A stretch of 63,869 nucleotides of DNA, the filler included, from Folioceros fuciformis (lineage: Eukaryota), in the NCBI GenBank assembly GCA_049999805.1. It is 26 parts of 26 records of this genome, joined end to end, with 100 filler letters (N's around TTAATTAATTAA, not from the genome) between each part and the next. Parts side by side here need not be neighbours in the genome. Positions count along the whole stretch, not along the records: positions 56,995 to 58,460 come from JBNGIO010007101.1; 25 more parts are not named here. One strand, written 5' to 3'. The translations under genes were made by a program, and so were the position numbers. This document shows, in pieces, positions 1-63,869 of this stretch. The notes below the pieces were generated by a model, which was not told the origin of the DNA, did no database searches, and saw only the letters and a list, made by a program, of their open reading frames with translations. The number at the start of each line of letters is the position of its first letter. The first letter of the stretch is position 1.

Positions 1-1327
1 AAGTTTGCACTTTCCTTTTTCCTGCCTTGCACCCAATGGGAACCAAAAAAACCAATGAAGGAAACAAAGAAACACACAAATAGATATAGAAAGCAAAACA
101 AGCATCAAAGCTTGGGTAGGGTGGGGAGGAAAGGATTCAAAATGCAGTGAAGGCTAGATTTATTGAAAAAAATAAGTGAAGTGAAAGCTAAAGGCTAGAA
201 GGAATAAAAAAAAGATAATTTATAAAAAACTAAAGTCTATAAGGTAGAAAACTACAAGTATTTAGGGTTAAGAATTCCTAGGGTTCTTATTTATTTAAGA
301 AAAATAAGATGGAAAACCCATCTACCCTTAAAGAGGGTAATAAATAATGATTGGGACACTAGGCGTTAACCCCTGAAACCTAATGACTACCAATAGCATC
401 TAAAATATCATGATCCACAAGGAAAAAGGGGTACTTATCACTAGAGTTATTGACGCTACTTCTCCAGCCAATATGGACGAAGAATAACAACTAAATCGAA
501 AACTAATGGCTAGAAGGGGGAAAAAAAAGAAAAGGAAATTTAAAAAAGAACTAACTAAAAGGATTTAGTGTTAAAAATAACAAGTGAAGTGAAGGCTAGA
601 AGGCAAAAAAAAGAAAGCCTATATTGTAGACAACCATAAGGATTTGAGAGGACAAGGAAGTGAAGTCAAGGCTAAAGAACAAAGAGGAGACAAAAGAGAA
701 AACTTTGCTCCAACCTTGTGGTTATAGGTTGGGTTTAGGACTCCTTATCTTTCTTCAGTCTATCTATCTTTAGACTATTACTATCTATAGATAGTAAAGG
801 TCTTATGCGGTGAATTTGGAGAACCGACCCTTAGACTTCAACAACAAAGAGTGCTCAGGCTTCAATTGCACCACTTGATAGGGTGGATCAACTGTACAAT
901 ATTGTCCCATATTGGAGTTAACTAATAGAAAGTACTAACTTGTTTTCATGCTTTTAAAGTACGCTAGATCCATCAACAGTGCCATGAGATTTCTTGTCCA
1001 CCCTAATATAATTATAAGATTCTAGTAAATTTGAGCTACAAACTCTGCTTGATATGTTGTGGTGTAACCTTGTTGGCTCATGGGAGTTAAGTGGTAGACA
1101 ACAAACCTACACCCTAATCGTGACCATCAAAAGAGCCTTAAAGAGGGAAGTGTGATTTGTGAACAACATGTTGTGATATTCACTTTGTACCAAAAACCCT
1201 TGAACGACTTGATGCAAAGTCAATTGGTAATTAATATGGACCTTTGCCATGATTTGTCACATTGAAATGTGTGGTCTGATTCAAATTTGAGATTGAGATT
1301 GAGAAAAAAAGGAATGATGGCCTTGAG

Positions 1328-1427
1328 NNNNNNNNNNNNNNNNNNNNNNNNNNNNNNNNNNNNNNNNNNNNTTAATTAATTAANNNNNNNNNNNNNNNNN
1401 NNNNNNNNNNNNNNNNNNNNNNNNNNN
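1328..1427. other. Artificial contig-joining spacer (first of 25)
   Basis: 44 N + TTAATTAATTAA (stops in all six frames) + 44 N. Identical copies start at 2921, 4219, 6783, 8560, 9887, 11955, 13243, 15787, 17778, 20858, 25128, 27996, 36193, 38897, 42243, 43812, 48473, 50469, 51856, 54263, 55644, 56895, 58461 and 62638. Confidence 0.98.
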
Positions 1428-1506
1428 CCCCTCCTCCACAACCTCCTCCTCCAATGCCCCCTTCCAAGAACCGTCCTCGGACCCCGGCACTGGAGGGAGT
1501 GCTCAG

Positions 1507-2920
1507 ATGGTCCCGGCCTCGCCCTTCGAGGGCCTGTCTCTGCAGACGTCTGGCGGCGAGCAGGAGCAGAGGCGGTCCGTCCTGGAGAGCCTCACGCTCC
1601 CCACATTGGAGCGACGGTCGTCCATCCAGGGCGACTCCGGGAGCCTGCGGGGGAGCGTGCGGAGCTCCTTTGTGGACAGCCTCCCGCCCTCCGCCAGACG
1701 CTCCTTTTCCGAGGTCCCGGACATCAGCCGCAGCACGTCCATCATGGAAGTGGTGTCGTTCCTCCCCAGCGTGCCGCAGCCTGTGGCGGAGAGCCAGAGC
1801 GGGGTCGGGGTGGGAGACGGCGGGAGCAGCAGCAGTAGCAGCATACCCCCCAACAAGCCGAGCTTGCGGGGAAGCTTCTTAGCAGGATCCGGGGAGGTGG
1901 AGCCCGAGGGAGATATTATACAGCTTGCATCCGGCCCGACGACCCCCGCTGAGCGGCGGTCCATCATCGACGGCATTCCGTCCCCGCGCAGTGCCTTGCT
2001 CCGAGCCGGCTCCTTCTCCGTGGACCACGGCTCGCCCTCCTCCAGTTTCCCGGACAACCGCAAATCATCCCTCTTCGCCTTCGACCGGGTGTACTCCATT
2101 GACGAGGAAGATGGCGGTACGCCCCGAGCTCCGCAGGGCGGCCATGGCGGGCACCAGGCCATGAAGCTGCACAAACCCCCGCTCGTCATCGGCGCCAAGC
2201 GCGACGTGCATCTGCTCAGCACGGCGCAGCTGGTGGCTATCACATGCTTCGCGGTCGCCGGGGTAAGCAAAGCATGCATTCCTGGTGTGATTGTTTGCCA
2301 TGGAGTGATTCATGGTGTTTATATTTGTGTCCGTGACTGTGTCTGTGCTGATTGATTGCAAAGAAGGAAGGATGTAACGTTGGTGACCTATCTCCATGGC
2401 AGGGCCCGTTCGGATTCGAGGACACCATTCTGGCAGGGGGAGCGGCCCTCACTCTGTTGGGATTGTTCATATTTCCGGTCTTCTGGTCGGCGCCAATAGC
2501 GGTCATGACCGCGGAGCTGTCCTGCATGATCCCCGAAAGCGGGGGCCATGTGTTGTGGGTGTATCGTGCTTTCGGACCTTTCTGGTCATTCATCAACAGC
2601 TTCTTCGCCTTCACCTGCAGCGTGCTGGACAACGCGCTTTACCCCGCCCTGTTTGTGGAATACTTGGGTGTGGTTTTCTCAAACCCGGTGAGCTACGGGT
2701 GGGCCGTCACCTTCAAGGTTTTCGTCGTTGCGGTTGCTGCTGGAATCAACATTCGGGGAGTCGACACTGTAGGTACGTCTGCTTGTTCATTCCCCGTGTT
2801 TTTCGAAAGAGATTCGGGCTGGTCTCCCTCCCCACTCACTCCAGTCATCGTCCTCTTCCTCCTCCTCCTGCAGGTACGTCTGCCATCGTGCTGGGAGTGG
2901 GAGTTCTGGCGCCCTTCGCA
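1507..2920 (+). CDS. APC-superfamily LAT/PUT-type amino acid/polyamine transporter, 3' partial, start uncertain
   Basis: Removing GT-AG introns 2263-2402 and 2773-2873 gives VAGGPFGFED...WSAPIAVMTAELSCMIPESGG..WVYRAFGPFW...LDNALYPALFVEYL...NIRG, the PUT/RMV1 family motifs. A long Ser-rich N-terminus precedes them. Confidence 0.85.
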
Positions 2921-3725
2921 NNNNNNNNNNNNNNNNNNNNNNNNNNNNNNNNNNNNNNNNNNNNTTAATTAATTAANNNNNNNNNNNNNNNNNNNNNNNN
3001 NNNNNNNNNNNNNNNNNNNNCCCTCTCGCGTCACGCCTCCGTCTGTAAAGTGGCAACCCCTTCCTGACACATTCTAAATGCAGTCCTGTCACAAGCTTCG
3101 CCGTCTCAAGCCTTTGCCCCTGACCTGAACCTTGCCTTTCTTTGCTTTCAATGGCCACTGCCACAAAAAATTGAGATCTGGCCTCAATCCCAAACAAAAA
3201 GTTTGCAGTTCCCGTGAAACAGTGTATGTACTATGAATCTCAACAAAATTTGTGAGTTACAATATGTACTCGCTAATGACTTCATATTTTCCATCTACCT
3301 CTAGACAGTGCGTAAATTATACTCCCTGTCTGCTATTTACACCACTTTTACAAACAAGCTACCTCATGTAAATAAACTCGGTCCAAAACTGTAGACCCAT
3401 GTAGAACGACGCAAAACTAGAAGCATGTCCTCCTTCCACTCCTCGTGCTGTGCCAGATGTTCAAGGACTGCGGAATATCCTGACTCAAAACGGCAGGAAT
3501 CCGTGCAGTGCAGGCAGGCAAGCGAGTCCAGAGAAGGAGGACCGATGCAGCAACCAAGTTATGTAGTAGTAGTCTAGATGTCATGTAGATGCTCTGGCTC
3601 CTGCTCAGGCTCTGCGGACTGGCGTGGATGTGAGAGCATCCGAGGACAGCAGCAGCGACGTACCGGCGTCGAAAGTTGTCAGCAAGAGAGGGTTACCGGC
3701 ACGATGAGTAGAGCTATGACTTCAG

Positions 3726-4218
3726 TCAGTGCTTGACGATGAGCTCGCAGCCATGGCGAGTGAGGCGGGCCCGCTCCCCCTCCGTAGTGCCACTGGAAGG
3801 CAGAACCAGCTTCCGAAGTGAGGGGCGGCAGAACACCATCCAAGCCAGGGCGCAGTTGCTGATGGCAATGCAGTCCTTGAGGTTGAGCTGCTTCAAGAGC
3901 TTGCAATCCTCCATAACAGACTTGAGCCCGCCGTCTGACACCTTGTTGCAACCCTCGAGGCCCAGGTAAGTGAGGCTTCGGCTATGGCGGCTCACAGCCA
4001 TCAGGCCGGCGTCCGTAAACCCCGACCCTTCCAGCTCCAAATGCTCCAGCTGCCGAAACCCCGCCTGATCCACGATCCCGGCATTGCTCTCGTACAGGGA
4101 AGCGGCCCCGGCGTTGCCAATCTTCTTCCCCACGCACGGCCGGAGCCCCCTACTTCGCCCCGCGCTGCTTTGCATCCCCCTCCCTACCATGGCTAGGATC
4201 CCGGCGTTCACATTACCG
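3726..4218 (-). CDS. F-box/LRR-type protein, C-terminal fragment
   Basis: Cys-containing LRRs (LEHLELEGSGFTDAGL, LTYLGLEGCNKVSDGGL, LKQLNLKDC) and the ending AWMVFCRPSLRKL...RHGC, typical of a plant F-box/LRR group. Confidence 0.7.
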
Positions 4219-4318
4219 NNNNNNNNNNNNNNNNNNNNNNNNNNNNNNNNNNNNNNNNNNNNTTAATTAATTAANNNNNNNNNNNNNNNNNNNNNNNNNN
4301 NNNNNNNNNNNNNNNNNN

Positions 4319-6782
4319 TGAACTCGTCATCCACGGCTGCTTTCCATCTATCACGTTCAGGTTCACTGAATGCTTGCTTGAGTGTTTGAGGCTCAAGGTG
4401 TAAGGTCATAGAGGCAGAAAGTGCTGTCTCCGCATAGGCACTCCTAAAATTGATGGACTGGTATCTCGGTTCTTTCCATTGATCCGGTGGTGGCTTGTGT
4501 TTGCTGGATCTTCTAAGTTTGGGTCCAGCAGGGGGAGGTTCAGCCTCTCTTACAGGTTCGTCATATGGAACTTGTTGATGATAATCATTTAATTTTGTAT
4601 GATTTTCGTAATGCTAAGCATTTTCCGCCATGTCGACAGGAGCCTCTTGCAGGTCAGGATCATCTACATGGCCTTGTTCCCGGTCATCAATATCAACAGC
4701 AACATCTTGTTGGACAGGATCATGGTTTGCATCCTCAGGGAAGTCTGATTCAGATGTTTCTTCTTCCACAGTCCCTCCCTCTAAATCGGCTCCCACTGTA
4801 TCAAAATGAGATTGAAAACCAGGAGTGGCAGGTCGTGTAGGCTCGATGAAAGTAACTAAACGAGCAAGTACTACTGTCTGAGATGTGGGATTGTAAAGTT
4901 TGTAAGCCTTGGATGTCTCACTATAGCCAATAAAAATTAGGGCTTGGGCACGAGGATCTAACTTGCGACGTTTCTCTTCAGGAATAAGAGCAAATGCACG
5001 GGATCCAAATACCCGTAAGTGGAGGAGGCTTGGCTTCTTGTTCCACACAGCTTCAAATGGAGTCATCAAAAGGACTGAACTGGTAAACAAACGATTGAGT
5101 ACATACGTAGCAGCAACAATGGCTTCAGCCCAAAAACGTTGAGGTAAACCAGCCCAAAGAAGCATACTGCGGGTCATGGACAGAAGAGTTTGATTTTTAC
5201 GTTCCGCCGCACCATTCTGTTGGGGCGTGTAAGGAACAGTCAGCTGGCGCAATACACCATGTCCTTGCAGAAAAGTATCAAAAGCACTGTTTACAAATTC
5301 TGTGCCATTGTCAGTGCGTAGGTACTTGACCAATTTCCTCGTCTGTCGTTGTGCAGTGATGAACCAGTCCTTGAAAAGGTTAAAAGTATCACTCTTATGC
5401 TGCATAGTAAACGTCCAAGTAAACCTGGAATAATCGTCTGTAATGCACAGGTAATACAGAGCACCACCAAGAGATGGCACTTGTATCTTGCCTGAGATAT
5501 CAGCATGCACCAGCTCAAGGACATCTTTGGCTCTGTATGTGGCCAAATGTGGAAAGGGGTGTTGTTTCTCCTTGGCTATGATACAAGCTTCACAATCAGG
5601 GAGATCCTTAAAACATCTAGGTAAGGGTTCCTTGTGACATTCCTGTAGAGACATATCTACCAATTTGTGTTTGTTTACATGACATAGCCTAGCATGCCAC
5701 AGGACTGCTAATCTTTGTGTGTTTGTGGATGTCAGGCCAGCCATATGCTTATGTGTGTAGACATCAAGCCGGTACAAGTCATTTTCTAGAATCCCACGGA
5801 AGACATACGAAGACAGATCTGTGTTCCTGTAGAACAGACAGGTATCTTCTGTAGCTTTCATATGGTAAGTTCTCAGCTGCATCAGCTTGCTCAAGGACAT
5901 CAAGTTCTTCGCCATAGATGGTACATACAGCACATCTTGCAGGGTCAGAATTGATCCATCATGCAGGCTGAATTTACAGATACCTTGTCCTTGTATCTGC
6001 AAGCTCGTTTTATTCTGCACGTCACCTAGAAGCACTTTTGCTGTGGACTGACATGTGTCAAGAGTGAAAAATTGATCTTTATCTTTACATATGTGCGAGG
6101 TTGCACCGGAATCCAGGTACCAGCTTCCCTCCTTATGCACAGGTTGAGCAAGGCAGACAGTGAGGATCTTCACCGGTGGTTTGGTGTCACCTGTTTGTCT
6201 GTCCTTGATGGAAACACTCGCAGCGCTCTTAGTAACACGTTGAGGTTCCCCATCCCTCTTTTTCTTGCATTCACGAGCCCAATGGCCAGCAATGCCACAC
6301 CAGTTGCAATTGCCCGGTCTCTTTGACGTTGAAGAACCAGCATCAGGTTTGCCAACCGCTGCAAATTTTGTTGGTTTGAACTTGCCCTTGTTCGGTCTGT
6401 AACCAGTAGCTAACACCCTCTCTGCTTTGCTTCTAGAAACACCAGTAGAGTTAAGGCGTGACTGCTCCTCTTGGTACAAGGCACCTATCACATCTTCACA
6501 TGTGATTGTGCTTGTAGACCCACCAGCAGCACCACTCGGTTTGATCGGACCATTTTGCGTTGTAACAAAAGCTTGATAAGATGGAGGGAGGCTAGAAAGC
6601 AACCTTGCAACGGCTTGTGACTCTAGTATTTTCTCACCAGTCAACGAAGTGATCTGAGCTCTTAGCTGTCGAAATCGACTTGTGTGTATCGATATCTTTT
6701 CTCCCTCCCTCATCTTTGTCAATAGGATCGACTCCAGTCTACGTGCAAGTGTAGGAGAGGAGAGGAGAGAAGAGAGGGTGGT
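4319..6782 (-). mobile_element. Ty1/copia LTR retrotransposon gag-pol, partial
   Basis: Zinc knuckle CNWCGIAGHWAREC, protease WYLDSGATSHI, pre-integrase LWHARLCH, integrase core (VHADI..ITDDYSR..RTDNGTEF..PQQNGAAERKN). The frame continues past TAG 4614-4616 to EPQTLKQAF..WKAAVDDEF, the lead-in to RT. Confidence 0.96.
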
Positions 6783-7710
6783 NNNNNNNNNNNNNNNNNN
6801 NNNNNNNNNNNNNNNNNNNNNNNNNNTTAATTAATTAANNNNNNNNNNNNNNNNNNNNNNNNNNNNNNNNNNNNNNNNNNNNATGCTGAGCAATCTGTTA
6901 CTTCGTCCTCATCAGTGCTCATTACGACGTCGGATTCGTTATCCTCGACGTCCTCATGTGTTCTCCGAGCTGCCCCTTCTTGCATGACCTTCACCTCCGC
7001 ATCTACTTGTATCTTCTCGTCTTCGATGCATTGCACGACCACCACATGAGAACGCCGAAACAAGATGGAAATGATGAACTCACATGTTTAGAAATACTTA
7101 CAAGGAACTTGTATGACTGAGACTTCGTCAGATATCTAAAAAAATGTTGCTCCCATGACCTCATTCTCCGCTTCATACCTTTGCGAGGTTCAGATGAGGG
7201 AACGAATAGCCAACGGTTATGAATTCCTCGTAATAAGAACTTGATCTTGCAACATGGTTCGCCCACTGAATGAAACCCGTGTCAAACTCTGCAACACTGG
7301 ACATGTCTCATTCGCATAGTAATCCTTGTAATCGTTGATGAGGCTCCCCACCCTTCCTCTTGTTGAGCCAAGCACGGAGGCTTTGAATCACTTTCTCCCC
7401 GATCCATGCCTCCGAGTATCAATGCATCTTTACCTCCAATCTCCGGCAAGGCTAAAAAACCCCATCAATTGTGTACCAGCCATTGGGGCAAGGCGCCCCC
7501 CCCAGTCCACGAGGCAAGGCGCCCCAGCTTCATGCCTGGATATTATGGTTTCTGAGGTACGGATGCCGTCCAATGCATGAATGTTCTGTTTCTAATGTAT
7601 TGATGTTGTCTGTACTGATGCTGTCTCCTATTGTACTGTGTGACGGCAGATTCACAATATCTTCTAGCTTCTCTCCTTTGATCTCCAAGTTGGAGTGGTT
7701 AACTCTGCAA

Positions 7711-8274
7711 ATGATTTCAAAGGTTATGAAGAAGCCTATCAAGGTGGTTGTTTCGCACTTGTTCAGCAGCAAGAACAAGAACACTTTCTCGGCAACGCAA
7801 GATTTGTATGATATGTTTTTTGAGGTCATCAAGAGGAGTGATTTGTCGATGAGCAAAGTCATCACTATTATGTGCAGGTTGCAACACATCGGAGATCGAG
7901 TGGTTGAAATGGACAAGGAAATCCAGGATAATAAAAAGTTAATGAAGGAGAAAGACTTGCATTTGGAATGTGAGGAAAAACTCAGAGAGAGTCAGGAACG
8001 TACTATCCAAGATCTTCATCTAAATCTACTTTAGGCAAATGGTATTCGAACATTGTGTGGGTTATGGGAGTATTTCCAAGAAGAGTTACAACAACGATAT
8101 GATCTTCAAAATATGGATTGGTTTCAAAATTGGAAGGAAATTTTGACCAAGCGCAAAAGTCTACAAGATAGATTGAAGAGGAAGTCTGGATGGGGTTTGG
8201 ATCTGCTAGCCAAGTTGGTCACTATCTATCGCGTTCTTTCCGAACACATCCATCAAGGCAAGGATTCGATATGA
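7711..8274 (+). pseudogene. Decayed gene for an uncharacterised coiled-coil protein
   Basis: ORFs 7471-8034 and 8053-8274 are in the same frame, separated by one TAG (8032-8034). A charged heptad stretch is followed by ANGIRTLCGLWE...YRVLSEHIH. Confidence 0.4.
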
Positions 8275-10291
8275 GTTAAATAAATCAGGAGGACATGTGG
8301 TCATTCAGCAGCATCCACTAACCTTTGACCAAGCCATTGTTATTCAATGTGTTGGCTGAAGGATCGCTAGACGAGCCACATGGTGAAGGAGGAGAGGAGA
8401 AAGAGAGGTCACACTCTCATTGTCTTTATTGCAAGGGAGCTCAAGGGGGTATTTATACCCTCCAAAAGAGCTCCCAAGAAAGCTTCACAAGAAGCGCATA
8501 GGAAGCTGTGCAAGAAGCTTTCGCCTGACGCAGACACTAGAGCCTACTGCCCCCGGCGTNNNNNNNNNNNNNNNNNNNNNNNNNNNNNNNNNNNNNNNNN
8601 NNNTTAATTAATTAANNNNNNNNNNNNNNNNNNNNNNNNNNNNNNNNNNNNNNNNNNNNGAGGAATGGGACGCGTTGATGATTGCTAGGACCAAGGAGAG
8701 GAAGACCGAGAGGCATGATAGTAAGGATGTTGGAAAGGAAGGGTAGGTTGGAGTGATGGCGTGAGGTTGTCGTTTCGTGTGAAGATCGCCGGGGGCTTTC
8801 TTTTGTATGCCTGCGACGTGACACTGCGGACATGGCGTTTATTGGTGAGGTATTGGCAAAAGGCACTGGCTGTGGGTCAATAGAGAATCCTTTAGACTTG
8901 GGCTGGACTCATGTTTTGCTCAAGCAGAATTAGAGTTGAAGGAGTTTGTACTTTGTAGCTTAAGCTTACAGTAGCGCGGACTGTCTATTTTGGGAAACCG
9001 CTAAAGTCGGAGGCCTCTGTGGTCTCGTTTGTTCGACATGCTGGGGCTGAGCTCCAATCAGTGTGCGGTGTGTCTAGGACAAAGAAAACGGATAAAATCC
9101 TGTCACGCCTGACGATGGTGCGCTACGTCATGGGGGCGTGTCGAACAAAGCACTCTGCAGCTGCGCGACAGGGCCAAAGCTGTGCATGACGGACGCAAGA
9201 TGGCCTGGGATAGGAAAATGGAAAAGTAAATCAAGACCCACTACAGCGCGGAAAGCCATCGCGACGTCCTGCCCCATGCGTCTAGCAAGCTGAGGTCAGC
9301 GCAGTCGTTGGTGACGCCCAATAGGGCCTTGTCCAGTCGCAGAGCTGTGCCGAGAGGCCTCGTATCAAGAAGCCGCCGCACGACGGTGTCTTTGGGGAGC
9401 AGCGTGAAAGGGTCTGCAGCGGCGGACACACACGTGGGCCGAGTGTGCTGCGAGGTCGGATGCGGTGCTGGCAGCAGAGGCATACTGCGAAGGCGGGCCC
9501 TGGTTGTTTGGACAGCACGCTGCAGGGCGGGCAGCTGGTGGCGGGTAGGGTGCAGTCTGAATGGAGCTCACCGGTTTGTTAATGACCCGCCCCGATACCC
9601 CTCCGCAGCGACTAGCGACGAGGGCAATGCTGTCTTGCCCGCGCTGCTCAGGAACGGCAGCACCGCAGTTTTTGTGACGCTCGTCTGGGGAGACTGCACG
9701 CAGCGTCCAGCAGCTCCAGCCCCCGTGCGCGCCAACAGGCCATCCTAACCGTGACCGGCTGCGCCTCTGCTTGTCTGGCGGGCAGCTTCTCCTCAGCCTT
9801 GTCCGTGTGGAGGGCGCCCAGCGTTGGAGCGCATTGTCAGCCGCAGCAGCGTCCGCAATTTACTTGACCACACCCCACCCCATATCNNNNNNNNNNNNNN
9901 NNNNNNNNNNNNNNNNNNNNNNNNNNNNNNTTAATTAATTAANNNNNNNNNNNNNNNNNNNNNNNNNNNNNNNNNNNNNNNNNNNNGCACTCACTTTCTA
10001 GCTAGTCCAGTGGTCATGAACGTGACCGTAAGGCAAATGGGACGTCCATCAAACAAAAAAGTAGCCCTTGCAAGTCCTGATCTGGCATCTAATACAAAAA
10101 CGTCATCACACAGCCTCACGACGTGTTCCAGTAATGTCCAGCCAGAGCAGTTGTCTGTATCAACTAACTGACCCTCAATCGTCCAACACACATTACTGCA
10201 TATGTCGGTGTTCCCACGAAAGCCTCACAAGTGTTGATTTTGATCCCGGTGGTGTCCTCCACAAACAACGTTGGCAGTGCTGGTCCCCGCC

Positions 10292-10410
10292 CTCACAACT
10301 TTGTCCGTGGCTCAAGTCCCTTCCCCTGCTCACAACTTTGTCTGTGGCTCAAGTCCTTTCCCCTGCTCACAGCTTTGTCCGTGGCTCAAGTCCCTTCCCC
10401 TGCTCACAGC
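10292..10410. repeat. 37-bp tandem repeat, about 3.2 copies
   Basis: CTCACAACTTTGTCCGTGGCTCAAGTCCCTTCCCCTG units start at 10292, 10329, 10366 and 10403 (partial). Confidence 0.9.
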
Positions 10411-10832
10411 CTGCCTAGGCCAAGCCAGCGCTACAATCCAGGCTCATCTGCACGATCCAGTCGTAGCGTTGAGGTCCAGGCACTGCTTCACGATCCCCAA
10501 CTCCTCAGTCCTGAAAGCGGCGACGGTGGCCTTGCGTGCACACAGACGTAGTCTCCCACACACGCGATCTGCCCATCCCCGGCTCCAACTCACGACTAGA
10601 TAGGTTTGGATTCACTTGGGTGTCCTCCCCCTGCAGATCACAGACTGTACAGTCCCCTCCTCAGCTCTGTGAGCGGGCCTTCCACACAGTTGGTTCGGTT
10701 CGAGTTCATGGACAGCCTCAGCTTGCGCTCACTGAGTCTCTCCCTCCCGGCTTCTGGCACTCACGCACACGTCCATCCGTCGTTGTCCACCAGCCTGCTG
10801 CTCAGCACCTCCATGCACCGACGCTGCCCTGG

Positions 10833-11130
10833 TGCCCGCGATAGGACACACAGCTTGCTGGGATTCCTCTGGCGCTTGAGCTGAGTGCCTCAGCTCACTG
10901 TCCAGCACTGGTGCTACCTTGGTGCCCACAACGAGACACCACAGCTTGCTGCCATTCCTCTGACACTTGAGTTGAGTGCCTCAGCTCAATGTCCAGCACT
11001 GGCCCTACCCTGATGCCCGCGACAGGACACCACAGCTTGCTGGAATTCCCTTGGCCCTTGAACTGAGTGCCTCAGCTCATCGTACAGCACTGTCATCCAC
11101 CGACGTTGATGCCCGCGACGGAGCACCACG
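10833..11130. repeat. About 90-bp diverged tandem repeat (3+ copies) with internal hairpin
   Basis: TGCCC(G/A)C starts at 10833, 10923, 11014 and about 11110. The three full units carry TGAGCTGAG-TGC-CTCAGCTCA or a close variant. Confidence 0.85.
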
Positions 11131-12054
11131 ACACTTGTGAACTTGTCTGCCTGAGCTCTGAAGTTTGTGAGCCAGATCTCGATCCTGCAAGCACAGCGGA
11201 TGGGTTTGCAAGTCGTAGTAAGTTCTCCACCTAGCCCCTGCGTGGCACGCTTAGATTGCTAGTCACACATGCTCACACAGCAATGCAACCCATCATCGCT
11301 TTCACTCTGATTTTTGAGCACTAGATTCACAAGTAGTTCCTTGGCTAGCTACCTTGACCGCAGGCTTAGGCTCAACGAGAGAACTTCTAACAACTGCGGG
11401 ACTGAGCCTAGAAGTTCAGCACTTATTTTGTCACACTGCTCCTGGCCGTTATCCCCAGTCCTCCTCTTCTCCATCGTCGCCATGCCGCCTACGCTCGAAA
11501 CCTCTCCACCATTTCGCACAATGATGATTCTGAGCCCTAAACGAGTCACACGTTACCTACCTAGCTATCCCTGATCTACCTAATCATATAATTAGTCTAA
11601 TTACATACAATTAGCCTAATTATCTCTATTTGATTAATTAGATACCCTAATTAATCAACATGGCTTGACAAATCTTATCTAAATACTATTTTCAAATGCA
11701 ACCACTTTTGGCTTGCCTTGGCGCTACTCTCTCTCCTCCTATTTATTCTTCTAGCTCACCTTCCCCTGCCACACAAAATCTTCAGGCTCTCCTTCCATGC
11801 TGCTGATTGGGCAAATCCTTCTAAAGATATCCACCTCTCCCCCTGCTGGCTGACCTATCCTGGCTGTCCACTCTCTACCCTCCAAGGATGCTGGTTGCCT
11901 CCTGTCACTCTGACTGCAATTATTGCTATTCCAAGCCTCCTGGTGCAGGTAGGGNNNNNNNNNNNNNNNNNNNNNNNNNNNNNNNNNNNNNNNNNNNNTT
12001 AATTAATTAANNNNNNNNNNNNNNNNNNNNNNNNNNNNNNNNNNNNNNNNNNNN

Positions 12055-12165
12055 CTTAAACCTTGAAAGTTTTCCTTTCCTACTACCTTTTTAGCAGAGA
12101 ACAACTTAAACCTTGAAAGTTTTCCTTTCCTACTACCTTTTTAGTAGAGAACAACTTAAACCTTG
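12055..12165. repeat. 50-bp tandem duplication at contig start
   Basis: CTTAAACCTTGAAAGTTTTCCTTTCCTACTACCTTTTTAG(C/T)AGAGAACAA occurs twice, followed by a partial copy. Confidence 0.85.
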
Positions 12166-13079
12166 GATAATGGATCGCTGCATAAATAAGGCATTATATA
12201 TAGGATCACATGTAATGATTATATCTATATAGTGAGGGCTTTCTTTAATAACAATGTAAAACCTAACTAATATTATGAAGCTAGTCTTTTAAGGTTGCTT
12301 GATATATGGATAACAAGTTTCTTATGTTGTGGCTACTACAATTATGACATGTTTTGCATGTGCTTGCAAAATTTACAAAAAATATTGATGTCCTCACTTG
12401 TGTCTCGATGAATTTGCATGCTCTCATTAAATTATTCTTCTCTTCCAAAGAAAACAACTTATACGGGTTAAACTAAGATATATGTCTATTTCCTTGTGCT
12501 TCGTATAGTGATCAAGGCATATGACTAGCTGATTATTTATCTTAGATCTCAATATTGTTTCTTCCATCTTAAGTAATTTTGTTGTTATACAGAGTGATAG
12601 GAATATCACAAATATAAATCAAGTTATCAATAGATAGGTTAAAACTACCTACTCTAGTAAGTAAATTAGGCTTGGATTTAAATTAGAGAGCTTGTTATGA
12701 AATGTTTCCAATGTATCCTTTCTTTCATATAAAATATATTAATAGTAAGAATATATAAATTCAAGGTAGATGCGATTCAATATAGCTGACCCATTAACGA
12801 CCACAAGAAAGACATGAGACATATAAATAGGTCACCCACACATGAATATAAAGCTATCTATCCAGATTTTTTTTATTCAATTTTAGAAAATAATTAAAAA
12901 TAAATCATATGATAAATGAATACTAATATTTGAGAAAATATCTAAATTTTTATTCAAAAAATAAAAATAATATAAAAAACTAAGAAATAAGCTATTCATT
13001 TTCTTTGAGGCAAAAGTTTGATCCGAAGGTAGTATAAATTTGGGTTGTAACATGCATACCTGACAACTATGCAATTTCG

Positions 13080-13242
13080 AGTTGCGACATACATAGCCGG
13101 CAACTATGCAATTTTGGATTAGGGTATGCATAATTAGTAATTATGTAATTTTAGGTTGCAAGTTGCGACATACATAGTCGGCAATTATGCAATTTTGGAT
13201 TAGGGTATGCATAATTAGTAATTATGTAATTTTAGGTTGCAA
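13080..13242. repeat. 81-bp tandem repeat running into contig end
   Basis: GTTGCGACATACATAG...TTTTAGGTTGCAA at 13081 and 13162. Confidence 0.85.
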
Positions 13243-14129
13243 NNNNNNNNNNNNNNNNNNNNNNNNNNNNNNNNNNNNNNNNNNNNTTAATTAATTAANN
13301 NNNNNNNNNNNNNNNNNNNNNNNNNNNNNNNNNNNNNNNNNNCCTTCCAACAATCAATGCCTCTCGAAACTACCCTCAACTCCCTTAGACCTCCCATTTT
13401 TCAAGTATTGTGGTCACATCTTCAAAATTGACCATTCTCCTCCCTTTTTTCAAGTATTGTGGTCACATCTTTGACCTTGCCTTCCATGAGCCCCATATGC
13501 ACTAAAAGGAGCTGATAGTAGCTCAATACTAAGAATGTTCCATTCCCTCATATTGTTACGAAGGCTTGTCATCCTTGGGGTGTCACTCCAAACACCCCCC
13601 TTTGCTTCCCCTTGGACAGCAAGCTAATAGGAACAAAAGCAATCCTACTTCCAGTGCACCAAGATGATCTACAAAAATGCTCGCTAGTGCAATGAACCAA
13701 CCCCCACAGTCACCAGGCTGGACAACTCACCCCACTCCCTCTCAGCCTGAGCAGGATCTGGAACTCGGGCCCGCTGCTTCCCCTCCTTCAATGAGGGCAC
13801 CTGGAACACCACACTGGCCAACACTTCCACTGGTGCTCATTCTCCAGATCCAGAAAGTACCCCTGCAGCATGTCCAAGAACTACATGTTGCTCCGAACCG
13901 CTGATGGTTGAAGGCGCATCTCATTGATGCATACGCCCCCCCCCCATCCGATTGCACAAGTTGCTACCATGGGCCCATATTCTTCCATGGACACCAGCCC
14001 CCTCTTCGCACTGCCCCGATTCAGCACCTTTCCACAGCGCTATCATCAACAGAGCCCTTTGCCATCACCCACCTTTGGACCTGGCTGTCTGACGAACTCC
14101 TGTGCTTGCTAGTAGCTGCCATCGCTAGC

Positions 14130-15786
14130 CAGCTTGCTGCCCCGGCCTTCCTACCATCTGCCTCCCCGCCAACCCGGCTGGGCCCTGTCAATTCGGCTTG
14201 CCTTTCTGCTCGAATGTGCATTCTGTCTTGGCGATCTGGCCTCCACCCACACACACCTCGCCTGATCCACCCCGACCTGCCACAGCCCGCAGGTCAGGTC
14301 AGCCGCCTCCCTGCCTGCCAGACAGCCTGCCTGATCCATCCAGGCCACCTGGAGCTTGCTAGCCAACCGCCAGTCGGCTGATCCAGCCACGACTTGCCTG
14401 CTAGCTGACAACTTGCCTTTCGGGATCTGACATCCTGACCGGACAGTGCCTGGATCCCCTCAGCCTCTAGGTTGCCCGCATGGTCGACCGGATCTGCTGC
14501 CTAGCCTCCAGCAGCCAACCTGGCCTGGATCCGGTGCTGCCTGCCTAGTCTCCAGTAGCTGGCCTAGCCTGGATCCGCCGCCGCCTGCCTAGCCTGGATC
14601 CTGCTCCGCCTGGCCGCCTTCAGCTACAACCAGGCCGGCCCCCTGGCTGGCCAAGTCCAATCCGCCAGGCCTGCCCAGGCCTAGTTGCCTCTCCAAGCCA
14701 CCTGCTTATCTAGACTCGGCTGGGCCAACAGCCAGGCCGCCAGTCATCAGCCCCCCCCCCCCGCCAGCCATTAGCCAATAGCTTGCCTACAATCGGTGCT
14801 GGGCGGCTTGCCTGCAGCCGGACCGGGCTGCCTGCCTAGTTGGCTAGAGCCCCTTGCTCCCTGCCTGCTTGGCCCGGCCACAATCCAGCCAGTTGCTAGG
14901 ATACGCGTCCTTTGCAGCGGCTGGGGTTCGGCCTGCCAGCCTGCCTGGCCTGGATCAGCACGCCGAAGCGCCCTGCCCCCAACTGGGACCTCCACCGCAG
15001 CCAGCCACCGCAATCCATCCTGCCCTTGACGGCGATCCAGCCCTCCTTCCCTTCCCCTACAGCAGGCTTGCCCACCGTCTAGCTAGGCTACCTGCCCAGA
15101 TCCACCCCGGCGGCCTGTGCAGCCCGCCTGCCTGGCTACCTTAACCCAGTTGCCACCCGCCTGGATCCGGCTGTTGCTGAGCCGCCTGTCGGGTTCCAGA
15201 CCCGGTCCGGCCCTTGACCAGCCTGGATCCACCTGCAGCTGGTCCTGGCTGCTTGCCTGCAGCCCGCCTACCTGGCTACCTAAACCCAGTTGCCACCCGC
15301 CTAGATCCGGCTGCTGTTGAGCCGCTTACCGGGTTCCAGACCTGGTCCAGGCCTTGACCAACCTGGATCCACCTGCAGCTGGTCCTGGCTGCTTGCCTGC
15401 AGCCAATCGCCGCCTGGCGAGGTCCATCTGCCTTGATCTTGGCAGGCCTCCTGGAGCGTGCCGGCTACGTGCCCTCCAACCCTGACTAGCGCCTGCCAAA
15501 AGCCTGCCACCAATCTGCTTGGTTGCTACCTACTCATCCAACCCCCTAGATCTCGTCGTGCCTCAGCCCGAATCCAACTCCCAGCTTAATGCTCCCGCCA
15601 GCCTCTGTGCTGCCTGCTTGGTGGTCGCCTGCTGACCGTTTGTGCTACTGGCGGCCTGCTTGCTCCTCAGCAGCCGCTGCCAGCCACCTACCTTTGCTTG
15701 GCTGATCTGCTACTGCAGTCAGCCCGCCATCACCTGGCAATCCGGCCAGGCCCACCTGTCAGGCTTCGCCCGACCAGCCACCATCC
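14130..15786. repeat. GC-rich degenerate repetitive region, probably TE-derived, with a 140-bp tandem duplication at about 15117-15403
   Basis: Recurrent GCCTGGATCC and GCCTGCC motifs with CCAG/CTAG variants. CCTGGCTACC...CTGCAGCC is repeated at 15131 and 15271. Confidence 0.6.
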
Positions 15787-16621
15787 NNNNNNNNNNNNNN
15801 NNNNNNNNNNNNNNNNNNNNNNNNNNNNNNTTAATTAATTAANNNNNNNNNNNNNNNNNNNNNNNNNNNNNNNNNNNNNNNNNNNNCAACCTGCTCCTTC
15901 GCTATCCTACATCCCTCCCTCCCTTTGCTTGTATGCAATGTTTTTGTATGGTATACACTTCATATACATACACCCCCATATATTTATATTTATTTGATAT
16001 ATTTATGGTATCCATATTCCCATATATATATTTATATATATATATTTCCCTAATTTCTCTTTTTTATTTTCTTTTATTTTTCTGGATTTAATTCCATAAA
16101 TTCCCACTCTACTCTTTCTCACCTATTTCCTTCCCCTGATAGTTCGGGACCTGTCCCAACACCCCGGGATCAGTTTCCCAAGGCCGAAGAACCTTTTCCC
16201 TTTTCTTCTCCCACTACTCATACTCGTCTCATGGAGGCAGGCTCAGCGACCCAGGGGAACAATTGCAGGGGAAGGCTTTGCAGGCAACCATCCAGCAAGA
16301 GAGAGGAGGCGCCAACAAGATTTTGAAGATCATCCTTCAAGCTCTTAGAATAGTTTAATAGGTGGTTGCGACTAGTGGTGGTAAGGTTAGCAGGTTGTAG
16401 AGCTACCTCATCAATATTGGTTGCGGGGCATGCTAGGAAAGTCTAAATATGTGGCCGGTGATAGCCGACTAGGCTAGTTGTCTTATTAAAATAATAATTG
16501 TAAAGCTAGAGAGAGGTGAGGTAAGAGAGAGAGAGGCTCCTATAAGATCGAGTGAGCCTATAAGAGGTAGGTTGTCACTTCACAACCTCTCTTGTGATCT
16601 GTCCCTGCTTCGTTCAGGACC

Positions 16622-16943
16622 TGTAGTGTGTTGCTGGCTATGCAGTGTCTGGTAGGATCGTGAGCAGCGTGTTGACGGCTGTGTAGTGTTTGGTAGGATC
16701 GCGAGCAACGTGTTGCCGGCCATACAGCGTCTAGTAGGATTGCGAGCAGTGTGTTGCCGGCTGTGCAGTGTCTGGTAGGATCGCAAGCAGTGTGTTGCCG
16801 GCTGTACAGCGTCTGGTAGCAACGCGAGCAGTGTGTTGCTGGCTGTGCAGTATCTAGTAGGATCACAAGCAGCATGTTGCCAACTGTACAACGTCTGGTA
16901 GAATCGCGGGCAACGTGTTGCCGGCTGTGCAATGTCTTGTAGG
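16622..16943. repeat. 41-bp minisatellite, about 8 diverged copies
   Basis: Consensus GCAGTGTCTGGTAGGATCGCGAGCAGTGTGTTGCCGGCTGT. The GTAG anchor recurs every 41 nt (16652, 16693, 16734, 16775, 16816, 16857, 16898, 16939). Confidence 0.92.
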
Positions 16944-17877
16944 TTTAAGAGGTGTAGTGGCCAGGGTTAAGGGCTGGGTCCCTTTAATTCTTGATCATGC
17001 TCTCCCTGTCGTGCCCCATGATCCGTCATTCTTGTTTCCTTGCAAGACTGGAGTGAGTGCCAACCATGCGTGTATGGTGTCTGGTAGGATAGTGGGTGGC
17101 GGCATGCTCTTCTTTGCGGTTAGTTTAGCGACTCTTGCCAAGTGGGGGAGTCAAGAGCGAAGTGTAGAAGGTAGTGGAGTTGTTGCTGGTGTTGGTGCTA
17201 GAGTGAGTGAGTGAGTGAGGGAAGTCGTAGATCTGTGAGGTTAGTGATGTAGTGATTGGAGTGAATTTGTGGGCACCGAGAGAGGTGCAGTTAACCGCTG
17301 GACAGTGAGGATTGTCCCACGCCTTATCGGAGCTGGAGGGGAGCCCTCGAATCCGTCATCGAGTCGATTAAGTCTAACCCTCCATCTATAGCAGGAAAGA
17401 ACCCTATCGCTCCTTCATGGGAACAAAACCCAATGTCTCAACAACAATGGGATAAGTGTGGCCACTAAAGGTCGAACTCATTGGCAAACAGTGCCTGGGG
17501 TTTTGCCACCCCAAAAAATATATACGTTGGAGCAAGTTTTTCCAATCGCAGAGAAGCATGAACAAGCAAGAACAAGCAAGAGCATTGTTAAAAGCTATGG
17601 GCAGTAAAGTTGGGGCAAATAGAAGGGGAGGTACATTTTTTGTGACGATATCTAGATGCAATCATTTGCCCAGATGTGTCGTGAAATTGTGGCAAAAATG
17701 GACTTATAGTAGAGCATCATGGTGAACGTGATAGTTTAGTGGAATTCAGTTGATTAGATAATAGGTGATTAAACTAANNNNNNNNNNNNNNNNNNNNNNN
17801 NNNNNNNNNNNNNNNNNNNNNTTAATTAATTAANNNNNNNNNNNNNNNNNNNNNNNNNNNNNNNNNNNNNNNNNNNN

Positions 17878-19007
17878 ATCCCGCGGTGGTCATCGGAGGG
17901 GTGCTGGCGCTGGCCGTCCCACTGGTAGTATACCAGCTGCTCAATCGGAAGCCGCCGCCCTTCGGGACTGTGACGGCTGAGGTTGCGTATGAGAAGCTGG
18001 GGGATGAGACTGTGGGAGGGCAGCTGGTGGATGTCAGGTTGCTGGAGGATGTCCAGACCGAGGGAGCGCCGGATTTGCGAGCCTACCGGAAGAAGGTGTT
18101 CAACCTGCCCTTCGTTGAGCAGTTTGAGGGAGAGGAGCAGGAGGAGGAGGCCAACGAAAACTTCGTGGCCAAGCTCAAGAGCAAGTTTAAGAAGCCGGAG
18201 GAGACGACGCTCTACTTTCTGGACAGGTTTGATGGCAGTTCTCTTGCGCTGGCGAAACTGGCTACGGAGAACGGGTTCCTGGCTGCCTACGCTGTCAAAG
18301 GGGGCGCCGAGGGGCCCAATGGCTGGCGCGAGGCTGACCTCCCGTGGTTGGTGCCTAAAAAGGGTTTCAAGCTGGACTTCAGTGCCTTCAAGAACGCCTT
18401 GGACAGCGCCTTCGGACCGGAGACAGCAGCTGTGGTGCCAGCCACGTTGGGAGTGGCCGCTGCTGCGGCTGCTGGTGTGCTCGTTTTTTCTGAGGCTGAA
18501 ACGGCGTTGCAGCTGCTTGGCTCCGCTGCGTTGATTCAGCTCTTATTGAAGAAGTTCCTATTCGCCAAAGATAGGGAGGAGACTTTCTCGCAGATCAAGG
18601 AGCTGCTGGATACTAAGGTGGCTCCTGCAATCCTGGTGGATGACATTAAAAGCATTGGCAAAGTGATAACAGCTACGGCCGAGGAAGTTTCCGGGCAAAT
18701 GGTTGGCGGCAAAGGGGCATCACCGTCCAACGGTGCTGTTGTAATGGAAGCAGAAGTTGTTTCGGAGGAGGAGCCAGATAGGAAAGAGGTGACTCGAGCG
18801 AAGGAGGACGAAAGCCCGGTACTACGTGATCAAGTGGTAGCTGAAGCTTCCCAGCCTGATCCAACGGAAGCTTCTGACCCTACCCCAACTGAAGCGTCGC
18901 CGCGGGCTCCGGCTCCCACTGAAGCTTCTGGGCCTGTTCCGACCAAACCTTCTCAGCCTGCTACTCCTACTGCCCAAGCTGCTTCTCCTGCCCTTGATGT
19001 TGTTTGA
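17878..19007 (+). CDS. TROL: Thylakoid rhodanese-like protein (STR4/TROL homologue), 5' partial
   Basis: TM helix, inactive rhodanese domain (AYEKLG..QLVDVR..GAPDL..TTLYFLDRFDGSS..AYAVKGGAEGPNGW..LPW), second TM with FSEAETALQLLGSAAL..KKFLFAKDREET, then a Pro/Glu-rich tail. Confidence 0.9.
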
Positions 19008-19704
19008 TATTTGGCATACAGAGACGCCTAGCCTCCAGCAGCTCTAGCTACTCAAAGCCCTAATGCCTTCTGTGCAAGTTTTTCCTCACTGGACAAGCCC
19101 TGCTGGAGACACAAGAACAACCATTTGGAAAGCAACAACATGCCAGGTTATCCAAGTGCACCATTTCTGTAATTGTATGTACAGGAAGAGTCAGGTGGCA
19201 TCACTGCCAGTGGGACTGCATGGAGGTGACAGAGGACGGGTAGTAAAGTCACAAAGGCACAAGGAGCAGCAGGTCAAACGGACCGGAGAAGAGCTGGCGA
19301 CATAAAGAGCAGAGCAGACAATGCTCATGGCCTTTCCAGGCAGATGATCTACCTCATTGTACCCCCTAGTTTGTTCTAAAGCATGCGTGTGAAGAATTCG
19401 CAGGTTTTTATTAACTATGTACTTGTCCAGAGTTGTAGCTACTTGGCACGAAGGATTCGCAACCAAGCTGCTGCACACTACATATGTCACAGCAAGCTTC
19501 TCACACTACATCATGAAGCACACAAGGCGGCTACACTCCACATAGCCAGTCATGTTGTTTTGGAAAAAAAAAAAAGTGTCTGGCGACATGCCACAGTTCC
19601 ACTGCATAACAACGCTGTAACATTCCGCGACTTCAAACCATCGTGGATGTAACGACTTCAAACCATCGTGGATGTAGCGACAGTAAGTAGTGAAAAACAC
19701 GATG

Positions 19705-20041
19705 TCAACAGGGGAAGTGACCGATGAACCATTGTATGACCTTGATAGGAGCTTTAATAAGTCCAACAGCAACTTTCGAGATGAACGGTAAACATGCACA
19801 GCAAGGGCAGAGGCAGGCCAATATCGTCCTGCACAGTTTCCAAAACAAAGAGCACGTTTCAGCTACTTCCAGACGCGCGAGGGCAGCGCAGCGAAATGAA
19901 AGAAATAACCTGTTCCTGCTCCCGCTAGTGGACTTACGTGACAATCCAGATCACGAGGCCGATCACAGTAAGCAGAAGGGAGAGCAGCATGAAGGGAAGC
20001 CCAATCAAAAATCCACACGGACGGCACTCGCAGTCTCCCAT
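19705..20041 (-). CDS. TAX: TAXIMIN-family cysteine-rich signalling peptide, 75 aa, 2 exons
   Basis: Exons 20041-19938 and 19828-19705 (GT-AG intron 19937-19829) give [75 protein letters not shown]. It matches the CRP.GFL.GLPF, CLCPCC and LIKAP..V..WF...PC family pattern. Confidence 0.88.
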
Positions 20042-21019
20042 TGTAAGGTCGTGGAATTCCACACCAGCGGGTGAGTCTTGAGCTGGTTGCGTACCCTGCT
20101 CGTGTCGCTCCTTTCACAGATTCTGTCAAAGTTCCCAGCTCTTCTCCTCACCTGCCTGGATATGCAATCCGATGGGCTAACAAAGAGCAGCCCTGATCTG
20201 TAAGTGTGCAACCAACGGAGACTCCCGTAGTTGGAGATGAGAACGCCGGGGCAAGGCAAGGCGACGGGAACAGGGACCACAACGGACGAACGCAAATTCC
20301 TCTAACCAACCTAGAACTAATGGGGGTCTTCCTGGTTTTCCAGTGCCGGGCCGGATGACGACTCGGAAGCAACGGGGACGCGGTATTGGCTGACCTTCAC
20401 ACGCGTTTTCGGATAAATGTATCAGTACGACAGTTAAGTGTAACTGCAGGCTAATGACAACGAAGAATAGTGGTTTCCGTTTGTGACAGGTCCGTTACGT
20501 GTTCCTTTGTGAACCGAACTCCAGACAGAAATGACAGTTTCCAAGCTGGAAGTTGTACAGTCTCTTATCACATTACAGAGATAGTTTTCTGGAACATGGG
20601 GATGGTGTGCCGTTCCTGCTTGCATACCAAAAGTGCTGCAAAAATATGACGAGCGCTCCGTTCTCAGAGTGGAGTAAGCCCCACCACACCTGCAACAGTC
20701 GAATGCATGTGAGCTGTCGTTGCAGCAGGTTATTCATCACAAAAAAGGACTCCAGCAACCAAACCCAGAGCAAGCCTCACCGCAAGCCAAACGACCTCCC
20801 GCGTTTCCGGTCGTAGAGCTCAGCTCATGTCCGCCTGCAGTGCGTAAAACATGAGGGNNNNNNNNNNNNNNNNNNNNNNNNNNNNNNNNNNNNNNNNNNN
20901 NTTAATTAATTAANNNNNNNNNNNNNNNNNNNNNNNNNNNNNNNNNNNNNNNNNNNNCTTTTATACATCTTGTATAATCCTGTATTACCATCTATCTACT
21001 TTTATGCATCTTCTATAAG

Positions 21020-21560
21020 GTAGTCCGAACTGCTCCTCATGCCAAGCAAGATTGCAACAGCAACATAGAGGCATACCATAGGTATATGAAGGTTAGATAG
21101 TTTATGACCAAGACCACCTTACATGCCCGCCGGCTTGATTGGTTACTATATGTCCTCTTGGAGGAGGTGGACACACATTTTTGGTATGAAGCAGAGTGTA
21201 AGAGATACGACATTATTCAAAATACAAAGCAAGCGCAAATCGTATAGCATTCCTTGGCAAAAGCTGCACTCGTAGCATATGCTGACGTGACATTGCCTAC
21301 AAAAGGTGCACTCATAGCATCTTCTGATGTGACTTTGCCTACAGAAGAACAGCCTTTTGTGTGGTTAAGGGCCAAGGTAAAAAGAAGATTGCTTTTTACT
21401 TGATTTGCAATTGTGGCACCCCTTGGGCTACTTGTAGTTGCAAGCAAGCCACCGCTGGGTTTGTATGTAAGCACCAACTAAAAGTCCTGCTAATGCTTAG
21501 TAGAGTAGTGCCTACACAAGCTCTTGTGGTGAAATATTGTGTTGTTGCAATAGCTTAAAT
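21020..21560 (+). mobile_element. Decayed MULE-like transposase fragment with SWIM zinc finger
   Basis: RRLDWLLYVL and ATCSCKQATAGFVCKHQLKV (CxC-x9-CKH), with interrupting stops. Confidence 0.65.
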
Positions 21561-21859
21561 TGCTATTAGACAACCATCTTTGCATGTAGGGATTTTTATT
21601 TCACATACAATGTCATTTCACCCAAATACAGCTGCACAGTAGGAACAGAACACTGAAGTCCAGCTAGATAAAGAGATAGGCTAGAGGCTAGTCTGGATTC
21701 CAAGAAACTAGTTGATTATGATGGCGTTGAACAAGTTGACAACAACAAGATTGAACTACATGCTTTATTAGCATGTCTCTACTTTCATTCACAAGTATCT
21801 TGCCAAGAGGTGTAACCATCGGTCTCCGTAGGTGTTTCTCCTACATACGTGTTCCGGCT

Positions 21860-24330
21860 CTAGGATAAGCATATCCTTCCTTCCTTAACCTTGGTATCCC
21901 AGTCCAGAGTTTTGAAGCCTACTTCCTTCCTTTCGCACTTAAAGGTATAGCACACTCCATACATCCATGTCCAGCCAATCAATGCATCATATCTAGGAGC
22001 TTTCTCTTTGATAACCACATAGTCCATGAGGTACGAAATGGTACCAATATGGGTCAGCACTCCAGTTATCTCTCTTAGCGATTCCATCCTAGACATGTCC
22101 GTGAGTTGCAACACCTTAGCCGTGTGTTCTATCTCCAGCCTAGACATGTCCGTGAGTCGCAACACCTTAGTTGTGTGTTCTATCTCCAGCCCCAGCTTCC
22201 GAGCTGTGTCCTCCGTCATGATGTTAACCCCAGAACCAATATCCAAAGGTACCTTCTTGATTACACACCCCGAGATCTCTATTTGCAACTCCGCAAGACC
22301 TTGATCAACCATGGCCACCAAGTTCACAGCAAGTGGCTTTTGTCTTGGCTTGAGGAGACTCTACTTCTTCTTGGGTTGGGCTGCTTTCAATGCTCTTCGA
22401 ATTTGCTGGCGGTATTGCGGGTTGTCTCTAAGAAGCTGCGCAAATGTTATCATGAACTTCTGGTCCATGATAGCCTCCGCCAGATTGAAGGTCTCGTCTG
22501 CCCGTGCTCTCCCCTTCTCAGCGCTTGCACTAACCCACATTTCAACGACCGCGGTAGCTCCTTCAGGTATAGCGGTTGTGGAATCAGGATGACCAATAAC
22601 TAGTACAGATGGAACAGTCAGGATTTGCTCCAATTCCTCTCAAAACATCTCCATCACCTCCTTTCTGACATCTGGCGGAAACCCTAACCCATCCATATTT
22701 TTATCTCGAGGGTTTTTGCCAGATCTTGCGACTTCGTTTCTGCTCCATCTGAAACTTCATGGTTTCTACACATCGCCACTGGCATTTGCTGCGATGCCTG
22801 CACCTCACTCCTCTTCCTCTAGATACGCACGATCGCTCAGTGGACTACTTGGCTTGGTCACTTCACCGTTCTTTTGGCTATTCAGCCTCCTGTCCTTCAC
22901 TGCCCGATGAAGTCGAAGCCTTCTCATCTCGAGATGTGCCAGGAACTACCATCCTGCCCTTCTTCCCTTGCTCTCCCCTCCCGAGGGCGTCTATCTTTCG
23001 GTTGGTGTCCCACATCTCACTTCGCGTTCGAACAACCATAGCGGGTGTCTCCTCATTATACCCACTGTCCAAGTCCTCCAAGCCCTCCACACTTCTCAAC
23101 ATGTTGGCTTCAACGTCCTCCCACACCGCCATGAGCGCATCTTTAACATGCATCGCTGGTACTGGATTTTGCCCCATAGGTGGTTGGGTTCCTCTAACTA
23201 GAGGTTGAGCGATTCTCACATGCTTCTTCGGTGACTGGCAAAGAACATTGCCTGCCACATGCCCCAAAGTTTGCAGTCCACACACAGCCTTTCAAAATCA
23301 CTATTCCCTTGACGAGTTGCTAAAGGGCAACTCCTCGCGAGATGTCCAAATCCAGCTTCTCCAGTTTGGCCATCACCTCTTCCATCTTGTTCCCTTGCTG
23401 CTCCACTTTCTTGGCTGTTATCTCTACTTCCTTTCTCGCCTGCTCAGCATCCTTTCTTGCACTTACGACCTCCTACTTTGCCTTCACTAGCTCCTTCCCT
23501 CGAGTATGGCGCTTCTATTCCAATTCGACTTTTGATTTCTTCTTTTTCTCTCTCCGCGCTACACTCATCGCCCGACGAATCTTCCTCAGAGTTGTTGCTG
23601 GTTTCTTCTTACGTGGAGCTATTCGAGGAGTCCTTGGAAGAGCTTCCTTCCTCCATCGAATTGTCATTGGAGGGCGAGGAGTACTTCTTCTTTTTCTTCT
23701 TGGATTTCTTCTTGTCTCTCCGTGCCTTTCTCCCATCCTTCTTTGACTTCTTTCTCTCTTCCGCATTGGACTCTTCGTAGTTCAAGGCAGCCCTGATTGC
23801 TCGGTCCAAGTCCTTCTCAGCTTGGAGTTGTACGTGCTTCCCCAAGGCAGTGCCTATGCCCCTAGCAAACCAGCGTATTGCCATGAGCTCTGAATGAGAG
23901 CCAGCACGGTCACGTAGGCTGTAGAATCTTTCCACGTAGGCCTGCAGCGTTTCCCTTTGCTTCCTTCGTAATCTCTCAAGCTTGGACAGAATGTATCCCT
24001 CGACATCCATTCCTCGAAACCTCTCGTAGAAAGCTATCCTCAATGCCTCGAAGGTGGTTGGCGGTGTGGATGACTTGAGGTACTCCCGCTTGTACCACTT
24101 GGCCGCAGCTCCGTGCAAGACTCTGTAGAATAGCTGAACACATTGCGCATCCCTGGCCTCCTGGTTGGCAATGGGCAGCTACTCAAAACGCTCGATAAAG
24201 TCGTCAAGATCCTCGTAACCTTTCTTTTCCCCATACAGTGGGTAAGGCTGCTTAGTGGTTACAACTACTAGAGTAGTAATCATAGCTACCGTGACAGTAT
24301 TTACAACGACTGCAGTGGCAAATGCAACTA
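21860..24330 (-). mobile_element. Decayed Ty3/gypsy gag-protease region
   Basis: Retrotransposon gag (GAAAKWY..FYERF..LRRKQRETLQAYVERF), degenerate zinc knuckle, aspartic protease VPLDIGSGVNIM, frameshifts, and an in-frame 51-bp duplication at 22088-22191. Confidence 0.8.
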
Positions 24331-27300
24331 CCATGTCTGGACTGACTACTACACCAACAAACTTTGACTGAACTGAAGTTGGGCAACGTAATCTAGAATG
24401 GAGATCAACTAGCGGGATTAGATTGGAGTACCCGTGGAGTGAAATCTTGTGTCCGGTTGTCCCTTACCTAAGTCAGGACTCACCTACTACCGTCCCTACT
24501 ACCTGCCAACTCATCTACTACTACTACCCCTAGTTAGCCCAACTACCACGAACCCTACTCTACGACTCCGGTTCCCACTCCACTACCGTAGTCGCTGTTT
24601 CCGCATCCGGTGGTTGTTTCCATGACCGTGGTGGGACCCACACAGAACCCTAACTAATATTTTTCCAGTGCACACCCCACCACGGGTTTCTGCCACAAGG
24701 GCTTCTAGACTCACAGATCTGGTCTTATGGGATGCTCTCTACATATGCAAGCGCCAATCCTTGGGGAACAAGACCTCGCGAATCAATCACACTCATTCAC
24801 ACACACAGGCAAGACTCTCCACACATGCAAAACACACAAGTGCTCCGGCTCACACTTGCTTCTTACAGGCCCGCTTCCAAATGTCTCCTATCCTCTAGCA
24901 ATGTCCACAAATCCCCATCACTCCCTTAGCAATCCTCCACAATCTCCAACAATCTTCCACAAACGCTTAGAAATCCCTCTGAAATCTTCCAAGAATCATC
25001 TCCAATCTCCAACAAATGTCTCTAATCTCCAGCAAACGTCTCCAATCTCTTAGCAATTTCATACACTTTTCCAGTTGGTTCAGTTAGTTCTTCTCAATCT
25101 CGATCACCTGCCTCACTCCTCGCATCGNNNNNNNNNNNNNNNNNNNNNNNNNNNNNNNNNNNNNNNNNNNNTTAATTAATTAANNNNNNNNNNNNNNNNN
25201 NNNNNNNNNNNNNNNNNNNNNNNNNNNCTTATATATTTGCAGCCTGGCATTTACGATTCCTTTGTGAACAAGTATGCCTCTCGAATCTCTGCGTGTTGCA
25301 GGTATACGAACAAATAGCTAGGAGGAGTGGAAAAAGACAATGCCAGGTTAGAGGACAACATGTCGAGGACGATTGGGGGAGAGATGGAGAGTGACGATCC
25401 CCAAATTGAGAAAGCGCGCAAAAGGAGGGGAAGGGCCAAATGCATCTAAGGGAAAGGCTAACGCGGTCTTAGGTTGCAGCTACGACACTGGACGAGGTCA
25501 ATTCTGTGTGAAGGAAGTTCAAAACACATTCTTGGAGAGAATGTAGATAAAAAAGAAGGGCACGAAGACCAAGTCTAAGATGCATCTTCTATGCGTGCAA
25601 CACTACTGGCCAACACATTGTCAATCGGTGCACAGACACACGAACCCCTCGATGACATCTATGGAGATCCGAAATAGGCCGCGCCAAAGTGGGGTTTAGA
25701 TGTATTTCATGAACATGGGGCAAGATGTGCCCATGTATTTGATCAGTATAACAAGTAATATTATAAATATTATAATGAGACAAAAGGCAATTGGTCCTAG
25801 GCCATATAGGCTAGCCCTAAAGCCGCTAAGCTTAAAAACTACTCACAAGATATATTATTTGTTCATGCATTACTAAAATTGTATGAAATATTGATACGGT
25901 CATTGCAACGCAACTGGAGGGAGTGGGTCCAAAGGAGGTGGGAGTAAAGCCAACATAATACCACTGGAGACTCGAATGTCGGATGCAACTACTGAAGGAG
26001 GCAAACATTTGCAAACACAAAGCCTTCTATCTGGCCGGGTAAGCAACAATCGAGGGAAGGAGAGTGTAGATGGGGCCGAACAACCAAGCCAAAGGAGGAG
26101 AGCTCCACGTCCCATTTAGTCACCCTTCAATTACGAGGAGACCATGGTGTTGAAGCGACTCCCAGCACAAATTGAGGTTATGGATTTGGTCGACAAATAT
26201 TGGTTGCTTGTGTAGTAGGATGAACCGGAGGAGGAGGGGGATTTTGGACCCCCCTGTATAAGCTCTTTGTGATGGGATACAAAGGGGCATATCCAAATCA
26301 GCGAGCAAGAGCTGGGTGGCTTATCTGGGCAACGGGCCAGCCAGAGGCTTGTCTGCTCTGCATCACAAAACCTTTCCAATTCAACGAATTGGACACAAAT
26401 GTGGAGAAGTGCAAGCAGTTTCAGGCCTTCAATGAAATGATCATCCAAAAGTGCCAGCCTGACCGAATTGTGGATATGTTTATGCACTACTGAAGGGAGA
26501 GGACGGTGAGTGCGGTTTGTGCGGTATGTCGATTTGGTTAGGCCCATTTTCTAACACCGCTTTGCATGGATTGCAGGTATTTCCTGGATACAGTGTATGT
26601 GCACTGAAATCGCCCAAACAGTGCAAAGGCACATGAGAGCAATGGCATTGCGGAGATTAGTTTTGCGTGGACAGGGGGTAGAAGAGGAGGTGCTTAGTGA
26701 GTTGGAGAGTGAGCTGGAACCGTCGAATGAGGATGAAGGTCCGATTCCTATCTATCTTGGGCAATCGGACACAGAAGATGATGGTTTGGACTCTGGCCAG
26801 GATGTTCCAAAAAAGGATGTGTTCGCTGACTATCCTAATATTGGAGCATCGGCCGAAATCCCAACTGTGAGGTACGAGCTAGAGACTACCCATGGGTACC
26901 AACCGACCTGTACAAACAGAAACGGGATGAGGCCCGGAGGCGAGTCAAGGGGAAGAGCAAGGTCAAACGAAGCAGCAGGTCCACAACCGAGGTAGCGGAA
27001 GCCACTATCAGTAGGGGAGAGATGACTCTAGTAGTGGGGAGTCCTACCGCGATCGGGGAAGCAGCAACAGTCGTGGAACCAATAACCGGAGTTGCTGAAA
27101 ACCCTACTCACACCAGGAGGACTGGAATGGAGACAGCTGGCAGCAGAGCGATAGGAAGCACTCCAGCATCCTTGGTGGGCAGAGAGCAGACAGTCAGGGG
27201 TAGCCCACGAGAGGAGGGGGTAAGCACCTCATCTGCAGCAGGAGGCTAGATTGTATTAAGGCACATGGATGAAGAATCTTATATTCTTGGTCTCTATGTA

Positions 27301-28095
27301 AATGAAGATCATCTACTTAACCTTACTATCCATGTGCGTTTGGGAATAGGAGGGACCAGGGCCAACCGTCTGCAAGCTAGGACCCGAAATGGATGCTTCT
27401 TCCATTGTGTGCGGGTATGGGGATTCACCCCCTGTTATGCAAAGGCAATCCTCAAGGAGCTCACGGAAGAGGAGGCACAGGCTTGGGTGGAGGAAGAACC
27501 TGTGCTAGTCCTTAGCAATAGGAGGCTAGTGGAAGAGGAGAGACCTTCTGGGTAGGCCCTGCCTATGCCTAGCCAAGAGAGGTCAGTCAGCAGTGGGAGT
27601 GAGGTAGAGATTTTATGGGAGGATTTGCGTGATCAGCAGCATGGAAGGAGAGCCAGGGGATTTGGTAGCAAAGGAAGGAGGGCCAAAAGAATAAATAGGA
27701 GGAGGGCGCGGTGCTAAGGTAGGCCAGGAGTTATTGCATCTTAAAATAGAATTTAGATAAGATTTGGTAAGATGTTATCTTGGACCTGATGTTGCCCGTA
27801 ATTAAGGGCACCTTTCAAGTTGACTGTTTTTAGACCTAGACTTTATGGCGGGCTATGGCACTTGCTATGAAAACTTTGTATAAAGAGGCTAGTTGATGCC
27901 TCTCTAATTAGACAACTTCCCGGTTGAGATCCTTGCGCTGCTTGGGAGGGTAGTGTGTGCGAGAAGCTCCTAGGGGTGGTCAAGAGCGTTGCTCCNNNNN
28001 NNNNNNNNNNNNNNNNNNNNNNNNNNNNNNNNNNNNNNNTTAATTAATTAANNNNNNNNNNNNNNNNNNNNNNNNNNNNNNNNNNNNNNNNNNNN

Positions 28096-28458
28096 ATGTG
28101 CGCCTGGCCCTTCGCCCCGCTCGCCTTCCCCGGAGCCCCCGCCGCTGCCCCGGCCAAATCGCCTAATGGCGATGTTGGGATCGATGGGATGGTGATCAAC
28201 ATTGGGTCCATGCTAGCTGGAGCCGCCACCAACCCGTTCGGGAACGCCTTCTACCAGGGGGATGCGCTGGCGCCTCTGGAGGCTGCTACCGCTTGCACAG
28301 GGATTTACGGGCCGCACTCTTACCCAGGCTACCCCGGGGATTTGCTCACCGATTCCCGCACCGGAGGGAACTTCAATGTCTACGGATACAAGAAATGGAG
28401 GTTCGTGCTGCCCGCATTGGTTGATCCCTCCACGGCAGCTTGCAAGGTTTCAGCTTGA
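28096..28458 (+). CDS. EXORDIUM/Phi-1 family protein, C-terminal part
   Basis: CAWPF..SPNGDVGIDGMVINI..LAGAATNPFGNAFYQGD..APLEAATACTGIYG..YPGYPG..FN..G..FVLPALVDP.T..C. Confidence 0.93.
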   Translation: MCAWPFAPLAFPGAPAAAPAKSPNGDVGIDGMVINIGSMLAGAATNPFGNAFYQGDALAPLEAATACTGIYGPHSYPGYPGDLLTDSRTGGNFNVYGYKKWRFVLPALVDPSTAACKVSA

Positions 28459-30150
28459 GGACTGTCTCTCATGCACTGCAAGTGCAAGTCCTCCGCAGTT
28501 TGCCCCGGTGGGCTGTTCCAATTTTGAGCAAGTTCAATGCCTCTTGCTTGCACTTGGCTCTGTACTGGGCTGTTTGAATTTTGAGTCTATGAGTGTACAG
28601 ATCATGTTCCTAGATTTGGGGTATACACATACATACCTACACATTCTTTGTGTACATACCTTTTGATATTATAAAGGAAAGCGACGTCTTTCGATTTTAC
28701 TTGTGGGTCTGTGAGAATAAGGGGGAAGGGTCATGGGCTCGTTTGGTGAAGACCCGAAGGTCTTTGTGACGATAGCTTGCTGCTCAAGAAATCGTGGCAA
28801 CTGTACTGGTGAAAATTGATTAAGAGGTCATTATGTCAGAGCTATAACTTGTTAGTTGGTACCAGTGAGGGGCGAAAGGAGAGAGCATGGTCGGTTTAGT
28901 ATCACACACCTGTGATGGCACCTTGCTGCTCAAGCAAGCGACCTGACAATCATGCTTGTGTGCCTTTCACTCAAGCATGAAGTGATTCCTGGCTTCCTTC
29001 AGTCTGTGAGCTTCGTCAAGGACAGGTCTGCAGCTTGCAAGTATCTGCCTGTTACGCCACGCTGACATGATTCCTCTCTGGCCAGGCTAGGCCGCACTCT
29101 ATCTGTAGGTACTTCTAGCCTGTGACACAGGGCTGCGTTCAGCGCATAATATCTGGCTGCGTCATTTGCCCTCACAAAGCGTGTGATACTGCATATAGCC
29201 CAACTCCTGGGCTGCCCACTGACACAGAATGATAAGGTAGGTGCTACTTCAGTAGGGGAGGAGACAGAATAGGGTTTTGAGTACTGCTGTCGTCGTCGGG
29301 TATGTTGTCTGATTGGCGCTGCCCCAAGAAATGAACTCCCCATACAGCAAGACGTGTCGCTGTAACTGTTTCCACTTACACGCCAATTGGTTTCGCAAAG
29401 CTGGACAAATATCTCCCCTCTCTGTCTTGTCTCTGGCTCTCTGTGTGTCAGTCCACATGTCTTATGTTCATCATAAGTAGGCTCCGTCCTTCTTCGATCC
29501 GTTCTTCCAGGTTTGTCTAAAAGTGACCTGCCGTGGTGGCCCTCCATGGAACCTGTGCTGCAGGCCAAAGCCATCCATCCACGTCACAGTACCATACACA
29601 TCGCCCAGGACACCTCACGGCTGATTGCTCGTGTCGATCCGTTAAACATCACCTCCGAGGCATCAGATCAGGCCACAATTTCGCTGACGTCACAAGTGGT
29701 AGAGACGGGAGGATAAGACTCGTTACCATTCAGACAGAGATGGAACAGCTTCTCGACAACAACACTTGACTTTTTTGCGTTTATCAACTATTAACATAAG
29801 TTGGCGTCTGTTGTGATGAGATGCCTTGGGAGGAAGGGTTACCTTAGCCAGCTGGGGTCATGGTTTGATCCACGCTGTTTAGACGAGATGAAATTGGGAT
29901 CAAACAGTCCAAATGCAGATGATCTGAATGAACTGGGATACTTTCCTTGACGAGATGGAAGTCCTGGTTTCTTCTCTCACCCCGTGTGATGGGCTGCTAC
30001 TCTGGCCGCTGGGCGGGTGGCCGCGAAGCGGCCAGAGTAGCAGCCCATCAGCAGGTTGAGGCCAACATTGTTGTGCTCTTTGCCGAAGGTCTTTACCAGC
30101 TTTGTAACCCTGGAGAGGAGCCATCAACCTTTGAGTGATCCACTTCAGAG

Positions 30151-32877
30151 ATGGACTTTGTTGCTGGGATCCAGCTACCTGAGAAGGCTGGGCCTCCAGG
30201 TGCTGCGGTTCATTCGCTGCCTATGAGTGCTGGGCGAAACAGTCTGTCTGGTGGGTCTTCGAATGGTATGAGCGGACCTCAACTTGGAGAGTACTCCTGG
30301 ACAACACTGATACTGCAGCATGCCAAGGGTGGGCAAGGCAGACGGGCTCTCAAGATGTATGAGGAAATGCGGAAGCAAGGAGTGGAACCAAGGCCACGCA
30401 CATTCGTGGCTTTGTTGAAGGCGTCCAGTAGCTTGCAGGACCTCAAGAGTGCTATGCAGATCCACGCAGAAGTTGTGAGAAATGGGTTTGAGAGAGATCT
30501 GTATGTGAGCACCATGCTGCTGGACGCTTACGCAAAATGCGGGAGCTTGGAGAATGCCCGGCGGGTGTTTGAGGAGATGTCCCATCGTGATGTGGTTTCC
30601 TGGAATGCCATGATTTTAGGGTATGCCCAGATGCAGAAGGGTGACGAGGCATTGCATTTGTATGAGCGGATGCAGCTGGAAGGCGTGGTCCGGAACGACC
30701 GAACTTTTGTTGGTGCGCTCAAGGCTTGCAGTTCCATCGCAGAAATAGATGCCAGAAATGGTGGTGATGGGATAGCAGTTAAGAAACGATGCTTGGAAAC
30801 TGTAAGAACCATCCATGCGGACCTTGAGAAAGGGGGTGTTTTGTCGAATGTGTTTGCAGGGAACATGCTGATGGATGCGTATGCTACTTGTGGGAGCCTG
30901 GAGGATGCCAGGCTGGTGTTTGAGGAGATGCCTGACCGGAGTGTGGTGTCCTGGAATGCCATTATCTTGCAGTATGCCCAGAAGGACAACGGGGAAGAGG
31001 CTTTGCGCTTGTACTCTCGGATGCAACAGGATGGTGTGGTCCCGAATGACAGGACCTACGTCGGAGCGCTGAAGGCTTGCAGTACCATTGCCGAGCGCGG
31101 GGGTGATGAATTACGTGTCAAGAAAGAGTGTGCGGAAGCTGTTAGAGCCATCCACGTCGCTGTTGAGAAGGCAAACTTTGGGGCAGATGTGTTTGTGAGG
31201 AACATGCTGTTGGATGCGTATGCAAAATGTGGCAGCCTGGAGGATGCTAGACTGGTTTTTGAGGGAATGCCTCGTCAGAGTGTGGTGTTGTGGAACACCA
31301 TGATCATGGGGTACACTCAGATGGAGAGGGGTGAAGAAGCTTTGGAGTTGTATTCACGGATGCGACAGGAAGGTATAGTACCTGATGACCGGACGTATGT
31401 TGCTGCGCTCAAGGCTTGCAGTGTCATTGCGGATCTGGCAGAGAGGAACGGTGGCGATGGAATACTTCAAAAAACGAAATGCCTCGAAACCGTGAGGTCT
31501 ATCCACACTGTGGTTGGAAAGGGGGAGTTTCCTCCGAACGTATATGTGGGGAACATGCTCGTGGAGGCTTATGTGACCTGTGGTATGCTGGAGGATGCTA
31601 GACAGGTGCTTGAGAAAATGCCTCATCGGAATGTGGTTTCTTGGAATGCCTTGATTCTGGGGTACGCCCAGATGGAGAAGGGTGAACAGGCTTTGCAACT
31701 GCTCTCATTGATGCAAAACGAAGGTGTTGCCCCTAACGATCGAACGTATGTTGCTGTACTGAAGGCCTGCAGTTCCATCGCGGAGTGGGGGGACACGAAT
31801 GGTAGTACTAGGACACTGGTGAAGGCACAGTGCCTGGAGACCGTGAGAGAGATCCACACCGAGATCAGGATGGGCAACTTCGAGCACGATGTATTTGTTG
31901 GCACCATGCTGCTGGATGCCTATGCGAAATGTGGAAGCCTAGAGGATGCTCGACAGTTATTTGAAGGAATGCCTCATCGTGATGTTGTTTCCTGGAATTC
32001 CATGATCTTGGGTTATGCCCGGATGAACAAGGGTGAAGAAGCTCTGCAAGTGTACAGAGAGATGCAGCAAGCAGGTGTGGTACCAAATGACAGGACATAC
32101 GCGTGTGCGCTGTCCGCCTGCGGAAATGTGGCAGGATTAGAGATGGGAAAAGAAATCCATGCCCAGATTGCGAAAGCTGGCCTGGAGTCGGACTCCTTCT
32201 TATGTAGTAGTTTGATAGATATGTATGCTAAATGTTCGTGCATGGTGAATGCCCGGCAGCTTTTCGAAGCCTTGCCCTCAAGGGATGTCGTGGCATGGAA
32301 TGCATTGATTGTGGGATACGCCCATCAAGGAGAGAGTGAAGTCGTCTTTGACTTGTTCAGTAGGATGCAGGTGGAGGGTATGCAGCCAGGCCCCATAACT
32401 TTCCTTGGTCTTCTCAGTGTATGCAGCCATGCAGGTCTAGTGGATAGGGGCCACAAGTTCTTCGCGGCCATGAGCAGAGAGTATGGCATCACTCCCACAA
32501 TTCAGCACTACAATTGCATGGTTGACCTACTTGGCCGCGCAGGCAAAGTCCAGGAGGCTATGGAGATGGTAAAGACGATGCCATTCGAACCGGACAGTGC
32601 AGGCTGGAAATCTGTTTTGGGAGCCTGTCGAAAGTGGGGACATGTTGTTCTTGGGAAGCAGGCTTTTGAAGGTGCTGTGAGGTTAGATAAGAATGACGCT
32701 GCAGCTTACGTTTTGATGTCAAACATCTACAAGGACGCTAACTTGCCGGAAGAGGCAAATAAGATGCAAGAGATGAGAAAGCAGCTTCAAGTCTGGAAGG
32801 AACCCGGGCAAACCTGCTGGATGGACCCAAGTGGGAATGCTCATGTATTCTGCAGAGGGAGGTCGAAAGCACCCTGA
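30151..32877 (+). CDS. PLS-class PPR protein with E domains and PG-box, no DYW (organellar RNA-editing factor type)
   Basis: Intronless 908-aa ORF with repeated P-L-S triplets (DVVSWNAMI..YAQ, PNDRTYV.ALKACS, LLDAYAKCGSLEDAR.VF), an S2/E region (HYNCMVDLLGRAG, WKSVLGACR, AYVLMSNIY) and KEPGQTCW. Confidence 0.95.
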   Translation: MDFVAGIQLPEKAGPPGAAVHSLPMSAGRNSLSGGSSNGMSGPQLGEYSWTTLILQHAKGGQGRRALKMYEEMRKQGVEPRPRTFVALLKASSSLQDLKSAMQIHAEVVRNGFERDLYVSTMLLDAYAKCGSLENARRVFEEMSHRDVVSWNAMILGYAQMQKGDEALHLYERMQLEGVVRNDRTFVGALKACSSIAEIDARNGGDGIAVKKRCLETVRTIHADLEKGGVLSNVFAGNMLMDAYATCGSLEDARLVFEEMPDRSVVSWNAIILQYAQKDNGEEALRLYSRMQQDGVVPNDRTYVGALKACSTIAERGGDELRVKKECAEAVRAIHVAVEKANFGADVFVRNMLLDAYAKCGSLEDARLVFEGMPRQSVVLWNTMIMGYTQMERGEEALELYSRMRQEGIVPDDRTYVAALKACSVIADLAERNGGDGILQKTKCLETVRSIHTVVGKGEFPPNVYVGNMLVEAYVTCGMLEDARQVLEKMPHRNVVSWNALILGYAQMEKGEQALQLLSLMQNEGVAPNDRTYVAVLKACSSIAEWGDTNGSTRTLVKAQCLETVREIHTEIRMGNFEHDVFVGTMLLDAYAKCGSLEDARQLFEGMPHRDVVSWNSMILGYARMNKGEEALQVYREMQQAGVVPNDRTYACALSACGNVAGLEMGKEIHAQIAKAGLESDSFLCSSLIDMYAKCSCMVNARQLFEALPSRDVVAWNALIVGYAHQGESEVVFDLFSRMQVEGMQPGPITFLGLLSVCSHAGLVDRGHKFFAAMSREYGITPTIQHYNCMVDLLGRAGKVQEAMEMVKTMPFEPDSAGWKSVLGACRKWGHVVLGKQAFEGAVRLDKNDAAAYVLMSNIYKDANLPEEANKMQEMRKQLQVWKEPGQTCWMDPSGNAHVFCRGRSKAP

Positions 32878-33703
32878 CTAATCAAGTCTCAGGACGTGCT
32901 TCCATGTTTTCAAACTTTTGCCCGACCTAACGGTATCAGACAGGCATCGGTCTCTCGTTCACGCCAAGGACGCGTTACAACGCGAGCGACAAAGAAGCCC
33001 ACGTGATGCACCTTCCCAACACTGTTTAGTCCTAACTTTGTGGAGGCGGTGTACACTTCGACATAATTGTATTCTATGCAAAATTTTATTATAAAATCGA
33101 AAATACCTTCTGCTGGTGCACGTCCAAATGTGTATTCCACTTTATTTCAACATTCCCTCTAATCGCTCTCAACTAGCATGAAGTATCACATAGTATCTTG
33201 AGAGGCTCACACAGAGTATCTTGAGAAGCTCTCATCTTGAGGTGTCTTGGAGATGTCTTGAGTCTCCAAGAAGACTTCCAACAAGAGGTTGTCCATCTAA
33301 GAGGTTGTCCATCTAATGATCTATACCTAACTACTTTTCAACACGGGTGTGTCACTATACACCTAACTAGTTATGGTCCTTAGCTCTTTCTGACAAGTTT
33401 CCTCTCTAAGCTCTTGACAATTATCTCTCCACAATAAACTAACATCTCAACTCTTTTGAAGCAATTCGTGAAAGAGTTCTCAAAGTCATTGTTCTCGTGT
33501 TTTGTTCTAAGTCACTGCTCTAGTCAATGCCTACAACTAGGCAACCTTACAACACTCATCTTTTAAAATTTAAATGTTACTACAACTCCACGCCTTGAAC
33601 ATGGAACAATGAGCATGAAATAGATCAATTGCATATTCGTTAAGACAACTCCAATTAACTTTCATCTAATTTTACTTGTGCATATATGAACCATTTGTCC
33701 TGG

Positions 33704-35247
33704 TCAGAAGTCGGAACTCAATCCAAATTTTTGAACGATGGCGCCACGCCGACCAGCCCCAAGCGCTGTGACGACGTCCGTGAACTCGAATGTTTGGAAC
33801 GGCCTGTATCGCCTCGGATGCTGCTCGTTCACAAGCTCAGCGGGCGGATCGATGCGCGCCAGCTTGGAAGGGTTGTAGAAGAAGCAGAAGGAGATCCGGG
33901 ACTGATTCCGATTCCCCACCACACGGTGCTCCGAGCTCAGCAACCTGTCGTTACTCCACATCTGCGATATCGATGCACCCGGTGCCAGTTGATGAGCAAG
34001 GCATCGAGGTGTGAGGGCAACCTAAGGAGCAGTGCAGCTAAGATACCTGGAGCAGGTCCCCAACGTTGACGACGAAGGCGGCCGGGATCGGCTTCACACC
34101 GCGCCACTCTCCATCAGCGGTGAGCACCTGGAGTCCTCCTACAAGATCCTGGTGGACGATGTTAATGGCGAAGGGGTCGGTGTGGCGGAATATCCCCAGC
34201 GTCAGATCAGGCTGCGGGCACGGCGGGTAGTGGTTCATGTGGAACAAACAGGTGCGGTCGGGCTTGTCCCGGAAGTGCTCCGAGAAGGTGCGCGTCGCTA
34301 GCCCGAAGCTCTCCGCCAGCATCTCCAGCACCTGCAGCGCCAACTCCTCCATCGTCCGTACGTACGTGTTCACCGCAGTGGTCACCAAGGAATCTTCCCC
34401 AGGCTCCCGCGCCAGATGGTGCGCCAAATGCGACATCCCGGTCGCCTCACCTCCTCGACCAAGAACCATGCGCACGCCGAACGTTTCGCGCCACAGCCGA
34501 CTTCCCTTCTTGTCGGACGAGGTCGGCACGCCGGAGATGTATCCCGTCAGCCGCTTCGGATTAGCAGCCTTCTTCTTTTCCTACACAGATATGCGCATCG
34601 CATTGCTGCGGTTGAGAAGGAAGAATTCTATAATCTGCACTATGGAATGTCATGCATGTATGTTTGTTGCAGCAGCCTACCTCTGCTGGTTTGCCGAAGA
34701 ATGCCTGAGCAATATCTCGTAGATCCTTCACAAGCGGCATAGGGAACCCGTGGTTCACGATCTGAAAGAAGCCGTATTCCTCGCAGGCATTTCGCAGCTG
34801 CTGCCGCACCTTCTCCGCCTCCGATTCGTGTTCCGCAATCTGCCGCGTTCTGACGCCACAAGCCTTCTCGCGCAAGGCGTCGAGCTTGGCGAACACGCCT
34901 AAATCGATCACCGGAAGGTCGAAGTCGAACACGTCGTGAGCGAGGGTTGCCCTACTGGATTCGGGAAACACAAATCCAGCCGGGATCGAGTTGTTGGTGT
35001 CTGGCGCAGGCACATGTAGCTCTGGAGGTGGACCGTGCACTCTCAGAGCTGCCAACGCCGATGACTTGAAGCTGGCTGATGATGCCTGTCCTAGGCCAGC
35101 TCCGACTTTAACTCCTCTGCACATGTGCATTTCCCAGCCCCCTTGTAGATCAATCCTCCCATGGCTGCTGGCCTTGATCAAATTCGCAGAAGAGGAGGAC
35201 AAGGGGTCCGGAGCAGTGCTAGGAGACAACAATATGAGGCTCTTCAT
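33704..35247 (-). CDS. 2-oxoglutarate/Fe(II) dioxygenase (DOXC), GA20-oxidase-like; 3 exons, start uncertain
   Basis: Exons ...-34681, 34580-34047 and 33961-33704 with GT-AG introns. Motifs LPVIDL, ACEEYGFFQIVNHG, NHYPPCPQPDLTLG, HTD, HRV and RIS. Confidence 0.9.
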
Positions 35248-36297
35248 CGCTATTGCCCGTTGGATCTACTGTTGGACAGACAGTCACAGAGCTTGAAGTT
35301 GCAAGACGCTCTAGATGGGGACGTATTCCAAGTCCTGACGTTATAGCGAATAGTGGCGTGTGTGGAACAGATATCCAACCGGACGATATGCTCCCATGGA
35401 ATGTCTCGGAAACCACACAGCGGAGTGCACGGTCAACGGCGTGTAATGGTTGGTCTCCCATGCATCCACTGCTTCTACCCATTCCATGACTGCTTCTGGC
35501 AGTATCTCTTGCACGATGGCGCTCCTGTCGAGGCGAGAAAATCCATCACCGCTCGCACGTAGGCTGAGTATGTACCATCTTTGCCCCTCGTTCGGATGCC
35601 ATTTGACGCATGCCAATCCAACGCCTGGTTGTCACCCGTCCAGTCATCAAAGCACCCTGTATACATGTATATGTATCAGCGCGACAGGAGACGCACATGG
35701 TTCCATGACGTACTGCAATGCCCTCGCTCATTGTAATATTATTTTTTGTTCCATTCGCCATATCCAACCTCCCTTCTTATGCTTTCCATGAATTATTCCA
35801 GCCTCGACGTTCCTCGAATGCTTCCAGGCTTCCTCACCACACAACTCCTCCATCTCTACCTGCGTCAGTGTCATGGTGGATGGGGTTTTCCTTGCCCTAG
35901 CGACACCCATGTCTGATCCCCCGATGTGTGGATCTGAGTGCAGGGCGGCCGCGCTGACTTTGGATTTACAGTGACACCACGTTATCCAGTGCGGCTCAGG
36001 ATTCCCCTGTGCACACAGTGACAGCCTCAGCCTGCGATCTGGTGTGGCCGCTAATGGAGTGCCAGCAAAGACCCAGTACACTATCCACTGGTGTGGTGGT
36101 CTCGTTGCGTCGTTGGCCGCTCAACTCGCGCCTGACCAGCCCGCTGTCGCTTCCGCTTATGGAGCTCAGCTCTTTCGCGGTGAGTGAAGCCCNNNNNNNN
36201 NNNNNNNNNNNNNNNNNNNNNNNNNNNNNNNNNNNNTTAATTAATTAANNNNNNNNNNNNNNNNNNNNNNNNNNNNNNNNNNNNNNNNNNNNGCTAC

Positions 36298-36594
36298 CAG
36301 GTTCAGCCTCCAGGGCCGCACCACCGCCTCCACTTTGTAGAATTTCGCTCTCCCGCTCCCGTTGTCGCTGCTGCTCCAGGCCCCGCTCTTGCTGTTGCTG
36401 TTGCACGCCCTTGCCGCGGCCTGCCTCGAAGCCGCCGGCTGCTGCTGCGCCAGCTTGCGCAATCCCCCGGGCTTCCGCGCTGGAAAGCGAGCGCTGCACA
36501 CGGAACTGGAGCCTTCAGCTCCATCCGTTGGCTTGCACACGGCAGCCAGGAACGTCGCGGAGGAGACACAGCTCTGCGCCAAAGCTCCCGCCAT
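36298..36594 (-). CDS. GLB1: Nitrogen regulatory protein P-II, chloroplastic, first exon
   Basis: Ala/Ser-rich transit-like leader, then KFYKVEAVVRPWRL, then a GT donor at 36297. Confidence 0.88.
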
Positions 36595-36717
36595 GTCACC
36601 GTCAAGCCTGTCTCTCGCCACCACTCCCAGGAGCCCTAAACGAATAGCGTACATTCGATATCGCTCTTCACGAGTACGAGGCTCCAATTTCCTCTCATGT
36701 CGCTCTAAGATGCAACC

Positions 36718-37609
36718 ATGGCAGCAGCAGACGCCGCACTGCCGGATCGCACGCGGGCCAGGAGACCGCCAGACTACACCGGCACACAAGGCTGGGGTCA
36801 GCGCATCGCTTCTCGCACGGTCACGGCAGGTGAATCTCTTTCATGGCTCCGTTCTTTGCTCGCTTTGATGAGGTTTAGGAGCATGCCACCCGCGCATCCA
36901 TCTCACCACGTAGGATTGTTTCCAGCCGCAGTAGGAGCTGGTGTGGGCTTGGTTGTGGGATTGGTGAGGAGGCAGGGTGCGGTGAGATGGGCCGCAGCTG
37001 CTGCTTCCAATGGCGCTCTGGTCACAGGCAGCTTCTGTTGTGAGTTTTCAATTCTGCTCTCCTTCTCAATTTTGAGCTTCCATCGCTTCCTTGTCATGCC
37101 AGAGCGGCCTTGCAGGTGCCCAGGAGCTTGTGCGAGAACTGCGTGCTGCGCACCCTGACGACTTGGTGAATGCTCTGCTTGGAGGCCTCGCCAGTGGAGC
37201 TGTGCTGGGCCGGCTTCAAGGTTGGAGTGGCTTCCAGCTTGTTGTGTCAATTCACTGTTGTGACCCTCTCGAGCTCAGGCGCTGTATGTCCTTCTCAGGT
37301 GGTCCTGCGAGGGCTCTTCCCTGTGCGCTGCTGTTTGCCAGCGTTGGGACTGCCATGCAACTTGCTGCTAATGAGCTGCGGGAGTACAGGCTGAGTAACT
37401 TTGTAGCAACTTTGCCCGACCGAGGCGGGGAGGGACTCATTCAGGATGATATTCAGAAGCCTGTGGCTCAGGAGTGGCCCTTGCCTGATTGGTTTCCCAT
37501 CAGGCGGCTGACTGACGAGGAGGCTGCTAAGCGAGAAGCTCAGAGAGAGGAGAGGATCAGGAAGACGGTGGAGAATCTCCGTGCGGGGCAGAGTGCAGAC
37601 GGCAATTGA
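36718..37609 (+). CDS. Tim17/Tim22/Tim23-family membrane protein, 4 exons
   Basis: Introns 36830-36925, 37040-37115 and 37221-37298. Motifs GAQELVRELR..PDDLVN..LGGLASGAVLGRLQGGP and LPDWFPIRRL.DEEAA. Confidence 0.82.
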
Positions 37610-38619
37610 TGAGACTATGATGCTGCCCATTACAGCAGAGCATTTGAACAATATTGTCTCAAACGTTTGTTACTCCCGACACTCACTGTACTGGAGTTTG
37701 GAAGGAAGTTCTCGCAAAGCAAAACTAGCACAGAACAACTTGTGAAACTAAACAGATTAATGAACCAATCCAGGTTCCAATTGATAGCAGTGACGTGCGT
37801 GAGGTTACATATGATGTTTCCACAAGTTTCCAGATGGACTTCAGGCCTTGACTTACAGCAGCTTTACTTCTGTGGCCAGTTCATTCTTGACTGAACACAC
37901 AAAGGGAGTCTCTGTGCTCCATCGCTTTGGCAACGCACCGCACAGCAAAGAGCTTCCTACCCCCATTGCCTGCAACCCAATATCACAGCCATTGGTTGTT
38001 GAGTTCCCTAAACTCGTGGACCGTGCCTGATGCTCGCTCTCTGCAGGTCGGCCGTCGTCAACATATTCCAAACCCATCTAATGATCTTCCACCAGGGTAG
38101 CTCAGGCGAACATTTCGAGTCCAGCAACTCCAGGGATCTCTCCCTGCCCACCCTGAATACAACACAGATTGTCAACCATGTGCATAATGGCACCACCTAA
38201 GTGAAAGCCTGCAAAACGTTTCATAAAAAGAGCAACCACCATGGATGTGCAGGTCTAAGACATCAAAATCCACACCTTGAACCTCGTGATAATTGGGGAG
38301 GCACTCTGAGAAGCCAACTTCGTCCGCAGCCTCCACGAAAACAAGTTATCTGCAAGGCCACCGCTGGTATGAAAAACACCATTCCCCGCCGGCAGATGGG
38401 AACACAGCACTGCGTCATGCTTACCAGACCTAAAAGTCGAAAGCTCCGGAACAGGAGCAGAGGACGCAGTATGCAAGAGCCTCCCATTCCATGCCAGGCC
38501 TTCTAAACGGCTAGAAGTCTGGAGGGGAACACAAGTTGACATCCCGAAGAGAGAATGGCTCCGGTAGAAAGAACCCGCAGCAGCAAACTCGGAACGTGGG
38601 ACAATGGAATCGACCAGAG

Positions 38620-38896
38620 TGCAGTATCCCTTCTTCCCTTTCTTGGCACCCCCTTTTCCTCCTTTCCCTCCCTTGGTGGGATGAACCGGAACTTTCCTGG
38701 TGGCCGCGAACTCCCCTAATTTGTGTCCAACCATGTCCTCGGTAATCTTCACGCTCACAAAGGTCTTCCCGTTGTACACATGCGCATTCTGACCGACAAA
38801 CTGCGGAAAAATACAGGACCTACGAGACCACAGCAGCCATCTGCTGCCCTTTTTGGGCTTGAACATGCAGGCGTCCGCGAACGGGCCCTTCCACAC
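38620..38896 (-). CDS. rps19: Ribosomal protein S19, mitochondrial type, nuclear copy (5' partial; frame stays open to 38255)
   Basis: [43 protein letters not shown] plus a Lys/Gly tail, on the same contig as spliceosomal-intron genes. Confidence 0.88.
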
Positions 38897-39082
38897 NNNN
38901 NNNNNNNNNNNNNNNNNNNNNNNNNNNNNNNNNNNNNNNNTTAATTAATTAANNNNNNNNNNNNNNNNNNNNNNNNNNNNNNNNNNNNNNNNNNNNCGCC
39001 TCCCGTGATTACCTCACCACACGCCATGCCGGCACCTTCGAATTGAAATTGAAAGCGGGGTAGCTTTCCAACAGGGAGGGTC

Positions 39083-42000
39083 ATGGCCGCCGCGGCCCTG
39101 CGCTCGCTCCTCCCGCCGCTGCCAGTGCTGCTGCTCTGCTTGCTGCACCTGTACGCAGCTGCGGGCCAGTCGTCGCTGGGAGCAGGTAACTCGGATTCCC
39201 GAACCCCCGTGGAATGCGCCTTGTCAGTGCAGGGCCAGTGCTGTGAGAATGATGCAATGTGCTTTGCCTTGTCTTGCATTGCCTTGCCCCTCCCGCAGGA
39301 TACCTCAGCCTCGCCTGCGGCTACGTCAGTGGCTTGCCCTTCACCGGCAGCAATCAGATACAATGGCAGTCCGACGTGGATTACGTGTCCACGGGATCGG
39401 GCTACACCGGAGTGCTGGGAGGCTCCTTCGAGCTGCGGGCGCTGCGATTCTTCACCTCCTTCCAGAAGAATTGCTACACATTGCCCCTCGCCACACTGGG
39501 TGCGACCTACATTGTGCGGGCGGGCTTTCTGTACGGGAACTACGATGGGCAGGGGGTGCCTCCCCAGTTCGGACTCTCGCTCGGGCCTACCATGTGGGTG
39601 GATTCCGTCAAATTGGATATTTCTTCCACACCCGTCTACCACGAGGCGGTCTTGAAGGCGACTTCGTCGTCCATTGCGGTTTGCCTCCTCCGAGGCGGCT
39701 ATGGGAACCCCTTCATCAACTCGCTTGAGCTCAGACCGCTGCCAACCAACTCCTACAGCATCACGGCCTCGTCGCTGAATCTGTACACTGTGAAGCGTGT
39801 CAACTTCGGGGGCCCGGCTCTCAGGTACGGCTAACGCTTCGTTTTCTCTTGTGCGTGTGGCCGGCACTCGGGCACAGGTGGTTGCAGGCGCAGGTGTTTG
39901 TGCTAGGGTTTTTTTTGCTGCCTCACACCAGTGCTCTCGGCGGTGGTGCAGGTTCCCCAACGATGCCTATGACCGCTTGTGGTCGAATTGGACTCTGGAT
40001 TTTCCTGATTTAGTGAGGCAATTCTCAATACTGACCTCAAATATGTCCATAGTTATCACGGGATCTGCGGTTGACCAACCTCCTCCGGCCGTTTTGCAGA
40101 CGGCCATCAGACCATCCGTGCCTCAGCTCCCCATTTCCTTCACCCTCCCCAATCCCGTCTTATCAGGATCCTCACTGTCCTATGCTCCTCTCTACATCTC
40201 TGTCTTCTCCGCAGAGCTGAATGCCTCGGCTGTGGAGCTCCCATTTTTGAGTTTCCAGTGCGACAACTTCTCGGTGATTGCCACGCGCTTTGAAAGTAGA
40301 CTAGCTGTCTACCGAATTGGATTCGACAGTCAGGTTTTTGCAAATGCGACCATCTCCTGCAGTCTCACTAGGCACAAGAACTCGGGAGTTGACCCTATAA
40401 TTAACGGCCTAGAAGTCTATGCCACTCAGCCCATCTCCGCTGGCACGTATACTTCAGACGGTAAGCTTTTTGCCTCACTTGCTGCTATGCGCCTTAGCCT
40501 TTCTGTTGGTGCAAGGGACCAGAGGCTCGGGCATGGCGTAGCGTACACTCCAAGCTGCACGTAGGAGTGTTGCTCTCCTTGGACCTAACTCTGCTGTGTA
40601 TGCATTCCAGCAACGGCCATGAACGCCATCAAGAACACTTTTCGCCTAAGCCGTTGGGTGGGGGATCCGTGTTCGCCTGTCCCATGGGATGGAGTCACCT
40701 GCTCATTTGACTCTTCGCCTCGAGTTGTGGGCATGTAAGTAAATGTTTCGCATGTTCGTTGCCAGATCGTCTCTTCTTGTCGAAGAGACGATTTTGGGAC
40801 TGGATCTCCTTGGCCAGGTCCGAACTACGGGTGTGGTAGTGACTCATATGGACTTTGTGGCCCGTTCTCATCGTCCCACCGTCGTGCTGCAGCGTCCTTG
40901 CCGGAGTACGACCCCTGCTGAATGCTCGCTTGCCCAAGGAACTTGGGTCTCTCACCGCTTTGACTCAATTGTGAGTTCTCCTATTAACATCCTTTGCCAT
41001 CCATGCAAGCGACGAAAAGCTGGTGAGGCGATTCTTCTCCTCAGCTCACTGTACCCACAAGTCTTTTCCCGTTGTGAGTGAATTGCAGGGATCTCAGTGA
41101 TGTGGGCCTCTTCGGACCGATTCCAGATTCGCTTAACGATCTAAGGAGCCTCTCGATTCTGTAAGCTTTCGCTCTCTGTCAAGCCCTTACGGTTTGCTGG
41201 TTTGTGTCAGGTATTCTGACAAAGATCCTGGCCATATTATTGCCCTTATCTTCTCATTACGCATCGATGGTTCTGCTGTTGGTCACAGTGGTGTCTTTTT
41301 GCCGTTGTACGCACAGAAATCTTGCAGATAATAACTTGAATGGGACCTTTCCTTTGTGGCTGAACGCGACCAACATGCCTAATTTAACACAACTGTAAGT
41401 GGCTCTCGCTTCTGGCTGCTGCATTGAGTCTGCGAAACCTCGTTTGAGGTAAGAGTGCTTACATATGCTAATGCCGTTCTGTCTGCAGCTATGTCCAAGA
41501 CAACTATTTCACCGGATCTTTTTCAGATGATTTGAATAACCTTGGATCCAACTTCATGTAAATTATGATCCCAGGCCTCTTTCATCCCCTGAGAAATGTA
41601 ATGGAGGCTGCTGGCTTCTAGCCACCTTGAGCATGTCATCACTGTGTGCACTGATCCCTCTGGCTCTATCACAGGTACCAAGGCGGAAATCAGCTCTGTA
41701 GTACCGTGGACACTGTGTGTTCAGGTCAATCGCCCAGTAATCCAACCCCTTCCTTTCCACGTCCGCCAAGACGTCAAAGTTCCTCGAACAAGAACAGGCT
41801 CGCCAAAATTATTGGCGGCGTGGGGGGTGGGCTGATTGTGCTGCTACTCCTTATGGCTGTTCTTGTGTGGTATTTATCCGAAAGAAAGTCTGACAAACCA
41901 AGAACCGACAGTGTCAAACCTGTGAGCTACCGTGAAAGATTGAACCTTCCAAGTATTGGAAAGTATACTGGAAATCTGCGCAAGAAGGACTGGAAGAGAG

Positions 42001-42242
42001 GTCAGAAGGCCACCTACCTTGTTTCTGATGTGAAACTTTGGAACAGCTATGTTTTGAATTTGTTTTATCTCACGGTTCAGCTGACTCACAATGTATTCGT
42101 GGTTGTCGTGACAGCACCCCTGTTAAGACTGAGCAGCAACTCTGGCTTGCTGAAAGCAGGTGAGACTTTGTGGTTTTCCTCCACGGCACTCTCCGTACGC
42201 GGCGTGCTATCGTTTATGGAGTTGACATCTTTGTGGTGGTCT
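39083..42242 (+). CDS. Malectin-like/LRR receptor-like kinase (LRR-I type), kinase domain beyond contig end
   Basis: Signal peptide, GYLSLACG, LRFF..KNCYTL..YIVRAGFLYGNYDG, PFINSLELRPL, RFPNDAYDRLW, PIINGLEVY, WVGDPC..WDGVTC, short LRR exons, and TM IIGGVGGGLIVLLLLMAVLVWYL. Confidence 0.9.
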
Positions 42243-42443
42243 NNNNNNNNNNNNNNNNNNNNNNNNNNNNNNNNNNNNNNNNNNNNTTAATTAATTAANN
42301 NNNNNNNNNNNNNNNNNNNNNNNNNNNNNNNNNNNNNNNNNNCCAGCTCCGGCTCCGGTCCTGGAGGGCATTCGGACTGCGCAGCTGCACCGAATGTAGG
42401 GCCCGATCCTCAGCATGGTCTCGGCGGGGCTGCTGGCCAAGCC

Positions 42444-43489
42444 ATGAGCGACAGCCCTGCCGATGCAGAATTGGACTACATTTGGCGCTATCATACTCAT
42501 GAGATGAAGGACGGTCAGTGCGGCTCCATTCTCGTCAAGCATATCAATGCACCTGTCAGTGTGGTAAGCGCCTCGCCTTGCTTCCTTCTTTTTGCGGTAT
42601 GTGTCAGAACGCGCGCCTGCGGATTGCATAACTTTCTTGTCTCGCCTTCTTCGAGGTGGCGCATTATGTGCAGCATGTAGTTGTCAGTTCGCGAACGCTG
42701 CAAACGAAGATGGATGTTACATCCATTTCCCAGCCGGCATGCCTGCCTGACCCTATGTCCTGCCTGGTATGTGTCTGCAGGTGTGGTCTTTGGTGCGGAG
42801 GTTTGATCAACCAGAGAGATACAAACGCTTTATTCAAAGCTGTACAGTCAAGGGAGATGGTAATGTTGGCAGCATCAGGGATCTTCACGTAGTTTCCGGT
42901 CTTCCTGCGACCAGAAGCACGGAACGGCTGGAGATACTGGACGATAAGGAGCATGTTTTCAGCTACAGGATTCTGGATGGTGATCACCGGTTGCAGGTAA
43001 CGATCCTGTCATGTATCTCCTTGCCTGTAGGAGGAAACCTGAATAGGAGGTTCCAAGCAGTCTGCTTCTGACAGAGGTACTGTGTGGCTGGATGTGGTTG
43101 GCGAAGCATGGTGGCAGTTGTTGTTTCAATACGCTTCTTCCATCGCTCTCTGTGTTTTGAAGAATTTGACGCTGAGCTGAGCTGAGCTAAGCATGTTTCT
43201 TTCACCTGTCAGGTTGCTTGCGTACGTTTTCCTCCTCATAACGTTGGCTGTTTCCCTGCAGAACTATTGGTCCATCATTACCCTACATGCAGAGACTGTG
43301 GAAGGTAGACAGGGTACAGTGGCCATTGAGTCGTACGTTGTGGATACTCCTGAAGGGAATACCAAGGAAGATACGTGCTTCTTTGTTGAAACTGTTATTA
43401 AGTGCAATCTTAAGTCCCTTGCGGACGTATCGGAGCGAATTGCTTTGCAACAGGATACAGAGCGGCTGATGAGAATATCTGATGCGTAG
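42444..43489 (+). CDS. PYL: PYR/PYL/RCAR abscisic-acid receptor (PYL8/9-like, 3 exons)
   Basis: Exons 42444-42563, 42781-42996 and 43262-43489. [18 protein letters not shown], gate SGLPA, STERLE, latch [28 protein letters not shown]. Confidence 0.95.
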
Positions 43490-43911
43490 CTTCAAGGCCC
43501 CCTTTAAACTCTGAAGATCTCATTGTTTTGGTAATGATTCTATAACTTTCATTGAGTACACCTTGTAATTTTAGTCATAGTTAGGTTGTGTGAAATTTCG
43601 CTAGGGGAAATTCAATTCATTGGCTGTAATTTCGTAGTCTGGTCGACCAGAATCCTAGCTATGGACCTTGGGGGGAAGGTAGGGAGGCTCACCGTCAACA
43701 TTGTTTTTGCAACGACTTTTCATGTCAGTGCAATGTCTAGTTGCCCTTTAACTGGCATGTACGCCCCTCAGCAACTCCCATCTGCTCCGTGGTCATTTTG
43801 TACTTCTCTTGNNNNNNNNNNNNNNNNNNNNNNNNNNNNNNNNNNNNNNNNNNNNTTAATTAATTAANNNNNNNNNNNNNNNNNNNNNNNNNNNNNNNNN
43901 NNNNNNNNNNN

Positions 43912-45744
43912 CCGTGCCCCCTCCCACTTCATCCAAAAGAACCAATGCCTCTGCACTACCAGCTTCCAGAATCTTGCAAACTCGCTGTATGTGCCCACTG
44001 AATGTTGACAAACTCCGCTGCAACGACTGACCATGCATGGCAAGGAAGCACTCGTGTTGATCAAAAACTGCATGTAAAGTATGTGACCTACATCACTTCA
44101 AGCAAGAGGAGTTAAGTGTCAGTCAGTAAGCTGTACCTGATCATCCCCAATGTCTGCGAGAACATCCTTGAACCAAGGGAGCCTAGGTTCTCCTACAGCA
44201 GGCAAAAAGAGACCTGCTTTCGCCATGAGAGCCACCACACCCAAAGTTTTCAAAGCAGCGGTCTTTCCACCCGTGTTGGGTCCTGTTATGGTAACCACTT
44301 TCACTTGAGACTTGACGAGAATGTCGATTGGCACAGGCAGATTAGCCTCCATGTTGTCTTTCAGTGTGCCAGATGCTGCAGAAGCCTCGCTTGTCCTTCT
44401 GAATCTCACATTGCGAGTCGAAACAGGTTTAGGAAGAGCTGCGGCCAAGAGCAAGGGATGGCGAACACCTAATATCTGTACCATGAAACCTTCAGTTTCC
44501 CTTCTAGATTGACCCCTTTTCATCTGACCTTCCGTTCTGCAAGGATTAGAGAACACAGGCTCAACAGCTTGTAACCACCTGGCATGTGCAGCCCGTGCAC
44601 AAGCCAGGTCCAGAACTACGATCCGCTCCAACAAATAGGAAACGTCTTCTGCGTTATCAATCAGCTTAATGGAAAGCCTTCGTCGCACAGCAGTTACCTC
44701 AGCTTCTTCAGCTGCCGCGAGCTGCATTTCAGCATTGTTGAGATGAACAGCGAAGTCCGGTTCGACAAAAAGGGTGGTCCCAGTGTTACTGACATCAAGG
44801 ACAATCCCACCAGGGAGGAGTGATTTATGTGATGCCCTCACTGCAACACACAATCTTGCCCTTCGCTTGGTAACCAAAGGCGTGTCCATCCCACCAGCAT
44901 CCACTATCTTATTAGCCGTGTCTTTCAGCCTAGACTCAAGCAATTTCATGTTATCCTGACGGCTGCGCCGTGCCGATGCTAGAGAAGGACTTGCCTGGTC
45001 TAGCACAGTGGCGAAGCTGCAGTCAATGCAGAACTCAATGTCCTGCTCTAACTCTGTACAAGGATTACAGCCTGCCAGGATGGCTTGCAATGGAGCCACA
45101 GATAGCCCAGTCTGCTCCTGCAACGTGTTGTACAGTCGATGTGCCGCAGAAAGTGATCGTCTGACACGACAAAGGTCTTGTGCCCTGCACACATTCCCAT
45201 CCAGCACATCTGCCAACACATCCTGCAAATCCTCTACCCCCGAAAAGTCCAGCTGGTTAGTAAGTGATGCTGCAGCTGCTGTTTGGTGCAACAGCTCCTC
45301 ACTCTCTTTCTGAGTCTCGCCAATGGTGAGCCTGCCACTGCTCGCAACAGCCACTCCCACAGATGTGGCTGCAAATTGTGCAACCTGAGCGCAAACAACA
45401 GGCCATTCCAGCATGCGTCGTGCATCTTCTTCTATACTGTAACTGGGTCCGCCACTCCTGATTTCTTGCAGCTCACTCTCATCATCACTGCCACTCCCTG
45501 AGTTGAAATAGTCCAACTGATCCCTCCTTGCACCACCCCCAGCCACCGCTGACAGCGTGGCAGAGATTGATGTTCCAACAGAGAGAGACTCCCTCAGCCC
45601 TGACACGGCCCCAGTCACTGTGAGCGCACACGGGCAAATGTTGTGCGCAATGGACACCTCCCTTCCCTTTCTGTGACCCCACCGAGATTCACAAACCCGT
45701 GCTACCGTGCAAGTAGGGGAAACGAGCAATCCAAGTGACTCCAT
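43912..45744 (-). CDS. MUTS2: MutS2-family protein (plastid type), 3' partial
   Basis: Transit-like leader, LEW..VC, ASPSL..AR, S.TG.TLFVEP, RHPLL, VPIDI, Walker A GPNTGGKT, ADIGDDQ|SLQRSLSTFSGHI (intron 44136-44027), Walker B LVLLDE. Confidence 0.93.
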
Positions 45745-46536
45745 CACTCAAATCTCGGTGACTTGCCCGGCCACCATACAGACATCTTCCTCAGGCACTA
45801 CCCTGCCATACTCAGTCCTGCAACACGCCCCATACTGTTGTTACAACAGACACAACTGGGCTCGTCAGCAGATTCTCCGCCTCGAGCGACAGGCTTGCTT
45901 GAATGGCAACCCCTTCGACCAGAGTGGATCATTGTCAGCTAGCTCAGCCCAATTGGGAGGATTCGACTATCCGTTCTTGTGGGCAAGGCCGAACACTTCA
46001 CCATTGCAACCAACTGAGATTTCAGACAGTTTGGTGAACATAATCGTTATGGACATACCGAAGTGTCTTGGGTAGTCTTTCCCCCGTCGCTTGCGTTTAT
46101 TTCTGTAAGATATCACGACTCAGCATCACCGAGAGCACTGCGGCCGGTGCTACAAGAAACGGGAAAGATCAAAAATTGTAGATATATGCAAAAGGTTTCT
46201 TTATGAATAGTCTAGTGAGTACCCAGATGTACTCAATATTGCAATGACTACAATGCACGCTTTTAACGCGCAAGCATATATGGCTTATCGTCGCGATTCA
46301 ATGTGGTTCATGACCAAAATGATATGGACCTCACATCAATGGTTGGGTATAATTGAGCTAATAATCTCTAGTGCCACGTAAGAGAAAGTACTATGGGGTC
46401 GGGGATCAATTCAGATATTTTAGGTTTGGGGGCACAAGAAACGTATTAGTATGGTACTAGAGCCTTAGGCCATTATTCTGGAGAATTGAATCCTCTTTGC
46501 CCACCCAAATAGGCTTAGTAACTACATCGGGACTAG

Positions 46537-47075
46537 TTTGGAGAGCCCAGCTTGCTACAAACCAAGAAATGGAAAGGACCCATTTTCTTGGAGCTCGTTT
46601 GGGGAGCCCAGCTTGCTACAAACCAAGAAATGGAAAGGAGCCATATACTGAATAGGTGAGTGCCTTCTATCAAGTTTGAGAGCCTTCTTTCAAAATCATA
46701 TCATTGTGAGTTAAAGATACCCTCACACAGTCTTCATGGAATAATCACACAGCCTAAGTGATAGAATAATCACAAATAAAATGAACCTGACCTTTGCTTT
46801 GCATAAGTTCCATTGCCTAATACATAGTATATGTTAAATAATACTAATCAAGTTTAGAGTATTTTAACATCTATTAAGCACTTTGCATCAGCCAATGGAA
46901 TTGTATGTAATTATCGTTTTAGCTCCATGCAAGAGCATGTTTTTCCTATGTTAAACTTGAGAGGCTATTTCGATGATGAGCACGAGTTATTAAACTTGAG
47001 AGGTTATTTAGATGATAAGCACAAGTTATTAAACTTAAGAGGTTATTTAGATAACAAACACGAGTTATAAAACTT
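46537..47075. repeat. Short duplications in AT-rich, TE-like DNA
   Basis: An about 45-bp duplicate (GAGCCCAGCTTGCTACAAACCAAGAAATGGAAAGGA) at about 46543 and 46604, and about 3 copies of TTAAACTTGAGAGGTTATTTAGATGATAAGCAC at 46950-47075. Confidence 0.7.
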
Positions 47076-49589
47076 ACGTTTGGGTCTTTGCTAAAACATA
47101 AGTTTTCTCTTTACTCAAAAAGAAAGTCATTTGCTTTATGCTCAGTTTATTTTTCTGTTTACTTGCAAGATGTCAATTTCATTACACAATAATAAGGGTT
47201 GATGAAACTTCTTCTAATGAAACCCATGATAATCTCTTAGTAAAAAAGCTCAAAACTTTCTTAAATTTCTAAGATTATGCTTTCTATAAATGTAAGCCCA
47301 ACTCTACTATATCAAGGCTAAGATTACCCTTTAAGAAGCCAGCTGTAAATGAACTCCTCACTACCACTCATGTATTCGCTACATATTCTCTTCTCGTTGA
47401 AAATATGATTAATATCAACATAATGATAAATAGTTTTACTACCATTGTATCCGATTAGAATATCCATTCCAAAGTTAAAAAATTCATCAATTCTATCATA
47501 TCTTCATGGCTTATATCTTTTGCCTTCTAACCTTATTTTCAAAGGACCTATCAACTCTATACAAAGTCATAAGCTAGTTTTATTATACTAAAACAAATAT
47601 AAACAGTTATAAATACGAAACACCAAGCTTTTGTGAAAGTGTTTATAACAAATAGTTTTCTTAAAGTATTTTTAGTTGATGGTTCAAGCACTTAGATAAA
47701 AAAGATTCCAACCGCTTGACATAAGAAAAATATGAACTAATAGATATAAAACCTAGCTCAATATAGATTACTATAATTATAAGCTTGTATCCCTTTTTCA
47801 AATTAGATTGTAATGAAGATTTGTAAGATTGTGTGACTCAATTATAGATTTGAGAATCCTAGCCATAGCATTTAAAAATATGAATGTGCTTACATTGAGA
47901 TGACAAAAAGAAGAGAATGCTTCAACTTTTAAAAGCTTAATTAAAGGCTCACTCATACTAGCAAATTTCTTGAACTTCAAAGTTTTAAAATCTTTTCATC
48001 AACACCTTATACTTGTCTTCGTACTCTTAACTTTTTAAAAGAGACCACATGACTACTTATTCGACCATCTTTTTTGTTTTGTCATCATCATCTGCCATTT
48101 AAATATTTAAAATATCATCCACTCATGAGAAATTTTTTATTATAACTCAAAGTTTTATAATATCTATGGACTCCACATGCTGAACAGACTCTTAGGAAAT
48201 GATGGGTTCTCTTTTTTTTGGATCTGTGAGTGAGTGTTGTAGAAGAAAGGTTAGAAGATTCGGTTAGATTAGAGTTAGATCAAAGTTAGGGTTAGGATTA
48301 GGTCGGACTTAGGTTTAGGGTTTTGTTGAGTTGAGGGTTCTGTTTAAGGTGTGCTGACCTGGTTAGGCAGTGACAAGGGTTCCGGGCCAAGGGAGTATAA
48401 GAGGTCAGGCCTATTATTGAGGGGGGAGGTTTTTTTGGTGAGAGCTCCCTTAACCTTGTGTGCAGGCTGCTGNNNNNNNNNNNNNNNNNNNNNNNNNNNN
48501 NNNNNNNNNNNNNNNNTTAATTAATTAANNNNNNNNNNNNNNNNNNNNNNNNNNNNNNNNNNNNNNNNNNNNCCTGTAGCCGCGTGAGAGGCCCTCCCGA
48601 CTCAAGCTGCGCAATTGTCGCAAGCTCATCAGCCGATGCCTACAGCAATTGCCGCCACTTCGCAAAAAGGAAAAGCACCTGCGAGAGCTCTCCATCGACC
48701 GCTCGAGCGCGGAGCTCCCGGGTCAGGCCATCTCCAGTCCACGAGCACACAGACAGAGCCGTTGCGACAGGGACCGCAATTCGACAATTTAACCACGCGC
48801 ATTGTGGAATCCTGACATCCACAGCGCTGGGCTCAATTTATGTCCCGGAACTGGCTCCTTTGTGGGGACTGTAAATGGCCCCGATCATCCCCACTCTCGT
48901 CACTGCGATAGGCCGGTGTCCACGTATCTGCAAGAACGAGCGAATCGTTCACTTTTGTAAGTATGTAAAATCTGCTGTATTTGCTCTGTTCATTTTCATA
49001 AGTATATTGAATATGCTGTGTCTGTCCTGTTTAAATTGCAATTTTCGGTTAGGATAATTTTCTTCGGAAACGCACGTTCCAACTCCTACGTTACTCTTTG
49101 TGTCACACTGGCCACCTCGTCTTTTCCTTTTTCTTTCTAAGAGTTTCCTACATAGTGAAGTAAACTTGTTGTGCTCCGCTTGTCTATGGTAGCATGCTGG
49201 TCCGCTTGTCTATGGTCGCATGCTGGGCTACGTCACTATGTGTCTTCTTGACTCTTTAGCCTATCCTTGCTAGGAACTCTCCTTAACCACCACCGCAAGC
49301 CATCTACAACCTCTTCCACTCCCAACGGGGGAATAAGGGTTTTCACATTCATAGGGTTCGTGTTGGTAGCCTTTGCTCCTCTCCTTATTGCAAATCTAGT
49401 AGCATCCTTCCTTGCATCGTGAGAATTATAAAGTAAGAAAATGCTTTTAGGTAGAGGTTTGGTGTAAAATTCGTCATGTTGGATATGGTCAGCAATCAGG
49501 ACATAAATCTAGCCAAATCGAGAAGAAGGGCTTGTAATGCCTGAGATATCCAACACCACAAAATGCCTGAGATATCCAACACCACAAAT

Positions 49590-50468
49590 TGTACAAGCGA
49601 TGTCCAATTTGTCTTAAGAGTGTTCAAGCACTTTCAGATAGTATGCATTAAAATGACCTACATAGTCAATTGACACTAGATTACGCTCGATCAATGTTTG
49701 CAATGAGAGCTACGAGGGCATCAAGCACTGGCACCAATCATTCCATCGCGAAGTCTACAGTAGGAAGAGCTGAGGAGGCTGTGTGCGAGGTTTACATTTT
49801 TCGATTCAACCCAAGTTCCTTTGAATATGTGTGCTAGGCAAACCCTTCTTGTTGCAAACCTCCAACCTACGGAAGTACAAAGATTCAACCAAATTCTAAA
49901 CCATGTACTACTTTGTCGAGAAGCAAGTTCATGATTGCTCTAAGGCGATTAGCAATACGGGATTCCTACTTGAGCCTTGGAAAATTGTTCAATGTAGACA
50001 CCACCATGGTATTCGATGTATGCCATCATATAATAGCCTTGATTTTACAACAAGGAAAACACCACCTACCATGGCTCAACTCCCAAGTTCAAGGAAATTA
50101 AAGCTTGCTTTCAAATTGCAATATGTAGGGCTTGAACGAGATACATTTCACAATTGAACTATTTGGATGTGGGCTCAACCCAGACTCCTACAGTACATAT
50201 GGCACCTACACTATGGCTATACAGGCTGTAGTAGAACCAAATATAACATTTTTGGACAAAGTACCATAATGGCTTGGTTATACAATAGCACTGAGAATCC
50301 TACATAATATTAGTTCATTGTATGTTAATGCAAGTGTTAGAATACACTTAAATGATCATGTCCTACACCTCTCCACAAGTGTTGTGCATGAGTATCTTCT
50401 TGCAGATGCCTTTTTTTTCGTGAAGAAAATAATTCTGATTATGAGTGGAAAGGCTCCTCCCACTTACG
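49590..50468 (+). mobile_element. Decayed PIF/Harbinger transposase (HARBI1-like)
   Basis: VEKQV / IALRRLAIRDSYLSLGKLFNV matches the Harbinger helix-turn-helix region; many frameshifts and stops. Confidence 0.6.
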
Positions 50469-50568
50469 NNNNNNNNNNNNNNNNNNNNNNNNNNNNNNNN
50501 NNNNNNNNNNNNTTAATTAATTAANNNNNNNNNNNNNNNNNNNNNNNNNNNNNNNNNNNNNNNNNNNN

Positions 50569-51855
50569 CTGATTTGGAGGAGGGGGAAGGGGAAGATAAA
50601 TTCCCTTTTTCCCACATATCATGGACAGATGAAGAGGAGGACTACCGAAGGGATATTCCTTATACCCTGAACCGGGTCAAGTGTTTTGGAATCACCTTGG
50701 ACTGCAACATGGTAGGGGCTGAAGCAGCAAACATGGAAGGACAGGCTGCTAGAGTTGCTGAAGGGAAGGGCCAGGAAAAAGCCTCCCATGCCAAGAGGGG
50801 TGTTAAGGAAGGTGAGATGAGCGAAGGGGGCTGTGACCCAAGGTCTGAAGGGCCTGCTGGTGAGGATACAGAGGTCACTAGATTCACCTCCAAAGACCTA
50901 TTCAGGGAATGGGGAATGAGGGAGGAAGATCCCCGAGAGCCGGAAGAAGGGTTTGGAGTCAGCTCTGCACCCGTGCAGCGTGAATGGGTGCAGGCTGATG
51001 AAATTAAGGATGTGGAGGTGTTGCCGGGCAAGGTGCTAAAGTTTTCCAAACAGCTGGATGCCAAATTGGAGGAGGGAATGAAGCAACTCCTGGCTGAGTT
51101 TATCGATGTGTTTGCCTTTGAGGTGACGGACATGAAGGGAATTCCCAAAGAGTGGGGGGAGCACAAGATCGACTTGGAGCCAGGCGCTGTTCCCGTTTGA
51201 ATTCCACAGTACAAGCTGAATCCAAAATACTCCATGAAGGTAAAGGAACAGCTGGAGCAATACTTGAAGGCAGATGTGATTTTTCCAATTGTGAACTCAG
51301 ATTGGGTGGCCCCAATCGTGGTGGTGCCCAAGAAACAGCAAGGGAAGATCCGAGTGTGCCAAGACTGGAGAAGGCTGAACAAAGCTACCAAGAAGGATCA
51401 TTTCCCCTTGCCATTTCATTGACAACATTCTGGATTTGGTGGCTGGCCGCATGATTTACTCCTTTTTGGATGGCTATTCTGGTTACAATCAGCTGTCCCT
51501 CAGGGAGAGTGATTGGCCATTGACAGCCTTCACAATTGATTGGGGGACATTCGCCTACAAGAGGAGTGCTTTTGGGCTGACAGGAGCACCAGGGTCCTTT
51601 ATGCGCAGCATGTACAAGATCTTCAAGGATTTCCTCCACAAGTTCCTAGAGATGTTCATAGATGATTTTTGTGTGTCTAGAGGGGTGGAGCAGCATCTGG
51701 AGCACCTAAGGTTGTGCTTGGCCAGGTGTCGTGAGACGCAACTTTGTTTGCATCCAGAGAAATGCTATTTTGGCATGGCTGAAGGGATCTTGCTAGGTCA
51801 CAGAATTTCAGCAAGGGGCATTGAAGTGGACCCGGACAAGGTGAAGGTGATTGCT
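50569..51855 (+). mobile_element. Ty3/gypsy pol reverse-transcriptase fragment, inactivated
   Basis: DVFAF..EHKIDL.PGA.PV, SDWVAPIVVVPKK..KIRVC.DWRRLNKATKKDHFPLPF, SFLDGYSGYNQ, FGL..APGSF, FIDDF, LLGHRIS..GIEVDPDKV. Stop at about 51198 and frameshift at about 51420. Confidence 0.95.
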
Positions 51856-52100
51856 NNNNNNNNNNNNNNNNNNNNNNNNNNNNNNNNNNNNNNNNNNNNT
51901 TAATTAATTAANNNNNNNNNNNNNNNNNNNNNNNNNNNNNNNNNNNNNNNNNNNNGTGTACGTCCATACCACCTGGCACACCGACACTCGCGCCCGAACA
52001 ATGTTGCTCTACTTCCCTTCCCTCCACGCACTCCTGCCCCTGGAAAATTGCTCGCTGCCCACTTCTCGCCCGCAAGTTGCACATGACAAGAGTCAGGCCA

Positions 52101-54193
52101 ATGGCACTGGAACTCCACGAATTGTACTCTCGGATCCCTTCCTGGGAACCTCCTCGTGAAGACGTGCATCACTCGGCCCATCGATCAGGTTCGTGCCTCC
52201 TCACAAAGTCCCTCACAAAGCCCGCTCTCCCGCGTCCCAATTCCCTCTATCAGGGACTCAGGTACGACCTTTCTTGCAGGCTATTCTGCATTCGACTCAG
52301 ATGCAGATCGCACCAGCGCTCCTCCTTGGAGACGCTCACTGCCGCATGTCTGTGTGGCTACACTTACGGGAGTGTTGTTCGGATACCATATTGGGTTTGG
52401 CTCGGATCTGGAACTGGATGGATCACAGTGAATTCTGCTCAGTGAAAATGAAAAAGCTTCAATGACAGTCTATCTGCCTCCGTTGTAACAGAGTTGTCAA
52501 TGTCCCTTTGGAGTATATCGCACAAGATCTTGGGTTCGCAGGCCATGCCTTGGCTGAAGGTGCATTTCTGTTCCCAGCAACACCCAAGTCTTTTCGCCCA
52601 ACCTCACAAACTGCATTCACCTTCTGCTTGGATGCCCGCCTCCATCCAGAATCTCTCACACACACGCGTTGGTCATGTCTGATTTCAGGATTTGTCGTAA
52701 GCATTTTCTTGTTGGGCGCCTTCTTTGGATGCGCTTTCAGTGGGGTTGCAGCGGACAGAGTTGGCCGTCGTCGGACTCTTCAAGTTTCTGCACTGCCCAT
52801 GATAATCGGCACCGGGTTTAGGTGCAGTTCTCGATGGCCTCTGTTGGACGTTCTCTCTTGTCAATTTGTTTGAACGCTTCATGTTAGCCTTGCTGCTCCT
52901 TCCTAGCACCTCCTGCACCTAATGTCATTACAGCGTTTTCGCAGCGTACTTTTAGCTTGTCCCTCTGGTTTTACTTATCGCCCAGATGTTCCGTTGCTGG
53001 CAGTGCTCTAGCCTCAGGAGGAAATGCTATGTGGTTGGGGCGGTGCTTGGTGGGAATAGGTCTTGGCCTAGGAGGACCAGTAATGGCTATGTACGTTTCT
53101 GAGGTACTCGTTATATCATTAAGATACTGTTGATTCGGATTTGTGATGGCAACTGTTATCTTATGTGTTTTCACCCATCAGATTTCCCCAACCTCTGTTC
53201 GTGGCACCTTTGGATCTTTGTGCCAAATTGCCAACTGTCTGGGTATACTTGGAGCGCTTTTGGCATCATACCCTGCTTCCTCTGTTGCGAACTGGTATGA
53301 TTCTGCATCTCACCTTCGTCAGAGAGCACAGTGAGCGTGGAGCTGGGATATCCGATTCGGGTCTTCACTAATACACTTTGCATCATTTTAGGTGGCGGAT
53401 GTGTTTTTGGATTTCCATAATCCCAGCAGTTGGGCTTCTAATTGGGATGCAATTTTGTGTTGAGAGCCCAAGGTGGCTGTTCAAGGTCCTTTGTCCTGCG
53501 CACCCTGGCCATGTTTTGCTGTTCTTGCCTGCCTTAACTTTTTAGTGTACATGTTTGTATGAACTTCCTTGTCGGACAGCTAAGTGGCTTTTGTGTGGGA
53601 TAGCACGTTAGCTGTTGTTCATTTCAACGTCTTGTCAGCAATCACGAAGAGCCGAAGCTGAGCGGGTGCTTGAAAGCTTACGGGGACCCGCCTACGTTAA
53701 AGTTGCACTAGATGATCTGGTAACTTCTGAGCGATCAGAAGACGCTTCGCAGACGACTTGGGGTGTAGTTTTCAGTATGAAATATAGAAGAGGTACACGA
53801 TTCAGTAGCCTGTGTCATTGATTTGTTGTTGTCCGCTATCCCACAGATGTGAAATTCCCAGCGTCTGGATGGCATAACTTAAGATTCTGGTTGCAGTTGT
53901 GGGCATAGGTGCAGCCCTTTTTGCGCTGCAGCAGCTCTCTGGGATCAATGCCATATTTTATTTCTCTACAACAGTGTTCAAAGATGCTGGAGTGAAGTCA
54001 GATGTAGCAGCAAGTGTGTCTGTTGGAGTTGTGAACCTTTCTGGTATATATCCCCTTTAACCTGTTGTTGTTTTGGACGTATGCTGTTCGAACTGACTGC
54101 CTGTGTCACAAATTTGCAGCATCCTGCTGGGCTGCTTATCTGATGGACCATCAAGGGCGACGTAATCTGCTGTTATACAGTTTCTCTGGCATG
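52101..54193 (+). CDS. MFS sugar porter, plastidic-glucose-transporter-like (pGlcT2/3, SGB1 type), multi-exon, 3' partial
   Basis: [87 protein letters not shown]; about ten short introns. Confidence 0.9.
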
Positions 54194-54449
54194 GTAAAGT
54201 TGATGTTTTTTTTCTTGCCCCCCTCCCCCCCCCCGCCCCCGCCCCCAACTTCTGGGTGCTTTNNNNNNNNNNNNNNNNNNNNNNNNNNNNNNNNNNNNNN
54301 NNNNNNTTAATTAATTAANNNNNNNNNNNNNNNNNNNNNNNNNNNNNNNNNNNNNNNNNNNNTTGCTGTGCACACATATGTCGCCTCCATGCACACCCCT
54401 AACTGTCTGAGTTTTCGCCACTACAATGCAAAACCTACCCACATTGCGA

Positions 54450-54577
54450 TGTCAATTGGGAGCCCTCATGGCGGTGGTAATCGAGAGCCCTCCCTCACGG
54501 TGGTGTCATTCGGGAGCCCTCATGGCGGTGGTAATTGAGAGCCCTCCCTCACAGTGGTGTCAATCGTGAGCCCTCAT
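54450..54577. repeat. 54-bp tandem duplication
   Basis: GAGCCCTCATGGCGGTGGTAAT(C/T)GAGAGCCCTCCCTCAC(G/A)GTGGTGTCA occurs twice, followed by a partial copy. Confidence 0.8.
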
Positions 54578-55743
54578 CGAGATGAATCTTAAAACACTTT
54601 GTGTATGAACCAAAATAAAGAACAAAGGATGTGTCCCTTTCGGTCCACATACTGATTAGAGTGAGAGAAAATAAAAATAAAAATCCCTATACGGTGTACA
54701 AGGAAGTTCTATGACGTGGCGAGGTTGAGTATGTGAATATTCCTGAGATGCCACTGTATATTCTCGTAGAAAATACGTATTCCAAAAAAAATACTTCAGT
54801 GTGTAGTCCTTGTCTAAATCGGTATTCCATAGGCTTGCTTTCACGAGTTAGAGTTTGTTGAGGGGGTCCTGCCCCTGTCCGAATCGGTATTCCATAGGCT
54901 TGCTTTCACGGATTAGGGTTTGTTTAGGGGGTCCTCCACCGCACACACAAGGCCATAGAGCTGCTAGGCTCCGCCATCCTGTATTGTGGTGATCGTACAT
55001 ACAGTGTTTAGGCTCTGTCTCACAGCCTGCATTCCTGCCCTCATAACTAGGGTTTGGGTTGAGCCTCACAACCATTGCCACATCTTTCAGAGAACCACTT
55101 GAGCAAATTTGTTAAGAACCCAAATTGTTACTAAAGAAACAAAGTGAAGTCATTACACACTTGCCTCTAACGCCTCCAGCTCTTGCAATAATGTGCGGCA
55201 CTCATCCAATCCGCAGCTTAGTCTTCGCAATTGGCATCGCAATTGCTGCCTTCGCTGCACGTCAAGATACCTCCACCTTGTTGAAGACCCCATTTGCATT
55301 GAACACAGCCTTTTCGACTTCCTCCAATTCCATTGTCTTGTAACTATGGTTGCAATGATTTCTAGTATTGCCTCCGCAACACAACCATCATCGGTCATTG
55401 TTCCCTCAAGGCCCATAGCCTCTACATCTTCAATCCCTTGGGGCCCACCACCCTCCTCGACCTCATAGCCTATTGCTTTCTCCCCCTCTCTTTTCCATTC
55501 CATCGCATCCCCTCCTCCAAGTTCTACTCCTGCGTATGTAGCCCCTGCAAGGCCGCTGCCATTCCCCATGTGGCCTTGTAGGGTTCCCTCCCCTACCTCC
55601 AAGGGGATGGTTACCCCGAGGCTTCCATCCCCTCGCATTGTGCNNNNNNNNNNNNNNNNNNNNNNNNNNNNNNNNNNNNNNNNNNNNTTAATTAATTAAN
55701 NNNNNNNNNNNNNNNNNNNNNNNNNNNNNNNNNNNNNNNNNNN

Positions 55744-56409
55744 CGCCTGAGCCTCCTCCGCGGCCCTGCCAACGGTCCTGGCCCGCAAGACCGCAACCTG
55801 CACGGGCCTGCCTCCCTCGGTCTCGTTCGAAACCGCGAGCGCCCCTTCCTGCTCCTCCGGCGGCCCCGCGGCAATACGCTCCTCCACCTCCCCCTTCCCG
55901 GACGCCACGGGGCTGGGCGGGCGTGGCGGGAGCAGCCCGAGCCCGGGGCTGTGCAGGCGCGCGGGCTCCGGCAGCGGCACATTGTTGGACTCGCACCAGC
56001 TGGCGATGAGCGCCTTGACAGTGTAGTTAGGAATGAGGTTGGTGTGCGTGAGCGCCTGGCGCGTCTTGGGACAGGTGGTGTTGCCCTGGTCCAGCCACTG
56101 CTGGATGTAGGCGCGCTCGTACGTCTGCCCCGACGCCACGATCACTGGATCCGACATGAGCTCCAGCGAGAGCGGGCACCGAAAATCCGGGGGAATGGCC
56201 TTGCCGAGCGGCAGGCCCGAGCCAGCCTCGGCCCCGGACGCGGGCAAGGGCACGGGCACTGACACCGCCACAACTCCACCTCCCGCTCCCGCCGCATCCA
56301 TGAACCCTCGCCGCGCGATCTGCTGCTGGTGGTGGAGAGGCTGCTGCTGCTGCTGCTGATGGTGATGGAGAGGTTGGTGTTGCTGATGCTGCTGGCTTGC
56401 CGCCGCCAT
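55744..56409 (-). CDS. Plant U-box E3 ligase (PUB2/3/4-like U-box), N-terminal part
   Basis: IPPDFRCPLSLELMSDPVIVASGQTYERAYIQQWLDQG..TCPKTRQ.L.HTNLIPNYTVKALIASWCE, preceded by poly-Q/H. Confidence 0.93.
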
Positions 56410-56994
56410 AGCCGAGCTCCAACACAAGCTCCTAGTCGCTGCCCGTTCGTGCCGCCGCTCAAATTGTGCAGCCGCAAGGCAGGCCGCATATCGCGTCTTC
56501 TTGTCTCCTGCTCCTAATCCTGTCCCAACGCAGAGCCGCGGCTGCCGCTCCCAGTCCCGCGGCTACGGCAGCGTGCGCCATGTCTGGATGGGGCCAGAGA
56601 GCGAGTGCGCGCAGGTGCAGCAGCCAGCCAGCCAGCCAGGCGCACGGCACGAAAGCGAAACGAGGGCAGCTGATTCAAATGGCAGCCCTGTCCTGGGCCG
56701 CTATAATAACCGGGTGACCGGTCCCCGGTCGCAAACCCTCCATCAACACAGCGCTGCCTCGCGCCTTCACGTTGTTTCCACGTCCCGCACATTTCATTAG
56801 CTCCGCGAGAGACCTATGTGCCCCCTAATCGCTGCGGCAGCCGTCAAATTTAGACGGTGACGTCCAACGCGGCGAGACGCGTCTCGCGACGCGANNNNNN
56901 NNNNNNNNNNNNNNNNNNNNNNNNNNNNNNNNNNNNNNTTAATTAATTAANNNNNNNNNNNNNNNNNNNNNNNNNNNNNNNNNNNNNNNNNNNN

Positions 56995-58460
56995 TTATAT
57001 AACTTCTTAGTCTATATTATAGTATACTACTCTCTAACTTAAATAGTAATTATTATAACTACTTATCTTTCTAGCTTATAGAATCTCTATTTACTAAAGA
57101 TAGAGTTAATTTATACTAATAGAGTTAACTCTATAGATATTAGAATTAGTTATTTTAGTATATCTTTTATATACTACTATATAGCTACTTATATATATAC
57201 TAAATATAAGTAGAATTCTATACTTAAGTACTTTCTAACTATATCTATCTCTTTTTCTCTAGAATTACTATAGTAACTCTAGTTTTATATCTTTAATAAT
57301 ACTTTATACTTCTACTACTATCTATAGACTTTAAGTAACTTATTTAGTTTATAATTATATTATAGAGGTAAATCTACTCTTTTCTACTAGCTACTTTAGA
57401 GGCTATATTTTATATAAGTTTAGCTTAGTTTACTCTACTAAAGCTCTATCTATATAAGAATAAATAGTAGCTTAGATAAATAAACTAAAAACTAGTACTA
57501 AAATAAGTTATAGAATATATAGAGTAATATAGATAATAGGCTACTATAAGTTTCTAGTTAACTACTATACTAGGTCTTACTTTAATACTTATAGTAGCTA
57601 TAATATCTATAGATATTAAATATTTAACTACTTAAGCTACGTAACTAGTAATTTTACTAGATAGTACTACTATATCTAAAGATAGTAATATTTCTCTTTC
57701 TAGTCTATATAATAGGCTAATAATTACTATAGATAGAACTTTAATAATTCTATAATAGTATATAATAGTATATCTTATAATTCTTATAATAAGTATATTA
57801 GTTATATATAAAGAAGCCTTTAAGCTTAAATTATTAATACTACCTACTCTAAAGCTAAATAGGCTAGTATCTATAAACTAAGTAAAGCTAGTAGAAGTTT
57901 AGATACTACTTAGTACTTTTTATCTAGTATAAGCTATATTCTAGATAAGAAGTATAAGCTATATTATTATTAGTATAAACTACTTAGAGATAAAATAGAG
58001 AACTATTATACTAGGTATAAGAATAGCTTCTATTATTAGTAAAAGCTACTTTACTATACTACTATTACTACGTACTAATACTTAGCTAAGCTCTATATTT
58101 ACTCTATATATTAATATAGTTCTAAATATAGCTTATTTACTCTAGTAACTTCTATATACCTATATTTAGGATAAATAAAATCTCTACTATTTATTATTCT
58201 AATTCTCTATTAAACTCTAAATAAAAAGCTTACTATATAGTTATACTAATCTTATAATTATTATAGTACTATAGCTTTAGCTAGCTACGCTTTTCTCTAT
58301 TAAAACTAGTTTTTCTAGAAATATATAATTAGCCTTAGTAATATATAGTACTACTATTATTATAGTAGTTATTATTTTAACTCTACTTCTAGTAGGTTTT
58401 TTTCTTATAATAGCTAGTTCTTTAGTATAGAGATATTAAAGTAAATATAATATATAATCT
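56995..58460. repeat. RIP-like hypermutated repeat relic, probably ascomycete fungal DNA
   Basis: Very AT-rich and TpA-rich. By eye there is no CA or TG dinucleotide in 1466 bp and only 3 CG. Nearly every C is followed by T and nearly every G is preceded by A. No ORF. Confidence 0.85.
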
Positions 58461-58980
58461 NNNNNNNNNNNNNNNNNNNNNNNNNNNNNNNNNNNNNNNN
58501 NNNNTTAATTAATTAANNNNNNNNNNNNNNNNNNNNNNNNNNNNNNNNNNNNNNNNNNNNGTCCTGACACGATACACACGTGGAGATTTGGCACACATTA
58601 TACATACGTTGTAGCGTAGTGAGTGGGTGGTGTATCTACTGCAGGTGGACCAAGAAGGAGATTTTGCTTTTTTGCGGCCTTCAACCCTAAATAAAGCCCT
58701 ATAAAGCCCTATAAAGCCCTAGCCCTAGCCCCAACCCCAACCCTAGCCCGGTTCTAGCCTTCGGCCTTTTCCTCGGTTTTCCCATACCATGTTATTGTAA
58801 ATGGGACTTGCCATGTACATATATACTGTAGGTCGGTGACAAAAACGTCGGCTTGTCCTTCGTCGTCAGGCCTCCCATACAGAGAGTTAGTACATACATA
58901 CATATATGTACATAATCTACATTGTTTTGTAGGAGGCCTGGCCCAGGCGTTCCAGGGTGAGAGAGGGCCGAGACCGGGGT

Positions 58981-58982
<2 letters not shown>

Positions 58983-59012
<30 letters not shown>
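58983..59012. repeat. (GCGT)n microsatellite
   Basis: About 7.5 perfect units. Confidence 0.9.
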
Positions 59013-59013
<1 letters not shown>

Positions 59014-60203
59014 GCTTCCGACGCCCTTCTTCTCCCTTCCCGTGCGTGTGAGGGATGTGGGCTCTGGTGGCAGCAGTGGCCCCTGGGTGTGTGTGCGTGC
59101 GAGAGTGGCGGGTTGCGGTGATTGGGTAGCTGGCAGGCCGGCAGGCTGGGCCCAGCGCCAGAGCAAATGAATCGCGATCTTCCACCTCACTGCACTCGCA
59201 GCGTAGCGACCACGATGATGGCCGCTGCAGAGATGCCACCTGGGCGCCCATTGTCTATGCTAATGTTGGCGGGGGGTGGGGAGACGCCGGCGTCAGGATG
59301 GCCAACTTGGACCCCCGCTCCCGGATCTCTTTGCACCCTCGAAGATTCGGGCTGCGCTGGGCCACAGCGCCCACGGCGGACCGCACGCCTCCCTCTATTT
59401 AGAAACCAGCCCACGCAGTTGTGAGCCAGGAACCCAATGTGTGGTGAATACAGCGTGTGGCGGGCCCCTGACGAATCAGCGACGGGATTCAGATGCCCAG
59501 TGCCCCTTGCGTCCACGCTACTGGACCAGACTGGATACATCCATATCTCCACTGTCCCGCTCTCCTCTCCCTCCTCCGACTCTTCTCCTTTGCTCACAGG
59601 CGCCCACGTCGACTTCAGTCCACTGTCCTCTTCTCCTGCCTTTTTTTCCTTTTTCGTTCTCCCTATATCAACCCGTCCACTAGGATTGCGCTACTTGCCA
59701 ACAGATTTTTGTGAACTCGGCTTTTTCTTTCCCCTCTTCGCCACAAACCGCCAAGTAGTCTAAGCAATGTACAATTGCTGCGGCACAGCATTTCACTTGA
59801 CTATTCTCTTCTCTATCACGTAACGTTGTGCTTTGATGTTAGTGCCGCATTTGGCAGTAGGCCAAGATCAGCTGACGACAGCGGAGGAAATGCACGAATG
59901 TACTGCCGAGTCCCGACACACACCAATCCGCACTCATATGTCGTTCACATTCAGCTTTCGCTTCGACGCATTGGTCTTCGTTGCCGGTATGCCAATTCAT
60001 TTTGTCAATAAGTACATCACATCTATTATGCATTTTCCCTCTCCTACCGACGTCGTGTTGGTACAAGGATGAGTAGGAAGAAAAAGAAGTACCTGACCCT
60101 CAGGAAGTAAGAAAGGCTGCTCGGCAGAAGCGTATGCTTCCCCCACACCGGAAAAAAAAGCTAAGAGAAAAGGAAATAAGGGTAGGCAGTAAGACAGCTA
60201 CAT

Positions 60204-62537
60204 CTATTCGAGGGACGGCTTCACCGCAGCCAATAACCTCGTAAGTGTTGTGGAATTGCCCAACGATCCAACGGCCCGCACCGGCTGAGGAGCAATCACC
60301 TTGTGCGCACACTCCTTATGGCCACTATCATCCCCAGCAGCCGCTGCCGCTGCCGCAGCCGCAGCGGCAGCAACAGTAGGTCCCAGACAGAAAAAGTTTC
60401 TCTCCTGCATACCCATCTCCTCAACCGCGAGAGGAACAGGAGCAGCATCCTGCGTAACAAACTTCTTCAAAAAACCCCACAGCACAGCCCTGCACTTCGC
60501 CCCAGGGCTGGTCTGGAACATGCAAGAGCTGAGGCGGGTAGGCACCCCTAAGGGGTCGATGTAGGGGCTCAAGGCACCCTGCCTACTGCTGCTCCGCTCC
60601 GCAGAGGCCCGCATGAAGGCGGAATTGTACCAGAGAACCACCTGGTTCTCATCTGTCAGCATGACCGGGTCGCAGGAGGTGCTATACACCTGCTCCAGGT
60701 ACGCCAGATCAATGTGTGCAACATCGGTAGCCCTCTCCGTACAGAGCTGGATCAAGGACTCCCCAACCCCACCACCGCTGGTGACACCACAAGCACCAGG
60801 ACCAGGACCACCTCTAGGACCCCCAGCAATGGAGGCTCGCGAAACCAGCTCCCTGAAATGGTCTTGCAATGGCTTCGCCTCCAACGCCTCACCCTCCACA
60901 TGGCCAAGCCCATGCCCCAGCCCAAGCCCATGCTGCCGCATCAAACTCTCTCGCTCCAACTGCCGGCTCCGTAGTCGCTCAAACCTATCCTCCAGGCACC
61001 TACCGCGTCCACCCCCGCTCCCATACCCGTCACGGCAGGGCCCCGCCCCCGTCGCGACTCCCGGATCCTGCCTGAAACCCTCGGCTGCGTCGCTGCTACT
61101 GAGGCTCAGACCCACAGATGTGCAAACAGAGACACATCCAGATCCACTTTTGACATGCGACGGTGTATCTGGAAGCAGGCTGAGAGTCACGAGCTGTGGA
61201 CGAGAAGAGCCCACGTCCACCGCAGGGACCGAGGCATCGCTGGCGTCGTGCAAAGGGGGGCGCACCACGCTCCTGAAGCTACCCTTCCCGAAATCCACAG
61301 TGCAGCCACGGATGTCCCGAGCAGCCCTGTTGAGATCAAGGACGGCGGGGCTGCTGCCGCTGCCACTTCCTCGGCCGGGGGAGCGGGTTGGAGAGGAGGC
61401 CGAGTCATCCGGACGCATCCCGGCCGCCACATGCGAGCTGCTATTGAGATCCAGGGCTACCATGCGGGCGGGGCCGGAGCTAGGGCCGGGGCCAGGGCCG
61501 GGGCTGCTGCCAATATCCCCACACTTGCTGCTGTGATCCAGCGAGTAGCCTGTAATGCCTTTGAGCATTTCGGTAAAGCCTCCGGAGTTAGTCCTCACCT
61601 TGTGTAGCAACTTGTTCACGGAGGGGGAGCTGGCAGCTGCAGCTCTCTCCATGAACGCGACATCTCTGTCCACGACCGTTCCTGGACCACCGCTGCAACC
61701 CCCCACTCCAGCTGCTGCGGCCGCTGCTGCTGCTGTTCCGGGAATCGAGGAGCTGAAATGAGAAACATTAGTGCAACTGCTTCCTACCCTCTCCTGATGG
61801 AAGATGCTGCCGCTGACGCTGCCGCTGTAAGGAGACACAACCATCTTGGTGTACGCGTCCTCAAATGCCAACCGCTTACCTGAGGCGGCCCCCGGCTCCG
61901 CTCCCGAGGACAAGGTCAAGGCAGAGGAGACGCTAGCCTCACCGAAGTCGTTGAGAATGCGGGTAATAGCCCCTCCTCCTCCACTCCCACCTCCCATGGC
62001 GTGCGGGTGATGGTGGTGCTGTGACTGTTGCATCTGCTGCGGAACCTGCTGCTCTGCGGGAGCCGGACAGCCTGTACTCCTTTCGGCATCCGCTGACATG
62101 GACAAACAGGACATGTCGGGGGCAGCCAAGCCGAACCTGGTCAAGAAGCCTCCCTGGTGGTGAACCGGCTTGGGAGGAGACTGGACCGGCGCGCTCCTCT
62201 TGCTGGTGCCCCTGGCCGCAGGAAACCTGTCGGCGGAGCGCTTCCTGGACCTCCTCCCCCTGGAGGACGTGGTGTCGGCAGAGGCCGTAGGAACCGGGCC
62301 TGGGCCTGGGCCGGTCCCAGCCTTGCTGCCGACCGACATGGAGCTGGAAGACTGCAGGTCGGAGGCGCAGGGCGACGAGGCGGCCGGGTCCGGCTTGGGG
62401 GCAATTGGCCGCGGGGCGATGGGGCGCGGTGCAATGGGCCTATAGCGGGACAGAATATGGTCTCTCTTGGAGGGAGTGGGCGCGCTGGTCGCATTGTACC
62501 TAGCGAGGCAGCAGCCGCCCTGCTCTAAAGGAATCAT
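60204..62537 (-). CDS. AITR/DIG-like (ABA-induced transcription repressor family) protein
   Basis: 777-aa ORF with ILSRYRPIAPRP..PKP, RSRKR, two LDLN, LVTLSLL, PVMLTDENQVVLWYNSAF, QERNF and VIAPQPVRAVGS, matching family blocks as I recall them. Confidence 0.72.
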   Translation of the reverse strand: MIPLEQGGCCLARYNATSAPTPSKRDHILSRYRPIAPRPIAPRPIAPKPDPAASSPCASDLQSSSSMSVGSKAGTGPGPGPVPTASADTTSSRGRRSRKRSADRFPAARGTSKRSAPVQSPPKPVHHQGGFLTRFGLAAPDMSCLSMSADAERSTGCPAPAEQQVPQQMQQSQHHHHPHAMGGGSGGGGAITRILNDFGEASVSSALTLSSGAEPGAASGKRLAFEDAYTKMVVSPYSGSVSGSIFHQERVGSSCTNVSHFSSSIPGTAAAAAAAAGVGGCSGGPGTVVDRDVAFMERAAAASSPSVNKLLHKVRTNSGGFTEMLKGITGYSLDHSSKCGDIGSSPGPGPGPSSGPARMVALDLNSSSHVAAGMRPDDSASSPTRSPGRGSGSGSSPAVLDLNRAARDIRGCTVDFGKGSFRSVVRPPLHDASDASVPAVDVGSSRPQLVTLSLLPDTPSHVKSGSGCVSVCTSVGLSLSSSDAAEGFRQDPGVATGAGPCRDGYGSGGGRGRCLEDRFERLRSRQLERESLMRQHGLGLGHGLGHVEGEALEAKPLQDHFRELVSRASIAGGPRGGPGPGACGVTSGGGVGESLIQLCTERATDVAHIDLAYLEQVYSTSCDPVMLTDENQVVLWYNSAFMRASAERSSSRQGALSPYIDPLGVPTRLSSCMFQTSPGAKCRAVLWGFLKKFVTQDAAPVPLAVEEMGMQERNFFCLGPTVAAAAAAAAAAAAGDDSGHKECAHKVIAPQPVRAVGSLGNSTTLTRLLAAVKPSLE

Positions 62538-63339
62538 TCGCCGAGCCTTCTCTTTCTCCCTTTGAGGATTCGTGGTGATGGCGCGTGAGGCAGCGAGGGG
62601 TTAGAGTACAGGCCGAGGAGGGCTTGAGACATAAAAGNNNNNNNNNNNNNNNNNNNNNNNNNNNNNNNNNNNNNNNNNNNNTTAATTAATTAANNNNNNN
62701 NNNNNNNNNNNNNNNNNNNNNNNNNNNNNNNNNNNNNCCCAATTGGGATTGGATTTTTGTTTTTGGGTCTGTGCATGTGCCTCGAAGAAAGATGCAAGGT
62801 ACGTTCAGAACTGGATGTTCTCATTCGAGGCACACTGTGCTGCCTTGAGGTATGACAAGGTGCTTGGAAATCATCAACATGCTCGGCTCACCATGGAATA
62901 CCAAACTCATCACCTTACATCCGTGGGGCTCTATTGGATGGGAATATGCGCACATACATGTATTCTATGCCTACCAATCATAACCAATGGAGTAGTGGAC
63001 TGGTAGGACCATGAGGCACCTGAATCTTCCCCATTTGGGTTCCCCTATTGTAGTCACACCAACTAGGTGGCCTAGGGCGGAATGGTGCACTACGGTGGAG
63101 CGGTGTGGCCTAAGGCGGAACGATGGAGCAATATGGTGCGGTGCACTATGGTCGAAGGGTGTGGCCGTATACGCAGGAGTGTTGTAGAGCATAGCCTAAG
63201 ACAGCCAGAGGAGAATGAGCGATGTGATGGTATATTAGAAGAGCAATATAAAAACAGTATGAGTGGTGTACGAGTGGTGTAGAATTGCTTATAGGAATGG
63301 TATACTGGATGAAAATGGTATACCGACATGAAGGAGCAG

Positions 63340-63869
63340 GCAAGTAAGGTTTAGGTTTAGCAATAGGGCAAAGCAAAATGAGTTTCGTGTTTAGTAAAAT
63401 GGCATAGCAGAATGAGATTAGGGTTTAGTGGCATGGCAGAGCAACAAGGGTTTATAGTTTACAAGCATGGCAGCCGCAATATGAATTTAGGGTATGACAG
63501 GGGAAAATGGATGTAGGGTTTAGAGGCATTGTGGAGAAAAATAGGTTTAGGATTTAGCAACATGATGGAGCAGAATAGGTTTAGGGTTTAGCCGCATGGC
63601 AGAGTGGAGTGGGTTTAGGGTGTAGCGACATCGTGGAGAAAAATGGATTAGGGTTTTATCAGCATTATGGACCAAAAATGGGTTTAGGGTTTAGTGACAT
63701 AGCAGAGCTGAATGGGTTTAAAGTTTAGTTACATGATGGAGAAAAGTGGGTTTAGCGTTTTATAAACATTGTGGAGAGAAATGGGTCTAGGATTGAGCGG
63801 CTTAGAGTGGAGCATATTAAAGAATGCATATAGCACTCTTGGAGAAAAGTGGGTTTAGCGTTTTATAAA
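63340..63869. repeat. Degenerate satellite built on plant telomere-like TTTAGGG motifs
   Basis: GGGTTTAG(GGTTTAG) recurs about every 40-45 nt, interleaved with CATGGCAGAG / GTGGAGAAAA. Confidence 0.7.

Follow-up and report, generated by a model that had tools for sequence, protein, structure and literature searches.

The 63,869-base window, by which we mean the whole stretch of DNA analyzed here, strings together 26 small contigs, each 1.1-8.1 kb long, and between all of them stands the same artificial linker, made up of 44 N, TTAATTAATTAA and a further 44 N. All of these contigs are unplaced, and they were joined artificially. Positions 56995-58460 correspond to precisely one of these contigs, 1466 bp in length, which is the subject of this report and lies between two linkers as follows:

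56895..56994, no strand: artificial linker (N44-TTAATTAATTAA-N44) that separates the contig under study from the preceding plant contig
56995..58460, no strand: contig apparently degraded by repeat-induced point mutation (RIP), with 21% GC, no CA or TG, almost no CG, CC or GG and an excess of TA, recognized by its composition and by exact pieces in the sequencing runs X1 and X2
58461..58560, no strand: artificial linker that separates the contig from the next plant contig

Because linkers bound the contig on both sides, its adjacency to its neighbors in the window says nothing about physical linkage, and no physical continuity between 56995-58460 and plant sequence was found. The original prediction had allowed for a second possibility beside a fungal source, namely that the contig might be linked to plant DNA and would then imply horizontal acquisition or a RIP-like process in a plant, and this alternative gained no support from the layout of the window.

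To characterize the neighbors, we scanned 57 ORFs (12 + 45) from the other contigs against Pfam. These ORFs included a 912-residue PPR protein of the PLS class with an E motif, a copia gag-integrase polyprotein, a Ty3-type gag, a U-box protein, a malectin-like domain, paired DIOX_N and 2OG-Fe(II) oxygenase matches, an RVT_1 fragment and fragments of transporters. The scan returned no fungal-specific match among the 57 ORFs, and none of the 25 other contigs (0/25) looks fungal; judging by these matches, the other contigs of the window appear to be plant-like. A protein atlas search with a 798-residue ORF of a neighboring contig gave nothing credible.

Composition of the contig and the context of its mutations

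RIP is known from Neurospora and other Pezizomycotina, in which duplicated DNA is recognized before meiosis and undergoes C-to-T mutation on both strands through a cytosine-methyltransferase-like pathway (RID/DIM-2). The contig, which consists of 549 A, 178 C, 132 G and 607 T (21.1% GC), carries the dinucleotide profile that this process would be expected to leave. As had been claimed from a first reading, its 1466 bp contain not one CA and not one TG, only three CG, all of them within TACG, and few CC or GG (4 and 9, respectively). The absence of CA and TG stands against a mean of 121.4 (sd 8.3) for their sum in 5000 mononucleotide shuffles, the lowest of which still held 86. The claimed excess of TpA was likewise borne out, with 371 TA versus 205 AT and an observed/expected ratio for TA of 1.63. 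Counts of complementary dinucleotides mirror one another between the strands (CA 0 and TG 0, CT 171 and AG 120, CC 4 and GG 9). Since CA and TG are both absent and C and G are only mildly skewed (178 versus 132), we conclude that both strands were mutated.

We computed the RIP indices that are in common use for fungal genomes and compared them with published thresholds. TpA/ApT in the contig was 1.81, (CpA+TpG)/(ApC+GpT) was 0.00 and the composite index was 1.81; CpA and TpG counts are thus not normal, and the RIP call stands. Across the other 25 contigs, (CpA+TpG)/(ApC+GpT) ranged from 1.13 to 2.01 and TpA/ApT from 0.39 to 1.07. The thresholds given for RIPCAL are a TpA/ApT of at least 0.89 and a (CpA+TpG)/(ApC+GpT) of at most 1.03 (PMC2621366), and the stricter ones given for RIPper are a product index above 1.15, a substrate index of at most 0.75 and a composite index above 0 (PMC7882544). 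By both sets the contig falls on the RIP side for both indices, and its composite is positive. When we scanned the whole stretch in 500-bp windows with the RIPper thresholds, 4 of the 194 N-free windows passed, and all 4 lie inside 56995-58460, where TpA/ApT was 1.78-1.92.

The restriction of this signature to a single contig bears on the idea that the plant itself hypermutated one of its own repeats in a RIP-like manner, a proposal for which the only favorable point is the contig's presence in a plant assembly. None of the other plant windows tested (0/190) shows the signature. The AT-rich plant repeats of the window keep 119-155 CA+TG per 1.1-1.3 kb, with CA/TG counts of 70/85 at 1-1327, 63/70 at 12055-13242 and 68/51 at 47100-48200, in agreement with what had been read by eye, and (CpA+TpG)/(ApC+GpT) is 1.13-1.29 in two AT-rich contigs. 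Decay of methylated cytosines in plants makes TG/CA out of CG and does not remove TG/CA. Such methylation-driven decay of plant repeats resembles what we see in the contig in that C-to-T transitions affect repeated DNA, but the contig is devoid of CA/TG while the plant repeats beside it in the window keep normal numbers. Furthermore, transitions leave purine/pyrimidine identity intact, so a sequence recoded as purines and pyrimidines keeps the pattern of its ancestor. In this coding the longest match between the contig and the rest of the window was 26 nt, within the 23-30 nt obtained from 20 shuffles; with no transition-blind match beyond chance, there is no parent of the contig among the plant contigs of the window. 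In a non-exhaustive literature search, neither a plant with a RIP-like process nor a plant assembly with RIP relics came up. We therefore give almost no credence to an endogenous plant process.

The cytosines and guanines that remain reveal how the mutations were targeted. Nearly all remaining C is in CpT (171/178, 96%) and most remaining G is in ApG (120/132, 91%), and 23 of the 30 GC dinucleotides lie within AGCT, where both bases are protected. For comparison, we applied complete C-to-T conversion in silico to both strands of the 25 other contigs. With simulated loss at CpA only, a median of 51% of the C was in CpT, CC+GG came to 88 per kb and GC to 34%; with simulated loss at CpA, CpG and CpC, about 100% of the C was in CpT and GC came to 12-23%. 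The contig has 96% of its C in CpT, 8.9 CC+GG per kb and 21% GC, from which we conclude that the mutations removed C where A, G or C follows and spared it before T. The original prediction had described the change as C-to-T at CpA, and this description holds as far as the total loss of CpA and TpG is concerned; it is, however, too narrow, given that CpG and CpC/GpG were lost as well and CpT was spared.

This pattern points to a process acting on double-stranded DNA, with a specificity that would be set by the 3' neighbor of the cytosine, as in methyltransferase-like RIP enzymes. Editing of single-stranded cDNA by deaminases that recognize 5' context would, on established knowledge, fit poorly, and it is disfavored because CA and TG are both at 0 and the C/G skew is mild.

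Exact pieces and related copies in the sequencing runs

We found the contig in only two indexed public runs, the ordinary runs X1 and X2, which belong to one sample of one study (word shares 0.91 and 0.51), and this sample may be the source of the assembly. None of the fungal runs among the indexed public runs contains the contig. The contigs of X1 and X2 are short, with mean lengths of about 250-330 nt. Exact pieces with 0 differences cover 57017-57454, 57428-57773 and 57820-58460 in X1 and 57113-57343, 57737-57923 and 58068-58460 in X2. One X1 piece (record 8) is 963 letters long; letters 1-641 coincide with the contig as far as its last base, and the remaining 322 letters run beyond it, which means that the DNA continues past the end of the assembly contig. 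The word depth of the exact pieces was 6.7-11.2 in X1 and 4.0-5.2 in X2; if this is as deep as the plant's nuclear DNA, it would be high for a casual contaminant. Run X4, which carries the same species label but derives from another sample, showed nothing of the contig, and at 5.2 million letters it is uninformative on absence.

In addition to the exact pieces, both runs contain related sequences that differ from the contig. A total of 12 X1 records aligned to the contig, 4 at a likeness of at least 99% and 8 lower (1 at 95-99%, 1 at 90-95% and 6 below 90%), as did 9 X2 records, 3 of them at a likeness of at least 99% and 6 lower (1 at 95-99% and 5 below 90%). RIP, in its alignment definition, concerns duplicated DNA of more than about 400 bp with copies that share some 80% identity or higher; the contig measures 1466 bp, and the related copies are about 85-87% alike to it over 43-71 nt only (6-9 differences). 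Several of them coincide in one place:

57712..57772, no strand: alignment of several related, non-identical copies, with 8 differences in 57-61 nt (records 6, 7, 12 and 13) and with flanks that carry CA, TG or CG for TA

We compared the copies with one another through 30-letter flank consensus strings, which were read by eye; the alignment-type evidence for RIP that copies can give comes here from very short visible stretches. TGCA and GCAT in one copy are TATA and GTAT in another, and CCGC...GTGC in one copy is CCAC...GTAC in another. The contig itself has TATA at 57769-57772 versus CATG in the least mutated copy. Within the 30-letter strings of two copy pairs, every difference (5/5) was a C-to-T or G-to-A change, 4 of them in CpA/TpG and 1 in CpG. 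Given that CA, TG or CG stands in one copy where another has TA, these sequences probably mark a repeat family that is present in the sample at different grades of RIP. No run record aligned to the contig was seen to enter plant-like sequence within its flanks, which are visible for 30 letters.

A third run of the same sample, X3, is a three-letter library: its differences from the contig are only C>T (32 places) or G>A (41 places), and its flanks are without G or without C. The existence of this converted library raises the potential that the contig is a technical artefact, built from chemically or enzymatically converted reads or through mis-assembly of low-complexity reads. Converted reads, however, are depleted of either C or G, never of the two together, and they would retain TG, or CA on the opposite strand, of which the contig has neither. 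The contig also retains 178 C and 132 G, which occupy fixed contexts, and a coding-type period-3 signal survives in it, as described below. Moreover, X1 and X2 are four-letter runs with all dinucleotides in their flanks, and they supply independent exact pieces with 0 differences. An artefact is, in our judgment, extremely unlikely.

X3 also gives a view of methylation. We checked 5 of the 8 X3 records aligned to the contig. In 4 of the 5, there are as many differences as there are C (19/19, 12/12 and 20/20) or G (54/54) in the stretch covered; the fifth, of 52 nt, has 7 differences and contains 3 C and 9 G, matching neither count. One record of 562 nt covers 2 of the contig's 3 CpG, and both read as converted (2/2). 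Since the covered C or G is converted in 4 of the 5 checked records and at both CpG, the contig reads as unmethylated there. CpG in the repeats of plant heterochromatin is usually methylated, and we take the unmethylated reading in X3 as a weak hint against plant chromatin. RIP relics of Neurospora are typically methylated, and in this respect the contig differs from them as well.

The complete absence of CA and TG further limits the age of the mutations. Of the substitutions possible in the contig, 33-42% would create CA or TG, so that a count of zero implies an unselected divergence of less than about 0.5-0.6% (95% bound) since the last RIP sweep. RIP was recent or is ongoing, for which a living RIP-competent genome is a better fit than an old plant insert.

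These observations bear on the possibility of a recent horizontal transfer, after which RIP-mutated fungal DNA would now reside in the plant nuclear genome. Consistent with such a transfer, the plant assembly contains the contig, two ordinary runs of the sample carry it at a word depth of 4-11, and there is no fungal gene contig among the 25 other contigs of the window. Contrary to it, the contig stands without linkage, between linkers on both sides, and the several related copies at different RIP grades, some with CA, TG or CG, indicate a whole repeat family and not one insert. With zero CA/TG and less than about 0.6% unselected divergence, a transfer could only have happened very recently, and both covered CpG (2/2) are unmethylated in the converted library. 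The prior odds are low too: contaminants in plant assemblies are common, and transfers from fungi to plants are rare. We consider a recent transfer very unlikely indeed, and less probable again is the specific form of it in which the RIP-saturated fragment is part of the plant nuclear genome at single-copy plant depth, by way of a very recent transfer of fungal heterochromatin.

The coding signal and searches for an ancestor

The purine/pyrimidine coding that is blind to transitions also allowed us to look for traces of the sequence as it was before RIP. In this coding the spectrum of the contig has its highest peak at period 3, with 15.4 times the median power, comparable to the 16.6 of the copia ORF of the window. 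A peak of this height was reached by 1 of 2000 first-order and by 0 of 2000 second-order Markov simulations. Given that this period-3 signal has survived, we conclude that the ancestor was at least partly protein-coding; on the kind of element it was, the signal says nothing. Two features summarize where the signal lies:

57445..58045, strand unsettled, with a minus frame as best candidate: approximate protein-coding remnant of the pre-RIP ancestor, where the period-3 signal is strongest
57632..57877, minus strand: longest stop-free run, of 81 codons and a stop, a length in codons that 4 of 1000 first-order Markov simulations reach

Over three 300-nt windows of 57445-58045, stops per 100 codons number 4, 2 and 6 in the minus frame versus 13-26 in most other frames; one plus frame is also lowish, at 11, 5 and 7.

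Searches for the identity of this ancestor returned no matches. All six frames of the contig, with X at stops, gave 0 Pfam families at E<=10, and Rfam gave 0 matches for the contig at E<=1. A phmmer search of 1.84 billion protein representatives with the 282-residue best frame, which spans the 81-codon run and was likewise written with X at stops, found 0 matches, and metagenome scans with 30- and 26-letter patterns from the flanks of the less mutated copies found 0 matches each. We recognized no transposase, reverse transcriptase, integrase or gag domain and no terminal repeats in the contig, and its internal direct, inverted and tandem repeats amounted to short, low-complexity matches at chance level.

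We also used a RIP-tolerant alignment, in which each codon is scored by its best transition-compatible ancestor and frameshifts are allowed, to compare the contig with ORFs of the window. The copia polyprotein scored 71-76, above the shuffled maxima of 59-73, but the unrelated 798-residue ORF scored 86.6, so we regard the copia score as compositional and rejected this candidate. In the rejected copia alignment, four Tyr fell opposite the zinc-knuckle residues Cys-Cys-His-Cys of gag. A reading by eye of the 81-codon frame for a reverse-transcriptase or protease motif was unconvincing.

Comparison with known RIP systems and the likely origin of the contig

Several ascomycetes provide a frame of reference for the contig. 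Large RIP-affected regions of Fusarium circinatum are reported at 20.8-22.8% GC with a product index of 1.6 and a substrate index of 0.2-0.3, and those of F. poae at 14.9% GC (PMC7882544, van Wyk et al. 2021). The contig resembles these Fusarium regions in its GC content (21.1%), its product index (1.81), its positive composite and the loss of similarity to a parent, a likeness in composition and indices. It differs from them in its substrate index (0.00 versus 0.2-0.3) and in its length, at 1.47 kb versus the 4 kb or more (at least 4000 bp) by which those regions are defined (PMC7882544). With its substrate index at exactly 0, the contig goes beyond the published averages we encountered (0.2-0.3).

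In repeats of Stagonospora (Parastagonospora) nodorum, CpA, CpC, CpG and GpG, along with TpG, are described as depleted and TpA as the only dinucleotide to rise, with CpA dominant (PMC2621366). The same set of dinucleotides is depleted in the contig, although some S. nodorum families show CpT-to-TpT changes, whereas the contig spares CpT (171/178 C) and its depletion is total (PMC2621366). The AT-blocks of Leptosphaeria maculans, described as mosaics of RIP-degraded transposons, average 33.9% GC, with CpA dominant and CpG second in an rDNA example (PMC3105345). The contig is similar to these blocks in being CpA-dominant, AT-rich, gene-poor DNA and dissimilar in its GC content, 21% versus their 33.9% (PMC3105345). 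AT-rich regions of Anisogramma anomala are at 32.9% GC (PMC10998396).

As in RIP of Neurospora crassa (RID/DIM-2), C was changed to T on the two strands of the contig, CpA was the context hit best, TpA is in excess and copies stand at graded stages. The Neurospora order of contexts is quoted as CpA>CpT>CpG>CpC (PMC5496416), and the contig departs from it in sparing CpT, the second-best Neurospora target, while CpG and CpC were lost. Other ascomycetes vary in this respect: in Trichoderma reesei CpA and CpG are said to lead, ahead of CpT and CpC (PMC5496416), and in Aspergillus nidulans a dual preference for CpG and CpA is described (PMC2621366).

The departure from the Neurospora order, together with the lack of any homology match in Pfam, phmmer or the metagenome scans that would fix the source, could suggest that the contig comes from another organism with a RIP-like process, such as a basidiomycete or an undescribed plant-associated eukaryote. 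The basidiomycete case described in PMC2621366, however, is biased to CpG, and specifically to TpCpG, not to CpA, and PMC5496416, which compares three basidiomycetes, gives long AT-rich blocks in them as lacking or few. The set of dinucleotides depleted in the contig is, by contrast, the one depleted in the ascomycete S. nodorum (PMC2621366), and its GC content and product index match those of the Fusarium regions (PMC7882544). We regard a source of this other kind as very unlikely.

We conclude, with a probability of about 0.85, that the contig is a RIP relic of a repeated element from a filamentous ascomycete present in the sample. Every computed index supports the RIP reading, as do the related copies with CA, TG or CG for TA. 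We infer the fungal origin from the taxa in which RIP is known and from the graded repeat family in the sample, not from homology; the suggestion of a "fungal endophyte or contaminant" in the original prediction is upheld on the ground of that taxonomic range, and the searches found no homology to fungal sequence. By its properties the contig is an extreme but ordinary example of a kind of DNA that is already known.

A sequence of events consistent with the fungal reading can be outlined. The ancestor would have been a repeated element of a filamentous ascomycete, at least partly coding and most likely a transposon, which the RIP machinery of the fungus would have driven to saturation. Through a preference for the 3' neighbor, this machinery, presumably the enzyme pathway that carries out RIP in other ascomycetes, would have removed C before A (completely), G and C and spared CpT, leaving C in CpT, G in ApG, the excess of TpA and a GC content of 21%. 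The fungus would have been present on or within the sequenced plant tissue, and the fragment would have entered the assembly together with the plant's DNA and ended up as one of the unplaced contigs. Contaminant screening may have missed it because RIP had erased all detectable similarity.

If the contig is what we take it to be, its main value lies in curation, and it would raise a new biological question only if linkage to plant DNA proved true. It should be flagged as non-plant and either removed from the assembly or annotated in it, and further unplaced contigs of the same kind would be worth looking for there. The contig also exposes a blind spot, in that RIP erases similarity and homology-based contaminant screens cannot classify such DNA, whereas a simple dinucleotide test that combines (CpA+TpG)/(ApC+GpT) with TpA/ApT singles the contig out (4 of 194 windows). 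The contig would also reveal a RIP-competent fungus in the sampled tissue, which may be of interest for the study of the plant's endophytes or pathogens.

Methylation of the RIP contig

One run of the sample containing the RIP contig (window positions 56995-58460, 1466 bp, which we read as a RIP-degraded fungal repeat), here called X3, is a bisulfite-type library in which C has been converted to T. The RIP contig reads as fully converted in this library, including both of the two CpG that were covered (2/2), and it therefore reads as unmethylated in X3.

Joins between contigs

All 26 contigs in the window are joined by one and the same type of artificial linker, so adjacency within the window is biologically meaningless.

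25 places, among them 1328-1427, 56895-56994 and 58461-58560: linker, N44-TTAATTAATTAA-N44

The contig placed directly after the RIP contig in the window carries, close to its start, a short, degenerate, telomere-like run of CCCTA/CCCTAAA-like units (58680-58750).

Genes and retrotransposon remains

Pfam searches identified three plant-type retrotransposon remnants and one unbroken pentatricopeptide-repeat (PPR) ORF, assigned no family to two long ORFs, and gave a weak match for a third.

4617-6782, minus: copia gag-integrase polyprotein remnant
23612-24178, minus: Ty3-type gag remnant
51379-51855, plus: reverse-transcriptase fragment, remnant
17880-19004, plus: ORF, 375 residues, no Pfam family
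60207-62600, minus: ORF, 798 residues, no Pfam family
44122-45747, minus: ORF, 542 residues, C-terminal end weakly resembling MutS domain V
30139-32874, plus: PLS-class PPR ORF with E motif, 912 residues

At 28.6 bits, the MutS domain V match falls short of the family's cut-off score, 30.2. The contigs of the 798- and 375-residue ORFs gave the strongest purine/pyrimidine period-3 signals in the window (36.3 and 28.0, respectively), and a comparison of the 798-residue ORF with the protein atlas returned no credible match. These two ORFs probably represent genuine genes, or else transposon ORFs, that belong to no named family. PLS-class PPR proteins with an E motif, the class to which the 912-residue ORF belongs, are of a type typical of land-plant organellar RNA-editing factors.
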